Notes: generated from the letters alone by a model not told the origin. DNA of 63,977 nucleotides, filler included, from an uncultured bacterium (GCA_964637655.1; 4 parts of 4 records of this genome joined end to end with filler, not necessarily neighbours in it); one strand, 5' to 3'; positions 1 through 63,977 are shown, counted from the whole stretch's first letter. Program-made: numbers and translations.

Positions 1-399
1 CAGGTCGGCGGGAACGGTCGGTTCCGTCCGCAGGCAGCCGCTGGCGCCGGCCAGCAGCCGCGCGACGGCGCCGTGCACCGGCCCGACGACCACCGCGTCA
101 AACTCCGGCAGGTCGGCGAGCGACGGGTCGGCGAGCGCATGGTGTCCGCCGATGATGGTGCGCAGCGCGGGCCGCCGCTGCTTCAGCTCGCGGCAGATGG
201 CGCGGGCCGCGGGGATAAAGGCGGTCAGTGGCGACAGGCAGACGGCATCGGGCGCCCAGGCCAGTACCGCGCCGGCCACCTCCTCCCCCATCTCCGCGTC
301 GAAGAACCTGATGTCCTGCCCGCCGGCCAGCAGCGCTCCGCCGACGAAGAGCAGGCCGTAGCTCTCCTCGTTGCCGAACGCGACCAGGGCGAACTTCAT
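1..399 (-). CDS. Cobalamin-binding domain protein, probably B12-dependent radical SAM (N-terminal part; runs off window edge)
   Basis: Manual translation from ATG at 399: MKFALVAFGNEESYGLLFVGGALLAGGQDIRFFDAE...PDAVCLSPLT...RTIIGGHHALADP...FDAVVVG. This matches the B12-binding domain layout (GGxHA motif). The CxxxCxxC motif would lie outside the window. Confidence 0.65.
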   Translation of the reverse strand, partial: MKFALVAFGNEESYGLLFVGGALLAGGQDIRFFDAEMGEEVAGAVLAWAPDAVCLSPLTAFIPAARAICRELKQRRPALRTIIGGHHALADPSLADLPEFDAVVVGPVHGAVARLLAGASGCLRTEPTVPADL

Positions 400-409
400 G
401 CGCGCCCGC

Positions 410-1585
410 TCACCCCGCCGCGTCACCGTACGCGCGCACCGCCGCGATGATGCGGGCGACCTCGTCGTCGCCGAGCCACCAGCCGACCGGGATGGAGACC
501 TGCTCGGCATCGAACTCGTCGACCCCGGGGAGCGGGCGGCGGAACGCCCGGCACATCGTGTGGGTGTCGTTGCGGGCGTGCACCCGCGACGCGGTGATCC
601 CCGCCCGGTCCAGCGCCGCGATGAACGCGGCGCGGTCCCGTACCCGCAACGTGTGGAGCCAGTAGGAGCTGAGCCGGTCCGGCTGGTAGCGCAGCAGCGC
701 CACCCGGCGCAGGCCCTGCAGGGCGTCGCGGTAGCGGGCCGCGTGGCGGCGCGTGCGCTCGAGGTTCGCCCCGACGTACCGCAGCTGCTCCAGCCCGATA
801 GTCGCCGCAACGTCATGCATGTGGTACTTGTCGCCGTACTCGACGATGTCCGCCTCGCAGCGCAGGTCGGTGCGCGGCGCCCGCCGGTCGATGCCGTACC
901 AGCGCAGCCGCCGGCCGCGGACGCAGTCGGCGGCGGACCGGCAGGTCAGCGCGCCGCCGTCCACCGTCGTCAGCTCCTTGATCGCCTGGAAGGAAAAGCA
1001 GCAGAAATCGCCGTGCGCACCGACGGGCTGCCCGCGGTACTGCGCCCCGAACGCGTGGCAGGCATCCTCAATCAGCGCGAGCCCGTGCGCCGCCGCCAGG
1101 TGCCCGAGTTCCGCGAGGTCGCACGGGTAACCGCCCCAGTGCACGCACAGGATGGCGCGGGTGCGGGCGGTGATCTTCTTCGCGACGTCGGCCGGGTCGA
1201 GGTTGCCGGTCCACGGGTCGATGTCGCCCCAGACGATCGTCGCCCCCCGCGCCAGCACCGGCACGTTGGTCGCCGCACAGGTCATCGGGGTGGAAATGAC
1301 CTCATCCCCCTGCCCGACCCCCGCCAGCCGCAGGGCGAGATGGATGGCGGCGGTGCCGGTGTTGAGCGTCAGGACATGGGGCGTGCCGAACCACGGCTGC
1401 AACTGCCGTTCGAACTCCTCAACCTGCGGCCCCTCGCCGAGGTAGCCGCCCAGCAGCACCCGGCGCAGCGGTTCCATGACGCTTTCCGGCATGAAGACGC
1501 GGAAGAGCGGGATGTTTTTCCCCTCGCCGGAAACGAGCCGGCGTACCGGGTCGGCGACGTCGTGTGCGTCCTGTCGTTCAGTCAT
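410..1585 (-). CDS. DegT/DnrJ/EryC1/StrS PLP-dependent sugar aminotransferase
   Basis: Motifs NTGTAAIHLAL, LIEDACHAFGA and CFSFQAIKELTTVDGGAL (PLP Lys). Start placed at ATG 1585, downstream of a sigma70-like promoter. Confidence 0.92.
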   Translation of the reverse strand: MTERQDAHDVADPVRRLVSGEGKNIPLFRVFMPESVMEPLRRVLLGGYLGEGPQVEEFERQLQPWFGTPHVLTLNTGTAAIHLALRLAGVGQGDEVISTPMTCAATNVPVLARGATIVWGDIDPWTGNLDPADVAKKITARTRAILCVHWGGYPCDLAELGHLAAAHGLALIEDACHAFGAQYRGQPVGAHGDFCCFSFQAIKELTTVDGGALTCRSAADCVRGRRLRWYGIDRRAPRTDLRCEADIVEYGDKYHMHDVAATIGLEQLRYVGANLERTRRHAARYRDALQGLRRVALLRYQPDRLSSYWLHTLRVRDRAAFIAALDRAGITASRVHARNDTHTMCRAFRRPLPGVDEFDAEQVSIPVGWWLGDDEVARIIAAVRAYGDAAG

Positions 1586-1606
1586 GGCCTGTCGGGTTCC
1601 GGCGTC

Positions 1607-1635
1607 AGTGTAGCACCATCCGCCACGACAGGCAA
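1607..1635 (-). promoter_or_regulatory. sigma70-type promoter for the aminotransferase/radical SAM genes
   Basis: Minus strand TTGCCT-N17-TACACT with TG extension (TGcTACACT). Confidence 0.55.
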
Positions 1636-1642
1636 CCGCGCG

Positions 1643-1671
1643 TTGACGCCACCTGCCGCCGCGTGTATGCT
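1643..1671 (+). promoter_or_regulatory. sigma70-type promoter, divergent, for GT4
   Basis: TTGACG(1643-1648)-N17-TATGCT(1666-1671). Confidence 0.6.
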
Positions 1672-1731
1672 CTGCGCTATGGACCCGTCCGCGGCCACTG
1701 TCCACCCCGCGCCGGCCGGCAGCGGCCGGCG

Positions 1732-3081
1732 ATGACCCGCCTGCTGCTCCTCTCGCACGAGGCGTTCGGCAGCCGCCTCGCCGGCCCGGCGATACGTTTC
1801 GCCGGGCTCGCCGGCGCCCTGCAGCGTGCCGGGCATGACGTGACGCTGTGCGGCAGCGCGGTCGCTACCGGTTCGCCCGCCGGCGGCGTGCCGCCGCGCG
1901 TGCTGCCGCGGGGGGCTGCGCTCCGCGCCCTCATCCGCGCGCACGACCTCGTCATCACCAGCGGCACCACGCTGACCCCGGCGGTGCGGCGCGCCGCCGG
2001 CAGCCGCGGCATCGTGCACGACCTGCTCATCCCCGTCTACTACGAATCACTGCTGAACCATCCCGTGGCCGGCGACACCGCGGCCGACGCCGCCCGGCGC
2101 CGGCACCTCGCCGTGCACCACCGCGACAAGCGCCGGCACCTGCTGCGCCAGCTGCCGCTCGCCGACCACTACCTCTGCGGCAGCGAGCGGCAGCGCGACA
2201 TGCTGCTCGGCTGGCTCGCCGCCGCGGGTGCCGTCGCCCATGAGCGGGGCAACGAGCGGCTGCCGGTGGACCGCCTCGTCAGCATCGTGCCGCCCGGCCT
2301 GCCGCCGGAACCGCCCCCCGCCGCGGGTGACAGGCGCCTGTTCCCCGGCTGCACCGAATCGGACACCGTCCTGCTCTGGTGGGGCTGCGCCTACGACTGG
2401 TACGACCTCGGGACAGTGCTGGCGGCACTGGCACACCTCGCGCCGCGACGCCCGGACATCAAGCTGGTCCTCGGCGCGGCGCAGGTGCCCGGGCAGGCGG
2501 CGGTGACCGGACAGATGGCACGGCTTGCCGCCCGCCCGGAATTCCGTCACCTGTTCGGGCGGAGCGTGCAGCTGCTCAATGACTGGGTCCCCTACGCGGA
2601 GCGCGGGCGCTACCTTGCCGCCGCTGACGCGGGCATCTACGCCCACCCGGCGACGCTGGAGAGCCATTTCGCCGTGCGCACGCGCTTCTACGATTACTTG
2701 TGGGCGGGGCTGCCGGTCATTGTCACCGCCGGCGACGTGTGCGGCGACGCGGTGCGCGACCGGCAGCTGGGCATCACCGTGCCGCCGGGCGATGCGCCGG
2801 CCTGGGCACAGGCCATGGTGCGGCTGGCGGACGACCGCGCATTCCGTGCCGCCTGCCGTGCGCACGCCGCCGCCGCGCGGGGCGCGTATGCCTGGGAGGT
2901 CGCGGTGCAGCCGCTGCTTCGGCTCTGCGGCGATCCGCCGTCCGGCCGCCATCCGCAGCCTGCCGGCGCTGCCGCGTATGCCGGGCACCTGCTCGGCCGG
3001 GCCGCGGCCGCGTGGCGCACGGGCGGCGGCGGCACGCTGCTGCGCAAGACCGCGCGGCACCTGGGCAAGCTGCGCCCCTGA
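1732..3081 (+). CDS. Glycosyltransferase family 4 (GT-B)
   Basis: Motifs MTRLLLLSHE...LAGPAIRF, GSERQRD, WVPYAERGRYLAAADAGI and ESHFAVRTRFYDYLWAGLPVI. Confidence 0.85.
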   Translation: MTRLLLLSHEAFGSRLAGPAIRFAGLAGALQRAGHDVTLCGSAVATGSPAGGVPPRVLPRGAALRALIRAHDLVITSGTTLTPAVRRAAGSRGIVHDLLIPVYYESLLNHPVAGDTAADAARRRHLAVHHRDKRRHLLRQLPLADHYLCGSERQRDMLLGWLAAAGAVAHERGNERLPVDRLVSIVPPGLPPEPPPAAGDRRLFPGCTESDTVLLWWGCAYDWYDLGTVLAALAHLAPRRPDIKLVLGAAQVPGQAAVTGQMARLAARPEFRHLFGRSVQLLNDWVPYAERGRYLAAADAGIYAHPATLESHFAVRTRFYDYLWAGLPVIVTAGDVCGDAVRDRQLGITVPPGDAPAWAQAMVRLADDRAFRAACRAHAAAARGAYAWEVAVQPLLRLCGDPPSGRHPQPAGAAAYAGHLLGRAAAAWRTGGGGTLLRKTARHLGKLRP

Positions 3082-3092
3082 CAGCGACTGCG

Positions 3093-3821
3093 TCAGGCCG
3101 GCGGCGGCGGGCGGTAGCTGGCGATGGCGGTCGCCGGGTCGGCGCAGACCACCGGGCGGCCCCGGTCGAGGTGCATGATCCGTCCGCAGAGGCGCGCGAG
3201 CTGCGGCAGGTCGTGCGCGGCGGCGAGGATGGTGGTGCCGCGGCGCGCCAGCTCATCGACCCGGCGCACGCACTTCTCCTGGAAGGCGAAGTCACCGACC
3301 GCCATAACCTCGTCCATCAGCAGGATCTCGTGATCGAGGTGAGCGGCGATGGCAAATCCCAGCCGCAGCATCATCCCCGACGAGTAGTGCTTGAGCGGTT
3401 CGTCAATCCACGCCTGCAGTTCCGCGAACTCGATGATGGCGGGCGCCAGCCGCGCAATCTCGCGGTTACTGTAGCCGAAAAGCGAGGCGTTGAGGTGGAT
3501 ATTGCGCCGTCCCGACAGTTCCGCACAGAACCCGGCCCCGAGTTCGAGCAGCGTTGACAGGCGCCCGTGCACGGTCACGCTCCCGGCCGTCGGGTAGTAG
3601 ATACCGGCGATCAGCTTCAGCAGCGTGCTCTTCCCCGCCCCGTTGGCACCGATGAATCCGAGCACCTCGCCGCGCGCCGCGGTGAAACTGACATCCGCCA
3701 GCGCATCGTAGGAGGCCGGTGCCGGCGCGCGCGCCAGCAGGCGCTGCTTGAGCGAACAGTTCCGTTCCGGGCACAGCGGGAAGCGCTTCCCGAGCCCGCG
3801 GACCTCGACCGCGACAGTCAT
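3093..3821 (-). CDS. wzt: Polysaccharide ABC exporter ATP-binding subunit (Wzt/RfbB/TagH type, no C-terminal CBM)
   Basis: Walker A GANGAGKSTLL, ELGAGF, YSSGM signature, Walker B LLMDE. ATG 3821 overlaps the wzm stop. Confidence 0.92.
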   Translation of the reverse strand: MTVAVEVRGLGKRFPLCPERNCSLKQRLLARAPAPASYDALADVSFTAARGEVLGFIGANGAGKSTLLKLIAGIYYPTAGSVTVHGRLSTLLELGAGFCAELSGRRNIHLNASLFGYSNREIARLAPAIIEFAELQAWIDEPLKHYSSGMMLRLGFAIAAHLDHEILLMDEVMAVGDFAFQEKCVRRVDELARRGTTILAAAHDLPQLARLCGRIMHLDRGRPVVCADPATAIASYRPPPPA

Positions 3822-4600
3822 ATCGCCTCGGCGATGCGCCCCTGGTAGCGGCGGTAGAACAGCCGACCGGCCAGCAGCGCCAGCAGTGCAAACCCGGCGA
3901 GCAGCAGCAGCGTCTGCACGCCCGGCGCCTTGCCGTAGATGAGCACGCGACGGTAGGCGGTGAGCAGCGGCACCAGGGGGTTGAGGTAGTAGAGCGGCAG
4001 CAGGTTCGCCGGCACCATGTCGATGGGGTAGAAGACCGGGGTGGCATAGAAACCGATGGCGAGCAGCACGTTGACCAGGTAGCTGACGTCGCGGTAGAAC
4101 GCCCCGAGCAGCGCGAGGATCGTTCCCGCCCCCAGCAGCAGCAGGAACTGGCAGAGGATGAGCAGCGGCAGCCAGAGGTAGTGCCACGTCGGCGCGATGC
4201 CGTCGCACCAGAGCAGGGGGAACAGCACCAGCAGCGAACAGCCGAAGGTGATGGCATGCGACGACAGCGCGGCCAGCGGCACGATAACGCGCGGAAAACT
4301 GATCTTGAGAATCAGCGACGGGCTCTCGCGGAACGAGTTGGCCGCCCCGGACAGCGCCGCCTGGACAAACTGCCACGGCAGCAGCCCGGCGAGCAGGAAG
4401 AGCGGATAGTGCGCGATGTTCAGCGCAAACCGCCCGATGATGCCGAACACCACCACGAACACCAGCATCATCAGCAGCGGGTTGAGGAACGACCAGGCGA
4501 ACCCGAGCAGCGTGTTGCGATGATGCAGGTCCTGGTCCTTGCGCACCAGGTTGACAAGCAGGGAGCGGTAGCGCCACAGGCGCCGTAGTCCGGCCGGCAT
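3818..4600 (-). CDS. wzm: Polysaccharide ABC exporter permease (Wzm)
   Basis: LGFAWSFLNPL, LILKISFPR, YRDVSY, FYATPVFYP and LNPL motifs; about 6 TM segments. Confidence 0.92.
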   Translation of the reverse strand: MPAGLRRLWRYRSLLVNLVRKDQDLHHRNTLLGFAWSFLNPLLMMLVFVVVFGIIGRFALNIAHYPLFLLAGLLPWQFVQAALSGAANSFRESPSLILKISFPRVIVPLAALSSHAITFGCSLLVLFPLLWCDGIAPTWHYLWLPLLILCQFLLLLGAGTILALLGAFYRDVSYLVNVLLAIGFYATPVFYPIDMVPANLLPLYYLNPLVPLLTAYRRVLIYGKAPGVQTLLLLAGFALLALLAGRLFYRRYQGRIAEAI

Positions 4601-4606
4601 TCGCGA

Positions 4607-6007
4607 TCAGTGGATAAGCGTAACGACCGGGGAGCTGTACTGCGGCGGCGAGGACACTGCCGACGGGTAGGTGATGAACGGTTTCGGCAGCGCGCGCGGC
4701 ATTGGCTCGTCGTTGAGCGTGAAGCCGACGGGAATGTTGTTCAGGTGGATATCGCCCGTCGTATACAGACCACCGTTGATGGTGAACGGAAAATCGGCGT
4801 CCTTGACATTATTGGCATGAAACAGCCCGTTGCACAGCACCGCACCGTTGATGACCGCCGGTCCGCGCAGGTGATTCAGGTGCATTTTCCCGTTGACCAT
4901 GAACACGGTCTGGTAATTGCCCGGGCTGATGGTGGCGTTGAGCCCGTTGAAATGCAGGTCGCCATCCATATAAAAACACCAGTTGCCGGTGATGATCGGA
5001 TCGCCGGCGCTGCCGTCAACTGACAGGGACCCGCCCCTGATGTAGAGCGTCCCGCCGTTGGTGTACTGGCTTCCCCATGCCGCCGGCGGAAAGATGCCGC
5101 TCAGGGTATAGTCGCCATCCACCACCTTGACCGTGCCCTGATAGAGTTCAGGGCTCACCTCCGGATTGGCGGGAAACGACCACGAAATGTCCGGGCTGGG
5201 ATAAATACCGCCACCCGCCACATACACCCCGGTCGTATCCACCCCGCTCGCCGCGCTCACCGTGCCGTACACTGAAGCGCTGTCATTGTTGGTGAAATCG
5301 AGGTTGCTCGTGTTGGCATGCATGTCGCCGTTGATGATGATCTGGTTGCCCCCGCGCACATTGTTGATCTTGATGGAGCCCCCCGCGTACATCCCGTGAA
5401 CGAACAGCGGAATGGCGGTGGGATTCTTGATATCAATGGTCCCCACTGAATAAAACGAACGGTGCTCGATGACCGCGCGGGCGATGGCGCTCGCGGTCAG
5501 GTCCTCGTCGCGTGACATCGTCCCTGACGCCCACCTGGTGCCCAATTCAACTTCGACAAAGTACTCGATAATCTCCCTGTCCCCTTCCTGCCGGGCGACA
5601 AACTTGGGGCTGACGCGGTTGATCGTCAGGTAGCCGCCGAAGTAATCGGCCGCGGCGCTGTTGCCGGCATTGCGCTGCACATACTCGCGCGCGGCATTCG
5701 CGGCGTAAGCGTCAACGCTGCTGGCATCCATCTCCGAGAGCACGTGGTAACCGACCGCGTAATTCTGTTCCTGCATCCACGGGCGCAGTTCGCCGGTGCT
5801 CTGGATGTAGGAGGCGGCCGAGACGCTCGGCACGTAGCTCGCCGCGTGCAGGGCGGTGTCATCCGCCAGTTTCTGCAGCGCCTGCTCGAGGTTGCTCTTG
5901 CGCAGGGAATCCTGCACGAAGAAAAAGAGCATGACCAGCAGGATGATGAAAAAGGCGCTGAGAATCATGAAGTTGCCGCGTTCGCGGCGGCGGTTCAGGC
6001 AGCGCAT
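4607..6007 (-). CDS. TadG-like pseudopilin/adhesin (Tad N-terminal domain plus predicted beta-helix)
   Basis: Basic leader RRRERG|NFMI followed by a hydrophobic helix, then LQKLADDTALHAA (Tad LQxAADAAALA-like motif). Repeated GD-[IL]-H-[FL]-N-N strands. RBS GAGGAGG. Confidence 0.7.
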   Translation of the reverse strand: MRCLNRRRERGNFMILSAFFIILLVMLFFFVQDSLRKSNLEQALQKLADDTALHAASYVPSVSAASYIQSTGELRPWMQEQNYAVGYHVLSEMDASSVDAYAANAAREYVQRNAGNSAAADYFGGYLTINRVSPKFVARQEGDREIIEYFVEVELGTRWASGTMSRDEDLTASAIARAVIEHRSFYSVGTIDIKNPTAIPLFVHGMYAGGSIKINNVRGGNQIIINGDMHANTSNLDFTNNDSASVYGTVSAASGVDTTGVYVAGGGIYPSPDISWSFPANPEVSPELYQGTVKVVDGDYTLSGIFPPAAWGSQYTNGGTLYIRGGSLSVDGSAGDPIITGNWCFYMDGDLHFNGLNATISPGNYQTVFMVNGKMHLNHLRGPAVINGAVLCNGLFHANNVKDADFPFTINGGLYTTGDIHLNNIPVGFTLNDEPMPRALPKPFITYPSAVSSPPQYSSPVVTLIH

Positions 6008-6017
6008 GCCGTCCTCC

Positions 6018-7478
6018 TCAATGTACCAGCATCACCCGCGGCGAGCTGTACTCGGGCGGGCAGGTAAATTCAACGGGGTAGACGACCCACGGCTCGGGGA
6101 GCACGTTTGGGGTCGGCTTGTGGATGATGCTCAGATTCTGTTTCATGTTGTTGAAGTACACATCGTCGCCGGAATAGATGCCGCCGAGAATGGTCAGCGG
6201 AGCGTCAGGCGAAGCGTCGTTGTTGATGTGAATGCCGTTCGCCGCATAGATGCTGCCATTGAGCGTCATCGGGGCGGCCGCTTTGAGGTTGTTGAGATGG
6301 ATATCGCCGCCGACCATGAAGAAAATCTCCGCCGAGGTATCGGCGCTGCTGGCATTCACCCCGAAGTTGTTGAAGTGCACGTCCTCGGTCACCGAGAAGC
6401 ACCAGTCCCCCTGAATATTGGCATCGTCAGCAGCGTTTCCCGTGCCGTTGAGGTGCAGCGAGCCGCCGCGGCAGTAGAGCGTGCCGCCGGTGATGGTCTC
6501 GCCGCTCACCGTGTGAAACAGGTCGTAGTACGGGTCGTCCGGGTCGTTCGGGGGAAATACGCCGTTCATGGAAAAATCCCCGTCGACGATGATAATCGGC
6601 TGGGTGAAGTTCTCGTCGTTGACCCCGGTCGGGAAGATCATCGGGGGCATTTCCTGCTTCGGGCTGGAATCACCGGTGAGCACCAGCCCTGACACCGTCA
6701 TCGAGTCGGTATTCTTGATCTCGACTTTTGTCCCGCCGCTGACGTCGCCGTCGACGATGACGATATTGTCATTCTGGAAGGTGACCACCTGCTCATTGGC
6801 ATGCACGTCCCCCTCGATGTAGAGTGTTTTCGAACAGGCGGTGAAGGTGACATCAGTCTTGGCATAGACCCCGTTGGCAAAGACCGGGATGACTGTCGGG
6901 TTGTCGTAGTCGGGGTTGCTGATGGAATAGAATGACTGGTAGTCGACAATCGCCTTGGCGATGGCGGTGGCCGTCACGTCGCCGCTGCCGGCAAGCAGCG
7001 ACGATCCCCACTTCGTCGCCAGTTCCACCTCGACGTAGTACTCGATAACCTCCTTGCCGTCCGCCTCCCGCCGCGCCACGACCTTGGGGCTGGCGCGCAG
7101 GATGCGCAGGTCGCCGCCGAAGTAGCCGCTGGCCGCGCTGTTCCCCGCGTTGCGCTGCACAAACTCGGTCACTGCCTGCTGCGCGCATGCATCGACATGC
7201 TGCGCGTTCTGCAGCGAGAGGACGTACGACCCTTCACCGTACCCCTGGTCGGAATGCCACCCCCTGACCTCGCCCGCCTGCAGGTAGGAGACCGCCTTGA
7301 AGCTCGGCACCTGCGCGGCCGCGTAGAGCGCCGTGTCGTCCGCCAGTTTCTGCAGATCCTGCTCGAGGTTGCTCTTGCGCAGCGAATCCTGCACGAAGTA
7401 CAGGATCAGCCCGAGCAAGATGAGCGAGAAGGCCCCGATGATCATGAAATTGCCCCGCTGCCGTTTCCGCGTGGTCAT
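6018..7478 (-). CDS. TadG-like pseudopilin/adhesin, paralog of 4607-6007
   Basis: MTTRKRQRG|NFMI, VQDSLRKSNLEQDLQKLADDTALYAA and shared FVQRNAGNSAA..YFGG; C-terminus PPEYSSPRVMLVH. RBS GGAGG. Confidence 0.7.
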   Translation of the reverse strand: MTTRKRQRGNFMIIGAFSLILLGLILYFVQDSLRKSNLEQDLQKLADDTALYAAAQVPSFKAVSYLQAGEVRGWHSDQGYGEGSYVLSLQNAQHVDACAQQAVTEFVQRNAGNSAASGYFGGDLRILRASPKVVARREADGKEVIEYYVEVELATKWGSSLLAGSGDVTATAIAKAIVDYQSFYSISNPDYDNPTVIPVFANGVYAKTDVTFTACSKTLYIEGDVHANEQVVTFQNDNIVIVDGDVSGGTKVEIKNTDSMTVSGLVLTGDSSPKQEMPPMIFPTGVNDENFTQPIIIVDGDFSMNGVFPPNDPDDPYYDLFHTVSGETITGGTLYCRGGSLHLNGTGNAADDANIQGDWCFSVTEDVHFNNFGVNASSADTSAEIFFMVGGDIHLNNLKAAAPMTLNGSIYAANGIHINNDASPDAPLTILGGIYSGDDVYFNNMKQNLSIIHKPTPNVLPEPWVVYPVEFTCPPEYSSPRVMLVH

Positions 7479-7491
7479 GGCCGCACCTCCG

Positions 7492-8328
7492 TCACATCGG
7501 ATGCAAGCGCGAGGGATGCTTGCGCCACTCGATATCGAACTTGTCTTCCTGCCCGTCGTTATTGCGGTCGTACTTGGCGTACATCCACCATTCTCCGGCG
7601 ACGGTGGCGGAATCGACGTCATCGTTCCACCCGTCGCCGTCATCGTCCAGGCCGGTCATGTCGACCACCCCGTGATCAACGTGCGAGTAGGGCACCCAGG
7701 TGACGCTGGTGTTCAGCGCGTAGAGCGCATGGTCGTACAGGCCGCAGTAGTACTCCTGTTCATACGTGTCGACGAGACCGTCGCGGTCGAGGTCGTTGCG
7801 GGTGGTGATACGCGCCTCCTGGACGATGGGGACCGACAGCGTCTGCGCATGGCCGATGAAAGGGATGGAGAACCCGATGGTGTAATCGAGCGACAGGCGG
7901 ATATGGTAGCCCTCGGCGCGGTACATGTAGGCGGCATCCTCCGTGGCGCGCGGGGTGAAATACTCGTAGTCCCTGGGATAGGGGGCGACTATGGAATAGT
8001 CGACACATTCCCGGTTGTGCACCTCGATACCGTTGATGCGGATGCCGTGCTGCACGTAACCGGTAATCAGCAGTTCCTGCATCTTGCCGACCAGGACCTC
8101 GCGGATGATGTCGTCCTGCGCCCCGTTGGCTGCCGCCCACGTCGCCTGGTGCACCGCGTTGGTCAGCACGGAATTGTTGTAGTACATCACGGTCAGTTCG
8201 AAAATGGCCAGCACGAGGGCCACAAGGATGATGATCATGAAGGCCAGTTCAACCATCGCCTGCCCGCGCTGGGCTCGCCGGGCGCGGACCGGGCCGCGGT
8301 CAGTGGACGGACGGGTCGTGTGGCGCAT
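7492..8328 (-). CDS. TadE-like pseudopilin with Asp-rich DxDxDG repeats
   Basis: QRG|QAMVEL prepilin site with Glu+5, hydrophobic helix, LTNAVHQATWAAA; DLDRDG, DDDGDG and DRNNDG repeats. Start uncertain (ATG 8328). Confidence 0.75.
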   Translation of the reverse strand: MRHTTRPSTDRGPVRARRAQRGQAMVELAFMIIILVALVLAIFELTVMYYNNSVLTNAVHQATWAAANGAQDDIIREVLVGKMQELLITGYVQHGIRINGIEVHNRECVDYSIVAPYPRDYEYFTPRATEDAAYMYRAEGYHIRLSLDYTIGFSIPFIGHAQTLSVPIVQEARITTRNDLDRDGLVDTYEQEYYCGLYDHALYALNTSVTWVPYSHVDHGVVDMTGLDDDGDGWNDDVDSATVAGEWWMYAKYDRNNDGQEDKFDIEWRKHPSRLHPM

Positions 8329-9241
8329 AGTCGTACACGTCCTGCCAGCCGTCATTGTCGACGTCGTATTTGAGCGAGACGCGGATCTCCGCGTCGCAAT
8401 CGCTGTTCTGCGGCACCTGCTGCGGGAAGATCTGGTTGGGGAAGACAGCGGAGTTATACCAGAGCGGCACGTGGAACCTGTTGTCAGTAATCCGCCGCGT
8501 CGCCACCCACTGTGTGTCAGCCATATGCGGGGCGCCGCTCCAGGTGTAGGTCCAGAGCCAGACCTCGCCGGTGGCCGCGGTGCGCACAATGGCACCGGTA
8601 TCGTACGCGTCGAGGATGCCGTCACCATCATCATCCTGGTCGTAGACCCAGTCGGTATCGCCGTCGATGGCCCCGTCATTGTCGTGGTCGTCAGCCCACT
8701 GTCCCTCGTAGGTGTCATCGCGCCCGTCGCGGTCCTCGTCATTGCCGCGCACGATGTACATCTCGTGGATGAGCGGGGTGGTGGCGACGATCTCCCCGAA
8801 CAGGCCGAGCGAGATGCCGAAGGTGTAATCCATCGAGATGCGCGCCTTGTGCCCGTCGACGAATTCCCCCCAGGTGTTCTCCGTGTCGGGCACCGGGTTG
8901 CGCTGCCGCACCAGCGAGTACTGCACGTTGCGGATGGCGAACTGGAAGAGCGGCAGCGGCAGGAGCTTATTGCTCAGTTGCGACTGCAGCGTCACCTGCA
9001 CCGCCGTGTCGCCGTAGCCGACCTTGCGCATCCCCCCGCCCCAGTTGGTCACCTCGGGGATATCCCGCATCTGCCCGATGGCGAACTGGCGCGACGCCTC
9101 GTAGCCGGCGCGCTGCAGGATGTTGTAGTTGTAGCCCCAGAGGATGATGGAAAGGCAGGCGAAGATAAAGAAGAAAAACACCACGAACATCATCGCAAAC
9201 TCGACCATCGACTGCCCGCGCTGGCTGCGATATGCGTGCAT
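8300..9241 (-). CDS. TadE-like pseudopilin with Asp-rich DxDxDG repeats
   Basis: SQRG|QSMVEFA prepilin site, hydrophobic helix, LQRAGYEASR (TadE AAREGAR-like); DEDRDG, DHDNDG, DDDGDG and DVDNDG repeats. Strong RBS AGGAGGAGG. Confidence 0.8.
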   Translation of the reverse strand: MHAYRSQRGQSMVEFAMMFVVFFFFIFACLSIILWGYNYNILQRAGYEASRQFAIGQMRDIPEVTNWGGGMRKVGYGDTAVQVTLQSQLSNKLLPLPLFQFAIRNVQYSLVRQRNPVPDTENTWGEFVDGHKARISMDYTFGISLGLFGEIVATTPLIHEMYIVRGNDEDRDGRDDTYEGQWADDHDNDGAIDGDTDWVYDQDDDGDGILDAYDTGAIVRTAATGEVWLWTYTWSGAPHMADTQWVATRRITDNRFHVPLWYNSAVFPNQIFPQQVPQNSDCDAEIRVSLKYDVDNDGWQDVYDYAPHDPSVH

Positions 9242-9266
9242 GGCGCCTCCTCCTGCCTCTTTCAGT

Positions 9267-9282
9267 AGCAAGGCGTATGCCA
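9267..9282 (-). promoter_or_regulatory. sigma54 (RpoN) -24/-12 promoter for the pseudopilin operon
   Basis: Minus strand TGGCATACGCCTTGCT = GG-N10-GC, near the consensus TGGCAC-N5-TTGCW, 25 nt upstream of the ATG at 9241 and next to a GAFTGA activator gene. Confidence 0.75.
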
Positions 9283-9284
9283 GT

Positions 9285-9313
9285 ATGCTACACTATGGGT
9301 GGCCGGCAGGCAA
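9285..9313 (-). promoter_or_regulatory. sigma70-like promoter immediately upstream of the sigma54 box
   Basis: Minus strand TTGCCT-N17-TAGCAT; same -10 hexamer and spacing as other promoters in this window. Confidence 0.45.
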
Positions 9314-9362
9314 GTTGCGCGGGATGCCATTTTCGCACTATCGCCATGCCGGGTGGAGCGTT

Positions 9363-10669
9363 ATGCCAACTATTGCCTCGCGGTTCGATCTGTTCCTTCG
9401 GCGTTGCGGGCGGCATTTTCCTGCCACCGGCACCGGCGGGCACAGCGCCTGGCTGATGCAGATGCACCTGCTGGTACTCCTCGTGCTTACCGGCATCGTG
9501 GTCATTCTCCTTGCCGGGCAGGGACGCCACTACCCGCTCTACGCCTCGTCCCTGGTCGTCGCGCTCGCGCTCTTCTTCAATCTCGTCTGTTTCGCCCTGC
9601 TGCGCCGCTGCCCGCACTGGACCCGCGCCCTGCTGCACGCGATCATCGCCTGCGACATCGTCGTCATCACCGTCTTCGTCCACTTCACCGGCGGGCTTAT
9701 CTCGCTCTTCAGCATGGCCTACTTCATCATCATCATCGGCAGTTACATCTTCATTTCGCTCAATACAGGATTTGTCACCGCGCTGGGCGCCTTTGTTGCC
9801 TTCGCGGTTCTCGTCCTGCTCGAGTACTACGGGGTGGTCTCGAGCCATGCGCTGTACGATATCACCCGCCGCCTCCCCGACGACCATCTCTACGTCTATA
9901 CCACCGTCTACCTCAGCGGTCTGCTCTTCTATGCCGTCGCGCTCATCGGCGGGCAGGTGCAGCGCTACCTCGCCGCGACCCAAACCGCGCTGGCACAACT
10001 GGAAAAGATGCGCGCGCTCGGTCAGCTTGCGGCAGGGGTAGCCCACGAGGTCAACAACCCGCTGGGCAATATCAGCGCCTTCCTCGACAGCCGCGAAACC
10101 ACCGGCACCCCGCTCGCCACGGAGGATTTCGCGCTGCTGCGCGGCGAACTGCGGCGCGCGGGAGACACGCTCGGCAAGCTGCTGACCGGCGCCCGCCCGG
10201 CCGCCGCACCGGCGACGCCGGCGCCGGTCGCCGCGGTCATCACCGAGGCGGGCATCCTGCTCGACGCCTCCTGCCGCCGGGCCGGGGTGACGCTCTCCCT
10301 CGACCTGCCAACCGACCTGCCGGCCACCCCGGCGGGTGCCGCCGAACTCAAGGAATGCCTCGTCAACCTCGTGCTCAACGCCGTCGATGCGGTGCAGGCG
10401 TCGCCGGTACGCACGGTGACCGTCAGCGCCGCGCGACGGGGTGACCTGGTGCACCTCAGCGTGCATGATACCGGGCCAGGCATCGCCCCTGAGCACCTGC
10501 CGCACCTGTGCGAGCCCTTCTACACCACCAAGCCAGCCGGCAAGGGGACGGGGCTCGGCCTCTTTCGCGTCTACAGCGTGGTCACCGCTGCCGGCGGCCG
10601 CCTCGACATCGCCAGCGCTCCGGGACACGGCACCACCTTCACCCTCATCCTTCCCGCGGTGGCCGCCTG

Positions 10670-10670
<1 letters not shown>
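9363..10670 (+). CDS. Membrane sensor histidine kinase, PilS-like
   Basis: About 6 TM N-terminus with D..ITVFVHFTGGLISLFSMAY (resembles the PilS membrane domain); H-box AHEVNNPL; N box NLVLNAVDA; G boxes DTGPGI, FYTTK and GTGLGL. Confidence 0.85.
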
Positions 10671-12037
<1,367 letters not shown>

Positions 12038-12109
12038 CGTACACCAGCACGCTATGCAGCATTTTTACCACACTGCTTATCTCTGTATTGCAGACTTTTA
12101 TGTGTTTCC

Positions 12110-13969
12110 TTGAATTCTGTGGTTGAATTACCGCGCACTGACTCAACGGTGGTGCGTGGTGTCAGCACGCTGCTGTTCGTCCTGCTCTTTCTGCTCGCCT
12201 GTTTCACGTACCCGCGCCTCGCACTGGCTACCGGCGACCTGCTGCACCTGACCCCGCTGCTGCAGCGCACGCTGCTGCAGCTGGGGGGAGCGCTGGCCCT
12301 CAGCGGACTGCTGCTGGCGGGGTATGAATACGGGCGCTTTCGCGGCGGGGCGCGGGGTGCACCTGCCGGGGCGCGGCTGCTCGCGCTGCTGCTGCTGGTC
12401 GCGCTCTTAGCCCTCACCAACACCACGCTGAGCGCGGATGACTTGCGCAGTTTCGTGCTCCGCTGCGGCTTGTTCGTCTATGTCGCGCAGGCGCTGCTGC
12501 TGCGTCCCGCCACGCTCATCCCCCCGCGCCCGCTCGGGTGGGCACTGGCCGCGTATGCCGCGGCGCTGACCGTTGCCTGCACGGCTGCCGCGCATCTTCC
12601 CGTCGCGCTGCGCTGGACGCTCGACCAGGTCCTGCTGCTGCTCTTCTTTCTCGCACTGCGCGGCAGCGCACCCGACCCCGGGGCACTGCGCCGCTACCTG
12701 CGCGGTGTCCTGCTGCTCGGCCTGACCGTGGCCGCGCTGCACGGGCTGCTGCAGGCGGGCGGACACGACTGGTTCGCGTGGGAAGGCACACTCCCCGTCG
12801 CCGGCGCACAGCGCGTGGTCACGCAGGCAACCGGCATCTTCGGCAACCCGAACTTTTTCGGCATCCTGATGCTGGTCGCCATGCTGCTCGCGGGGGGCAC
12901 CGCCGCCGACCGCGCGCTGACGTCCCGCCTGCGCTTTACTGCCGCGCTCGCGGCCGTTCCCGCCGCCTGCGGCCTGCTTCTTTCCTATTCGCGCAGCGCC
13001 TGGGTTATCGCCGCCGCGACCGCGTGTATCGCCCTCTGGAGTGCGCGAAAGCAGCTGACGCCGCGCCGCCTGCTGCTTGCCGTCGCCGCGCTGCTGCTGC
13101 TGCTCGCCCCGGTGCTCTTCGCCCACCACGACCTGATTGCCCGGCGACTGCAGTCGCTCACCGGGGGCGGCCGCTCGCTGGCCGCGCGCCTGCTGCTCTA
13201 CGAGAGCGCGCTGCGCCTCACGCTGCAGCGCCCGCTGACCGGCTGGGGGCCCGACCATTTCCAGTTCGTCTTCGACCGTGCCATCGACCCGGCCTTCTTC
13301 CGTTTCTATCCGCCCTCGGTCAATTTCCTGCAGCATACGCATAACGAGTTCCTGCAGGTGCTCGCGGAAACGGGGGTGCCCGGACTGGCCGCCTGGCTGC
13401 TGCTGCTGGCCGCCGCGTTCCACGCCGCACGCGGCGGCGGCGCCTGCACCGCGGCCGCCAGTGCGCTCCTCGCCGCGGAACTTTTCAGTTTCAATTTCCG
13501 CTTTCTGCTCTTCCCCTTCCTCTGCTGGCTGCTGCTCGCGCTGGGTGCCGCCCGCCCCACCGCACCGCCGCCCCCCGCCGCCCCCCGGCTGCGCCGCCTG
13601 CTCCCGCTCCTGCTGTTCGTCGCCGCACTGCTCTGGTTCAGTCAGCCCTACTTTGCCAGCGGCTATGCGCGGCTCGGGGCGCTCTACCCGCGCGACGGGT
13701 TTGCCGGCTACTCCCTGCCGCGCGTCTTCTACCTGCACGCGCTCGCCTACGATGACGCCTGCCTGCGCGCGCATCTGGAACTGGCGGAACTCTACTGGTC
13801 AGCCGGCGAGTACGCTGACAGCCGGATCCACCTGCAGGAACTGCAGCGCTATTCCCGCACCTACGGCAACAGCGACCGCCGCCTGGCCGAGGTCTGCCGG
13901 CTGCTGGGCGATACCGCCGCCGCCGCACACCACCGCCAGCGCGCCGCTGTGCTGGAACCGTATCAGTAA
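12110..13969 (+). CDS. O-antigen ligase (Wzy_C/WaaL/O-OTase) family membrane protein with C-terminal TPR-like region
   Basis: GIFGNPNFFG, LSYSRSAW, PLTGWGPDHF and HTHNEFLQVLAETG motifs; many TM segments; helical TPR-like tail. Start uncertain. Confidence 0.8.
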   Translation: MNSVVELPRTDSTVVRGVSTLLFVLLFLLACFTYPRLALATGDLLHLTPLLQRTLLQLGGALALSGLLLAGYEYGRFRGGARGAPAGARLLALLLLVALLALTNTTLSADDLRSFVLRCGLFVYVAQALLLRPATLIPPRPLGWALAAYAAALTVACTAAAHLPVALRWTLDQVLLLLFFLALRGSAPDPGALRRYLRGVLLLGLTVAALHGLLQAGGHDWFAWEGTLPVAGAQRVVTQATGIFGNPNFFGILMLVAMLLAGGTAADRALTSRLRFTAALAAVPAACGLLLSYSRSAWVIAAATACIALWSARKQLTPRRLLLAVAALLLLLAPVLFAHHDLIARRLQSLTGGGRSLAARLLLYESALRLTLQRPLTGWGPDHFQFVFDRAIDPAFFRFYPPSVNFLQHTHNEFLQVLAETGVPGLAAWLLLLAAAFHAARGGGACTAAASALLAAELFSFNFRFLLFPFLCWLLLALGAARPTAPPPPAAPRLRRLLPLLLFVAALLWFSQPYFASGYARLGALYPRDGFAGYSLPRVFYLHALAYDDACLRAHLELAELYWSAGEYADSRIHLQELQRYSRTYGNSDRRLAEVCRLLGDTAAAAHHRQRAAVLEPYQ

Positions 13970-14015
13970 AATCAGGTTTCTTCTTTCCTCAGCTTCTACA
14001 GCAGGGAAAACTTGG

Positions 14016-14234
14016 CAGGTTGTTGAATACCTGCTCACGGAAAGTGTTTTCTGCCGGTCATGCCCGAGGTTGGTAATCGGGCATCCAGCAGTTTCCCGTC
14101 GCGCGTGCTGGATTCTTCCCCGCATTGTGCAATCGGGAATCCAGTATCAGCGACGGGAACGACTGGATTCCCGCTTTCGCGGGGATGACGGCAACGCCAA
14201 TCCCGGCGTGACAATGGTGTTTTTCAACATCCTG
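14016..14234. mobile_element. Putative MITE with imperfect terminal inverted repeats enclosing REP-like palindromes
   Basis: Left end CAGGTTGTTGAA (14016-14027) vs right end TTCAACATCCTG (14223-14234). Internal GTCATGCCCGA..TCGGGCATCCAG, CTGGATTC..GGGAATCCAG and CTGGATTCCCGCTTTCGCGGGGATGAC. Confidence 0.55.
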
Positions 14235-14834
14235 TTAGCGACGCCAGTTGCTGGCGGGGTTGATGAGCTTGGCCTGCAGGACGCTGATGCGCTGTTCCAG
14301 TTGCGCCAGTTTGCTGTCGAGCGCGGTCACGCGGCTGCGGAGCGCCGTCACCTGCGCCAGTTGCGCGGTGCTGCCGCCGGTACCGGCAACTGCCGCGAGC
14401 TGCTGCTGCAGGTTCTGCAGTTCGCCGCGCAGCGCGGCGAATTCCTGTGCCGCCGACGCGGCCGCCTGCCGCTGCGCTTCCAGCGTCGCCGCGCCCGCCT
14501 CGAGGTCGTTCACCTGCTGCAGTTTGCCGAGGTGGGCATCGAGCTGCTGTTCATACAGCGGCAGGCGGGCCACGAGAAAATCGTAATCGCGACCCCAGGC
14601 CGCGCGCTCCGCCGCGGCGGAATCGCTCTCCGGCGTTGCCGCCACTGGCGCCGGTTCAACCGGTACCGGTGCCGCAGCCACCGGGCGGGGCGTGTCAACG
14701 GGCGGGGGAAGATTGCGCACATCAGGGGGGCGCGGCGTCTCTGCCGGCGCGTCACCCAGCGTCGTCTCGCCGCCGCATCCGGCGCAGAACATCAAGCCGA
14801 GGGCGACCGTTGCCACCCGCATCCACCGGTTCAT
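14235..14834 (-). CDS. Hypothetical lipoprotein with Pro-rich linker and coiled coil
   Basis: Signal peptide with lipobox FCAG-C; heptad-rich C-terminus; leaderless promoter TTGCCC-N17-TATGAT 6 nt upstream of ATG. Confidence 0.7.
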   Translation of the reverse strand: MNRWMRVATVALGLMFCAGCGGETTLGDAPAETPRPPDVRNLPPPVDTPRPVAAAPVPVEPAPVAATPESDSAAAERAAWGRDYDFLVARLPLYEQQLDAHLGKLQQVNDLEAGAATLEAQRQAAASAAQEFAALRGELQNLQQQLAAVAGTGGSTAQLAQVTALRSRVTALDSKLAQLEQRISVLQAKLINPASNWRR

Positions 14835-14920
14835 GCGGGCATCATACCTTCGCGGCAGGCGCGGGGCAAGCAGCCGTCAGCTGTATTGCGCTGCTACCGG
14901 CGCCGTGCTACCATGCGCGC

Positions 14921-15733
14921 ATGGACCGCCTGCGCCCGCTGCTTACCGTCATCGAGGAGATCGCCCGCGGCGTCTACACCGACCGCATCCAGGCCTATAC
15001 CGGCGACGACCAGCCGGAGGAGTTGCGCCGCCTCGCCGAAGCCATCGGCATGATGATGGTGAAGATCGAGGCGCGCGAGGAACACAGCCGGCAGTTGATC
15101 GAGCAGCTGCAGCAGGCCAATTGTGCGCTGCAGTGCGCCACGCTCGACACCGTGGTCGCCATCGCCGGCGCGCTCAACGCACGCGACACCTACAGCGCGG
15201 GTCATGGCAGCCGCGTGGCGCAGTATGCCGAACGGCTGGCGCGGCGGCTCGGGCTGCCGCCGGCGGAAATCGAGGAGTTGCGGCTGGCCGGGCTGCTGCA
15301 CGACATCGGCAAGATCGGCTTTTCCGACCGGGTTTTCTCCAACGAGGACGCGACCATCAGCCCGTCGCTGCGCGAGGAGATCGCCCGGCATCCCGACATC
15401 GCCATGGACATCCTCGGGCATCTTTCCTGCCTCGGGCGCGTGCTCGAGTACATTCACCTGCACCATGAACGTCTCGACGGGAGCGGCTACCCGCACCGCA
15501 AGCGCGACACGGAAATCCCGCGCGGGGCGCGCATCATCGCCGTCGCCGACTGCTTCGACGCCATCACCACCTCGCGCCCTTATCAGCAGCGCCAGTCGCC
15601 GGCGCAGGCCTTCGCCATCCTGCGCCGCATCGCCGGCACGCACCTCGACGCCGACCTGGTCGAGCTGCTGATCGCCGACATCGGCGAGTTCGGCCTGGCC
15701 GACGCCGTGCTGCCCGCTTCCGCCCCCGCCTGA
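14921..15733 (+). CDS. HD-GYP domain c-di-GMP phosphodiesterase with HAMP-like N-terminal segment
   Basis: RDTYSAGHGSRVA, LLHDIGKIG, HHERLDGSGYP and IIAVADCFDAITTSRPY motifs; promoter TTGCGC-N17-TACCAT 6 nt upstream. Confidence 0.9.
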   Translation: MDRLRPLLTVIEEIARGVYTDRIQAYTGDDQPEELRRLAEAIGMMMVKIEAREEHSRQLIEQLQQANCALQCATLDTVVAIAGALNARDTYSAGHGSRVAQYAERLARRLGLPPAEIEELRLAGLLHDIGKIGFSDRVFSNEDATISPSLREEIARHPDIAMDILGHLSCLGRVLEYIHLHHERLDGSGYPHRKRDTEIPRGARIIAVADCFDAITTSRPYQQRQSPAQAFAILRRIAGTHLDADLVELLIADIGEFGLADAVLPASAPA

Positions 15734-15735
15734 TC

Positions 15736-17222
15736 ATGCTGACCGCGCCGCGCGCCGCCGCGCTGGTGGCTGTTGTCGCGCTGCTCGTGCGCCTGGGCTA
15801 CCTCTGGTCGCTGCCGGCACACCCGTTTTTCCACACGCCGCACTCGGACCACTTTCTCTATCTGCGCTGGGCCGGGCTGCTCGCCGCAGGCCGTCCCGTG
15901 CCCGCCGATGTAAGCATCCAGCAGCCCGCCTACGCGTATCTGCTCGCGCCCTTCGTCCGCTGCGCCCCCACCCCGGCCGCCGCCGCGCGCCTCGCCCACG
16001 TGCTCGAGCCCTTCGCCCACTGCGCTCCCACCACCCGGGCCACCGTCGCGCGCCGTGCGCACCTGCTCACCGGCTGCCTGAACGCGGCGCTGCTGACGCT
16101 GCTGGCGGCACGCGCACTGCCGCTGCGCGCCGCGCTCGCCGCGGGCCTGCTCTACGCTGCCGCACAGCCCGTTGTCTTTGCCGACCTGACCTGGAGCAAG
16201 GAACAGCTCGCCGTCACCTGCTGGCTCGCCGTTTTCCTGCTCTGGCCGGCGCGCGGCTGGCGCGTCATCGCGGTGCTCTGTCTCGCCGCACTCGCCGCCG
16301 GACTGCGCGAACTGTTCCTCGTGCCGGTGCTGCTTGCCGCCGCCGCGCTGCTCCCGCGACGTCAGATATTCGCCGCCGGCGCGCTCGCGCTCATGCTGCT
16401 GTGGGGCTGGAGCACGCTGCACACCGCCGTACGCGGCGGCGTGTCGCCGCAGGGCGTCGCGCAGCCGCTCTACGTCGGGGTCTGGCCGGGCGCCGGCATC
16501 ATCTATACTACGCCCCCGTTTGTCAGGCCGGGCCGCATCTATGAAGCGCATGACTGGCGTGCGGAAACGNNNNNNNNNNNNNNNNNNNNNNNNNNNNNNN
16601 NNNNNNNNNNNNNTTAATTAATTAANNNNNNNNNNNNNNNNNNNNNNNNNNNNNNNNNNNNNNNNNNNNGGAAACGGAACGCCGGCTGGGGTCGGGGGTG
16701 AGCGCCGCAACGGAAAACCGCTACTGGCTGCAGCAGGCACTCAACGAAGCCACGCGGGCGCCGGGGCACATCGCGCGTCTCGTCGCGCTGCGCGTCGCCG
16801 CGGGACTCTGGGGCGGCCCGCTGGAGGACAATTATCCCTACGCGCTCTACGCGCAGCGTTCGCTGCTGCGCTGGCTGGTGCCGCACTGGCTGCTCGTCAC
16901 GCTCGGGCTCGGGGGGCTGCTGCTCTGGTGGCGGGGAGGGGAAACGTCGCGCGCCCGCGCGCTCTGCACCGCCGTCGTGCTCGGCACACTGCTGGCCCCC
17001 GCCCCCTTCTACGTGCTCGAGCGGCTGCGCCTGCCGCTCTGGCCGGCACTGGCGGTGGCCGCGGTCGCCGGCCTCATGGCCGCGGTGCGCCTGCCGCGCC
17101 GCTGGCTGCTGCTCTACGCCCTCGCCGCGTTCATCACGCTCAACCCGTGGCTGACTGCGCGCCTCGCTCCCGTCGTGGCGGAGAGTATTTGTATCGGTTT
17201 GCAGGTTATCGCAGGGTACTGA
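15736..17222 (+). CDS. Membrane GT-C (ArnT/PMT-like) glycosyltransferase, split by assembly spacer
   Basis: Polytopic. PHSDHFLYLRWA...QQPAYAYLLA at the N-terminus; after the gap ENRYWLQQAL...DNYPY...PFYVLERLRLP. The two contig ends share GGAAACG in frame. Confidence 0.65.
16570..16669. other. Artificial scaffold spacer (N-run with TTAATTAATTAA six-frame stop)
   Basis: 100-nt N block containing a six-frame stop linker. Confidence 0.97.
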
Positions 17223-17225
17223 CGT

Positions 17226-18029
17226 TCACGGCTTTTCCTGCCCCATGCCGGTACGCGCCGCCAGCTTGTCGATACGGGTGAAGATGCCGCGCAGGATGCG
17301 CACCCACGGCTGCGTCAGTTCGCGCGCCCCGAAGATCTGCCGCAGTTCGCCGACAATTTCCGGGTTGCTCTCCCGCACGTAGCCGAGTTTCCACAGCGCG
17401 CGTTCCATGTGCTGCAGCATCTGCTCGATCTCCGGCTGCGGCGCGGGCGGGAGGCGGGTATCCACCAGGTATTCAGGGATCTGCGCCGAAGCGGTAAACA
17501 GTTCGTACGAGAGCAGCAGCACCGCCTGCGCCAGGTTGAGCGAACCCATCTCGTCGGCGGTGGGGATGGCGATCAGTTCCTGCGCGAGCGCCACCTCGTC
17601 GTTGCTGAGCCCGTCCGCTTCGCAGCCGAAGAGCAGCGCCACGCGCCCGCGCGCGGTCGCCTCCCATACCTTCGCCGCGCCGCCGCGGGCGGAAAGGAAC
17701 GCGTAGCGGTGTTTGCGCTTGCGGCGGGTGACGGCGAAAACACGCACGCAGTCGGCCAGCGCCCCGGGGACGGTGTCGTGGAAGGCAAGACGGTCCAGTT
17801 TGTGTTTCGCGGAGACGGCGAGCGCGCCGGCCTGTTCGCGGTCGAAGGGCTCCGTCATGGCGGCAACCCGCAGGTCGGCAAACCCGAAGTTGGTCAGCGC
17901 GCGCAGCGCGGCGCCGATGTTCCCGGAATGCGCGGGACGGGCGAGGACAAAGGCGATGCGCCCCGCTGCCGCCGCCGGCAGGTGCCCGTCGAGCACGGGC
18001 ACACCCGGGGCAGATTCCACCGTGCTCAC
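17226..18029 (-). CDS. trmJ: SPOUT RNA methyltransferase, TrmJ/LasT (TrmH group 1)
   Basis: RPAHSGNIGAALRALTNFG, LLFGCEADGLSNDE, IPT...SLNLAQAV..YEL and ILRGI motifs. Confidence 0.85.
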   Translation of the reverse strand: MSTVESAPGVPVLDGHLPAAAAGRIAFVLARPAHSGNIGAALRALTNFGFADLRVAAMTEPFDREQAGALAVSAKHKLDRLAFHDTVPGALADCVRVFAVTRRKRKHRYAFLSARGGAAKVWEATARGRVALLFGCEADGLSNDEVALAQELIAIPTADEMGSLNLAQAVLLLSYELFTASAQIPEYLVDTRLPPAPQPEIEQMLQHMERALWKLGYVRESNPEIVGELRQIFGARELTQPWVRILRGIFTRIDKLAARTGMGQEKP

Positions 18030-18035
18030 GGCCGG

Positions 18036-18827
18036 CTACGCCGGCGGGGCGCCGGCGCTGCCGTCGAAAGCGGCCGCCAGGTCGAGGAAGTTGTCGAGCG
18101 ACTTGACCTGCGTGCGCAGGGTGGCGAGCACGCGCTCGTCCTTCCCCTTGCCTTCGAGGTTGCGCAGCGTACGCTTCAGCCGCCCGCGCCGCAGTCCGAG
18201 CTTCTCGCGGATTTCCTGCACCAGCGCCGGGTCGAGCACGTTGCCCGACGCCTCCTCGAAGGCGCCGATATCGTCGAGCAGTTCCTTCGCCTGCAGCTTG
18301 AGCAGTTCGTCCTCGTTTTCCTGGATGAAGTACTTCATCGCCGCGATGGTGTCCTGCTTGAGGGTGGCAAGGCGGCGGCGCAGCAGCGGGCGGTTGTCGA
18401 CCCCGACCACCACCTCGCGCTCCTCCCCCTCGCCGAGGATGCGCTTCACCCGTTCGAGCATGTCGGGGATGTCGACCGGCTTGGTGATGTAATGCGACAC
18501 GCCAAGCACCGCGGCCTGGCGCACCATGTCCGCCATGTTGAAGGCGGTGCTCATGATCACCGGGGTGGCGCGGTCGGTGGCGCGAATGCGCTGCAGGACC
18601 TGGATGCCCGTCATATCGGGGAGTTTGATATCGAGGATGATGAGTTCCGGATGCCATGACTCGTAGAACTGCAGCGCCTCCTGCCCGTACTTGGCGAAGC
18701 GCAGGTCGTAGCCGAGCTCGGCGAACGCCTGCTTGTACATCAGTTGCACGTACTCGACATCGTCGACCACCAGCACGCGCCGCCGCTTCTTCTCCTTCTT
18801 CGCCGGTTTCGCTTCGTCTGCCATCAT
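18036..18827 (-). CDS. Response regulator (REC plus unrecognised helical C-terminal domain)
   Basis: VLVVDD, IILDIKLPDMTG, STA and YITKP motifs; ATGA overlap with the kinase. Confidence 0.88.
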   Translation of the reverse strand: MMADEAKPAKKEKKRRRVLVVDDVEYVQLMYKQAFAELGYDLRFAKYGQEALQFYESWHPELIILDIKLPDMTGIQVLQRIRATDRATPVIMSTAFNMADMVRQAAVLGVSHYITKPVDIPDMLERVKRILGEGEEREVVVGVDNRPLLRRRLATLKQDTIAAMKYFIQENEDELLKLQAKELLDDIGAFEEASGNVLDPALVQEIREKLGLRRGRLKRTLRNLEGKGKDERVLATLRTQVKSLDNFLDLAAAFDGSAGAPPA

Positions 18828-20938
18828 GCACCCTCCGCCCGCGGCAATTGTACCGTAAAGGTGGTGCCCTTATCAACCGCGCTGCTCACCGTGATCAGTC
18901 CACCATGCGCCTCGATAACCTTGTGCGCGATGGCCAGCCCGAGCCCCGTCCCCGACGCCTTGGTCGAGCGAAAGGGGGTGAAGAGCAGCGGGATCTCCTC
19001 CGCCGGGATGCCGCAACCGCGGTCGGCAACATGCACCTCGACGCGGCCGGGGTCGGCAGGATCGACGCCGTAGCTGACGGTGATGCCCCCCTCCCGCCCG
19101 GCCATGGCATCCCCCGCGTTGCGCAGCAGGTTGAGCCAGACCCCGGTCAGCTTCTTCTCGTCACCCATGACCGTCAGCGCGGTATCGCCGTCGACAAGGT
19201 CGACCGGCATCTGGTAGGTGTCGTCCTCGCAGAAGAGGTTGAGCACGCGGTCGAGCAGCGCGTGCACGTTGAGCGGCTGCAGGGTCAGCGTCTCCTTGCG
19301 CGCGAAATCGAGCATCCCCTGCACAAGGTCGTTGAGCCGGTCCACCTCCTGCACGATGATGCCGCTGTTGCCGGCGATCACCTCGTCATCGGGCGCCTTG
19401 CGGTGGATGAGCTGGGCGAAGCCGCGGATGAGGTTGAGCGGATTGCGGATCTCGTGGGCGATGCCCGCCGCCAGCTGCCCGAGCGCCGCCAACCGCTCCG
19501 CCTGCTTGAGATGCGTGGCCAGTTCCCGCTCGCGCGTGACGTCGGCGATGACGATAAGCACGCCGCCGTCGGCGCCCGCCGCCCCCGCCAGCGGCGCCGG
19601 CGCCACCGTTACGATGCGGCGGTCGCTGCCGACCGTCACGGTATACTCGGCCGGCGCCGCCGGTTCGCCGCGCAGCGCCGCCGCCAGCAGCGCGGGAAAC
19701 TCCGTCCCCGCGAACAGCGCGCAGAGGTTGTCCTTCGGCTCGCCCATGAGCATGATGGCGTCGGTGGCGAAGATGTCGCCGAAAGCGCGGTTGGCGAAAC
19801 TGACCGTGCCGCCGGCCGCGACCGCGACGATGCCGTTGTGCGTCCCCTGCAGGATCCCCTCGTTGAGCGCCACCACCTGCTCGAGTTCACGGTAGAGACG
19901 CGCGTTGCTGATGGCCACCCCGGCCTGCGCCGCCAGCTGCTCGAGCAGTTCGAGCGAACCGCGGTGGAACGGCTCGTTGTCCTGCGGGTTGCTGATGTTG
20001 AGCACGCCGAGCACCGCCCCGTTGCTGTTGCGGATGGGCACGCTGATGAACGACTTGTTGCGGTAGCGGTCGTAGTCGTTGGGGCGGGCGAAGGCCTCGT
20101 CCTCCTCGATGTCGGGCACCAGCGCGGGGCGGTTGAGTTTCGCCACCTGCCCGGCGATCCCTTCGCCGAGGGGCGTGGTCGCCGCCTCAAGCGCCGCGTC
20201 GGGCATGCCCACCGCGCCGCGCACGCGCAGCGCCTGCCCTTCGAGCAGCATCACCGAGCAGCGCGTCACCTTCATCGCCCGGGCGATGGCATCGACCAGC
20301 TTGGCGAGCACATCGTCGAGCAGCAGCGTCGAGGTGATCAGCGCGTTCACCTCGTGGATCAGCTTCATGTTCTGGTACTGCCGCCGCGCGGCGAGCAGCA
20401 ACTTGGCCTTGTTGATGGCGATCCCCGCCGCCGTGGCGAGCCGCTCGAGGATCTCGATATCGTCCGCGGTATAACGCGCCCCGTCGAGCTTGTTGAGCAC
20501 CTCGAGTACGCCGATGAGTTCGTCGCGCACCATCACGGGAACACAAAGCATGCCGCGGCTGACAAACCCCGTCTTGTCGTCAAACTGCGTCGTGCGGTGC
20601 GGGTTCTCCTCGCCGGCGTTGACCAGCAGCCGCTGCCCGGTTCTGGCCACCATGCCGGCGATCCCCTCGCCAACCGGCACCCGCATCTCCTTGAGCGGGC
20701 TGCTCTTGTCCCCCTGCGCGATCTTGAAGTAGAGGAACTGTTTCTGCGGATCGAGCAGCATGAGCGAGCCCGCCTCGCACCCGGTCAGTGTCCCCGCCGC
20801 GTCGGTAATGACATCGAGAATGGTCTCGATCTCCGTCGCCGCGTTGATGCGCGTGTAGATTTTTTCCAGGTCGGCAAGTTTGCGCAGCATCTGCCGTGCC
20901 GCCGCCAGGTCACGCTCCAGCCGCTCCGTTGCGTTCAT
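18824..20938 (-). CDS. Cytoplasmic GAF-GAF-PAS histidine kinase
   Basis: Two GEGIAG...L/ICVP...GVL GAF repeats; H-box AHEIRNPL; NLLRNA, DRGCGI and GTGLGL boxes. The real start MNATERLE is at 20938. Confidence 0.92.
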   Translation of the reverse strand: MNATERLERDLAAARQMLRKLADLEKIYTRINAATEIETILDVITDAAGTLTGCEAGSLMLLDPQKQFLYFKIAQGDKSSPLKEMRVPVGEGIAGMVARTGQRLLVNAGEENPHRTTQFDDKTGFVSRGMLCVPVMVRDELIGVLEVLNKLDGARYTADDIEILERLATAAGIAINKAKLLLAARRQYQNMKLIHEVNALITSTLLLDDVLAKLVDAIARAMKVTRCSVMLLEGQALRVRGAVGMPDAALEAATTPLGEGIAGQVAKLNRPALVPDIEEDEAFARPNDYDRYRNKSFISVPIRNSNGAVLGVLNISNPQDNEPFHRGSLELLEQLAAQAGVAISNARLYRELEQVVALNEGILQGTHNGIVAVAAGGTVSFANRAFGDIFATDAIMLMGEPKDNLCALFAGTEFPALLAAALRGEPAAPAEYTVTVGSDRRIVTVAPAPLAGAAGADGGVLIVIADVTRERELATHLKQAERLAALGQLAAGIAHEIRNPLNLIRGFAQLIHRKAPDDEVIAGNSGIIVQEVDRLNDLVQGMLDFARKETLTLQPLNVHALLDRVLNLFCEDDTYQMPVDLVDGDTALTVMGDEKKLTGVWLNLLRNAGDAMAGREGGITVSYGVDPADPGRVEVHVADRGCGIPAEEIPLLFTPFRSTKASGTGLGLAIAHKVIEAHGGLITVSSAVDKGTTFTVQLPRAEGA

Positions 20939-22353
20939 GCACGCCTCCGTGTCGCCAGTACATGCCAGCCGCGCGCGTCCCCTGCGCCGCCGATCAGCTG
21001 TTCGGTTGTCCAGCCCTTGTCCTGCACCAGCGCTGCCGCCAGCGGCACCGCGGCGGGGAGCAGCACCGCCTCGGCCCCGTACGCGTTCAGCAGCGCCTTG
21101 TCGCCGCCCAGCAGTCGCCCGTAATCCTCCAGCAGGCGGGCGCTGAAGACCTCGGTACGCCCGTCGACGAAGGTGCGGAAATACGGATACGACTCGAAGA
21201 TGAGCATGCCGCCCCATTCGTAGGGAACCAGCAGGCGCGTCCCTGCCGGCAGCCGCTGCTGTGCCTGCTCCAGCGCGTACGCCACCTGCGCCCGCTTTTG
21301 CGCGAAGGGCTGCCGCGCGGGCAGCGCCGATTGCCAGGCGGCGCCGGCAGCGAGCAGCAGCAGGATGAGCGCCGGCACCCGCCAGCGCAGCGGCAGCACA
21401 GGCAGGCGCCGCGCGCGTGCGGCCGGCGCCGGTGCCGGCGTACCCGCACGGCGCAGCAGTTCCCCGAGCAGCGCTACTGCCAGCACCGCGGCCGGCGCCG
21501 CCATGCGCCGGCTCTGCATGGTCCAAAGCGCAAAGAACGCCCAGAGCAGCAGCAGGCGCCAGGGTAGCGCACCGCGGGTACGCGCCGCCACACCGGCCGT
21601 CAGTGCCATCAGCAGCAGGAACGCCAGTCCGGGCGGGGTCAGCGCCACGTCGCGGAACGGGCCCCACTCCGCGACAAAGGCGGGCTTGTCTTCCGCCAGC
21701 AGCGACAGCGGCCAGCCCCACAGGTGCGCGCCCGCCGGCGTGATGAGCGTCGTCAGCGCCAGCAGCAGCAGCGCCAGCAGTTCCCGCCGCCGGGCGGCGC
21801 GCGACCACGGGCGCAGCAGCGCCCACGCCGCCAGCCCGATAAAGACCGAGGCGTGCAGGTTGGCCCAGAACAGGAAGCCCGCCACCAGCGCCACCAGCAG
21901 GCGCGGCGTCAGCGGCCGCGCGGCGGCGCGCACGACCAGCAGCAGGCCGAGGATAAAGATCAGGTGGGGGCGCACTACCCAGAGCGGTGCCGCGGCGAGC
22001 AGGGCGAGCGCGACCAGCGCGCACCACCCCACGCCGCGCTGCGCCACCGGTGCCGCCGTGAACAGCAGCGCGGTGATACCGCCGCCCAGCAGCAGCAGCA
22101 GCGCCTGCAGCCCGGGGAGGTTGCCCTGTTGCCAGACCTTCCAGACCAGCACCGACCAGAGCCATTCATGCGGCGTCCACGGGGTGCCGGTCGCGGTCCA
22201 CGAGAAACAATCGCGAGCGGGCACTCCCTGCACACTGAAGGCACGTCCCATCCCCAGGTGCAGTGCGAGGTCCGTGTCAGCGAGCGTGCCGCCGAACGCG
22301 AGCAGGACGAGCGCCAGCCCGGCCAGCCGGAGCCAGAGCGGCGGCAGGTTCAT
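20935..22353 (-). CDS. Conserved polytopic membrane protein, probable GT-C fold
   Basis: DLALHLGMG...DCFSWT..GTPWTPHEWL, VRPH, WANLHASVF, EW and FVDGRTEVF motifs typical of a widespread membrane family. Confidence 0.65.
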   Translation of the reverse strand: MNLPPLWLRLAGLALVLLAFGGTLADTDLALHLGMGRAFSVQGVPARDCFSWTATGTPWTPHEWLWSVLVWKVWQQGNLPGLQALLLLLGGGITALLFTAAPVAQRGVGWCALVALALLAAAPLWVVRPHLIFILGLLLVVRAAARPLTPRLLVALVAGFLFWANLHASVFIGLAAWALLRPWSRAARRRELLALLLLALTTLITPAGAHLWGWPLSLLAEDKPAFVAEWGPFRDVALTPPGLAFLLLMALTAGVAARTRGALPWRLLLLWAFFALWTMQSRRMAAPAAVLAVALLGELLRRAGTPAPAPAARARRLPVLPLRWRVPALILLLLAAGAAWQSALPARQPFAQKRAQVAYALEQAQQRLPAGTRLLVPYEWGGMLIFESYPYFRTFVDGRTEVFSARLLEDYGRLLGGDKALLNAYGAEAVLLPAAVPLAAALVQDKGWTTEQLIGGAGDARGWHVLATRRRA

Positions 22354-22554
22354 CACCCTACCGCGCTCTGCGGTGGCGCGCTGCCGTCGCTTGCGCCGGC
22401 AGGAGCGCGGTGCACGGTTGCTGATGCCGCGCGCAGGGCGCGACTGCGGCAGCACCGTATGCAGATGGTACAACGACAGCAGGAGCGCGTACAAAACCGC
22501 CGGCAACCCCGTGACGGGGCGCCGGCGGTCGGGAGAGCGTCATGCCACCGTGGA

Positions 22555-24882
22555 CTACGTGTTCAGGTACGCGCGCAGCAGGCGCGAGCGGTTAGGATGT
22601 TTCAGCTTGCGCAGCGCCTTCCCCTCGATCTGGCGGATACGTTCCCGCGTGACATTGAACATCGCGCCGACCTCCTCAAGGGTGCGTTCATAACCGTCCT
22701 CCAGCCCGAAGCGGTACTTGATGACCTCCTCCTCGCGCGGGTCGAGCGTCTTGAGCACGTCGGCCAGCTGCTCGCGCAGCAGGTTGTTGGTCGTCGAACT
22801 GGCCGGCGAGGTGACCGCAGTGTCCTCGATGAAATCGACGAGATGCGACTCCTCCTCCTCGCCGATGGGGGTCTCCAGCGAGATCGGCTCCTCGGCGATC
22901 TTCATGATCCCCTGCACCTTGGTCGTCGACCACTTGAGCTTTTTGGCGATTTCCCCGGCGTTCGGCTCGCGGTCGTACTTCTGGATCAGCTGGCGCGACT
23001 CCTTGACCACCTTGTTGATCTGTTCGACCATGTGCACCGGGATGCGGATGGTGCGCGACTGGTCGGCGATGGCGCGGGTGATCGCCTGGCGCACCCACCA
23101 GGTGGCGTAGGTGGAGAACTTGTAGCCGCGGTAGTGCTCGAACTTGTCCACCGCCTTCATCAGTCCCATGTTCCCCTCCTGGATAAGGTCGAGGAACGAC
23201 AGGCCGCGGTTGACATACTTCTTGGCGATGGAGACGACAAGGCGCAGGTTCGACTGCGCCAGTTCGCTCTTCGCCGCGTAGAGGTGGTCGTAGGCGGCGG
23301 TCAGCTGGCGCCGCGTCTCAGCCATCCGCTCGGGGGTCATCAGGCAGAGGTCGCACATCACCGGCCAGACCGGCTTCTTCGCCACGTGGCGGTCGCCATG
23401 CAGTTCGCGGTCGAGTTTCTGCCAGCGCGTCTTCCATTCCTGCAGCGCGGCATAGCCGACACGGAAGCGCTTTTTGCACTGCGTGTCGAGTTGCTCCGTC
23501 GCCGTCGCCAGCTCGAGCTTGCACTTGGCCAGTTTTTCGACCGGCAGGCGCAGGGTCTGCGCCAGCGCCTCGAGCTGCGCCGCGTCAGCCGTCGCCACCC
23601 GCGTGCGGTACTCGCCGAGGTTCGCCGGCAGCGTCGTCACGCGACGGCGGCTGCACTTGACCCAGAGCGCGGCATGTTCCTGCTCGAGGTCACGCAGCAG
23701 GTGCAGGAACTGCGGCGGCGTGCACTTCGTGAAATCGGCGAACTGCCGGCGCAGTTTGAGGTACTCTTCCGCCGTCCTGGCCATCTTGTCGAACCGCTTG
23801 GCCATAATCGAGATCAGCTTGCGGTTGCAGGTGGTCGCGAGGATCAGGTCGGCAATCTTCGACTCGATCTGCGCCATGTGCAGCGCCAGTTTGCCCGTCC
23901 TGGCCTGCCCCGCCCCCGCCAGTGCGCGATGGTCGCGCACCAGGTTGCGCCGCTGGTTCTCCAGCGACGTCACCGTCGAGCGGATGCGCGCATGCCAGGC
24001 GCGCACATCCTTCTCCGTCAGGCGTTCGGTCTTGCGCACGTCGACCAGGCGCTTGAGATTGACCCGGCTGGCGAGCACCAGCCGCCCCATGCGGATGTAC
24101 TCGAATGCCACCCACCCGGTGGAGAAAAGCAGGCGGTTGTACGCCGTCTCCGCGTCGCGGATTTTCTTCGCCAGTTCCGCCTCGTGCTCACTGTCGAGCA
24201 GGTCGATGCCGCCGACCTCGTTGAGGTACATCTTGACCGCGTCCTCGGTATGCGGCCGCACCGCGGGAACGGGCTTCGCCTCCGCCGCCGGTTTCGCCGG
24301 CGCGGCCGGGGCGGCGGTCGCCGCCGCCGGTTCCTTCACCGCTTTCAGGCGCGGCGCCTCGACCGTACCGCGTACCCGCGCCGTCCCCCCCGTCTCCCCC
24401 GCCTCGTCGATAACCTTGATGGCAAGGTGTTCGAGCAGCGAGAAGACGTCGGCGATGGTATCCGGGTTGTTCATCTCCTCGGGCAGCCGGTTGTTGATGT
24501 CGTCGTAGGTCAGATAGCCCTGCTGCCGCCCGAAGTCCGCAAGTTTTCGCACCTGCGCGTCGTCGCGCAGCGCCGCCAGCACCGGGCTGAGCGTAACCGG
24601 TTTCTCCGGGGCGGCCTTGCTGCCGGACACCGGTTTCCGCGCCGCCGCGGCCGGTTTCGCCGCCACGTGTTTTTTCGCCACCGGCTGCTTCGCCACCGGC
24701 TGCTTCGCTACCGGTTTCTTCGCCACCGGTTTCTTCGCTACCGGTTTCTTCGCTACCGGCTTCTTCGCTACCGGCTTCTTTTTTGCCGCCGGTCGCGACG
24801 CTGCCGCTTTTTTCTTTTTCGCCGCCGGCGGCTTCTTCGCTGCCGGGCGTTTTTTCTGCGGACGTGCTGTGGCTTTGCTCAT
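22555..24882 (-). CDS. rpoD: RNA polymerase primary sigma factor (sigma70) with Lys/Ala/Pro-rich N-terminal extension and large non-conserved region
   Basis: Region 1.1 GYLTYDDIN; 1.2 [11 protein letters not shown]; region 2 [12 protein letters not shown]...[17 protein letters not shown]...[12 protein letters not shown]; region 4 [18 protein letters not shown]; downstream of dnaG. Confidence 0.97.
24661..24785 (-). repeat. 15-bp coding tandem repeat encoding (K-K/Q-P-V-A)x7 plus KKHVA
   Basis: Repeated TTCGC(C/T)ACCGG(T/C)T(T/G)C units in the 5' part of rpoD. Confidence 0.9.
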
Positions 24883-26762
24883 TGACTGTCCTCCGTCTCT
24901 ATGATTTCCTCAAGGCGCCGGATGCGGGCGGTAGTCCGTGCATGCCCGTCAGCGTCGCCGTTTTCCCACTGTTCCTGCGCGGTCGCGCGCAGGGCATCAC
25001 ATTCCGCGCGCGCCGCCACCACCGGCAGCAGCGCGTCGCTCCAGAACTGAATTTCTTCGAGCGCCGCCGCGGCCCCCGCCGCGTCGCCCGCCTGCTCGCA
25101 GTCGTGCAGCTTGCGCCGTGCCGCCTGCTGCCGGTTGCTTATCTCGCGCCGGCGCAGCACCTGCAGGCAGTCGTCGAGCAGCATCACCGCCCGGCTGTCC
25201 CCGCCGCCCGCCGCCGCCTGCGCCGCCGTCACCAGCGCCTGCGCCGCCGGGGTCAGCAGGTGCAGCACGTCTGCCAGCGGCACCGCAAAGCGCACCACCA
25301 CCTCGCGCGCCGCCTCATCAGTGAACGTCAGCGCGCGCACCCGCGCACCGTAGCGCTCCCACAGGTCCGGGTGCTGCACCAGCAGGCGCACCACCTCGCG
25401 CTCAGTGCGGTCGACCGCCGCCGCCGGGGCCGCCGTCGCCGCCGTTTCCAGCCGGCGCGCGCCCGGCGCCGCCGGGGCCGCCAGCTGCGCCAGTTTCTGG
25501 CGCAGGATGCGCTCGTCGATACGCAGTTCGTTCGACAGCACCCGCAGATACTCGTCGCGGCGAATCGGTTCGCCCGTCGCCGCGATGGTCGGCAGCACGC
25601 CGGCGACGATTTTCTCCTTGCCCGACAGCCCCTGCGCGCCATGCTGCTCGCGCAGCAGCGTGAAGTGGTAGGCGAAAAAATCAGCCGCGTCCGCCAGTTC
25701 CTTCTTCAGCGCCGGACCGCCATGCGCCTGCACATAGTCCGCCGGGTCGAGCCCGCCGGCCAGCCGCGCCACCGCCACCTCGAACCCCATCCCGAGCAGG
25801 ATGTGAATGCCGCGCACCGCGGCCGTCATCCCCGCCAGATCCGGGTCATAGCAGAGAATCACGCGCGGCACATAACGCCGCAGCAGTTTCCCGTGTCCCT
25901 CGGTCAGCGCGGTGCCGAGCGTCGCCACCGCGTTTTTCACCCCCGCCTGATGGGCGTGGATGACGTCGGTATACCCCTCCATCAGCACCACCGCGCCCTC
26001 GCTCTGCATCGCGCGGCGCGCCTGCGCCAGGCCATACAGCGATGCGCTCTTGTTGAAGACCGGCGCCTCGCTCGAGTTGATGTACTTCGGCCCGTCCTGT
26101 TCTTTCTGCCAGACCCGCCCGCCGAAACCGATGACCCGCTCATGCAGGTCGACAATCGGGAACATCAGGCGGTTGCGGAAGAGGTCGACAAACCCCTTCC
26201 CTTCCTTGCGCGCGCGGATCAGCCCGAGTTCCGCCGCCAGTTCCACCTCGTCGCCGCGGAGCATGGCGGTAATGCCGTCCCAGCGGTCGTCGGCGAAGCC
26301 GAGACGGAAGACCGTGACGGATTCATCGCTGATGCCGCGCGACGCGAGATACTTCCGCGCCGCCGCCCCCTTCGCCCCGAGCAGGTTCGCGTGGTAGTGC
26401 GCCGCGGCCTTCTCGTTGACCGCGAACATCCCCTTGCGCCGCCCCTGCTGCTCGGGATTGTCACCCGTCTCGGGGACCGTCAGCCCCTGCCGCTCGGCGA
26501 GATGCCGCACCGCCTCGGGAAACGTCATCCCCTCGAGTTCCATCAGCAGGGAAAAGACATTCCCCCCCTTGCCGCAGCCGAAACAGTGGAAGATCTGCCG
26601 GTCCGCGTGCAGGTGGAACGACGGCGTCTTCTCCTGATGGAACGGGCAGAGCGCCTTGTGCGACCGCCCCGCCGTCTTCACCTCCATGTACTCGCGCGCG
26701 AGTTCGACGATATCCGACCCTTCACGCACTTTCGCGATAAAATCTTCCGGTAGCAAGCCCAC
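24879..26762 (-). CDS. dnaG: DNA primase
   Basis: [11 protein letters not shown]...FHCFGC zinc finger, [31 protein letters not shown] and CYDPDLAG (TOPRIM). Confidence 0.97.
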
Positions 26763-26935
26763 AGCATCCCCCGCCGCGTATCAATCATATATACGCGTCC
26801 CTCTCCCCATTTTCCTATTTCCCGTCATATAATTGTAATATTGGGGGATAATTGTTTGTAATTTGTTTATTATCAATAAGATACACGAATATTTCGGCTG
26901 TTTGTCTTATCTTGTTTATTTACAGCATATTGTGT

Positions 26936-28345
26936 CTATTCGCGCACAGTGATTTCGCGGATGCTCCCTGTCTGCGGTTCTGGTCCGCCAAGCGCGGCCG
27001 AGGGCGGAGCCGCTCCGAGTTCCTCGAAGCGGCGTGCCTGCGGCAGCACCGAGCGCTGGAAACTCCCCACCGCCTCGTTATAGGCGCCGAGCGCGGTACC
27101 CAGCCCCTTGCCGATCTTCTCGAGGTGTTCGCAGAAGGTCCGCAGGCGCTCGTAGAGCACACGCGCATTGTCAGCAATCTGCTGCACATTTTCCGACTGC
27201 GCGTAGTACTGCCAGCTGACCGCGGCGGCACGCAGCAGCGCGATAAGTGACGCCGGCGTGGCGATGGTGATCTTCTGCTTCGCCGCCCAGACGAGCAGGT
27301 CGCGGTCCCCCTCGAGCGCCGCCGAGAAGAGCGATTCAGCGGGGACAAAGAGCACGACCAGTTCGAGCGCGCCGGGCACCTTGCCCGGGTAGTCGCGCGC
27401 GGCCAGGTCGCTGATGGTCTTTTTCAGTTTGTCGGCGTGCGCCTTGAGCAGGTCGCGCCGTTTCACCTCGTCTGCCTCGTTGAGCGCGGCGGCGATATCG
27501 AGGTCGGGCACCTTGCTGTCGACGACGATGGTGCGTTCCCCGGGCAGGCGGACGATGAGGTCGGGCCGCCCGTCGTCGTGTCCCGTCTGCTCGACGAAAT
27601 CGCAGTGCGGGCTCATGCCGGCCGCCTCGACGACGCGGCGCAGCGTCTCCTCGCCCCACCGGCCGCGCGCCTGGCTGCTCTTGAGCACGCTGCGGAACTG
27701 CGCGGTCTCCGCCGAGAGCAGCGTGCTCTGCTGCGACAGCGTTTCGAGCTGCGCGCGCAGTTCGCCGAACGCACCGCTGCGCGCCGCCTCGCTCTCCGCC
27801 AGCTGCGTGCGGTAGGCCTCGAGCTGCGCGCGGATGGGTCCGAGCAGCCCCTCGATCTCGGTTTTGCGCTGCGCCAGGTCCCCCTTCGCCGCCTCCGACT
27901 GCTGCGCCAGCGTCCCCTTCGCGGTTTCCAGCAGGGCGCGGAATTTTTCGTCAGCGAGGCGCACGAAGGCGGGCGCCGCCTCCTTGAGCGTCTCGCTGCT
28001 CAGCGCGGCAAACGCCTCGCGCAGCTGCTGCAGGGCGCGCGCGTGCTGCTGCTGCGCCTCGGCCAGCGCCTGCGCCTGCAGTTCCTTGACCGCGCGGATA
28101 TCCTGCTCGTGCCGCTGCCGCTGCTCGCCCAGTTCGCGTACGCGCGCGTCGCGCTCCGCCTCCGCGCGCACCCGCCCTTCGCGCTGCTGCTGCGCGTCGA
28201 CCAGCGCCGCGTCGCGTTCCTGCTGCAGCCGTGCGCTGTCCCCCCCTGCGCCCGCGCGGCGCAGCAGGACATACGCCATGCCGCCCCCGGCCAGCACCCC
28301 GACCACCATCGTAACGATAAGATATGCCGTTTCCATAAACGTCAC
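26936..28345 (-). CDS. rmuC: DNA recombination protein RmuC
   Basis: N-terminal TM and coiled coil; RGRWGE, RPDLIVRLP...VVDSKVP, LFVPAE and ATPASLIALL motifs. Confidence 0.92.
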   Translation of the reverse strand: MTFMETAYLIVTMVVGVLAGGGMAYVLLRRAGAGGDSARLQQERDAALVDAQQQREGRVRAEAERDARVRELGEQRQRHEQDIRAVKELQAQALAEAQQQHARALQQLREAFAALSSETLKEAAPAFVRLADEKFRALLETAKGTLAQQSEAAKGDLAQRKTEIEGLLGPIRAQLEAYRTQLAESEAARSGAFGELRAQLETLSQQSTLLSAETAQFRSVLKSSQARGRWGEETLRRVVEAAGMSPHCDFVEQTGHDDGRPDLIVRLPGERTIVVDSKVPDLDIAAALNEADEVKRRDLLKAHADKLKKTISDLAARDYPGKVPGALELVVLFVPAESLFSAALEGDRDLLVWAAKQKITIATPASLIALLRAAAVSWQYYAQSENVQQIADNARVLYERLRTFCEHLEKIGKGLGTALGAYNEAVGSFQRSVLPQARRFEELGAAPPSAALGGPEPQTGSIREITVRE

Positions 28346-28576
28346 CTTCCCTGTACGATCAACTTGTCCTGCGTATCATATACGCAATAGCAGATAACCT
28401 TGTTGCACCATCACCTGAGCATCTGCCGCAACTGCTCCGGTGTCAGTACTTCATTTTGCCGGCGATGCAGCATCCGGTAACAGTTGCCACAACGTGCTGT
28501 GCCGCCACACCCGCCGCCGCCATATTCGCCCTGTGCTCAGACATTTCCTTGAACATCATCTGAAAAAGCCAATAAT

Positions 28577-30295
28577 TCACCGTTCGTCTTCCCCCTCTTT
28601 ATCGTTGAATACTGTCCGCGCGATGTCCCCTTCAGTATCGATGAAATACAGGTACCCTTGTTCCCGCTGCACCTGCTTTTCCGCCAGCACTTCCGTATCC
28701 TTCGCCTCTGTTTTTATACCACCACGCGGACCGATTTTCCCCTTGCCCCGGCACACATCCCCCTGCTTGTTCACCCAGTATAAATAGCCATCTTCACGCT
28801 TGATACCCAAACGGACAATTTTAGTCGCGCGATCAATGTCCATGCCAAAAACATTGTCCTCGATTTCATGCCACATGGCGAGCGCGTCGATTTCACCGGC
28901 GATGGTGCCGATCATGGCACGCTCTGCCTTCGTTACCTTGTTATCCGCCCGGGCAGCGTTGAGCAGTGCGGTGACCATCTGTTTTTTCACCGTTGGCGTT
29001 TCGGTGCGCATGTGTGCCCGCAGTTCTTCATACATTTTTTCATACTCCGCATCACTCAACGCCTCAATATGCTGGTACACCTCGTCGAGATCGCCGCAAT
29101 GGCGGAATATCTTCCGATAATACGCGTCTTCTTCACTACCGCGTTTCTTGTTGGCGGCAAATACGTCGGCCAGTGAAAATATCAGGAATTTGTCATGGGC
29201 GTTGCATGCGCGACTGTCAGTAGCAGTCTCCTGTGCGGGCGCACTCTCCCCCTGTGCAACTGATGCAGGAGCGCTTTCCACCGCAGCCTGAACTGCGGCA
29301 GCGACAACTACGGGCGTTGCCACAACTATAGCCGACATTTCCGCTTTCGCTGGTTCTATTCGTCGCCGCGCTGCTGCGGGTTGCAACACTCCTTTCGGCA
29401 CCTTGGCGAGTCGCAGCGGGAGAATGCCCGGCAGCAATTCATCGAACTCTGCCAATGCACACCGCGGCTCACCGCCACCAACCAGGCGGCAATAGGCATC
29501 GGAATAGTAGAAAAACTCGAGCGCCTTGGCCCTGAGCGGTTCGTAGGGATGGGAGCGGTTCAAATCCTGCTCGGAAAAATAGTCGCCGGTCGCAATCAGT
29601 CGCTCCGCCTGCAGCAGGTATGACTGCGGGTCATAAATCCCGAATTTATCCACCGGACCAGCTGACAGTTTCGCCGAAGCAATAACCGTCGCGGAAAAAT
29701 CATTGCACGCGAGCAGTCCCACGCGGTCAGCATTCAATTCGGCAACCTGTTTGATCAGCGAACAGATGTTCAGCAGTTCTGCCATACGCCTGCTTTTCAG
29801 GAACCGTTTCGCATACGCCGGCAATACTTCTCCCGCCTTGCCAAGGGTTTCGATAGCCAGCAGTTTTTCCACTATGGTTATCTTTCCACAATGTCCGAAC
29901 AGATAATGCCCCAGTTCATGACCGATAATGCCGGTCAATTCTTTCTGGTCATCAATCAGGTTGAGGATATTGTCACAGAAAGAAACGATAATCTCATTTC
30001 CCTCAACCATGATCACGGCATTCTCGCTCGCGAGGTTCTTCTCCTTGAACAGGGCAAGATTAGGCGAGATAGCAAAACGGTCAAACAGTGTATGGAATAT
30101 GCCGAACAGCACCGGGTGTGTTCGTTCGGTCAGTTCAACCGCCTCTTTCAGTTTCCGCTTACGTTCCTTTTCAAACAGCGATCCTTCCGGCGGCTTGGCA
30201 AGGATTTTTCTGATTTCCTCCAGCTCCGGCTCGGCATCAAGATACGCACGCAGTTTGTCTTCCAGTCCGATTTTGATATCGTCAAGACCTTTCAA
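28577..30295 (-). CDS. M48-family zinc metallopeptidase fused to TerB-like domain and two C-terminal REXGYLY repeats
   Basis: ENA..; ELTGIIGHELGH (HEXXH); AELNADRVGL; SHP; LLNAARADNKVTKAER (TerB-like). Visibly lower GC than its flanks. TTG start with RBS GGAGG. Confidence 0.75.
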   Translation of the reverse strand: MKGLDDIKIGLEDKLRAYLDAEPELEEIRKILAKPPEGSLFEKERKRKLKEAVELTERTHPVLFGIFHTLFDRFAISPNLALFKEKNLASENAVIMVEGNEIIVSFCDNILNLIDDQKELTGIIGHELGHYLFGHCGKITIVEKLLAIETLGKAGEVLPAYAKRFLKSRRMAELLNICSLIKQVAELNADRVGLLACNDFSATVIASAKLSAGPVDKFGIYDPQSYLLQAERLIATGDYFSEQDLNRSHPYEPLRAKALEFFYYSDAYCRLVGGGEPRCALAEFDELLPGILPLRLAKVPKGVLQPAAARRRIEPAKAEMSAIVVATPVVVAAAVQAAVESAPASVAQGESAPAQETATDSRACNAHDKFLIFSLADVFAANKKRGSEEDAYYRKIFRHCGDLDEVYQHIEALSDAEYEKMYEELRAHMRTETPTVKKQMVTALLNAARADNKVTKAERAMIGTIAGEIDALAMWHEIEDNVFGMDIDRATKIVRLGIKREDGYLYWVNKQGDVCRGKGKIGPRGGIKTEAKDTEVLAEKQVQREQGYLYFIDTEGDIARTVFNDKEGEDER

Positions 30296-30310
30296 CGCAT
30301 TCCTCCCTCA

Positions 30311-31030
30311 TCAGTATTGCCATTGCTCATGCGCCAGCGGCGCAGTGTTCAGTTCATCACGATACTGCCGCCACACCGGCAGGTGCGTGTCCAACAGCGC
30401 CCGAAACCGCGCGTCATGCCGCCGTTCGATGAGGTGCAGCAGTTCATGCACCACGATGTATTCCAGACACTGCCTCGATTTTTTCGCCAGTTCGAGATTG
30501 AACCAGACCCGTCGCGCGCGCGGATTGCACGTCCCCCAGCGTGTGCGCATCCGCTTGATTCCCCACGCCGCCGCCGCCACCCCCAGTCGTGCCTGCCACT
30601 GCGCCAGCAGCGGCGGCAGCAATTCGCGCCGGCGGGCCCGCTACCACGCATTGACCACTGCCCGCCGCCGGGCTTCGGTCGCCCCCGACGGCACCGTCAG
30701 CACCATGGTCTGCTTGTCCGGCAGCACCACGCCGGCCGGTCCGCGCTGCTCGATCACCCGCAACCGGTAACGCTGGCCAAGATAGTAATGGCTCTCGCCA
30801 CTGGCCAGCAGCCGCGGCACCTGTCGCGGCTGCTGGCGGTGCCGTTCGCGCTGTTTTTTGATCCAGCCAAGTTTGTCGATAATCGCCAGCCGCACCGCGT
30901 CATCGCTGGTGTGCATCGGCACGGAGAGGCGCACCCGCCCGTCAGGGGGATAGACGCCGAGATTGAAACTGCGAATCGGCTTACGCGTGACGGCCACTGT
31001 CACACCACCAACAGTCAGTTCAGTATTCAT
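30311..31030 (-). pseudogene. YgjP/DUF45 (SprT-like, M48-annotated) metal hydrolase typical of type I R-M loci, interrupted by in-frame TAG at 30641-30643
   Basis: RKPIRSFNLGVYPPDGRVRLSVP, SGESHYYLGQRYRL, then W-TAG-R in frame, continuing to MRTRWGTCN...LEYIVVHELLHLIERRH. Confidence 0.8.
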
Positions 31031-33062
31031 GCTGCTGCTGCACCAGTTCGAGAATGCGCTCGATGCGCGCCGCCACCGCCGCGTCCCGCGCTGCCGCCGG
31101 CGTTGCTTCGGCAACACCAGTCGCGGCCGCTGTGCCCGCCACCGCTTCAGCAATCGCCTTGCGCACCGCCTTCACTTTCAGCGGATTGCCACGCCAGTTG
31201 TCCTGCCGCGTTTCGCGCACCGCGGCATCGATGGCCAGCGCCAGTGGCTCGTTGCCGTCGAGATTGTCGTACAGGGCGCGTTTGCCGGGTGTATCAACCC
31301 GCAGCGGGTAGGTGCCCGAGGTCTGCGGCTGCACCACCTGCCGCGCAAGGTTGGCCACCTCATCCAGAAACTTCTGGTAGGCGATGGCTTCCGTACGCCG
31401 CTGCTGCAGCAGCGCCTCGAGCAGCGTGGACATGGTGTCGTAGTACTTCGGGTTGAGCGGCCGCTCCTCCATGATACGTCGCCGCACATTGTTGACGATG
31501 GTCTCCGCCGCCGCTTTCTGATCGCCACGCAGGCCGGCCGGAAGTGCCTCTGCCGCCGCCGCCCCGCCCCGTTCGACCAGCAACTGCACCAGCGACAGAT
31601 CGTCGAACGCCGACACCTTTCTGCTGTCATCCGCGCGGATGTAGGAATCGATCAGGTGACGCATTGCCGGCTCGTACATTTTCAGGTCGATGGCATCGCC
31701 GCTATGCAGTTTGATTTCCGCCCGTAATTTCTCGTAGAAGGCCACTTCCCGCTCGATAGCCGCCGCCTCCGCTGCGCTGTAGCCGGCCGGCGTCATTTCC
31801 GCCGCGAGTTGCGCATAGGCGCGCACCAGTTTGCCCACCTGTTTGTAGAGCGTCACCCGCTGCGGTTCATTCGCCTTGAGTTGCTCCGCATTCCCCTGTT
31901 CGGCTGCCGAAAAGTAGCGGAAATAATCCGCCTGCTGCTTGGGCGCCGCCACCGGCTCGCACAGGGCGCGTACCGCCTCCAGCGCCGCCGTCAGTTCGTC
32001 CTTCGCCTTCTGCAGCCGGTCCTGCAGCACACCGGCAACATCCTCGCGATCGTAGCCGTCCAGGGCTCCGGACGTGTAGTCCTTGACCGCCCCTTCCAGC
32101 GACTTGAACAGGTCCTTGTAGTCGATAATGCAGCCGAATTCCTTGTCGTCGCCGTCGAGACGGTTGACCCGGCAGATGGCCTGAAACAGCCCGTGGTCGC
32201 GCATCTGCTTGTCGATGTATAGATAGGTCGCGGGGGGGGCATCAAAACCGGTCAGCAGTTTGTCCACCACGATCAGCAATTTCATCTGTCCGGGCTCATT
32301 GATGAACTTTTTCTTTACCTGGCGTTCGAACTCCTCGACGCGGTTGACGGCCGCCTCCGGCGCTACATTGAACCAGTCCGCCAGCATCTGCCGGTAGATG
32401 GCGAATTTGTGCAGTGCTTCCGTTTCCCCTTCGCCGCTCTCCTCACCCTTGATCTGCGCCGCTGCGGGCACATACGAGGTGATGATGGCGCATTTCCCTT
32501 TCAGGTCGGTGCGGGCAAAGATTTCAAAGAATTTGCACGCCTCGTAAATGCTCCCCGCCACCAGCAGCGCATTGCCGCGCCCGCTCTGCAGCCGGTCGCG
32601 CGTCTCCATATCGAAGAGGATATCGTTGGCAATCTTTTCGAGGCGGTCTTTGCAGGAGAGTACCTTCTGCAGGTTCCCCCAGCGCAATTTGAGCTGCGCC
32701 TTGGCCAGCGGCGTCAGGCCGCGCGTCTTGAGTTCGAACCACTGGTCGATCTTCTCCTGCGCGGTGATGTGCTGGTCGATGTCCCGCGCCTCGTAGCGCA
32801 AATCGAGCACCACCCCGTCCCTGACCGCCTCGTGGTACTTGTAGGTGTGGATGTAGCTGCCGAAAACCTCGATGCTCTTCTTCTTGTCCGCCTTGAGCAG
32901 CGGCGTGCCGGTAAAGCCGATGAACATGGCATGGGGCAGTATCGCCTTCATCGCGTCATGCAGCATCCCCGACTGCGTGCGGTGACATTCGTCGACATAG
33001 ACGTACAGGTCACCCTTTGGCGCGAAGCCGGGGGGGAGCGCCTTTTTCAAGTCAGCGATATA
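31020..33062 (-). CDS. hsdR: Type I restriction endonuclease subunit R (C-terminal two-thirds; 5' part lost in gap)
   Basis: DECHRTQSG, FIGFTGTP, LLIVVDKLLTGFDAP and QAICRVNR SF2 helicase motifs; overlaps the YgjP-like gene. Confidence 0.95.
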   Translation of the reverse strand, partial: YIADLKKALPPGFAPKGDLYVYVDECHRTQSGMLHDAMKAILPHAMFIGFTGTPLLKADKKKSIEVFGSYIHTYKYHEAVRDGVVLDLRYEARDIDQHITAQEKIDQWFELKTRGLTPLAKAQLKLRWGNLQKVLSCKDRLEKIANDILFDMETRDRLQSGRGNALLVAGSIYEACKFFEIFARTDLKGKCAIITSYVPAAAQIKGEESGEGETEALHKFAIYRQMLADWFNVAPEAAVNRVEEFERQVKKKFINEPGQMKLLIVVDKLLTGFDAPPATYLYIDKQMRDHGLFQAICRVNRLDGDDKEFGCIIDYKDLFKSLEGAVKDYTSGALDGYDREDVAGVLQDRLQKAKDELTAALEAVRALCEPVAAPKQQADYFRYFSAAEQGNAEQLKANEPQRVTLYKQVGKLVRAYAQLAAEMTPAGYSAAEAAAIEREVAFYEKLRAEIKLHSGDAIDLKMYEPAMRHLIDSYIRADDSRKVSAFDDLSLVQLLVERGGAAAAEALPAGLRGDQKAAAETIVNNVRRRIMEERPLNPKYYDTMSTLLEALLQQRRTEAIAYQKFLDEVANLARQVVQPQTSGTYPLRVDTPGKRALYDNLDGNEPLALAIDAAVRETRQDNWRGNPLKVKAVRKAIAEAVAGTAAATGVAEATPAAARDAAVAARIERILELVQQQHEY

Positions 33063-33162
33063 NNNNNNNNNNNNNNNNNNNNNNNNNNNNNNNNNNNNNN
33101 NNNNNNTTAATTAATTAANNNNNNNNNNNNNNNNNNNNNNNNNNNNNNNNNNNNNNNNNNNN
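33063..33162. other. Artificial scaffold spacer
   Basis: 100-nt N block with TTAATTAATTAA. Confidence 0.97.
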
Positions 33163-33554
33163 TCCTGTTCGCCAACGAGACGCAGGCGCGCGCCGTGCTG
33201 CTGATGCGGGTGCTGTCGGCGGTCTTCATTGTGTTCAGTTTTATCATCGCGCTGAAGAAATTCGACATTATCGTCACGCTCATGTCGCTGTCGTGGGGCG
33301 TGGTTGCCGGGTCGTTCATGGCACCCTATCTCTACGCGCTGTACTGGAAGCGCACGACGCGCGCGGGGGTCTGGGCGGGGATGCTGACCGGGCTGGTGAC
33401 GGCCATCGGGCTGTTCTACCTGCTCGGACCGGCAAAGTCGCCGCTGGCGTCGAGCATCGCCATGGTGCTCCCCTTCGCGGTGGTGCCGCTGGTGAGTTTC
33501 TGCACCCGCCCGCCCGACGCGGCGGCAGTGCAGCGCGCCTTCGACCGGATCTGA
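33163..33554 (+). CDS. Sodium:solute symporter family protein, C-terminal fragment
   Basis: SWGVVAGSFMAPYLYALYWKRTTRAGVWAG and VVPLVSFCTRPP, typical SSS C-terminal helices. Confidence 0.8.
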
Positions 33555-33558
33555 CGCA

Positions 33559-34608
33559 GTGCGCCTTGCCCTCGACGCGCGGATGCGCGCACACAGCGGG
33601 GTGGGCACCTACCTGCGCGGCCTCTTCCCCGAGCTGGTCCGCCGTCTCCCGCAGCACGAGTGGTTTGTCATCCAGCCGGGTGACGGGAAATGGAACCTTT
33701 CGGGGGCGACGCTGCTGGCCTGTGAAACGCCGCCGCTGACGGCGGCTGAGCATCTCGTGCTGCCGCGCCTGCTGCGACAGCGGCAGGTTGACTGGCTGTT
33801 TGTGCCGCACTTCAACGCGCCCTACGAGTGGCCGGCGGAACGGACGCTGGCCGTGGTGCATGACCTCATCCCGCTGCAGTTCCCGCGCCTGAGCCGCCCC
33901 TGGGTCCCCCCGGTCTTCCGCTTTCTCACTGAGCGCCTGCTGGCGCGCTCACCGTTAGTGGTGACGGATTCGGTTGCCACCGCCACGGCGCTCCGGGCGT
34001 TGCGCGAACGGGAGTATCCCGTGGTCTATCCCGGCCTGGCGCCGCTGCCGCAGCGCCGGGCGCGGCCGGCGGCAGGCACGCCGTACGTGCTGGTGCTCGG
34101 CGGCAAGGCGCACAAGGATGCGGCGTTCGCGGTGCGTGTGGCGGAGCAACTGGCTGACGACACGGTGCACTGGGTCATCCGGCAGACAGCGGGCGAGGAT
34201 GGCGGGGCGACCGCAGCTGCCGTTGCCGCCTCGGCACAGCGCGAACGCATCACGCTTATCGACAAGCGGGTGCCGGAGGAAAAACTGCACGACTTGTACG
34301 CGGGCGCGGCGGTTTTCCTGTTCTGCAGCCGCGTCGAGGGGTTCGGCTATCCGCCGCTCGAGGCAATGCAGCATGGCGTGCCGGTGGTGGCGCGGCGGGC
34401 GGGAGCGCTGCCCGAAGTGCTCGGGGACGCCGCCGGCTGGTTCGACGGTGACGATGCGGCCGGCGCGGCGGCGGCGGTGCGCGCGCTGCTGACGGATATG
34501 GCGCTGCGCGCGAACCGGGTGGCGTGCGCGCATGAGCGCTGCGCGCGCTACACCTGGCTGACAGCGGGCGCGCGCATGGCGGAACTCGTTGGCGCGGCCG
34601 TGGCCTGA
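33559..34608 (+). CDS. Glycosyltransferase family 4 (MtfB-like)
   Basis: MRLALDAR..SGVGTY, VVHDLIP and EGFGYPPLEAMQHGVPVV motifs. Confidence 0.9.
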   Translation: MRLALDARMRAHSGVGTYLRGLFPELVRRLPQHEWFVIQPGDGKWNLSGATLLACETPPLTAAEHLVLPRLLRQRQVDWLFVPHFNAPYEWPAERTLAVVHDLIPLQFPRLSRPWVPPVFRFLTERLLARSPLVVTDSVATATALRALREREYPVVYPGLAPLPQRRARPAAGTPYVLVLGGKAHKDAAFAVRVAEQLADDTVHWVIRQTAGEDGGATAAAVAASAQRERITLIDKRVPEEKLHDLYAGAAVFLFCSRVEGFGYPPLEAMQHGVPVVARRAGALPEVLGDAAGWFDGDDAAGAAAAVRALLTDMALRANRVACAHERCARYTWLTAGARMAELVGAAVA

Positions 34609-35684
34609 TGCGTCTCGCGCTGGCCCACGACTGGGTCTTCCACCGCCGCGGCGGCGAGGTGGTGTGGGAGGAGGTACGGGCGCTGCTGCCGGACGCGGAA
34701 CTGCTGGCGTTGTTCGCCGACGACCGGAACTGGCCGGCGGCATGGCGCGGCACGCGCATCCGGACGAGCGTACTCAACGACCTGCCCGGCAGCCGGCACT
34801 ACTACCGGGCGCTGCTGCCGTTTTTTCCGCTGGCGCTGCGCGGCCTGCGCAGCGATGCGGACCTGACGGTCAGCATCTCGCACTGCGCTATCAAGAACCT
34901 GCCGGTGACCGGCCGGCATCTGTGCTACTGCCTGACCCCGGCCCGTTATTTTTACGACCTGCGCGCGGAGTATCTCGCGTCGCTGCCGGTCTGGATGCGT
35001 TCGGTGACAGATAGTATACTCGACCGGCTGGCAGCATGGGACCGGGACGGGGCAGTGCGGGTGACGCGGTTTGCCGCCATTTCGCGCACGGTGGCGGCGC
35101 GCATCCGCAGCTGCTACGGGCGTGACGCGGACGTTATCTACCCGCCGGTGGACACGGATTATTTCACCCCGGAGGGCGGGGCGGGCGACTATTACCTCGC
35201 CGCGTCGGCGCTGGTGCCGTATAAACGACTTGACCTCGCCATCGCGGCGTGCCGGCAGGTGCGGCGGAAGCTGGTGGTCGTCGGCGACGGACCGTGCGCA
35301 CGGCAGTGGCTGGCAGAAGCCGGCAGTGACGTGGTCTGGCACCGGCAGGTGACGCGGGCGGAACTGCGTGATTTGTACCGCGGCTGCCGCGCGCTGCTCT
35401 TCCCCGCGCACGAGGATTTCGGGATCATCCCCGTCGAGGTGATGGCGTGCGGGCGGCCGGTCATCGCGCTTGACCGCGGCGGCGCGGCGGAGACGGTGCG
35501 GCCCGGGGAGAGCGGACTGCTCTGCGCGGAGCAGAACGCGGCGGCGTTCGCGGCGGCGCTGACGGAGAGCGAGCAACGCACCTGGGATCCGGCGGCCTGC
35601 CGCGCCGCGGCCCTGCCGTTCGCCACCGCGCGATTCCGGGCGGCGTTCACGGCGCTGCTGGGGGAGATGACGGGAGGAGCATGA
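34608..35684 (+). CDS. Glycosyltransferase family 4 (WbaZ-like)
   Basis: LAHDW...GGE, YCLTPARY, VIYPPVD, LVPYKRLDL and EDFGIIPVEVMACGRPVIA motifs. Confidence 0.92.
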   Translation: MRLALAHDWVFHRRGGEVVWEEVRALLPDAELLALFADDRNWPAAWRGTRIRTSVLNDLPGSRHYYRALLPFFPLALRGLRSDADLTVSISHCAIKNLPVTGRHLCYCLTPARYFYDLRAEYLASLPVWMRSVTDSILDRLAAWDRDGAVRVTRFAAISRTVAARIRSCYGRDADVIYPPVDTDYFTPEGGAGDYYLAASALVPYKRLDLAIAACRQVRRKLVVVGDGPCARQWLAEAGSDVVWHRQVTRAELRDLYRGCRALLFPAHEDFGIIPVEVMACGRPVIALDRGGAAETVRPGESGLLCAEQNAAAFAAALTESEQRTWDPAACRAAALPFATARFRAAFTALLGEMTGGA

Positions 35685-35685
35685 G

Positions 35686-37041
35686 GTGAGCGACACACGC
35701 CACGCGCGGAAACTGCGGCTGCTGGCTGACCTGGCGGCGTTCAACGCCTGCGCCATCGCGGTCTATGCCATCCGTTTTTACAGCGGGCTGGTGCCGCTGC
35801 CGCTCGGGATCCCGCCTGCGCTCCCCTATCTCAAACTGCTGCTGGCGGCCAACCTGCTCTGGCTGCTGCTCGCCCTCAGCGGGCTTGCCTATCGCGCCGG
35901 GATGCGGCTCGAGGCATCGCTGCGTGCGCTGACGCGCCTCTACCTGACTGTCTGTTTCGGGATACTCGTCTTCGCCTTTCTCTACCGCAGTTTCACCTTC
36001 TCGATGACGGTGGTGTTCACCGTCCTGCTGGCTGCCTACCCCTGCGTGCTGCTCATGCACGCGCGGTTCCGCGAGCGGCTGCCGGTCAGCCGCGTGCTGC
36101 TGCTGGGGAACGCGCAGGAAGTGGCGGACGTGCTGGCGCAGGGACGCTCGCCTGAGGGAGGGATGGTACGCATCCATGCCGCCATGGTGACGGACACGCT
36201 GCCGGCCGTGACGCTGGCGGTGCCCGCACAGGTCTGGCAGCCCGCGGCAGCGCCACCGGCGGCAATCCAGCAGGTGTGGGCAACGGCGAGCGCGACGGCA
36301 AACCCGGCCTTCCCGGCCTTTCTCGACCGTTGCAGTGCGGCAGCTATCAGCGTGCGCTTTGTGCCGTTCATTCCCGCGCTCGCGCCCGGCGCGCGGCCGC
36401 TGCCGCTGCTCACGCAACTGGTGCCACTCAACTGCCTGCGCCACCCGCTGCAGGAGCCGCACAACCAACTGCTCAAGCGCGCCAGTGATCTTGCCGGCGG
36501 GCTTGCCGGGTTGCTGCTCTGCGCCCCGCTGCTGCTCGGACTGGCGCTCTACCTGCTGCTGCGCGAGGGACGGCCGGTGTTCATCCGGCAGAAGCGGATG
36601 TCGCAGGACGGGAAGACCTTCCGCATGCTCAAGTTCCGCACCATGCGGCTCGACGCGGAGGAGGAGAGCGGCCCGGTCTGGGCGCAGGCGAACGATCCGC
36701 GGTGCACCCCGCTGGGGGCGTGGTTACGCAAACTCAGTCTGGATGAACTGCCGCAGTTGTGGAATGTGGTGCGCGGCGACATGTCGCTGGTCGGGCCGCG
36801 TCCCGAACGCCCGTTCTTCGTGCGGCGGTTTGCCGGCGAGATGTGCTACTACGACGCGCGGCACAGCGTCAAGACGGGGATTACCGGCTGGGCACAGGCC
36901 AACGGCCTGCGCGGCAACACCAGCATCGAGATGCGCACGCTCTACGATTTGTATTACATCGAGAACTGGTCGCTCTGGTTCGACCTCAAGATCATCCTGC
37001 TGACCGTCCGCGAGTTTCTCTTCCACCAATCAGCGTACTGA
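35686..37041 (+). CDS. Undecaprenyl-phosphate sugar-1-phosphate transferase (WcaJ/WbaP family priming GT)
   Basis: LKRASDL, MLKFRTM, LRKLSLDELPQLWNV.RGDMSLVGPRPE, GITGWAQANG and DLYYIENWSLWFDLKI motifs. Confidence 0.93.
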   Translation: MSDTRHARKLRLLADLAAFNACAIAVYAIRFYSGLVPLPLGIPPALPYLKLLLAANLLWLLLALSGLAYRAGMRLEASLRALTRLYLTVCFGILVFAFLYRSFTFSMTVVFTVLLAAYPCVLLMHARFRERLPVSRVLLLGNAQEVADVLAQGRSPEGGMVRIHAAMVTDTLPAVTLAVPAQVWQPAAAPPAAIQQVWATASATANPAFPAFLDRCSAAAISVRFVPFIPALAPGARPLPLLTQLVPLNCLRHPLQEPHNQLLKRASDLAGGLAGLLLCAPLLLGLALYLLLREGRPVFIRQKRMSQDGKTFRMLKFRTMRLDAEEESGPVWAQANDPRCTPLGAWLRKLSLDELPQLWNVVRGDMSLVGPRPERPFFVRRFAGEMCYYDARHSVKTGITGWAQANGLRGNTSIEMRTLYDLYYIENWSLWFDLKIILLTVREFLFHQSAY

Positions 37042-37056
37042 TCCCGCACCTGCGGT

Positions 37057-38568
37057 TCAGGAACGGCAGCGGCCGTAGGTGCGCGTGAGCGCCGCCAGCT
37101 GCCGCTGGCGGGCGGGGGTGAGGGTGTCCGGCAGCAGCCGCCACTCCCAGTTGCCGGCGGCGGTGCCCGGACGGTTGAAACGCGCGCGGCTGTCGAGACC
37201 GAGCAGGTCCTGCATGGGAATAATGGCCTGGCGGGCGACCGAGGCGAGAGTGAGACGCACCAGCGCCTCCGCGCAGTTGGCCGCCGTGAGTGCGCGGCCG
37301 CAGTCGGCGGCGCAGGCGTGGCGTTTGCTGTCAGTGGCATCGTCGGTAAACCAGCCGCGCACGGTGTTGGTGTCGTGGGTGCCGGTGCAGACGAGCGCGT
37401 CCGGCACATGGTGGTGCGGCAGGTAGGGATTGCGTGCGTCGTCACCGAAGGCGAAGAGCAGCACCTTCATCCCGGGGAGGCGGAACTGCGCCATCAGGTC
37501 GCGGACCGGGTCGGTGATGATGCCGAGGTCCTCAGCGACGAGCGCCGCTTCCGGCAGCGCGGCGCTGATGGCGCCAAAGAGGTCGGCGCCCGGCACGGGC
37601 GTCCAGGCGCCGTGTACTGCGGTCGTTGCCGCCGCAGGGATTTCCCAGTAGGCCTCGAAACCGCGGAAATGATCGAGGCGGACGAGGTCGAAAAAGCGGA
37701 ACTGGTGGCGCAGGCGGTCGAGCCACCACCTGAACCCGTCCGCGCGCAGCGCCGCCCAGTCATAGACGGGATTGCCCCAGCGCTGCCCGGTGGCGCTGAA
37801 GTAGTCCGGCGGCACCCCGGCGACATAGGCGGGAGTGCCGTCGGCATGGAGTTTGAAAAAGTGCGGACGGGTCCACACCTCGACGCTGTCGGCGGTGACA
37901 TAGATGGGGAGGTCGCCGAAGAGGCGCAACCCGCGCCGGTGCGCATGCTCGCGCAGGCGCGTCCATTGCTGCCAGAAGACAAACTGAAACAGTTTTTCCG
38001 CGGCGATATCGCGCGTCAGCAGGTCCTGATAATGGTCGATGGCTCTGGCGTCGCGCCGGGCGATGTCCGCCGGCCAGGCGTGCCACGGGCGTCCGTGAAA
38101 ATGCCGCTTGAGGGCGCGGAAGAGGGCGAAGTCCTCGAGCCAGAGCGCGTGCAGTGCGCAGAAGTGGCCGTAGCCGTCGAGCCGGTCGGGCACGGGGTGC
38201 CGTTCCGCGAGCCGCGCGAGCAGCGCCTGTTTGTAGGTATGGACGGCCGGATAGTCGGTACGTCCGGCGGAAAAGGCCGGGAGCGGCGGCAGGTCGTGTT
38301 CGGTGAGCAGACCGTCACGCATCAGCAGTTCCGGGCTGAGGTAGAGCGGGTTGCCGGCGAACGCGGACATGCTGCTGTAGGGGGAATTGCCGCAACCCGG
38401 TTCCGTGAGGTTCAGCGGTAGAAACTGCCACCAGGTCTGCTCCGCCCCGGCGAGCCAGTCAACGATGTGACTGGCCTGCGGTCCGAGGTCGCCGATGCCG
38501 TACGGCGACGGCAGGGCGGAGAGCGGCAGCAGGACGCCGCTGCTGCGCCCCGGCGTGTCGCCGGTCAT
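37057..38568 (-). CDS. malQ: 4-alpha-glucanotransferase (GH77)
   Basis: RSSGVLL..SALP..YGIGDLG, SPYSSMSAFAGNP, GDLPIYV, GVPPDYFSATGQRWGNP, RLDHFRGF, AEDLG and TGTHD motifs. Confidence 0.96.
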   Translation of the reverse strand: MTGDTPGRSSGVLLPLSALPSPYGIGDLGPQASHIVDWLAGAEQTWWQFLPLNLTEPGCGNSPYSSMSAFAGNPLYLSPELLMRDGLLTEHDLPPLPAFSAGRTDYPAVHTYKQALLARLAERHPVPDRLDGYGHFCALHALWLEDFALFRALKRHFHGRPWHAWPADIARRDARAIDHYQDLLTRDIAAEKLFQFVFWQQWTRLREHAHRRGLRLFGDLPIYVTADSVEVWTRPHFFKLHADGTPAYVAGVPPDYFSATGQRWGNPVYDWAALRADGFRWWLDRLRHQFRFFDLVRLDHFRGFEAYWEIPAAATTAVHGAWTPVPGADLFGAISAALPEAALVAEDLGIITDPVRDLMAQFRLPGMKVLLFAFGDDARNPYLPHHHVPDALVCTGTHDTNTVRGWFTDDATDSKRHACAADCGRALTAANCAEALVRLTLASVARQAIIPMQDLLGLDSRARFNRPGTAAGNWEWRLLPDTLTPARQRQLAALTRTYGRCRS

Positions 38569-40805
38569 AGCCGCTGCAACTGCCGCACGATGAGCGCGGC
38601 GGCGATGACCGCAACGCGCTGGCGCGGCGCGGGCATGACCCAGCCGGTCATCGGCAGCGTCCATTCGAGGAGCACCGCGAGGTAGGGGGCAAGGTCCGTG
38701 CGCCCGCCCAGCGCGGCGACCGCATATTCACGCAGACGCCAGGTGAGGCGCAGCGCCTTGTCGAGCAGCGGGTCGTCCGCGGCGGGGCAGGCGGGACGGT
38801 CGGTGAGCGTGCGCGCCTCCGTCAGCGCCGCGTAGTACCGGGCGAGGCGGCGGATGTCGTCGGCATTGTCGCAGCGCGTCAGTTCGATGCCGCAGATCGG
38901 TTCGAGGCGCGCGAAATCGGCGATGATGCTGCGCTCGCGGCTCTCGGAAAAATCGATGACGTAGAGGTTGGCGCGGTCGTCGACGAGGATGTTCTTGAGG
39001 TTGAGGTCGCCGTGGGTGATGCCGGTTGACCAGTCCCATTCCCGTGCCGCCCACTGCGGCCAGTCATGCACGAAAAAGTGGTACGGGTTGGGGAGTTCGC
39101 ACTCGAGTTCGGGACAGGCGATGACCGGCGCGTCCAGGTTGATGCCGTAGCTTTGTGCGCCCGGGAGCAGGGCGGGGAAGAGGTGCCGCGGGTCATGATC
39201 GGCAAACGGGCGCAGGCGCGCGGCCCGCGGCTGCCCGTACCACGGCTTGAGGATGTCGGTGAAGACGCGGTCGCAGAGCGCGATGACCTGGTCGGCCGGT
39301 TCGGTGCGGTACAAATTCTCCAGCCAGGTGAGCGTGCCCGCCCCGCCGGTGACCCCGACGAAATTATAGCGCAGCCCGGCAGCGTCGCCGCAGGCGGCGC
39401 TCCCCATGATGGTGGTGCTGTTGTTGAGGATGAATTTTTCGACGCAGGCGCGGTAGGCGTCGACCTCGCGCCGCGTCACCTCGAGCCCGCCGAGTTTCAT
39501 CACGGTCGGCAGCAATTGCCGGCCGTCGCGGTCATAACTGGCGACGCGATAGGTCTTCGAGGTGAAACCGCCGGTGAGCGGGGTCAGGGCCACCCGCGCG
39601 GCGTCGCGGTAGATGCGGCGGGTGATGACCTGCCACTCCTCGCGGAAATCGTCACCGTCCGGGGTTTCGATCTGCAGCAGGCCGGCCGCGCCGTCGCTCA
39701 CGGCGGCGGGCAGGTAGGTCCACAGACGACCGCCGGTGACGGTGAGTGCGGGCGTGCCGAGCAGCAGACCGGTCAACTGGTCAAGCGTGCCGGCATCGTG
39801 CAGTGCCGCGGCCGGCGTGGCGGCAGCGACCGGCTGCGCCAGGGTCAGCACGGAAATGTGCCACGCGGCCCCGTCCGCGGCGATGGTGGCGGCGGGCAGC
39901 GTGCCGGTGAGCGGCTGGCCGGGTGCGAGGCGCACGGCGACAATCAGTGCCGGCGTGTCGAGGGCCTGCGTGCCCGACGGAGTGGCCCCGTCAAGTTCGC
40001 CGGGCGTGGTGCAGAACACGCCGGCGCCACGGGCGCAGGGCGTGCTGATGAGCAGCACCTGCAGCGGGTGGTTGCCGGCCGCGCCGGCGAGTGCGGCCAG
40101 CGCCAGCGGTGTGTCGGGGAGCGGGACGGTTGCCACGGGGTCGCCGTCGAGCGACAGGGCGCGCGTGACGTACAGGTCGGTGCTGTCGGGGTCGGCAGCG
40201 ACCAGCGTGTCCGCGACGCCATGCGGCGCGGCGGGCTGCAGCACGGCGGTGCTGCCGGTGGCCAGCAGCAGGCCGGGGGCTGCTGCTGCCTGCGCGGCGG
40301 TGGCGCCGAAAGCACCGACGCCGACCGCGAGGCCGAGTTCGCGCAGCGACAGGCGCAGCGGTGTACCGGCCGGCGCGTCCCAGCGGCGCAGCGCTGCCTG
40401 TGTGCCGGGGCAGGCGGTGACGGGCAGGTCGTGTTCCGCACAGCGGAACCGGGTGGCCGCCGGGGCGCCGGGGTCCGCAAGAAGTGCCTGCGCCGCCGCA
40501 GTGTCGGGCGCGATGGTAAACCGCTGCTGCATGCCGGAAACGGCAAGCGTCTGCATGACGACCGGCGGCACGGCCGCGAGAATGAACCGGCCGCCGCGGG
40601 CGCCGCAATGCCGGTGCAGCGTCAGCAGGACGCGCAGGCCGGCGCTCGACATGAACTCGACGCCGGCGAGGTCGAGCACGGCGGCGGTGATGGCGTCGCG
40701 GTGCGGGGCGAGCGCCTGTTCGAGGAGCGTGACCCCGTAGGCGTCGACGCGCCCGGTGACGGTGATGACGGCGGCAGCGCCGCCGGTGACGGTGCAGGTC
40801 AGCAT
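38565..40805 (-). CDS. STAS (anti-sigma antagonist) domain fused to APH/choline-kinase-like phosphotransferase
   Basis: N-terminal GRVDA...LDLAGVEFMSSAGLRVLL; C-terminal LTGGFTS, VMK, HGDLNLKNILVD and VIDF. Confidence 0.8.
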   Translation of the reverse strand: MLTCTVTGGAAAVITVTGRVDAYGVTLLEQALAPHRDAITAAVLDLAGVEFMSSAGLRVLLTLHRHCGARGGRFILAAVPPVVMQTLAVSGMQQRFTIAPDTAAAQALLADPGAPAATRFRCAEHDLPVTACPGTQAALRRWDAPAGTPLRLSLRELGLAVGVGAFGATAAQAAAAPGLLLATGSTAVLQPAAPHGVADTLVAADPDSTDLYVTRALSLDGDPVATVPLPDTPLALAALAGAAGNHPLQVLLISTPCARGAGVFCTTPGELDGATPSGTQALDTPALIVAVRLAPGQPLTGTLPAATIAADGAAWHISVLTLAQPVAAATPAAALHDAGTLDQLTGLLLGTPALTVTGGRLWTYLPAAVSDGAAGLLQIETPDGDDFREEWQVITRRIYRDAARVALTPLTGGFTSKTYRVASYDRDGRQLLPTVMKLGGLEVTRREVDAYRACVEKFILNNSTTIMGSAACGDAAGLRYNFVGVTGGAGTLTWLENLYRTEPADQVIALCDRVFTDILKPWYGQPRAARLRPFADHDPRHLFPALLPGAQSYGINLDAPVIACPELECELPNPYHFFVHDWPQWAAREWDWSTGITHGDLNLKNILVDDRANLYVIDFSESRERSIIADFARLEPICGIELTRCDNADDIRRLARYYAALTEARTLTDRPACPAADDPLLDKALRLTWRLREYAVAALGGRTDLAPYLAVLLEWTLPMTGWVMPAPRQRVAVIAAALIVRQLQRL

Positions 40806-40821
40806 GGGCAGTTCTCCGGGT

Positions 40822-42093
40822 TCATGCGGCGTCAGGACGCAGCCAGACGCGGCGGTTGCGGACGTAGGCCTGTTCGATCATCACGTCGTTGCCGAGGTAG
40901 ATGAGGAAGGCGAGCAGGTCGTCCAGTCCCTCGAGCCGGAACGCGGGCGAGAGCTGGGTAATGTCGATGATGATGAAGTCGGCGTCCTTGCCGGGGGCGA
41001 AATTGCCGGTGCGGTCGCCCAGCCCCAGCGTTTGTGCGGCGCCAAGGGTGGCGTAGTAGTACGAGGCGGTGGGCGGCAGGTGATATTCCTGCGCGTAGTT
41101 CATCGCCTTCATCACGTCACAGAGCGAGAAACTCGGCCCGGCGCCGATGTCGGTGCCGAGCGCAATGGGGATGCCGGCCTTCTCGGTTTCGCGCAGGCGG
41201 AAAAAGCCCGACTTGAGGAAAAAGTTCGACGACGGGCAGTGAATGAGCGAACAGCCGGCCTCGCGCAGCAGAACATGTTCCGCGGGGAAGAGGTAGATGC
41301 CGTGCGCCAGCCAGGTGCGTTCCGTGAGCAGACCGTGTGTCCGGTACACATCGGTGTAGGTGGCGCAGTCGGGAAACTGGCGCAGCACGCTGGCCACTTC
41401 CTGCTCGTTCTCGGCGAGATGGGTCTGGATGGGAATGCGGTGCGCGCGCGCATAGTCGCCGATGCCGCGCATCAGTGCGGAGGAGCAGACCGGGGCGAAG
41501 CGCGGGGTGAACACGTAGTGGAGCAGTCCGTCAGCGGCGCCATGCCACTGCTCGCAGAGGGTGATGCTTTCGCGCAGCACGCGCTCCGTGTCGCCGGGGC
41601 GCGCACCGGCGTAGTTGCAGTCCATGAGCGTCTGCCCGATGACCGCGCGGATGCCGGCGTCCTGCGCGGCGCGAAAGGCAATGCCGGTCGCGGCGGCGTC
41701 AGCGGAAGCGTAGCCGACGATGGTGGTGGTGCCGTGCCGCAGCGCCTCGCGGAAGAAACGGGCGGAGACCTCCGCGGCGATGGTTGGGTCGGCAAACTGC
41801 GCTTCGGCCGGGTAGATGTATTTCTGCAGCCAGGAGAGGAGCGACTCGCCGTAGCGTGCCCGCTGGTCGAGTTGCGGGATATGCGCGTGGGCGTCGATGA
41901 AGCCCGGGGCGATGAATTTTCCGGACAGGTCGTGCGTGGCGGCAGTCGCGGCATCCGGGCGGGCGCTGATCGCGGCATACTCACCGCAGGCGACGACGCG
42001 CCCGTCGTCGCCGACGAGCAGCGCGCCGTCGTGGAACAACTCGGTCTTGGCCCGGTTGACGGGATTGATGAGAATGCCGCGATACAGGTCCAT
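40822..42093 (-). CDS. guaD: Guanine deaminase (amidohydrolase)
   Basis: PGFIDAHAHIPQ, LLSWLQKYIYPAE, TPRFAPVCS, QTHLAEN..E, AHGIYL, HCPSSNFFLKSG and GTDIGAG motifs. Confidence 0.92.
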   Translation of the reverse strand: MDLYRGILINPVNRAKTELFHDGALLVGDDGRVVACGEYAAISARPDAATAATHDLSGKFIAPGFIDAHAHIPQLDQRARYGESLLSWLQKYIYPAEAQFADPTIAAEVSARFFREALRHGTTTIVGYASADAAATGIAFRAAQDAGIRAVIGQTLMDCNYAGARPGDTERVLRESITLCEQWHGAADGLLHYVFTPRFAPVCSSALMRGIGDYARAHRIPIQTHLAENEQEVASVLRQFPDCATYTDVYRTHGLLTERTWLAHGIYLFPAEHVLLREAGCSLIHCPSSNFFLKSGFFRLRETEKAGIPIALGTDIGAGPSFSLCDVMKAMNYAQEYHLPPTASYYYATLGAAQTLGLGDRTGNFAPGKDADFIIIDITQLSPAFRLEGLDDLLAFLIYLGNDVMIEQAYVRNRRVWLRPDAA

Positions 42094-42099
42094 GCGTGC

Positions 42100-42128
42100 A
42101 GGATAGCGTCGGGGGGCGCGCTTGTCAA
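42100..42128 (-). promoter_or_regulatory. sigma70 promoter, leaderless guaD
   Basis: TTGACA-N17-TATCCT, 6 nt before ATG 42093; no SD. Confidence 0.7.
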
Positions 42129-42189
42129 GCGGCGCCGGCATGAACCCGGATGGCAGTGGTGCCGCCCGGGGGAAACTGCCGGCGTGCGC

Positions 42190-43329
42190 TCAGGTGCTGG
42201 CGGCGATGGCGGCGCGCAGGCGGGAGAGGAAGGCGTCCTGCCGTGCGAGGGGGACGCGCGCGCTGCCGGCGGTGGCATGCCCGGTGCCGTCCCCCGCGCC
42301 GAGTTCGCGCGCGATGGCGGCGAGTAGCGTGCCGACATGCTGGCGGGCGTGGCGCCAGCGCACGGAGAAGCGGGCGCGGTCGAGCAGCGGCTGCTCTTCG
42401 ATGACGATGACGGCGCGGTCCGGGTGTGCATCCTGCAACGTGTTGGCGAGCGGCGAGGCAAGGCGAAAATCGCCGGCCACCGTGCGGGCGACAACGCAGG
42501 TGGCGCTGATTTCCGCGGTGGCGCGCGCGGTAGTCAGCAGGTCGCGGTAGGTTGCCCGGCGGGTGGCAAAGGGTTCGGCCACGAGCAGCGTGTCGGGTGA
42601 CGGCAGCGTGGCGACCAGCGCGGCAAGGTCGCAGACGAGCGGGGTCGTGTACTGCACCGCGTGAAAGGTGTCGCGTAGTTCCGGCAGGCGGACCAGGTTG
42701 TGCTGTTCGCGGGCAATCAGGTCGCGGGCGGCATCGGGGCAGTAATCGAGGATGCTGCCAAGCGCCGCCAGCCAGGAGGCAGTATGCCAGGGCGGCGCTC
42801 CGTCAGTGTTTTTCAGTTGCGGCCGCGCCGCCAGCCAGCCGGCATTGTGCCAGGCCGGCGCGTCGCTGGTGTTTTCCGGTTGTGGTTGTGCGGCCAGCCC
42901 GCCGGTCGCTGGGGGAAGATGCTCATGCAGCAGGTCATAGACGATGTATGCGGCGCAGGGGAGCGGGGAGACGTTGTGCAGCCAGGGATTGAGTGTGCGG
43001 GAGAGGAGCGGCGGACGCGGCGACGGGTGATGGTCGATGTTGAGAAAGAGCGGGTCGAGTTCGCGGTAGCAGTCGGGCATCCCCTGCGCCTCGATAAAGA
43101 TGCCGGCGGTGCAACCGCGCACCGCCTCGCGATACAGGTGGAATTCTTTTTTGCCAAACTCCGCCGATGAGGCGAAAGAAATTGTGCAATCGCGTTGTTG
43201 CAGGTACGCGGCGAGCAGACCAGCCCCGATGATACCGTCGGCATCACCGTGGTGTGCAATCAACACATTTCCACGCAGAGCATTGATTTGTTCAATAAAA
43301 ACAGTATTAGAGTTTACATGAATAGACAT
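42190..43329 (-). CDS. DHH/DHHA1 family phosphoesterase
   Basis: HHGDADG, NIDHH, FSVR and GDGTGHATAGS (GGGH..AAG-like) motifs. Only the 3' 380 codons of the 1537-aa ORF are coding. Confidence 0.8.
   Translation of the reverse strand: MSIHVNSNTVFIEQINALRGNVLIAHHGDADGIIGAGLLAAYLQQRDCTISFASSAEFGKKEFHLYREAVRGCTAGIFIEAQGMPDCYRELDPLFLNIDHHPSPRPPLLSRTLNPWLHNVSPLPCAAYIVYDLLHEHLPPATGGLAAQPQPENTSDAPAWHNAGWLAARPQLKNTDGAPPWHTASWLAALGSILDYCPDAARDLIAREQHNLVRLPELRDTFHAVQYTTPLVCDLAALVATLPSPDTLLVAEPFATRRATYRDLLTTARATAEISATCVVARTVAGDFRLASPLANTLQDAHPDRAVIVIEEQPLLDRARFSVRWRHARQHVGTLLAAIARELGAGDGTGHATAGSARVPLARQDAFLSRLRAAIAAST
42767..42905 (-). repeat. Degenerate 63-bp (21-aa) tandem repeat inside the DHH gene
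   Basis: GCCAGCC recurs at 42767, 42830 and 42893; protein GLAAQPQPENTSDAPAWHNAG / WLAARPQLKNTDGAPPWHTAS / WLAA. Confidence 0.8.
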
Positions 43330-43545
43330 ATCAAGTGTTTCCTTTTGTCGATATTTTGACGGGTAGTAAGTATTCAAGCAATACATATACCATCTTTGCA
43401 AGTAAATCAGGATACAAAAACTGAAAAGCCTAATCAATTGTATGGCAATAATATAAATACAATCAGCAACATATCGCATGATTGGCATGCAAGGGTACAC
43501 TATTTGCTCATAATAATGAGTTGTCAAAAAGGAGTATGCATATAC

Positions 43546-46500
43546 ATGGCTGAAATGAAGAAAAACGTGCATATTCTCGTGGGGTTTGCCCTGATGGCTG
43601 CCATAGCGATGCAGGCCGTGGCGGCTGAGGGGGCAATCTATCTTTCGGATACGCGCCCGTATTACCAGCCGTTTTCGATAGGGCTTGGCGACACTTACCC
43701 GCCGACGGACTGGAAGATGGGTGGCCGCGCCGACACGGAACTGGGCACCTACGCGAGCACTGCCTACAAGCAGACGAACATGGTGGCAGGCAACAGCTAC
43801 GGCTCCGCCGAGTCGAATGATACCTGCAATTTCTGGGACGGGGCTGATTTCAATTCCACGGAACGTGCGATCGGCTTTCTCGGCGGCAGTTCGCTGCACG
43901 GGGGCAACATCTATGCTGATTTCCAGAACACCTCGGGGCGGGCCTATTCGTCGGTGACGGTTTCCTACAGCATCGAGAAGTACCGCAATGGCAGTAATGT
44001 CGACGGATTCAGCATGCGCCTCTACTACTCCACCGACGGTTCGACCTGGACATTGGCGAATACCACCTCGTTTACCGCTGATGGTGACAACAACGGCTAC
44101 GCCGACGCCCCGGGGAGCACGACGCGCATCGACACGCTGACCATCAACGTCAGCGTCGCCAATAACGCCCACCTCTACTTGTGCTGGAATTATGGCAAGA
44201 CGAAAGACAGCACCGGATTGTGGACGAGCGCGCAGGCGCTGGGCCTCGACGATGTAATCGTGCAGGCCAGCAGCCAGGCACGGATCATTTTCAACGAAGT
44301 GAACGCCTACGGCACACCCGACTGGATTGAATTTTACGTGGTACAGGGCGGCATACTGGCTGACACGATAGTCAAGAGCAACGGCGACGTGGACACGGTC
44401 GGCCCGGCGGTGTCCGTGGCGACCGGTGATTACATCGTGCTCTACAGCGGCTCCGGGACCAACGACGCAGCGAAAACTGACGGTAGTGACCCGACGTTCT
44501 GGGAATTCTACTGGAGCGGAGGGCCGACGGGCACGGACGACACCTACCGCTTGTACATGTCTGGCTCGACCACTATCCAGGACTTTGTCGGGTGGGCTAC
44601 CCAGGACGCCACGCTGAACGCCGATGACAAGGAAGCGCTCATGGCGGCGTACGCCGACGGGCAATGGGATACCTTCGGGAACTCGCCGGATGCGATGGAT
44701 TTCGTGCGCAGCAGCGGGGCCGATGGTGTCTGTGCGCGCAACCAGTTCAGCACCGACACGAATAGCCGCTACGGCTGGGAATGGATAAACACAGGCGACG
44801 GTACGCCGGGAAGCGCCAACACGAATTTCCGCAATGCGCAGGGAGAGGGATACTGGGAGGTGGTGACGCCGGCCACGGTGACCCCGGGCTCGTCCGGCAC
44901 GTGGGAGTTCCGCTACCGGCGCGGGAACACGGTATTCTCCAAGGGCTACCTGACCTTCACCGTGCCGACAGGATGGACGAAACCGCAGTGCAGCAATGCG
45001 GGAGCCGCCGGGTACACGGTCGTGCTGGGCGATATCAACGACCTCAGTTCGGGGGCGGAACTCTGCATCACCGAGGACAGCACGGTCATCATCGCGGTCA
45101 ACACCCTGGCCGCGGGGGAATCGGTTACCATCGTCTACGGCTACGGCGGCGGGGCGGCGGCGGCGACGGCACCGGCGGGGGCAGGCACGTATACGTTCGC
45201 CATGATGTCCGATCCGCTGGGGAGCAATGTCTCGGCCCTTGATTCGTCCCCGACCCTGACCGTCGGCACGCCGCCGCAGGTCATCCTGAAGAACGTGCCC
45301 GACACGACCCTGTACGCGGATTCGCGCAACGCGACGCTGCTGGCCGGGCGCGTCGTCGGTGACGCGTCCGGTGACACGCTGCTGGGACTGACCGTCACCA
45401 ACATCGGTACGGCAACGAGCAGCGACACCGCGGACAGCGGCAACCAGGGGGGGCTCAGCCTCTGGCTCGATGTCAACGGCGACAGCGCGTGGGACACGGG
45501 CGATTCGTGGGTGGCGACGCTCAACTACCGCGGGGCGGGGCTGTGGGGTTTCAGTTCGAGCACGGTGCTGATGCCCGGTGGCGTGTTTAACTTTGTCGTT
45601 ACCACGAATATCGGCGCGACTCCAACCGACGGGCATACCTTCCAACTGCGCATCGGGGCTAATAACGTGCAGACCTCGGAACTGGGCCTGGGACCGGCTG
45701 CGGACACGACCAACACCGGGGTGCAGACCATCAGCGCGCTGTCGGGGTACACCGGGCCGGGGTCGGTTATTATCTCGGAAATTTCGTGGGGTGGCAGCGG
45801 TGGCGGGGCGGGAACCGAATGGTTCGAACTGCACAACAAGACCGGTACGGCGATTTCCCTGAACGGCTGGGTGATCGGCGACCAGGACGGGGCGGGATGT
45901 ACCCATACCTTCGGGGCGGTGACCATACCTGCCTATGGCTATTTCCTGTGCGAAGCGAGCGAAGGGGCAACCAGCGTGGCGGCTGATGACATTTACGGTG
46001 ATGACGCGGGCAACCTCGCGCTGAACAATGCCGGCGACAACCTCGTTCTCATCAACAGCAGCGGGGTGACCGTGGATGAGGTGTCGTTCACCTCCAGCTG
46101 GCCGGCCGGGGCGGCGAGCGGCGGACTCGGCAGCGGCTATGTGTCGATGGAACGCCGCGACCTCGATACGGCGGTGGCCGCCGGCTATCGCAGCAACTGG
46201 CTGTCCGGCCCTTATACTGTCGCCTGCGGAGCGCTGGGCGGGGTGTCGGGGACGCCGGGGGCGGCCAACTCGATGGCGGGCTGGAACAGCGTGAAAATCA
46301 ACGAGGTGCTGATCAACGACGTGGCGAGTCCCGACGAGAGCGAGTGGGTGGAAATCTATAATGCGGGGACGACGCCGGTCAACATTTACAACTGGGAACT
46401 GACCAACTACAACAGCAACGACAAAACGCTGCCGCAGACGGCCATCCCGCCCAAGGGCTTCATTGTCGTGCATTATGCCTCGGGCACGGACGAAACCGCA

Positions 46501-48654
46501 TTCAGCGGCACCAACAGCGTCATGCATCTGTATGCCAACACCAGCGACGTACTGGTGAACGGCACGCGCGACGCGGTCGGCCTGCACACTTCGACGACGA
46601 ACGACAGCCGCAATATCATCGATTTTGTCGCGTGGGCGGTAACTCCCGGCACGGCGCTGACCGATGCGCAGAATGCGGTGGATGCCGGGCAATGGCCGTC
46701 CACCACGACGCAGGTGGACATCACTGACGCAATCGGTCGGTCGATATTCCGCTATACGGACGGGGCGGACAGCAACAGCACGGATACGGGTGACTGGACG
46801 CAACTGGCGAATGCCGACCGGTTCCTCTATTCCTGCGGCGGGACGAACCGCTCCAATCTGGCGGGGACGCTGACCGGCGCGGCGTCGCTTACGGTGATAT
46901 CAACCACCAATGACGGGACGGGCTATCGGGGCGCGGTCGGCGACACCGCCCTCATCCGGCTGGTCGGCACGGACAATGACCCGGGCTGCACCAATACCAC
47001 CACCTGCACCGTGGTGTCGAGCACCACGGACGGCAGCGGCAAGGTGGTGCTGAAACTGACGGAAACCGGGCTGAACACGGGCATTTTCGAGGGGTATCTG
47101 CAGCTGCGGTCGCTGTCGAGCGACGCGCAGTGGTGGATCGGTTGCGCCAGCGGGGAAATCGTCACCATCCGCGCGCTGGAAAATTACGCGCTGTTCGATA
47201 CGATTGTTATCGGGGCCTCGGCCGCGCCCGGGGTGAGTGCACTGCTCATCAACGAGTTCATGGCGGCCGCCACGGGCGAAAATGCGACTGAATACATCGA
47301 AATCTACAACCCGACGGACACGGACATCCTCATTGCCGGCTGCTACCTCGATGATATCAATGCCGGTGGCTCAGCCCCGTACCAGATCCCGACGGCAGGC
47401 AACGCGAGCGATACCATTCCCGCGCGCGGGTTCAAGGTTTATTACGGTGCGACGACCGGGATTACCCTGAACAACAGCAGTCCGTACGATGATGTGCGGC
47501 TGCTGGCGCCGGACGGCTCGGTCATCGACCAGCGCACCTATGCGTCCACGAGCAGCAACATCTCCGAGGGACGCTGCCACGACGGGTCGGGCATCTGGCG
47601 GCTGTTCGACACGGTGAATACCCCGGCTCCGTCACCCGGGGCGACCAACAACCCGGCGCCGGTCATCACGCAGATCAACCTCAGTTCGAGCGCGTCCGGA
47701 CGCATCTACTGGAACGGGGTGCAGGATACGTCGCTGGCGGGCGGCGTGGTGGCAACAACCTGCACGTTCAGCAGCAGCGGCGTCGCGCAGAACGTCTCCA
47801 TCACGGTGTACGGCATGCGCACCTACGACGACTGCGGCTGCACGGGGAGCGATGCCTTCGGGGACGGGGTGGTGACGGCAGGCGAAGTGACGATGCCCTA
47901 CACGCTGACCTACGGCCTCGAGGCGGGGGTGGCGACGCAGAATGTCACGGTCCACCTCACCGACACCTGCGGCGCGAGCGATTCGCTGACCATCCGCTTC
48001 GTGCAGGACAACACCGCGCCGGCGGCGCCGGCCAACCTGACGGCGAAAGCGGATACGGCGGTCCCGGATACGGGCGTCTGGCTGGCGTGGAGCAGCGTCA
48101 GCGGTGAGACGGTCGGGTATTATGTGTATGTCGACACCGACGGCAACGGTCAGGCGCAGCGGCTGAGCGGGCTGCTGACCGACACTACCGGCTTCCTCGC
48201 TGACAGCCGCTATGTGACGCTGGGCGAAACCTACGTGTTCTTCGTCGTCTGTGTCGATTCGGTCGGCAACGAGTCGCTGCATTCCGACACCGCGCAGGCG
48301 CCCATCCTCATCCCGTACAAACTGCGCGACACGGTGTCACTGGGCGGTACGCCGGTGCCGGCGCGTCCGGGGGCGACGGTGGCGTGGCGGCTCGGGGTGC
48401 GCAATGCGGGTTTCGGCCCGGCGCAGAACGTGGTCATCACCGATGCCCTGGCGACGGATATCGCGTACAAGACCAATTCCGCCGATACGGTCGCCACACG
48501 CGGCTATCAGGCGACCATCGAGTATTCCCATGACAGCGGGGCCACGTGGAATACATCGCAGGCGGCGCCGGTTACGAATATCCGCTGGACCATCAGCGGT
48601 TACCATGCAACCAACAGCATCATTGAGGTGAAATTTGAAACCTACATCCGTTAG
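43546..48654 (+). CDS. Large secreted surface protein with four lamin-tail (LTD) domains, FN3-like and C-terminal DUF11-like domain
   Basis: Sec signal (..AMQAVAA-EG). LTD signatures IIFNEV..DWIEFY, VIISEI..EWFELHN, VKINEV..EWVEIYN and LLINEF..EYIEIYN, each ending TPG/CGG/SPGxxN. DNTAPAAPANL...VDSVGNES; PGATVAWRL.VRNAG..AQNVVITD. Confidence 0.85.
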   Translation: MAEMKKNVHILVGFALMAAIAMQAVAAEGAIYLSDTRPYYQPFSIGLGDTYPPTDWKMGGRADTELGTYASTAYKQTNMVAGNSYGSAESNDTCNFWDGADFNSTERAIGFLGGSSLHGGNIYADFQNTSGRAYSSVTVSYSIEKYRNGSNVDGFSMRLYYSTDGSTWTLANTTSFTADGDNNGYADAPGSTTRIDTLTINVSVANNAHLYLCWNYGKTKDSTGLWTSAQALGLDDVIVQASSQARIIFNEVNAYGTPDWIEFYVVQGGILADTIVKSNGDVDTVGPAVSVATGDYIVLYSGSGTNDAAKTDGSDPTFWEFYWSGGPTGTDDTYRLYMSGSTTIQDFVGWATQDATLNADDKEALMAAYADGQWDTFGNSPDAMDFVRSSGADGVCARNQFSTDTNSRYGWEWINTGDGTPGSANTNFRNAQGEGYWEVVTPATVTPGSSGTWEFRYRRGNTVFSKGYLTFTVPTGWTKPQCSNAGAAGYTVVLGDINDLSSGAELCITEDSTVIIAVNTLAAGESVTIVYGYGGGAAAATAPAGAGTYTFAMMSDPLGSNVSALDSSPTLTVGTPPQVILKNVPDTTLYADSRNATLLAGRVVGDASGDTLLGLTVTNIGTATSSDTADSGNQGGLSLWLDVNGDSAWDTGDSWVATLNYRGAGLWGFSSSTVLMPGGVFNFVVTTNIGATPTDGHTFQLRIGANNVQTSELGLGPAADTTNTGVQTISALSGYTGPGSVIISEISWGGSGGGAGTEWFELHNKTGTAISLNGWVIGDQDGAGCTHTFGAVTIPAYGYFLCEASEGATSVAADDIYGDDAGNLALNNAGDNLVLINSSGVTVDEVSFTSSWPAGAASGGLGSGYVSMERRDLDTAVAAGYRSNWLSGPYTVACGALGGVSGTPGAANSMAGWNSVKINEVLINDVASPDESEWVEIYNAGTTPVNIYNWELTNYNSNDKTLPQTAIPPKGFIVVHYASGTDETAFSGTNSVMHLYANTSDVLVNGTRDAVGLHTSTTNDSRNIIDFVAWAVTPGTALTDAQNAVDAGQWPSTTTQVDITDAIGRSIFRYTDGADSNSTDTGDWTQLANADRFLYSCGGTNRSNLAGTLTGAASLTVISTTNDGTGYRGAVGDTALIRLVGTDNDPGCTNTTTCTVVSSTTDGSGKVVLKLTETGLNTGIFEGYLQLRSLSSDAQWWIGCASGEIVTIRALENYALFDTIVIGASAAPGVSALLINEFMAAATGENATEYIEIYNPTDTDILIAGCYLDDINAGGSAPYQIPTAGNASDTIPARGFKVYYGATTGITLNNSSPYDDVRLLAPDGSVIDQRTYASTSSNISEGRCHDGSGIWRLFDTVNTPAPSPGATNNPAPVITQINLSSSASGRIYWNGVQDTSLAGGVVATTCTFSSSGVAQNVSITVYGMRTYDDCGCTGSDAFGDGVVTAGEVTMPYTLTYGLEAGVATQNVTVHLTDTCGASDSLTIRFVQDNTAPAAPANLTAKADTAVPDTGVWLAWSSVSGETVGYYVYVDTDGNGQAQRLSGLLTDTTGFLADSRYVTLGETYVFFVVCVDSVGNESLHSDTAQAPILIPYKLRDTVSLGGTPVPARPGATVAWRLGVRNAGFGPAQNVVITDALATDIAYKTNSADTVATRGYQATIEYSHDSGATWNTSQAAPVTNIRWTISGYHATNSIIEVKFETYIR

Positions 48655-49426
48655 CATTCTCCTGTGCTGTCTGCTCTGCCTGCCGCTGGCAGCGTGCGCC
48701 ACGACCGCGGATACGGGACCGGGGCCGCTCGACTGGCTGCTGACCCCGGTGACCTCGGCCAGCGATCCGCGCGGCGCGCGCGCGACTGAGGTGCGCGTGA
48801 CGGTGCATGGCGAGAGCACGGCCACGCTGGCGTGGCAGACGGACATCGCCACGACGGAGGAAGTGCAGTACGGGCCGCTGGATGGCGGCCTGGCGCCGCT
48901 ACTGACCCTGCGCCCGGCGACAGCCCACGCGATGCTGCTGAGCAACCTGCTGCGCGGCACGGTGTACCGCTACGCCATCGCGTCGCGCAACGACGTGTCC
49001 GGCACCTTCGTCACCGCCGGGATTCCCGCGCTGCGCTACCAGCAGATCCTCGAAACGAAACACAATCCGCAGACGCTCGAATTGCGCTGGACAACGAATC
49101 TGCCAGCGGACTATTACCTCGGGTTCCGTGCCGCCGGCGAAACGGAATGGACGGTGCAGAAGAGCGCGACGCGGCACCAGCTGACGCACACGGTACTGTT
49201 GGCCGGACTGCAGCCGGAAACGGAGTACGAGTACCTCATCCAGAGTAGTGACAGCAGCGGCTACACGGTCAACACCGGGCTGCACCGGGTGACCACACCG
49301 GAAAACAACCGCGCGCTCAACTGCCCGGTGGCGGGAACCTTTACGGAGTACCACGATGACCCGTATGTGGTGCGGGACACGCAGCCGCTGGCCAACATCA
49401 CCGATGGTGACGATGCGTTTTTCACC
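48635..49426 (+). CDS. Lipoprotein with tandem FN3-like domains (truncated by gap)
   Basis: Lipobox LAAC; ATLAWQTD..VQYG..HAMLLSNL..GTVYRY and LRWTTN..HTVLLAGLQPETEYEY. Confidence 0.7.
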
Positions 49427-49526
49427 NNNNNNNNNNNNNNNNNNNNNNNNNNNNNNNNNNNNNNNNNNNNTTAATTAATTAANNNNNNNNNNNNNNNNNN
49501 NNNNNNNNNNNNNNNNNNNNNNNNNN
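49427..49526. other. Artificial scaffold spacer
   Basis: 100-nt N block with TTAATTAATTAA. Confidence 0.97.
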
Positions 49527-50533
49527 ACAACCAGCTGATCGGCTACGGGCTGGTGGTCGGTCTCGCCGGCACGGGGGACAGCAACAAGGCGGCAATGACG
49601 CTGCAGTCGGTATCGAGCATGCTCGCCGGCTTCGGCGTGCGCGTGTCGGAAAACGAGATGAAACTGAAGAACGTGGCGGCGGTGATGGTGACGGCGACCA
49701 TCCCGGCGTTTGCCGGCAACGGCGACCGCCTCGATATCACCGTCTCGTCGCTGGGCGATGCCAAGTCGCTCGAGGGTGGACTGCTGCTGCAGACCCCGCT
49801 GCAGGCGGCCAACGGGCAGATCTACGCGGCGGCGCAGGGGGCACTGACCATCGGCGGGTTCAACGTCGGCAGCGGCGGCTCGTCGTCACAGCGCAACCAT
49901 GTCACGGTCGGGCGCATCCCGGGCGGGGCCATTGTCGAGCGCGACCTGCGCAGCGAGTTCCTCAGCAACGGGACGGTCGAACTGGTCCTGCGCGACGCCG
50001 ATTTCACCACCGCGGGGCGGGTGGCGGGGGCGATCAACGCCCGCTACAGCGGCGCGGCGCGGGCGGCGGACGCGGGGCGCATCCGCGTCGCGCTCCCCGG
50101 CGAATTCGCGCAGAACCCGGTCGGGTTTATCGCCCTGCTGGAGAACCTGAGCGTCGAGCCGGACGCGGCGGCGCGGGTCATCGTCAACGAACGCACCGGC
50201 TCGGTGGTGCTTGGCGGCAACGTCCAGCTGTCCACCTGTGCGGTCAGCCACGGCTCGCTGCAGATCACCATTCAGCGGCAGGTAATCACCGCGGTCGCCC
50301 CGCCCCCGGCCGAATATGACGAAGATGGCGAGCCGGTCACCACGACCACGCAGCAGCAGCAGGTGCGGGTCGAGGAGCAGCATAACCGCCTCGTCGCCCT
50401 TCCCGAGGGGACGAATGTCGGGCAGGTGGTCGACGCGCTCAATGCCGTCGGTGCCGGGCCGCGCGACATCATCGCCGTGCTGCAGGCCATCCGCGAAGCG
50501 GGCGCCCTGCACGCGGAACTGGTGGTGATGTGA
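49527..50533 (+). CDS. flgI: Flagellar P-ring protein (5' truncated)
   Basis: NQLIGYGLVVGLAGTGD, KNVAAVMVTA, SSLGDAKSLEGG.LL.TPL, NERTGSVV and ILQAI..AGALHAEL-type C-terminus. Confidence 0.96.
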
Positions 50534-50925
50534 TGCAGGCGCAGTTCCTGCCGCTGGCGCAGTCGCTGCTGCCGCTGGCGCAGCCGGTGGCGGCGGCGCC
50601 GGCCCTGCCGCCGCGCGGGGCGCGGTTCGCGGAGCTGCTGCAGCAGGCCGGGCAGCCGGCGACAACCCCGGACGCGGCGGCGGAACGGCAGCGGCAGGAG
50701 CGCGAACTGCGCGACGCGTCGCAGGGACTCGAAGCGATGATGATCAACCAGCTGTTCTCTGCCATGCGCAAGACAGTGCAGAAGAGCGGGCTGGCTGACG
50801 GCGGGGCGGGCGAGGAGATGTTCAGCGGCATGCTTGACCACGAATATGCGACGCAGATGAGCCGCTCCGGCTCGCTCGGCCTCGCGGAGATGATTTACGA
50901 ACAGATGAGTGCCACCCTCGGGTAG
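50533..50925 (+). CDS. flgJ: FlgJ-like rod-binding protein (no muramidase domain)
   Basis: LRDASQGLEAMMINQLFSAMRKTV...EEMFSGMLD.EYA..MS..GSLGLAEMIYEQM; directly after flgI. Confidence 0.85.
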   Translation: MQAQFLPLAQSLLPLAQPVAAAPALPPRGARFAELLQQAGQPATTPDAAAERQRQERELRDASQGLEAMMINQLFSAMRKTVQKSGLADGGAGEEMFSGMLDHEYATQMSRSGSLGLAEMIYEQMSATLG

Positions 50926-50942
50926 GCACCCGGCAAACCGAC

Positions 50943-50991
50943 GCCCGCACCGCCGCCCTGCTCTGTCGGGGCGGTGGCAGCGGGCTCTTTT
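50943..50991 (+). terminator. Probable intrinsic terminator after flgJ
   Basis: GC-rich stem GCCCGC-ACCGCCGCCCTG...CGGGGCGGTGGC-A-GCGGGC followed by TCTTTT. Confidence 0.55.
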
Positions 50992-51053
50992 CGTATCCGG
51001 GTGACCGCGCCTGTGGAAACCCGTTCATCTGCTGTTCACACAGGAGGAACACG

Positions 51054-51386
51054 ATGGAGATGGGCGCCGCGCAGCAGAAGGTCAAGGACGTGCTCGGGGA
51101 ACTGTTTCACCCGCGGCTCGGGTCGTTTGTCGCGCTGACCGAGGAGGTGGGGGAACTCGCCGACGAGGTGATGCAACGCGAGATGTACGGACAGAAGCAG
51201 GACAACGGCGACCTGGCGAAGGAGCTGGCGGACGTGCAGGTCTGCCTCTTCGAACTGGCCACCGTCTACGGCATCGACCTCGAGCAGGCATTTCTCGCCA
51301 AGTTCGCCGCCATCGAGGGGAAGGTGCCGCAATGGCGCGAGAAGTTCGGCCCGTCGCTGGCCCGCGCCCGCGCCCGCCTCGACTGA
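51054..51386 (+). CDS. MazG-like NTP pyrophosphohydrolase
   Basis: LTEEVGELA...LAKELADV...YGIDLEQAF..K motif; RBS AGGAGG. Confidence 0.88.
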   Translation: MEMGAAQQKVKDVLGELFHPRLGSFVALTEEVGELADEVMQREMYGQKQDNGDLAKELADVQVCLFELATVYGIDLEQAFLAKFAAIEGKVPQWREKFGPSLARARARLD

Positions 51387-51441
51387 GGACTGCCCCTCAC
51401 CGGCCGTTTACATCCGGATGTCCGGATGCTACCATCAGCGT

Positions 51442-52065
51442 ATGGACAGAAAGTCAGTGCACGTGCGTCTCTGGAGCGGGCTGTTTGCGCGCGAGGAGTT
51501 GTTGGTGCGTGACGGGTTCGTGCGCTATCGCCGAACAGGGCTCCTCGAAGATGCACTCTGCCGTGTCCCGCTGATGGACATTGACCTGCATATCGACCGG
51601 AAGCCGTCCGGTGAATTCAATTTTGGGGCACTGCTCATTCTCGGCTGGTTTTTCTTCGTCTTTCTGTTCAGCACCATACAGGGAAAACTCAAAGGTGACA
51701 TCCCAGCGGAGCTACTGATCAGCGCGACCATCGCGGTCGTTTTCGCCGTGGCAATCATCGACCAGCTCTCGCATGTTGGCCGCCGGCAATTTGTGCTCTA
51801 CCACCGCAACGGGAAAATTGCTGTTCAGCAGACGCGCGCGACGTGTCGCCTCCTGGCACAGGTACGGAAACAGATTCGCGATACACAGAGGCACCTGTCG
51901 GCACGTACGGCGGAGCAGGCAACGGCCCGGGCATGGGTGATGCGCCAACTCGACGAATTGCGCGAGGACAACACCGTTACCGCGGCAGAATATGATGCAG
52001 CGCGGTGCCAGGTGCAGGGAATCAGCCGTGAGGCGGGATTTACCGTCGCAGGAGGAAATGCATGA
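51442..52065 (+). CDS. 2-TM membrane protein with SHOCT-like C-terminus (paralog 1)
   Basis: beta-rich N-terminus, two TM helices, QLDELREDNTVTAAEYDAAR; leaderless promoter TTTACA-N17-TACCAT. Confidence 0.65.
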   Translation: MDRKSVHVRLWSGLFAREELLVRDGFVRYRRTGLLEDALCRVPLMDIDLHIDRKPSGEFNFGALLILGWFFFVFLFSTIQGKLKGDIPAELLISATIAVVFAVAIIDQLSHVGRRQFVLYHRNGKIAVQQTRATCRLLAQVRKQIRDTQRHLSARTAEQATARAWVMRQLDELREDNTVTAAEYDAARCQVQGISREAGFTVAGGNA

Positions 52066-52712
52066 CGACCATCACGCCGCTGGGACAGCACCTGGCGGAG
52101 AATCTGCAGATCAGCTGGCGGGAAAGCCCGTTCCGGCGCATGACCATCAGCGTTGACGACGACCGGCTGGTGCTGCGGCGTCAAGGGTTGTTCAGCGAGC
52201 GGGTCGAGCATCTGAACGTCGCTGCGGTCGATCATGTATTCGACTCGCTGCGCTCCGTCGGTTGGGGCTCCTGCCTGGGCACCCTGTTGTTCGGCGGGGG
52301 AGGGCTCTTCGTCTGGTTCGTCGCGGTGCGGGCGGCAAAACCGTCTGACTTCTGGTTCGCGGCGTTCTGGGCAACGGTCTTCACGCTGGTTGGCGCCGCG
52401 TTTCTGAACGCGGCATGGCGGAAAACAGGGCGCTTTTTCTGCCTGTTCAACGGGTATCAGGGCACGCCGCTGCTGCTGATTCGCGATTGCGCGGCAACAG
52501 CAGCCGGTATGCCCAGGCTGAGCGCGTTGCTCAAGGAGAAGCAGCGCGCCCTGCGCGATGAACAGACCGCCGCCGGTTCGCTCGCCGGGCAGTTGCGTCA
52601 GCTGGGCGAACTGCATAAGAGCGGGGTACTCAGCGATGCCGAGTTCGCGAGCGCCAAACAGAAACTGATCGGCCGGTCGGAAACCATCGGCTTTGCGCGC
52701 AAGGACACGTGA
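52062..52712 (+). CDS. 2-TM membrane protein with SHOCT domain (paralog 2)
   Basis: QLRQLGELHKSGVLSDAEFASAKQKLI SHOCT motif; ATGA overlap; RBS GGAGG. Confidence 0.8.
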   Translation: MTTITPLGQHLAENLQISWRESPFRRMTISVDDDRLVLRRQGLFSERVEHLNVAAVDHVFDSLRSVGWGSCLGTLLFGGGGLFVWFVAVRAAKPSDFWFAAFWATVFTLVGAAFLNAAWRKTGRFFCLFNGYQGTPLLLIRDCAATAAGMPRLSALLKEKQRALRDEQTAAGSLAGQLRQLGELHKSGVLSDAEFASAKQKLIGRSETIGFARKDT

Positions 52713-52721
52713 GCGGCGGCC

Positions 52722-53339
52722 ATGGACAGTTGCTCCTGGCGTGACACGCTGCTGAGTCGCGTGACCCTTCGGGTTGCCGGAGACCGGTTGTGTTGCGAGC
52801 GGCGGGCATGGCGCGGCTGGCGCCGGTATGTCCGGCTGGCGGGACTGCGGGACAGTTTTGACGTTGTGACGCAGCGGAACTGGAACGGCTATGTCGCGGC
52901 GGCGCCCTTCGCGCCCCTCGGCCTGATACTTCTGGCGCTGGTCATCTTCGACCCCGATCCGCGTGCGTGGATAAACATTCTGGGGGGATGTATCGGCCTG
53001 TTTTTTACCGCGCTGGCGTTCGTCCTGGTGTCGTATTCATGGCAGCGCTCGGGGAAGTTCCTGCTGGTTTGTGAGGAAGCCGATGACAACGTGATGCATA
53101 CGGTTGCAAGCGTACCGTTTTCGCCGGCCCGCAGCCGTCAGCTTAACGAACTGGCGGACATAATCCGGGCTGAGCGCGAGCGATGCACGAACGACGAATT
53201 CCCGGATGTGTCACTGCCGGCGGAACTCGGACAGCTGGCGGCCCTGCATCGGCGAGGGGTGCTGAACGACGGAGAATTTCAGGCCGCCAAGGCCGCGAGA
53301 ATTGCCGGTCCGCTGCCGCAGTCCGGTCAGCCGGTGTAG
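52722..53339 (+). CDS. 2-TM membrane protein with SHOCT domain (paralog 3)
   Basis: ELGQLAALHRRGVLNDGEFQAAKARI SHOCT motif; two TM helices. Confidence 0.75.
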   Translation: MDSCSWRDTLLSRVTLRVAGDRLCCERRAWRGWRRYVRLAGLRDSFDVVTQRNWNGYVAAAPFAPLGLILLALVIFDPDPRAWINILGGCIGLFFTALAFVLVSYSWQRSGKFLLVCEEADDNVMHTVASVPFSPARSRQLNELADIIRAERERCTNDEFPDVSLPAELGQLAALHRRGVLNDGEFQAAKAARIAGPLPQSGQPV

Positions 53340-54241
53340 CGGCAGGCGAGCAGGGAGATGTCGTCGGTGGCGGCGGCGCCGCCGCTGAAGGCCATGAGGT
53401 CGGCGTAGAGCCCGTCGAGCAGCGCCGGGAGCGCCTGGCCCCGGTGGCGGTCCACCGTCGTCAGCAGCCGCGGCTCGCCGAACAGCTCGTCCTGCGCATT
53501 ATTGAACTCGATAATCCCGTCGGTATAGAAGAGCAGGGTGTCTCCCGGCTGCAGGTGCAGGGTGATATTGCCGTAGTCGCTGTCGGGGAAGATGCCGAGC
53601 ATGACGCCGCCCAGCGCCAGCTGTTCCGCGCCGGCGCCGGCGCGCACGCGGACGGGCGGCGGATGCCCGGCATTGCCGGACCTGACAACGCCTCCCGCGG
53701 CCAGCAGGCAGTAGGCGATGCTGGCGAGGCGGTCGAAACGCTCCTGCGGGAACTCGTTGTTGAGTGCAAAGAGCAGGTCGGCGGGGAGCATGGGCTGACC
53801 GTCGCGGACGACGTTGCCCGCTGACGGTTGCAGGAACTGCGCCAGCGAGGCGGTGACCAGCGCCGCCGGCACGCCATGCCCCGAGACGTCGATGATGTAG
53901 GCGGCGCAGCAGTCGGGCGTCAGCGGCGTGAGATTGAAAATGTCGCCGCCGATATGTTCGCAGGGGACGAACTTCCAGGCGAATTCCCAGCCGGAAAGCG
54001 ACGGAGCCGCCGACGGGAGCAGCGCCCGCTGCACGCGCGCCGCCGCGGTCAGGTCCTCGTCGAGCAGCCGCTGTTTCTCCGCCAGTTCCCGTTCCACCGC
54101 CGCGTAGCGGAAGACCAGGTCATGCAGCAGCTTCTCATTGAGCGCGTAGTCGCGGTTGCGTGCCCTCGCCTCCAGCACCTCGCGCACATAGTCGTCGGCG
54201 GTGACCAGCGGCGGGTCGGGATTCCTGCCCGGGGTGTTCAT
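53327..54241 (-). CDS. PP2C/SpoIIE (RsbU-like) Ser/Thr phosphatase
   Basis: AARVQRALLP, IGGDIF, DVSGHGVPAAL, NAGHPPP, YTDGIIE, FGEPRL and DDISL motifs. Confidence 0.93.
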   Translation of the reverse strand: MNTPGRNPDPPLVTADDYVREVLEARARNRDYALNEKLLHDLVFRYAAVERELAEKQRLLDEDLTAAARVQRALLPSAAPSLSGWEFAWKFVPCEHIGGDIFNLTPLTPDCCAAYIIDVSGHGVPAALVTASLAQFLQPSAGNVVRDGQPMLPADLLFALNNEFPQERFDRLASIAYCLLAAGGVVRSGNAGHPPPVRVRAGAGAEQLALGGVMLGIFPDSDYGNITLHLQPGDTLLFYTDGIIEFNNAQDELFGEPRLLTTVDRHRGQALPALLDGLYADLMAFSGGAAATDDISLLACRYTG

Positions 54242-55092
54242 TCCGGCAGCCGTTGCGCGAAGGCGGCGCGCAGTGCCGGCAGGTCGGCGGCGGGCAGACG
54301 GTCGATGCCGACCCGCTCCGCGGCGAGCAGCGCGTCGATGACGGTCAGGATATCGCGCCGGCCGCGGATGACGCTGCCATGCTGCGGGGCGATCATCGCC
54401 ACCGGCAGCTTCATGACCTGCGCCAGCGCGTGGCGCAGCGCCGCGGTCGAGGGCATTACCAGCGCGTGGAAATCGACGAGGTCGGGGACGGGGCAGATGC
54501 TGCGGCCGTGCGGGCAGTTGACATGCGCGCAGGTGGCGCAGTCGTCGCTCAGGCGCAGGAAGAGATCCCAGTCGCGTCCCAGGCTGCCGAACAGGTCACC
54601 GGAGAAAAGCGTTCCCGTGGCCGGGTCGAAGGCGACGCTGCTCCCCGCCGCGTGCGCGTAAGGGGTGTTGCTGAAGCGCAGCTCGCGCCCCGAGGCAAAA
54701 CGGAAGACGTGCCCGATTTCCTCAAACCCGACGAGACGGCTCCCCACCTGGTAGTGGCGCAAAAACATGTGGTTGGCCTTGTCGCTGATGATGACCAGGT
54801 CGTCGCGCCCGATGATGTCCTCGAGGTTGGGGATGCTGCCGCAGAGGTCGGGATCGAAATGGTCGTAGATGAGCGCACGGATGCTCTTCGGGTTGACCCC
54901 GGTCTGCATGATCTTCATCATCACCGCGGCGAAGTCGGGGCGGCTGCCGCCGTCGATGAGCACCGCCTCGTCACCGTCGGTGACCAGGTAGGGATTGCAG
55001 TGCAGCCCGCTTTCGCGGTCATGGAACCCGACCCAGTAGATGCCGTCAGCGACGGCAATGGGACGCTCGTAATCGGGTGCGGCGGGGTTCAT
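54238..55092 (-). CDS. Metallo-beta-lactamase fold protein, ODP/FprA-N-like di-iron
   Basis: IYWVG..LHCNPYL..EAVLIDGGS, HFDPDLCGS, TPYAHAAGS, LFSGDLFG, FH..MP and IAPQHGS motifs; no flavodoxin domain. Confidence 0.8.
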   Translation of the reverse strand: MNPAAPDYERPIAVADGIYWVGFHDRESGLHCNPYLVTDGDEAVLIDGGSRPDFAAVMMKIMQTGVNPKSIRALIYDHFDPDLCGSIPNLEDIIGRDDLVIISDKANHMFLRHYQVGSRLVGFEEIGHVFRFASGRELRFSNTPYAHAAGSSVAFDPATGTLFSGDLFGSLGRDWDLFLRLSDDCATCAHVNCPHGRSICPVPDLVDFHALVMPSTAALRHALAQVMKLPVAMIAPQHGSVIRGRRDILTVIDALLAAERVGIDRLPAADLPALRAAFAQRLPE

Positions 55093-56120
55093 GGTGCACC
55101 TCCGGACGGAGCGAGTGTAGCACCCGCACCGGTGGCGGTCAACTGTCCGGCCAGTTCCGGGAGCAGCACCTCCAACTGGCGTACACTGGCCAGCAGCGCA
55201 TCGGTGGCGGCCAGTGTCCCGTAGAGCATCAGGTGCTGCGGGTCGTGGCGGTCAGCGGCGGGCGGTGGCAGCGGGACCGCGGCGGGGAGCGGGGCATACG
55301 CCGCGGCGCGCAGCAGCGCGGCGAGGTGCGCGGCACGGGCCGCACAGGGGTCAGGCACGGCGACGCGGAAGACCAGCGTGGTGAGGGTGTGGCAGTGCTG
55401 CAGCAGGTCGCGCAGGTGCCAGGCGTAGAAGAGGTGCTGGCGGATATCGCGGATGCGGTTGCGACGCAGGAGGCCGAGCGGTGACGCGTATTCGCGCTCG
55501 ATGTCGAGGCAGGCCTCCGCCAGTTCCGCGAGGCCCGCGTAGCGCTGCGCCAGTGGTGCCAGTGCTGCTTCGCAGCGGGCGTGGTCGCGCGTAGCGAACG
55601 CGTCGAGCAGTGTGGCGGCCGCGGCGAACGACGCGGCGCGTTCCTGCCGCAGGCGGTGGTAGAGCCGGCGGCGGTAGTTGTAGGCGCCGGCAACATAATT
55701 GACCAGGGTGGCGAGGGGAATGCCGACGATGAAATGGGCGAAGCGCTCGGCCAGGTGCGCTTCCGTCTCTGTCCGTCCGAGGATGCCGATGTAGAGCACC
55801 GCAAACCAGCCGATGGGGAGCAGGGCGCTGCGCGTGTAGAGTGCGGCGGTGATGGCGAGCAGGCCAAGGAGCAGCGCCACCGGTGCCGGCACCAGGAGCA
55901 TGATCAGGGCGGTGCCGAGCGACCCGGCGGCAGCCACGGCCACCTGCTGCAGTCCGGCACGGATACCGCCCAGCACCGTCGGCTGCAGGCAGAGCAGGGT
56001 GACAAACAGCAGGGTCAGCAGATCGGTGAAATGCAGCGCGGCAGCGAGGGCAAAACAGGCGGCGGCAATGACGGCGACCTTGGCGAGAAAGACGAGCAGG
56101 TCAAGCTGCCGCGGTTTCAC
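55089..56120 (-). CDS. FUSC / aromatic acid exporter family membrane protein
   Basis: AKVAVIAAACFALA, LLCLQPTV..GIRAG and ERFAHFIVGI..ATLVN motifs, followed by a helical cytoplasmic domain; GTG start overlaps the PilZ stop. Confidence 0.7.
   Translation of the reverse strand: MKPRQLDLLVFLAKVAVIAAACFALAAALHFTDLLTLLFVTLLCLQPTVLGGIRAGLQQVAVAAAGSLGTALIMLLVPAPVALLLGLLAITAALYTRSALLPIGWFAVLYIGILGRTETEAHLAERFAHFIVGIPLATLVNYVAGAYNYRRRLYHRLRQERAASFAAAATLLDAFATRDHARCEAALAPLAQRYAGLAELAEACLDIEREYASPLGLLRRNRIRDIRQHLFYAWHLRDLLQHCHTLTTLVFRVAVPDPCAARAAHLAALLRAAAYAPLPAAVPLPPPAADRHDPQHLMLYGTLAATDALLASVRQLEVLLPELAGQLTATGAGATLAPSGGAP
55114..55142 (-). promoter_or_regulatory. sigma70 promoter for the MBL-PP2C pair (inside the 3' end of the upstream gene)
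   Basis: TTGACC-N17-TACACT (TG-extended), followed by SD GGAGG. Confidence 0.6.
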
Positions 56121-56548
56121 GGGCGGAACTGCGGGTACTGCGCGGCGAATTTCCCGATCCATTCCAGCGCCGCCTGCCCCGGGGTGAGTGTGCGCCCGGC
56201 GGCCTGCTGCTCGAGGCGGTACTGCGCGATGGCGCAGACCTGTTCGACCATGCGCGCGCGGAAGGCCGCGTCCGCGTTGAGAAAGGCGGCCCCGACGAGG
56301 AAGCGGGTGCCTTCCGGGCGGCACCAGACGACGCGCGCGCTCGCCTCGAACGCGGGATCGGTTACCGGGATGCGCAGGCGGATGACCGCACCTTCCGGCA
56401 GGCAGCGGGCGGCATGGAAGGAGAGACCGCCGGTGCTGATGTCGGAAAGGAAATCGGCGTGCTCCGCCACAATCCCCGCCAGCTCGAAATCGATGGGAAT
56501 GTCCGCCGGATGGCGCAGGAAGATGCGCCGGTCGGCTGGAGTGCTCAT
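56117..56548 (-). CDS. PilZ-domain c-di-GMP receptor
   Basis: DRRIFLRHP (RxxxR), DISTGGL (DxSxGG) and ARVVWC motifs. Confidence 0.9.
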   Translation of the reverse strand: MSTPADRRIFLRHPADIPIDFELAGIVAEHADFLSDISTGGLSFHAARCLPEGAVIRLRIPVTDPAFEASARVVWCRPEGTRFLVGAAFLNADAAFRARMVEQVCAIAQYRLEQQAAGRTLTPGQAALEWIGKFAAQYPQFRP

Positions 56549-56925
56549 TGCGCGTATTCCGCGCGAATGACGGCAGGTACCAGCGCGGCACGGTATCCGC
56601 GTTTGACCCCGGTCATGGTGACCCGGAAGGCCCGCGCCGCCCGCGGGCTCAAATCATCGACCTCGCTGAATCCCTCGCCCAGCAGCACGGCCTGGTCATT
56701 GTAAACACGGCAGCAGACCACGAGGCTGGTGACGGGTTCCCGGGAGGTATTCAGCACCATCCCCTCGGCAATGACGGTGCCGGCGCTGTCCTGCGCATAG
56801 TGCACATTGCGGAAGGAAATGGCGGCTTTGGCGTCGCGGACGCGCCCCTGGCTGTCGACCGCCGCCGGGCGGCCGGCGGTGCACCCTGCACCCAACAGAC
56901 AAAGCAGCAACAGGATAACGCGCAT
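56545..56925 (-). CDS. FxLYD-domain lipoprotein
   Basis: Lipobox LGAGC; AEGMVLNTS..V..LVV...VYNDQAVLLG...LSP...AF; leaderless promoter TTGACT-N17-TAGCAT. Confidence 0.7.
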   Translation of the reverse strand: MRVILLLLCLLGAGCTAGRPAAVDSQGRVRDAKAAISFRNVHYAQDSAGTVIAEGMVLNTSREPVTSLVVCCRVYNDQAVLLGEGFSEVDDLSPRAARAFRVTMTGVKRGYRAALVPAVIRAEYAQ

Positions 56926-57088
56926 ACGGGTATGCTAAATCATTACCTGCTGACAGTCAACTGCCGGCGCCGGGCGTGGTGGGAGAAAAATGCCGGCAAT
57001 AATCCCATAAAAACGTCCTGGTGGCAAAATGCAGAATCGGGACTTATGCCGGCGGGTGCGCGATGGCCGGGTATGCTATACTCGCAGC

Positions 57089-57715
57089 ATGGTGAGGAAA
57101 CACGCGGCGCTCTGCCTGATGCTGCTGTTGTGCGGCTGGGGCTGCCAGCCGGGAGGCCCGGCAACGACGGCATTACCAGCCGGCACGCCGGTCATGCCTG
57201 ACGCGGGGATGGACTATGCGGTCTGGTCGGCAGTGCTGGCGGTGGACTACCCGTCCGGCACGGAGGTGCAGGCCATCCTGCTGACGGACCTGACCGACAG
57301 TGCGCCCATGGCAGGTGCCGGGGGCGACGCGCTCTCCCCGTATGTGCGGGAAAAGCTGCCGTCGCTCGATGCGGCGACCTGGGCCGGGTACGCGGCCCGC
57401 CGTCCGCTGGCCATGCCGCTGCAGGCCGACCGGTTCGACACGCGCGCGCTGGGGGTTCCGCTGCGGCTGATCAGTGAAACGGAACTGGCGAAACTCTTTG
57501 CCGGAGGTGGCTGGGCAGCGTTCCACCAGCGCTACCCGGGCAGCAGTGGTATCATCGCGCTCTCGCTTCCCGGCTACAACGCCGGGGGTACACAGGCGCT
57601 GGTGCATGTCAGTCGCACCATGGGGCCGCTGGCCGGCAGCGGACACCTCGTATTGCTGCAGCGTGACGGCACCGCGTGGCGCGTCGTCGCCACGGCCACA
57701 ACCTGGATTTCGTGA
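57089..57715 (+). CDS. Hypothetical lipoprotein
   Basis: Signal with CGWG-C; GWAAFHQRYPGSSGIIALSLPGYN..GTQALV...GPLAGSG..W motif; extended -10 TGcTATACT 6 nt upstream. Confidence 0.7.
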   Translation: MVRKHAALCLMLLLCGWGCQPGGPATTALPAGTPVMPDAGMDYAVWSAVLAVDYPSGTEVQAILLTDLTDSAPMAGAGGDALSPYVREKLPSLDAATWAGYAARRPLAMPLQADRFDTRALGVPLRLISETELAKLFAGGGWAAFHQRYPGSSGIIALSLPGYNAGGTQALVHVSRTMGPLAGSGHLVLLQRDGTAWRVVATATTWIS

Positions 57716-57722
57716 GGACACG

Positions 57723-59156
57723 ATGAACGACACCTGCCTGCACCTGCGCCGTACCAAAATCGTCGCCACCGTCGGGCCGGCCTCGCAGTCCCCCGCCAAG
57801 CTGGCGAAACTGATGCGCGCGGGGGTCAATGTTTTCCGCGTCAATTTCTCGCATGGCGACCCGCGGGCGCATACGCGCCTGATGCGGCGCATTCGCGCGG
57901 TGGCACAGCGCGAGGGGCACACGGTGGCCATCCTTGCCGATTTGTGCGGCCCGAAAATCCGCGTCGGCACCTTCCCGGGGGGGAGCGTGGTGCTGCGAAC
58001 CGGGAGTACGGTGCGTATCACCGCGCGCGCGGTGACGGGGAGCGGCACGCTCATCCCGTCGCAGTACCCGGGGATCGTGCGCGAGGCGAAACGCGGGGAG
58101 CGGGTGCTGCTCGACGACGGCGCGCTCGAACTGCGCCTCACGGGGCGCGTGGGGGGCGACCTGACGGCGAAGGTCGTGCGCGGCGGCGTGCTGAAAGACA
58201 AAAAGGGGATGAACCTCCCTGACACGAAACTGCAGGTGGCGGCGCTGACCGCGAAAGACCGCAGCGATCTGCCGCATATCGTGCGCGGTGGTGCCGACTA
58301 TATCGCCCTGTCATTCGTGCGCCGTGCCGCGGACATCGGCGCGCTGCGCCGCGCCCTCGCCCGCCTGCGCGCGGCGATCCCGATCATCGCCAAGATCGAG
58401 AAACCCGAGGCGGTGGCGGATATCACCGCCATCACCGCGGCGGCGGACGGCCTGATGGTGGCGCGCGGCGACCTCGGGGTCGAGTTGCCCGCGGCACGAG
58501 TACCGCTCATCCAGGAGGAACTGATCAGCGTGGCTGACGATTTCGACAAGCCGGTCATCGTCGCCACGCAGATGCTCGAATCGATGATCCAGAATGCCAC
58601 CCCGACGCGGGCGGAAGTGAGCGACGTCGCCAACGCCTGCCGCGCGGGGGCGGACGCGGTGATGCTCTCGGGGGAAACCGCGGTCGGGAAGTACCCGCTG
58701 GCGGCGGTGCGGACGATGGACAGCGTGCTGCGCACGGTCGAGGCGCATCAGTACCGCACCCGCAGTTTCGCCCGCCCGCAGCGCACACGGGAGCAGGGGG
58801 TCAAGCCGGCGGTGGCGGCAGCGGTCGCGCTGTTGTCGCGCAAGCTGCAGGCGCGCTGCCTGGCGGTTATCACCCGCACGGGGGCGACCGCGCGCATTGT
58901 CGCCGCGGGCCGCCCGGCGGCCCCGCTGATTGCGGTCACTCCGTCGGCAGCCGTGCAGCGGCGCCTCGTGCTGCTCTGGGGCGTCGTGCCCGTGGTGGCG
59001 CGCGGCACCTGCACGCTGCAGGAGGGGATACGCTGCAGCGGGGCGCTGGCCCGCCGGCTGCATCTCGGGCGGCGCGGCGAGCCGTTCATCGTCGTTGCGG
59101 GGCTCACGCCGCAGTCGCCCTTCCCCGACGCCATCGTCATTCAGTCGCTGCCGTAA
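57723..59156 (+). CDS. pyk: Pyruvate kinase
   Basis: RRTKIVATVGPAS, RVNFSHG, DLCGPKIR, IIAKIEKPEA, MVARGDLGVE, ATQMLESM and DAVMLSGETAVG motifs. Confidence 0.97.
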   Translation: MNDTCLHLRRTKIVATVGPASQSPAKLAKLMRAGVNVFRVNFSHGDPRAHTRLMRRIRAVAQREGHTVAILADLCGPKIRVGTFPGGSVVLRTGSTVRITARAVTGSGTLIPSQYPGIVREAKRGERVLLDDGALELRLTGRVGGDLTAKVVRGGVLKDKKGMNLPDTKLQVAALTAKDRSDLPHIVRGGADYIALSFVRRAADIGALRRALARLRAAIPIIAKIEKPEAVADITAITAAADGLMVARGDLGVELPAARVPLIQEELISVADDFDKPVIVATQMLESMIQNATPTRAEVSDVANACRAGADAVMLSGETAVGKYPLAAVRTMDSVLRTVEAHQYRTRSFARPQRTREQGVKPAVAAAVALLSRKLQARCLAVITRTGATARIVAAGRPAAPLIAVTPSAAVQRRLVLLWGVVPVVARGTCTLQEGIRCSGALARRLHLGRRGEPFIVVAGLTPQSPFPDAIVIQSLP

Positions 59157-59159
59157 AAT

Positions 59160-59180
59160 AAATGGGGACAGTCCCCATTT
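59160..59180. repeat. Perfect palindrome AAATGGGGAC-A-GTCCCCATTT (REP-like)
   Basis: 10-bp perfect inverted arms with a 1-nt centre, immediately after the pyk stop. Confidence 0.7.
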
Positions 59181-59263
59181 TCTGTGATACGGCGGGACGC
59201 AAAACCGGGCGGTACCGCGGGCAGTATGGTACGCGGGTGGGAAAATCAGGCAGGAGGAACAGC

Positions 59264-59824
59264 ATGCGCACGATGATGGTGGTGGCACTACTGCTGGCGG
59301 CGGTGCTGCCGGCAGCGGCAGAGGAAGGACTGGTGGTGAACCCGGGCTGGACCGACGGCTTTTTCGACGGCAGCGACCATCATTCCTCGGGTATCGACGT
59401 CTATATCAGCGAGCCCGACTGGGGGAACATCCCCGAACCGCCGCCACCGACCCCGGTGGAAATTGAGGAGAAGGGGAACATGCTCGTCGAGGTGCCGCGG
59501 CGCGAAGCGACCGTCATCGACACTGTCGCGCTGGCGGCGGCGCGGCGTCTCGCCATCACCTATGCCGACGGTACGATACAGATGGTTACGCTGCAGCAGC
59601 CGTTCGCGCAGGTGCTGCGCCTGACCGCGCTGCCGGCCGGCGACACGATACCTGCACCGCCTGTGGTCACGGCTGTTCCGGCCGCGACCGCCCCTGCTGC
59701 GGGGAGCATGCGCGGCTGTTCGACCGCCACGCGCGCGAACTGTGCTGTTGCCACGGAGCGCGGCTGCCCGCTGACGAGCCGGGCGGGTTGCGGCGCTGCT
59801 GCGCCGGACGACAACTGTTTCTGA
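59264..59824 (+). CDS. Secreted hypothetical protein with Cys-rich tail
   Basis: RBS AGGAGG; Sec signal MRTMMVVALLLAAVLPAAA-E; C-terminal Cx7Cx7Cx7C. Confidence 0.7.
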   Translation: MRTMMVVALLLAAVLPAAAEEGLVVNPGWTDGFFDGSDHHSSGIDVYISEPDWGNIPEPPPPTPVEIEEKGNMLVEVPRREATVIDTVALAAARRLAITYADGTIQMVTLQQPFAQVLRLTALPAGDTIPAPPVVTAVPAATAPAAGSMRGCSTATRANCAVATERGCPLTSRAGCGAAAPDDNCF

Positions 59825-59831
59825 GCGGCGT

Positions 59832-60902
59832 ATGACCCGCCTGCCGCAGCGCGTCGAACAGTTCGCGCTCGGGTTCAACGTGCCCGACGCCATGGGAGAA
59901 TTTGCCGTGGCGCTGCGCGCGGCGCTGGCGGCGGAGGGCATCGGCGGCGGTCTCTGGGCGGAGTGGAGCTCGCTCCCTGCTGGCGACTGGCACGACTACC
60001 GCACCTACCGTCATGCCGCCGGCGCCATCGCGCTGCTGCATTACACCACGGGCTGCGACGTCAACCGCTTTGTCGCTGACCTGCCCGGCAGCAGCATTCT
60101 CTACTACCACAACATCACCCCGTCGTATTATTTCGCGGGCATCGACCCGGTGGCGCAGGCGGAAACCGCGCGCGGGCGGGCGGAACTGGCAGCTATCGTC
60201 CCGCGTTTTGCCGCCTGCTGGACGCACAGCGCCTACAGCGCCGCGGAACTGCATGAGGCGGGCGCACGCGCGGTGCGCGTGGTACCGCTGCTGCGCGATA
60301 CAACACACCTCGACCTGCCGCCTGACCCGGCATGGGCGGCACGGCTCGCCGGCTATCGCGGCATCACCATCCTCAGTGTCAGCCGGCTGGCGCCCAACAA
60401 GGGGGACGAGGACCTGCTCGCCGCGCTGGCGCACCTGCGTCGCCGCGGCATCAGCGCGCGTCTGATCCGCACCGGCGACGGGCCTGATGCCTGGCGCAAC
60501 GAACTGCGCGCGCGTGCGGCGGGGCTCGGCATCGGCGCCGACCTGCAGCTGACCGGTCCACTGCCGCAGGCGGCGCTCAACGCCTGCTGGCGCGCGGCGG
60601 ACGTGTACGCCTGCACCAGCGAGCATGAGGGGTTCGGTATGCCGTTGCGCGAAGCGATGCACTTCGGTGTGCCGGTGGTTGCACTGGATCGTGCGGCGGT
60701 GGCGGAGACGCTGGCAGGGAGCGGCATCCTGCTGCGCGACAGCGACGCCTCAACGCTGGCGGCGGCCCTGCACGCGGCGGCAACTGACGCGGCGTTGCGC
60801 CCGGCAGTTATTGACCGCCAGCAGCAGGCAGCGGCGCCGTACCAGCCGGCGGCGGTGCGCGCGGTGCTGCACGCGGCGTTGGCGGAACTGCCGTCACTTT
60901 GA
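59832..60902 (+). CDS. Glycosyltransferase family 4
   Basis: YYHNITPSYYF, SAYSAAEL, VSRLAPNKG and SEHEGFGMPLREAMHFGVPVVA motifs. Confidence 0.9.
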   Translation: MTRLPQRVEQFALGFNVPDAMGEFAVALRAALAAEGIGGGLWAEWSSLPAGDWHDYRTYRHAAGAIALLHYTTGCDVNRFVADLPGSSILYYHNITPSYYFAGIDPVAQAETARGRAELAAIVPRFAACWTHSAYSAAELHEAGARAVRVVPLLRDTTHLDLPPDPAWAARLAGYRGITILSVSRLAPNKGDEDLLAALAHLRRRGISARLIRTGDGPDAWRNELRARAAGLGIGADLQLTGPLPQAALNACWRAADVYACTSEHEGFGMPLREAMHFGVPVVALDRAAVAETLAGSGILLRDSDASTLAAALHAAATDAALRPAVIDRQQQAAAPYQPAAVRAVLHAALAELPSL

Positions 60903-60927
60903 CAGTGACGGGCTGGTCAGTTACCAT
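60899..60927 (+). promoter_or_regulatory. sigma70 promoter for Hpt-REC gene
   Basis: TTGACA-N17-TACCAT, then SD-like AGGGAG. Confidence 0.65.
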
Positions 60928-60948
60928 CACCGGCAGGGAGCATATCCG

Positions 60949-61719
60949 ATGAGCGACGAATTTTTCGATCCGGAACTGGCGCGCACGTACTGTGGCGAGA
61001 TTATCGAGCAGGTGGCGCAACTGCAGGAGCAGGTGCTGGCGCTGGAGAGCGGCGGCGATACCGCGGCAGCGGTGGCGGCGGCGTTCCGTCTCGCCCACAA
61101 CCTCAAGGGGAGCGGTGCCTCCTACGGGGTGCGTATCGTGACGGACATCTGCCAGCCGCTCGAGGACCTGCTCGACGCGCTGCGGGCCGGACGCACGGCG
61201 GCTACGCATGACATGGTCGAATGCCTGCTGCAGCATGTCGACCTGCTCGCCGACGTGGCCAAGACGGGCGCGGTCGGGCAGGACCTTGCCCCGTTCGCGG
61301 CGCGCCTGCGCGCGCTCTGTCCGGCAGCGGCGACGCCGGCGGCCGACCGCGGGGGCCTGCGCGTGCTGGTGGCGGAAAACTCCGCCACCACCCGCCGCAT
61401 CATCGCTGACATTCTGCGCCGCGCGGGCTGCCGCGTGCAGGAGACCGACGATGGCATCGCCGCGCTGCGGCTGCTCGAGGAACAGCGCTGTGACCTGCTG
61501 GTCACCGGGCTTGACCTCAAGTCGCTGTCCGGGCATGCGCTGACGGCGGCGGTCAAGGCGGATACCGTGCTGCGCCGGGTGCGGGTCGTGTATGTCACCA
61601 GCATCGCCACGGCGGGACGCGACGCGCCGCTCAAGCCCGACCTCATCGTCGCCAAGGACGCGCACCTGGCACAGACACTCCCTGCCGCCCTCGCCCGCTT
61701 GCACGATGCCCGCGCCTGA
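60949..61719 (+). CDS. Hpt (CheA P1-like) domain fused to atypical receiver domain
   Basis: AFRLAHNLKGSGA Hpt motif; VLVAENSATTRR...DGIAAL...DLLVTGLDL (acceptor Asp replaced by Gly). Confidence 0.8.
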   Translation: MSDEFFDPELARTYCGEIIEQVAQLQEQVLALESGGDTAAAVAAAFRLAHNLKGSGASYGVRIVTDICQPLEDLLDALRAGRTAATHDMVECLLQHVDLLADVAKTGAVGQDLAPFAARLRALCPAAATPAADRGGLRVLVAENSATTRRIIADILRRAGCRVQETDDGIAALRLLEEQRCDLLVTGLDLKSLSGHALTAAVKADTVLRRVRVVYVTSIATAGRDAPLKPDLIVAKDAHLAQTLPAALARLHDARA

Positions 61720-62593
61720 CGCGGCGCGGCCGCCGCTTACCCTCATCGTCAGTCCGAAAGCCACCGGCTGCAGCCCGGCCCGCATCGCGCGCCTGACCGC
61801 TGACCTGCAGCGCACCCATACCGTGCGCGTGCATGAGCTGCGCGGCCCGGGCGATGTCGTCAACGCTATTACCGCGGCGGATACACTCGTCGCGGTGGCG
61901 GGTGGTGACGGCACCATCCGCGAGGCGGCGGCGCTGTTGCAGGACCGCGAGGCGACCCTCGCGGTCTTTCCCGTGGGGACGGCCAATGTCATTGCGCACG
62001 CGCTTGGCATCAGCACGGATGCGGAGGCGCTGCGCGCGTTGCGCACCGGGCCGGTCGTGCCGTGGCGGATGTTTGCTGCCGGCGGGACCCCGTTCCTGCT
62101 CTGCCTCGGGGCCGGCGTCGATGCCGAGGCCTGCCGCACGGTCAGCCGCCCGCTCAAGGAACGTACCGGCAAGGCGGCGTATGCCGCGGCCTTCCTGCGC
62201 ACCCTCGCCGCGTACGGGTTTCCCCGTTTTGCGGTGGACGGGCGCGACGGCCTGTCCCAGGCGCTGCTGCTCACCTGCGGCTGGTATGCCGGCCGCCTGC
62301 GCCTGACGCGCAGTCGCGTCGACGATGACCGGCTTGAACTGCTGGCGCTGCAGGCAGGGCGGTGGGGACTGCTCCCCGCGCTGTTACACCTCGGCTGGCT
62401 GCGCACCTGTCGCACGTGCGCAGCAGTCAGCGGCTGCACGCTGGACGCGCCACCCGGGACGGTGCCGTACGAACTCGACGGCGATTTTTCCGGCTACCTG
62501 CCGGTCAGCGTAGAGCCCGCGGGCGTGGTCAGGTTCTGTGCCGGCTCAGCGGCGGCGGCAGCCGCATTGACAAACAGCGGCGGCAAGATATAA
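61706..62593 (+). CDS. Diacylglycerol/lipid kinase family (YegS/DgkB-like)
   Basis: AVAGGDGTIRE, FPVGTANVIAHALG, GAGVDA, GKAAY and ELDGD motifs. Confidence 0.88.
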   Translation: MPAPDAARPPLTLIVSPKATGCSPARIARLTADLQRTHTVRVHELRGPGDVVNAITAADTLVAVAGGDGTIREAAALLQDREATLAVFPVGTANVIAHALGISTDAEALRALRTGPVVPWRMFAAGGTPFLLCLGAGVDAEACRTVSRPLKERTGKAAYAAAFLRTLAAYGFPRFAVDGRDGLSQALLLTCGWYAGRLRLTRSRVDDDRLELLALQAGRWGLLPALLHLGWLRTCRTCAAVSGCTLDAPPGTVPYELDGDFSGYLPVSVEPAGVVRFCAGSAAAAAALTNSGGKI

Positions 62594-62594
62594 T
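62567..62594 (+). promoter_or_regulatory. Perfect-consensus sigma70 promoter overlapping the lipid kinase 3' end
   Basis: TTGACA(62567-62572)-N16-TATAAT(62589-62594), 18 nt upstream of ATG 62613. Confidence 0.75.
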
Positions 62595-62612
62595 GCCCGT
62601 CAGGACAAGACG

Positions 62613-63635
62613 ATGAGCGAAACGGTTGTCATCCTCGTTACCGGTGCCGGCAGTTCGGGTGCGATCAACGTCATTCAGGCGTTGCGCGCACTACCGCGCT
62701 ACCGGGTTGTTGCCGCGGACAGCAGCGCGGCACCGACCGGGGTTTTTGCCGCACACCGCGGCGTCCGCCTGCCCGCACCCGGGGCGGCGGACGGCGCCTA
62801 CGGTGCGGCGGTGGCGGAGGCGGTGCGCCGCGAGGGCATACGCCTCGTCATTCCCGGCAATGCCGCGGATGCGCAGATCCTGCTCCGCTTTCAGGATGCC
62901 ATTCGCGACGCGGGGGCCATGCTGCTGGCCGGGTCACCCGATTTTGCGCGGGTCTGCGCCAACAAGTGGCTGGTGCACACGTTTCTCGAACAGCACAGTT
63001 TCCCGTCGCTGCGCACCTACCTGCCGCATGACCGGGAGCGGGCCGAGGCGGAGATCGGCTACCCGATGGTCATCAAGCCGCGCGAGGATCCGGGCAACCA
63101 TCCCGCGGTGCGCGTAGCGACGCCCAAGGAACTCGACACCTACCTCGAGCAGCACTCGGCAGCCGGCTGGGGCTCGGTGCTGCAGGAGTATGCGGGCGAG
63201 GACGAGGGGGAATATACCGCGAGCGTGCTGCTCGCGCGCGCGGGCAACCGGGTGCTGAGCACCTGCATCGGGCGCTGGCATCAGACGGGCTCGGCCCGCT
63301 GTATCGAAATCGACGCGTTTCCCGCGGTGCGCAAGCAGGTGGAGGCGCAGGCGCAGGCGGCGCGCACGCGCGGCCCGCTGACCTTCCAGGGGCGCATACT
63401 CGACGGGCGGTTCCACACTTTTGCCATCAACCCGCGTTTCGCCAACACCACGGCGGCCTACGCGCTGGCCGGGTGCAACGAGGTGGATATCGCGGTGCGC
63501 AATTTCCTCGACGGCGAAACCCCGGAGGTGCCGGCCCCGGCCCACACCTTCGCCGTCTCCCATCCGGTCTACCGGCTGGTTGACCCGGTGCGGTACGGGC
63601 AGTGGTCGGCGGGCGCCGTCGACGGCGACGCCTGA
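62613..63635 (+). CDS. ATP-grasp fold protein (CarB-like, polysaccharide-locus type), possibly degenerate
   Basis: ILVTGAG, CANKW, YPMVIKPR, LQEY..EYT and INPRF motifs. Confidence 0.8.
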   Translation: MSETVVILVTGAGSSGAINVIQALRALPRYRVVAADSSAAPTGVFAAHRGVRLPAPGAADGAYGAAVAEAVRREGIRLVIPGNAADAQILLRFQDAIRDAGAMLLAGSPDFARVCANKWLVHTFLEQHSFPSLRTYLPHDRERAEAEIGYPMVIKPREDPGNHPAVRVATPKELDTYLEQHSAAGWGSVLQEYAGEDEGEYTASVLLARAGNRVLSTCIGRWHQTGSARCIEIDAFPAVRKQVEAQAQAARTRGPLTFQGRILDGRFHTFAINPRFANTTAAYALAGCNEVDIAVRNFLDGETPEVPAPAHTFAVSHPVYRLVDPVRYGQWSAGAVDGDA

Positions 63636-63642
63636 ACCGCTG

Positions 63643-63977
63643 ATGCGCGCCGGCGCGGAGAGCGCCGCGGCCGCCACGACCGCGGAGAAGGGGCAGGTCG
63701 CGCGCGACAGCGCGTGGAATTTCGGCGCCGCGGCTGTCACGGCGGTCTGTTCCGGCCTGCGCGCGCTGCTGCTGCCCAAACTGCTGCCCACGGTCGACGC
63801 CTTCGGCATCTTCAACGTCCTCAACCTGTTCAAGACCTATTCACCGTATGTCAATGCCGGGGTGCTCATGGGGTACGGAGTCGAGGTGCCGCGCCGGCGC
63901 GGCAGCGGCGACACCTCAGCCGTGGTGCGACTGGAACATACCGCGTACACGTTCTCCACGCTGGCGTCCATGGTCTT
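63643..63977 (+). CDS. Oligosaccharide flippase (Wzx/MOP family), N-terminal part
   Basis: Manual translation MRAGAE...VARDSAWNFGAAAVTAVCSGLRALLLPKLLP..AFGIFNVLNLFKTYSPYVNAGVLMG..VEVP; runs off the window. Confidence 0.7.
   Translation, partial: MRAGAESAAAATTAEKGQVARDSAWNFGAAAVTAVCSGLRALLLPKLLPTVDAFGIFNVLNLFKTYSPYVNAGVLMGYGVEVPRRRGSGDTSAVVRLEHTAYTFSTLASMV

Follow-up and report, generated by a model that had tools for sequence, protein, structure and literature searches.

The closest described relatives of the locus presented here come from work on Tad and type IV pili. According to the parts of those papers that concern such genes, the Tad-like Kil pilus of Myxococcus xanthus is accompanied by KilL/KilM/KilN "Tip" minor-pilin clusters lying apart from the pilus machine, described in 2025 as TadE/TadF/TadG-like sets that provide several interchangeable tips (PMC12075869). 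In Caulobacter crescentus, TadG/CpaL, together with CpaJ/CpaK, is an apical subunit that lacks Glu at +5 (PMC13533445), and in Caulobacter surface sensing Tad pili are functionally tied to an adhesive polysaccharide (PMC12607857). With respect to regulation, PilS-type kinases with six transmembrane (TM) segments sense pilin in the membrane (PMC6058289), and DVU2114, a sigma-54-dependent regulator of Desulfovibrio vulgaris described in 2011, binds before Flp-type pilin genes that are followed by cpa/tad-like genes (PMC3333781).

The original prediction regarded the combination found at the locus as undescribed, but on the relevant parts of these papers both the stand-alone layout of Tad tips and the control of Flp/Tad pilin genes by sigma-54 regulators are already published (PMC12075869; PMC3333781). 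We class the locus as one more instance of arrangements already known rather than as a novel system.

Layout of the predicted minor-pilin operon

The locus lies on a single 16.6-kb MAG contig (C45) of a genome that is 90.6% complete. Since the window, meaning the whole 64-kb stretch of DNA that was analysed, consists of four MAG contigs with N runs between them, genomic context is limited to positions 1-16569, which are C45. On the minus strand, tadE1-tadE2-tadG1-tadG2-wzm-wzt form a series of six tightly packed genes, and divergent from it lie the genes for a kinase of the 6TM-PilS type, a sigma-54 activator with GAFTGA and a Wzy_C-family protein. The features are as follows.

1-816 (frame), minus: B12-binding-domain gene, running off the contig
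410-1705, minus: DegT-type aminotransferase, sugar-modification context
~1732-3081, plus: GT1-type glycosyltransferase, convergent with wzt, 11-bp spacer
3093-3821, minus: wzt, TagH/Wzt-type ABC ATPase (PF00005, 69.2 bits)
3818-4600, minus: wzm, ABC-2 permease (PF01061, 59.7 bits), 6 bp after tadG2
4607-6007, minus: tadG2, paralogue of tadG1, 466 aa
6018-7478, minus: tadG1, TadG/CpaL-like apical minor-pilin-like protein, 486 aa
7492-8328, minus: tadE2, second TadE-type minor pilin (PF07811), 278 aa
8300-9241, minus: tadE1, TadE-type minor pilin (PF07811), 313 aa
9267-9282, minus: sigma-54-type -24/-12 box, TGGCATacgccTTGCT, 25 nt before the tadE1 ATG
9363-10670, plus: sensor histidine kinase with PilS-like 6-TM domain, HisKA and HATPase_c
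10670-12037, plus: NtrC-family sigma-54 activator with REC, Sigma54_activat (AAA+, GAFTGA) and HTH_8
12110-13969, plus: Wzy_C-family membrane protein, ligase- or O-OTase-like (PF04932, 89.5 bits)
~14900-15733: HD-GYP gene (c-di-GMP phosphodiesterase), from a domain search

By gene calls and Pfam, the gene content and order, the 6-bp gap between tadG2 and wzm, and the divergent kinase-activator-Wzy_C group are as originally predicted. The tadE1 and tadE2 genes overlap by 29 nt, gaps of 13 and 10 bp separate tadE2 from tadG1 and tadG1 from tadG2, the tadG2-wzm spacer occupies positions 4601-4606, and the final 4 bp of wzm also belong to wzt (ATGA, the wzt ATG lying over the wzm stop). None of the intergenic gaps of the tadE1-wzt operon, all of 13 bp or less, holds a terminator-like site, and the tadG2-wzm junction is spanned by per-run contigs from two DNA runs (X2 record 10 and X3 record 18). 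While we infer that the six genes are co-transcribed, a sigma-70-like site predicted within tadG2 (5019-4992, 9/12 matches) could drive wzm-wzt independently. A dip in GC content at 4000-10000, where GC3 is still 0.81-0.91, is an effect of amino-acid composition.

Both TadE proteins pass the Pfam TadE model PF07811 (36.5 bits for TadE1 and 36.8 for TadE2; cut-off 22.9), and the two genes are the only TadE genes found in the genome. Their leaders, MHAYRSQRG/QSMVEF in TadE1 and one ending in RRAQRG/QAMVEL in TadE2 (the slash marks the prepilin-peptidase site), carry Glu at +5 and have a prepilin motif (RG/QSMVEF, RG/QAMVEL) in common with the genome's Flp pilins (RG/QGMVEY). Given this G/XXXXE site in both and a TadV-type peptidase gene also in the genome, TadE1 and TadE2 are most likely prepilin-peptidase substrates, a prediction made from sequence. 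The C-terminal halves of both proteins are Asp-rich, with DxDxDG-type repeats in TadE1, whose AF2 model is unreliable (pLDDT 42.9).

For the TadG-like proteins the expected Tad domain, PF13400, is less clear (cut-off 22.3): tadG2 is a border match, at 17.4 bits or 22.0 in the genome search (22.5 with neighbouring matches), and tadG1 stays below the cut-off at 20.5 bits. A relative in the tadG1 family, P0005, scores above it at 34.3 bits, and PF13400 matches above noise are confined to C45 within the genome. Distant profile matches of tadG1 are to PF13400 and to the DUF7305 beta-solenoid. The TadG1 leader ends in RQRG/NFMII, without Glu at +5, and an alignment of seven sequences has invariant C-terminal residues P474, P475, S479, P480, V482, L484 and H486. 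In the AF2 model (pLDDT 76.3), TadG1 comprises a helix (2-55), an alpha/beta region (89-181), a solenoid (~200-452) and a strand (481-485). The top Foldseek match is ComZ, a minor pilin of the Thermus thermophilus competence pilus (PDB 6qvi, E 1.1e-5; TM-score 0.27, identity 12%). The modelled TadG1 resembles TadG/CpaL and ComZ, with an N-domain of pilin type followed by a beta-solenoid and a strand at the C-terminus. With ComZ, the modelled protein has in common a pilin scaffold bearing a large beta-solenoid, but ComZ is part of a type IVa system and no DNA-binding role is implied for TadG1. The paralogue tadG2 is 44-47% identical to tadG1, with divergence greatest in the solenoid region.

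On the published description of TadG/CpaL used here, it shares with the modelled TadG1 an N-domain like that of minor pilins, a central domain positioned at the tip (for TadG1, a prediction) and a conserved beta-strand at the extreme C-terminus, and both are apical-type subunits without Glu at +5 (PMC13533445). TadG1 differs in its middle domain, a DUF7305 or ice-binding-like solenoid, and in belonging to a tiny family: at E <=1e-30 there are 5 representative clusters among 1.84 billion. As for the Kil Tip clusters, to the extent that the source describes them, they and the C45 cassette are alike in being detached from the pilus machine, in their prepilin leaders and in a third protein with a large distal domain (PMC12075869). 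Kil tips are interchangeable, and tadG1 and tadG2 may likewise be alternatives (PMC12075869). No sequence relation is detectable between the Kil Tip proteins and the cassette. The cassette further differs from that account in being the genome's only TadE set, with a single TadE pair preceding two TadG-like genes, and in its beta-solenoid head, the wzm-wzt genes in its operon and the sigma-54 box in front of it.

Regulatory genes and the Tad machinery elsewhere

The GG-N10-GC box that had been predicted before the pilin genes is present, in the form TGGCAT-N5-TTGCT, and a Shine-Dalgarno sequence (AGGAGG) sits between it and the tadE1 ATG. As a bare motif with up to one mismatch it is not above chance, with 1 match in the window against 2.56 expected and 89 matches genome-wide without enrichment. 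In a one-strand target of 121-215 nt, by our own arithmetic from the window statistics, ~0.002-0.004 matches are expected. Three further TGGCA[TG]-N5-TTGC[TA] boxes in the genome lie directly before prepilin-type genes, and two of them (C277, C154) adjoin sigma-54 activators of their own. The putative significance of the box thus rests on its position and on these three other boxes, and not on motif rarity.

The kinase starts at 9363 (the database call, 435 aa) or 9456. Its 6TM_PilS domain (PF25323) reaches 30.1 bits, and 33 in a second search, over a cut-off of 27, which agrees with the PilS-like assignment made earlier. No PAS domain was found in the kinase, and a search of 5.8 billion proteins yielded only 3 homologues of its sensor domain. 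The kinase stop and the activator ATG share 1 nt, and the activator reaches no NCBIfam equivalog cut-off. A 6-TM sensor, a GAFTGA activator, a -24/-12 box before a pilin-class gene and rpoN (on C457) are found together, as PilS/PilR-type parts. In the described features of PilS-PilR of Pseudomonas aeruginosa there is the same six-TM kinase without a periplasmic domain, the same NtrC-type GAFTGA activator and, at pilA, a -24/-12 promoter (predicted in our locus) before a pilin-class gene (PMC6058289). By comparison with that description, the C45 kinase is without PAS, and its candidate targets are Tad minor pilins rather than a type IVa major pilin. Sigma-54 two-component control of Tad-class pilus genes, predicted here, is also what is described for DVU2114 (PMC3333781), whose reported target is the major pilin heading a tad locus, whereas the C45 target would be a detached minor-pilin operon. 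Taken together, the sequence features suggest that the tadE1 operon is probably sigma-54-controlled. The kinase and activator could alternatively target the Wzy_C gene, which starts 72 nt downstream of the activator gene, and the genome has kinase-activator pairs nearer to type IVa genes (C113, C27).

Domain searches of C45 for T2SSE, T2SSF, Flp, A24 and secretin gave no flp, tadA/B/C, tadV or secretin, as had been claimed for this contig. The machinery is elsewhere in the genome: flp, tadV (a short Peptidase_A24 gene adjoining flp) and a TPR gene are on C14, and tadA-tadB-tadC-DUF192 are on C113, tadB and tadC being two single-domain T2SSF genes. There are 4 secretin matches in the genome. 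The promoter of flp on C14 is sigma-70-like (TTGACA-17-TATAAA). These results support the proposed stand-alone module, the Tad pilus itself being encoded at other sites, and the cassette is probably a stand-alone, regulated minor-pilin module.

Glycan genes and comparison with other genomes

The wzm and wzt genes, a coupled pair for an ABC-2 permease and a TagH/Wzt-type ATPase, encode a predicted glycan exporter; the genome has three wzm/wzt pairs in all. Wzm scores far under the cut-offs of the NCBIfam Wzm/KpsM models, Wzt under the equivalog cut-offs of the TagH and Wzt models, and Wzt has no C-terminal carbohydrate-binding domain. The Wzy_C gene was predicted to encode an O-antigen-ligase/TPR protein and putative O-OTase. 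The Wzy_C domain itself scores 89.5 bits. The TPR-like tail is weak, with an NCBIfam BcsC-region match at E 9.5e-4 (17 bits) and PDB matches at E 0.56-0.94. Since the Wzy_C domain is common to WaaL ligases and Wzy polymerases, it does not discriminate an O-OTase; O-OTase-specific Pfam domains exist, and none was found in this protein at E <=0.01, leaving Wzy_C alone. The O-OTase label is thus not borne out, and 11 Wzy_C matches occur in the genome. The O-oligosaccharyltransferases of pilA-tfpO (pilO) and PglL are Wzy_C-family proteins encoded near pilin genes, and tfpO sits directly after pilA. A tfpO-like layout is found on C166, where a sigma-54 box is followed by two pilin genes and then directly by a Wzy_C gene, but not on C45, where the gene is behind the regulator genes on the strand opposite the pilin genes. 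On C154, a Flp-like gene adjoins YfhO and GT2 genes.

In the sole family-level relative (G001), the order tadE1-tadE2-tadG is kept, also as a stand-alone cassette, which matches the Myxococcus Tip cluster layout as given in the source (PMC12075869). TadE1 and TadE2 are 69% and 58% identical to their orthologues there, and tadG2 is missing. Beside this cassette there is no wzm/wzt, kinase, activator or Wzy_C gene, and the DNA upstream of it is AT-rich and contains TATAAT, no sigma-54 box being found. Synteny with this relative holds for tadE1-tadE2-tadG and not for the rest, and surroundings differ entirely between the two genera. No full-length kinase orthologue exists in G001, the Wzy_C protein has weak matches only, and wzm/wzt have just 2 homologues there (36-37% identity, on other contigs). 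With box, kinase and activator all absent from the G001 cassette, the sigma-54 wiring would be recent, and it is unproven.

A survey of 38 TadE loci in 27 other genomes extends this picture. No wzm match lies near any of them, and no strong wzt: two weak ABC-ATPase matches (50-54 bits) compare with 193-201 bits for true paralogues. One locus has a sigma-54 activator nearby, among unrelated genes, and one weak Wzy_C match is in a core-linked locus. The detached layout is common, as 23 of the 38 stretches are also without TadA/B/C nearby. As a new system that joins glycan export and an O-OTase to the pilin genes, the original proposal is not supported, and it has no counterpart either in G001 or in these loci.

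A proposed detached tip operon and its alternatives

The reading we favor, and consider fairly probable, is that the locus is the operon for the priming or tip minor pilins of the organism's Tad pilus and is encoded away from the pilus machine. TadE1 and TadE2 would be cleaved by the TadV-type peptidase encoded beside flp and would form the base of an initiation complex, which TadG1, or alternatively TadG2, may cap while displaying its solenoid as a tip adhesin. The TadG1 model and its ComZ and solenoid matches fit the anatomy of TadG/CpaL and the rule of an apical subunit without Glu at +5, as far as these are set out in PMC13533445. The operon would be transcribed from the sigma-54 promoter upon activation by the divergent PilS-like kinase and NtrC-type activator. 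Since the flp promoter is sigma-70-like, this two-component system would regulate the initiation of pili rather than the supply of subunits, and with wzm-wzt on the tip-gene transcript, one of three ABC-exported glycans would be co-induced with the tip proteins.

The glycan genes permit a stronger claim, namely that the Wzm/Wzt glycan is put by a Wzy_C O-OTase on the Tad minor pilins or Flp and that the 11-kb block is one glyco-pilus tip system. This is unlikely. The 6-bp gap and 4-bp overlap do put wzm-wzt inside the pilin operon, sugar genes flank the cassette on one side and the Wzy_C gene on the other, and the third wzm/wzt pair of this genome has only the two distant homologues in G001; the gene orders on C166 and C154 also fit, and an ABC-transporter glycan pathway requires a ligase and not a polymerase. 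However, the linkage is missing in G001 and in the 38 TadE loci, no O-OTase-specific domain was detected, the Wzy_C proteins of C45 and C166 are barely alike (E 0.018), and among 11 matches a Wzy_C neighbour is not rare. The same lack of conservation weighs on a weaker version, in which the two-component system turns on pilus initiation along with surface-glycan export and ligation, without pilin glycosylation. Here the operon structure fits joint expression, the Wzy_C gene is directly behind the activator gene, and the tie between Tad pili and adhesive polysaccharide described for Caulobacter offers a parallel (PMC12607857, in its relevant part). The HD-GYP gene at ~14900-15733 also lies nearby. 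We regard this version, with an O-antigen-like or adhesive glycan, as quite improbable.

It could also be that a Tad minor-pilin cassette landed in a polysaccharide locus, with a box by chance and functionally unrelated parts. The motif statistics alone, the absence of all linked parts beside the G001 cassette and the wholly different synteny of the two genera are what such an accident would leave, but a box 25 nt before an ATG, with a Shine-Dalgarno sequence and near an activator gene, has the very low expectation given above, three more boxes precede prepilin genes, and the 6-bp tadG2-wzm gap is too small for a terminator or promoter. An accident of this kind, in which the kinase and activator would regulate other genes, is very improbable.

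Beyond the detached tip operon, a wider and quite improbable conjecture is that every type IV filament gene set of this deep-branching lineage comes with a sigma-54 activator and a glycan-transfer enzyme of its own. The sets cited in this connection are those of C45 (tip genes, wzm-wzt, Wzy_C), C166 (pilins and Wzy_C) and C154 (Flp-like gene, YfhO, GT2). On this conjecture, the PilS-like C45 kinase would sense the pool of Tad (pseudo)pilins in the membrane, gate initiation and in parallel switch on a dedicated ABC-exported glycan, which the Wzy_C enzyme would attach to the tip complex. If true, the organism would possess a glycosylated, feedback-controlled Tad tip.

The tad cassette, its predicted operon and its genome

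By virtue of its origin as separate contigs joined by runs of N, the window of 63,977 bases offers locus context only in positions 1-16569, the contig C45 that bears the whole locus. The four contigs belong to one metagenome-assembled genome, G000, of 3.99 Mb in 485 contigs and 90.6% complete. At the joins of C45, C46, C47 and C68 (16570-16669, 33063-33162 and 49427-49526) there are paired 44-N runs, across which no feature is readable. The lineage is highly isolated: of the 100 nearest genomes compared, one (G001) belongs to the same family and the remaining ones are related at domain level only. The genes of the C45 locus are listed below.

Features of the C45 locus (window coordinates)
Left flank: GT1-type glycosyltransferase gene converging on wzt, DegT-type aminotransferase gene, gene with a B12-binding domain running off the contig edge
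3821-3093, minus: wzt, Pfam match
4600-3818, minus: wzm, Pfam match
6007-4607, minus: tadG2, PF13400 at or below cut-off
7478-6018, minus: tadG1, PF13400 at or below cut-off
8328-7492, minus: tadE2, Pfam PF07811
9241-8300, minus: tadE1, Pfam PF07811
9267-9282, minus: box TGGCATacgccTTGCT, 25 nt before tadE1
9363 or 9456 (alternative starts) to 10670, plus: kinase with a PilS-like 6-TM domain, divergent from tadE1
10670-12037, plus: NtrC-type activator with GAFTGA
12110-13969, plus: Wzy_C protein, 72 nt after the activator gene
Right flank: coiled-coil lipoprotein, HD-GYP protein, unassigned membrane protein

The gene content originally predicted from sequence was upheld by Pfam for the kinase, activator, wzm, wzt and Wzy_C genes, and both TadE proteins score above the PF07811 cut-off. 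The TadG-like pair reaches PF13400 only at or below its cut-off, but belongs to a family with members that pass. For the gene described as an O-antigen ligase with TPR repeats, the Wzy_C part held while the TPR tail was weakly supported; a search of solved structures returned no significant match for this protein. From tadE1 to wzt, successive genes are spaced by a 29-nt overlap, gaps of 13, 10 and 6 bp, and a 4-bp overlap. Since the tadG2-wzm junction is bridged by single-run assembled contigs from two DNA runs, the adjacency is no assembly artefact; these contigs are short and shallow, were used solely for this junction, and are uninformative for the parts they do not cover. In G000, the fusion of wzm-wzt to the tad cassette in one predicted operon is genuine. 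GC content is lowered at 4000-10000, and horizontal transfer was ruled out as its source because third-position GC stays at 0.81-0.91 across the dip.

Minor pilins and the Tad machinery elsewhere in the genome

The original prediction placed the genes of the Tad pilus itself elsewhere in the genome, and they are indeed found there. Contig C14 groups a Flp pilin of 68 aa with a short A24 peptidase and a TPR protein; on C113, an ATPase gene stands ahead of two T2SSF genes, each single-domain, and DUF192. Additional Flp-type genes are found on C445, C273 and C115, and there are four secretin matches in G000. The C273 and C115 proteins (stretches L014 and L015) are long Flp-type pilins, paralogues of about 180-190 aa with a Flp-like start (RG/QGMVEYGLIIG) and long C-terminal extensions. 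Directly upstream of flp-tadV on C14 (stretch L020, 2551-6879) is a gene for a 1442-aa surface protein with fn3, Big_9, CarboxypepD_reg and dockerin-like domains.

The leaders of TadE1 (RG/QSMVEF) and TadE2 (RG/QAMVEL) resemble that of Flp (RG/QGMVEY), so that processing of all three by the same peptidase would fit. TadG1 and TadG2 keep the Gly and lack the Glu at +5 (RG/NFMI), an absence that marks the apical subunit of type IV filaments (PMC13533445). Since no TadE gene was found in G000 besides those of the cassette, the cassette is probably the sole priming set of the pilus and not an accessory one. The C-terminal halves of TadE1 (8300-9241) and TadE2 (7492-8328) are both rich in Asp and contain DxDxDG-like repeats, which G001 conserves. 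The repeats may bind calcium; at E up to 0.01, Pfam TSP3 gave no match in either protein. For TadE1, an AF2 model built on a 2-row alignment reached a pLDDT of 42.9 and was discarded.

The TadG family is very small, with five members in a word-indexed search of 5.8 billion proteins and five representative clusters (E up to 1e-30) when 1.84 billion representatives were searched exhaustively with a profile. Its profile reaches proteins that combine PF13400 and Tad_C with DUF7305 or an ice-binding-like solenoid. In the AF2 model of TadG1 (pLDDT 76.3), a long helix at the N-terminus leads into a small alpha/beta domain, which is followed by a beta-solenoid and, last, a short strand; seven aligned sequences share the invariant C-terminal residues P474, P475, S479, P480, V482, L484 and H486. 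This anatomy resembles that reported for TadG/CpaL in the same source, in which a pilin-like domain is followed by a middle adhesin domain that can be dispensed with and a terminal strand that is essential (PMC13533445). In a Foldseek search with the model, the tip-associated competence pilin ComZ ranked first, with an E of 1.1e-5 but a TM of 0.27, followed by ice-binding solenoids. Because TadG1 and TadG2 diverge mostly in the solenoid and G001 has a single tadG, the two may serve as alternative heads on one TadE base. A complex prediction of TadE1(10-180), TadE2(23-180) and TadG1(10-486) scored 0.24 against a mark of 0.32 and is no evidence either way.

A putative promoter box and the proposed control of the cassette

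The sigma-54-type box TGGCATacgccTTGCT lies within the 121-215-nt interval between tadE1 and the kinase gene, and the stretch from there to the ATG includes a Shine-Dalgarno sequence. The box is genuine, but the motif on its own does not exceed chance (one match against 2.56 expected in the window; 89 genome-wide), and its weight derives from its position: by our own arithmetic, about 0.002-0.004 boxes would be expected by chance in a one-strand target of 121-215 nt. Three further such boxes stand directly 5' of genes with prepilin-type leaders in G000. On C277 (stretch L029, 218-5033), genes for a HAMP-type kinase and a sigma-54 activator lie ahead of box TGGCATcacgaTTGCA, and at least four N_methyl pseudopilin genes follow it in a row. 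On C154 (L028, 4128-7170), a sigma-54 activator is divergent from box TGGCATtcacgTTGCT, behind which come a protein of 230 aa, with DUF4114 and a leader like that of Flp (RG/VSASEY), and then a TPR-like protein; this pair is flanked by YfhO and GT2 genes, and the DNA upstream is very AT-rich. On C166 (L030, 6481-8790), box TGGCAGatcgtTTGCT precedes two T2SSG/N_methyl pilin genes and, directly after them, a Wzy_C gene cut by the contig end, a row that resembles the pilA-tfpO layout. One gene behind another genomic box has, by eye, a PspA-like look.

The rpoN gene that the predicted sigma-54 control called for is present on contig C457. The major flp gene on C14, by comparison, has a sigma-70-like promoter, TTGACA-17-TATAAA. 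From the position of the box, the three boxes before prepilin genes and this flp promoter, we infer that the kinase-activator pair would drive the cassette from the box and thereby gate pilus initiation. Such wiring would follow PilS-PilR-sigma-54, which acts at pilA and in which PilS is described as detecting pilin through six TM segments (PMC6058289), as well as a reported sigma-54 regulator of Desulfovibrio vulgaris that binds before Flp-type pilin genes (PMC3333781). As candidates for an upstream activator site, GGCAT (four copies in 9242-9400) was rejected, since some 5-mer occurs at least four times in 14.7% of Markov-1 simulations, and the inverted repeats in the tadE1-kinase region were weak. 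A consensus promoter and terminator scan of 2900-12200 stayed at chance level, with 4 against 1.6 expected and 7 against 4.7.

Relatives and the glycan link

In G001, tadE1 (69% identity), tadE2 (58%) and one tadG (62%) are kept in the same order between M29 and M23 peptidase genes. The DNA upstream of this cassette is AT-rich with a TATAAT and has no sigma-54 box. A full-length kinase orthologue is absent from G001, its Wzy_C matches are weak only, and its two wzm homologues, 36-37% identical, are on contigs other than that of the cassette. Clear counterparts are thus lacking there for the wzm-wzt pair, for the kinase and activator, and for this Wzy_C gene. The orthologues of the G001 flanking genes are scattered on separate short contigs in G000, which leaves synteny uninformative. 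Searched with the TadG alignment, genome contigs gave no related locus and metagenome contigs gave one contig, 99.94% identical to the G001 locus and without new context. G001 also carries a second stand-alone set on contig C235 (L034, 8-2330), a divergent TadE-TadE pair, one with a bacterial TSP3 repeat, followed by a TPR-like gene and adjoining an ArsP-type permease.

TadE matches occur in 28 of 101 genomes, G000 included. From all 27 others, 38 stretches around such matches were searched by tblastn with ten G000 proteins as queries, leaving out G001:C32 (examined separately) and the weak matches G045:C3 and G017:C3:417327. TadA/B/C homologues were found in 15 stretches and in none of the other 23 (seven of them under 12 kb); stand-alone cassettes are therefore common, and the existence and function of stand-alone Tad tip cassettes are reported for Myxococcus (PMC12075869). 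No stretch gave a wzm match by tblastn, which is insensitive for ABC-2 permeases, though a Wzt-type ATPase would have shown. Weak ABC-ATPase matches appeared in two stretches, a weak Wzy_C match in one and a sigma-54 activator in one. This activator, close to a solitary TadG-like gene in L071, has microcompartment-type neighbours (RpiR, BMC and aldehyde-dehydrogenase genes), and it was not taken as evidence of linkage.

What stands of the original prediction is a detached, probably regulated Tad minor-pilin module; the new conserved system, in which the cassette was to be coupled to glycan export and an O-OTase, is not borne out by these comparisons, at least not beyond G000, as the linkage is missing in G001 and in all 38 stretches searched for wzm. 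Two readings of the glycan genes are nevertheless to be weighed. Locus-specific enzymes might glycosylate the pilus proteins of this lineage, or attachment pili and a surface glycan might be co-induced; both readings are kept alive but seem improbable. Both draw on the wzm-wzt operon fusion, on the lack of clear G001 counterparts for the exporter pair, kinase, activator and Wzy_C gene, and on the pilin-pilin-Wzy_C row of C166 and the C154 Flp-like gene with its YfhO and GT2 neighbours. The 4 Mb of G000 hold three wzm/wzt pairs, 11 Wzy_C matches and 10 T2SSE ATPase matches. The glycan link is at present a juxtaposition in one genome, and wider interest would attach to it only if Tad tip proteins were shown to carry glycans.

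Public data contain almost no relatives of the beta-solenoid tip family to which TadG1 and TadG2 belong. With both paralogues encoded behind a single TadE pair, the cassette would exemplify exchangeable pilus tips in compact form. If the promoter and the kinase act as proposed, Tad piliation would be controlled at the priming step through its minor pilins, with an ordinary promoter supplying the major pilin. Control of this kind would be simple to test and would bear on how pilus number is set.
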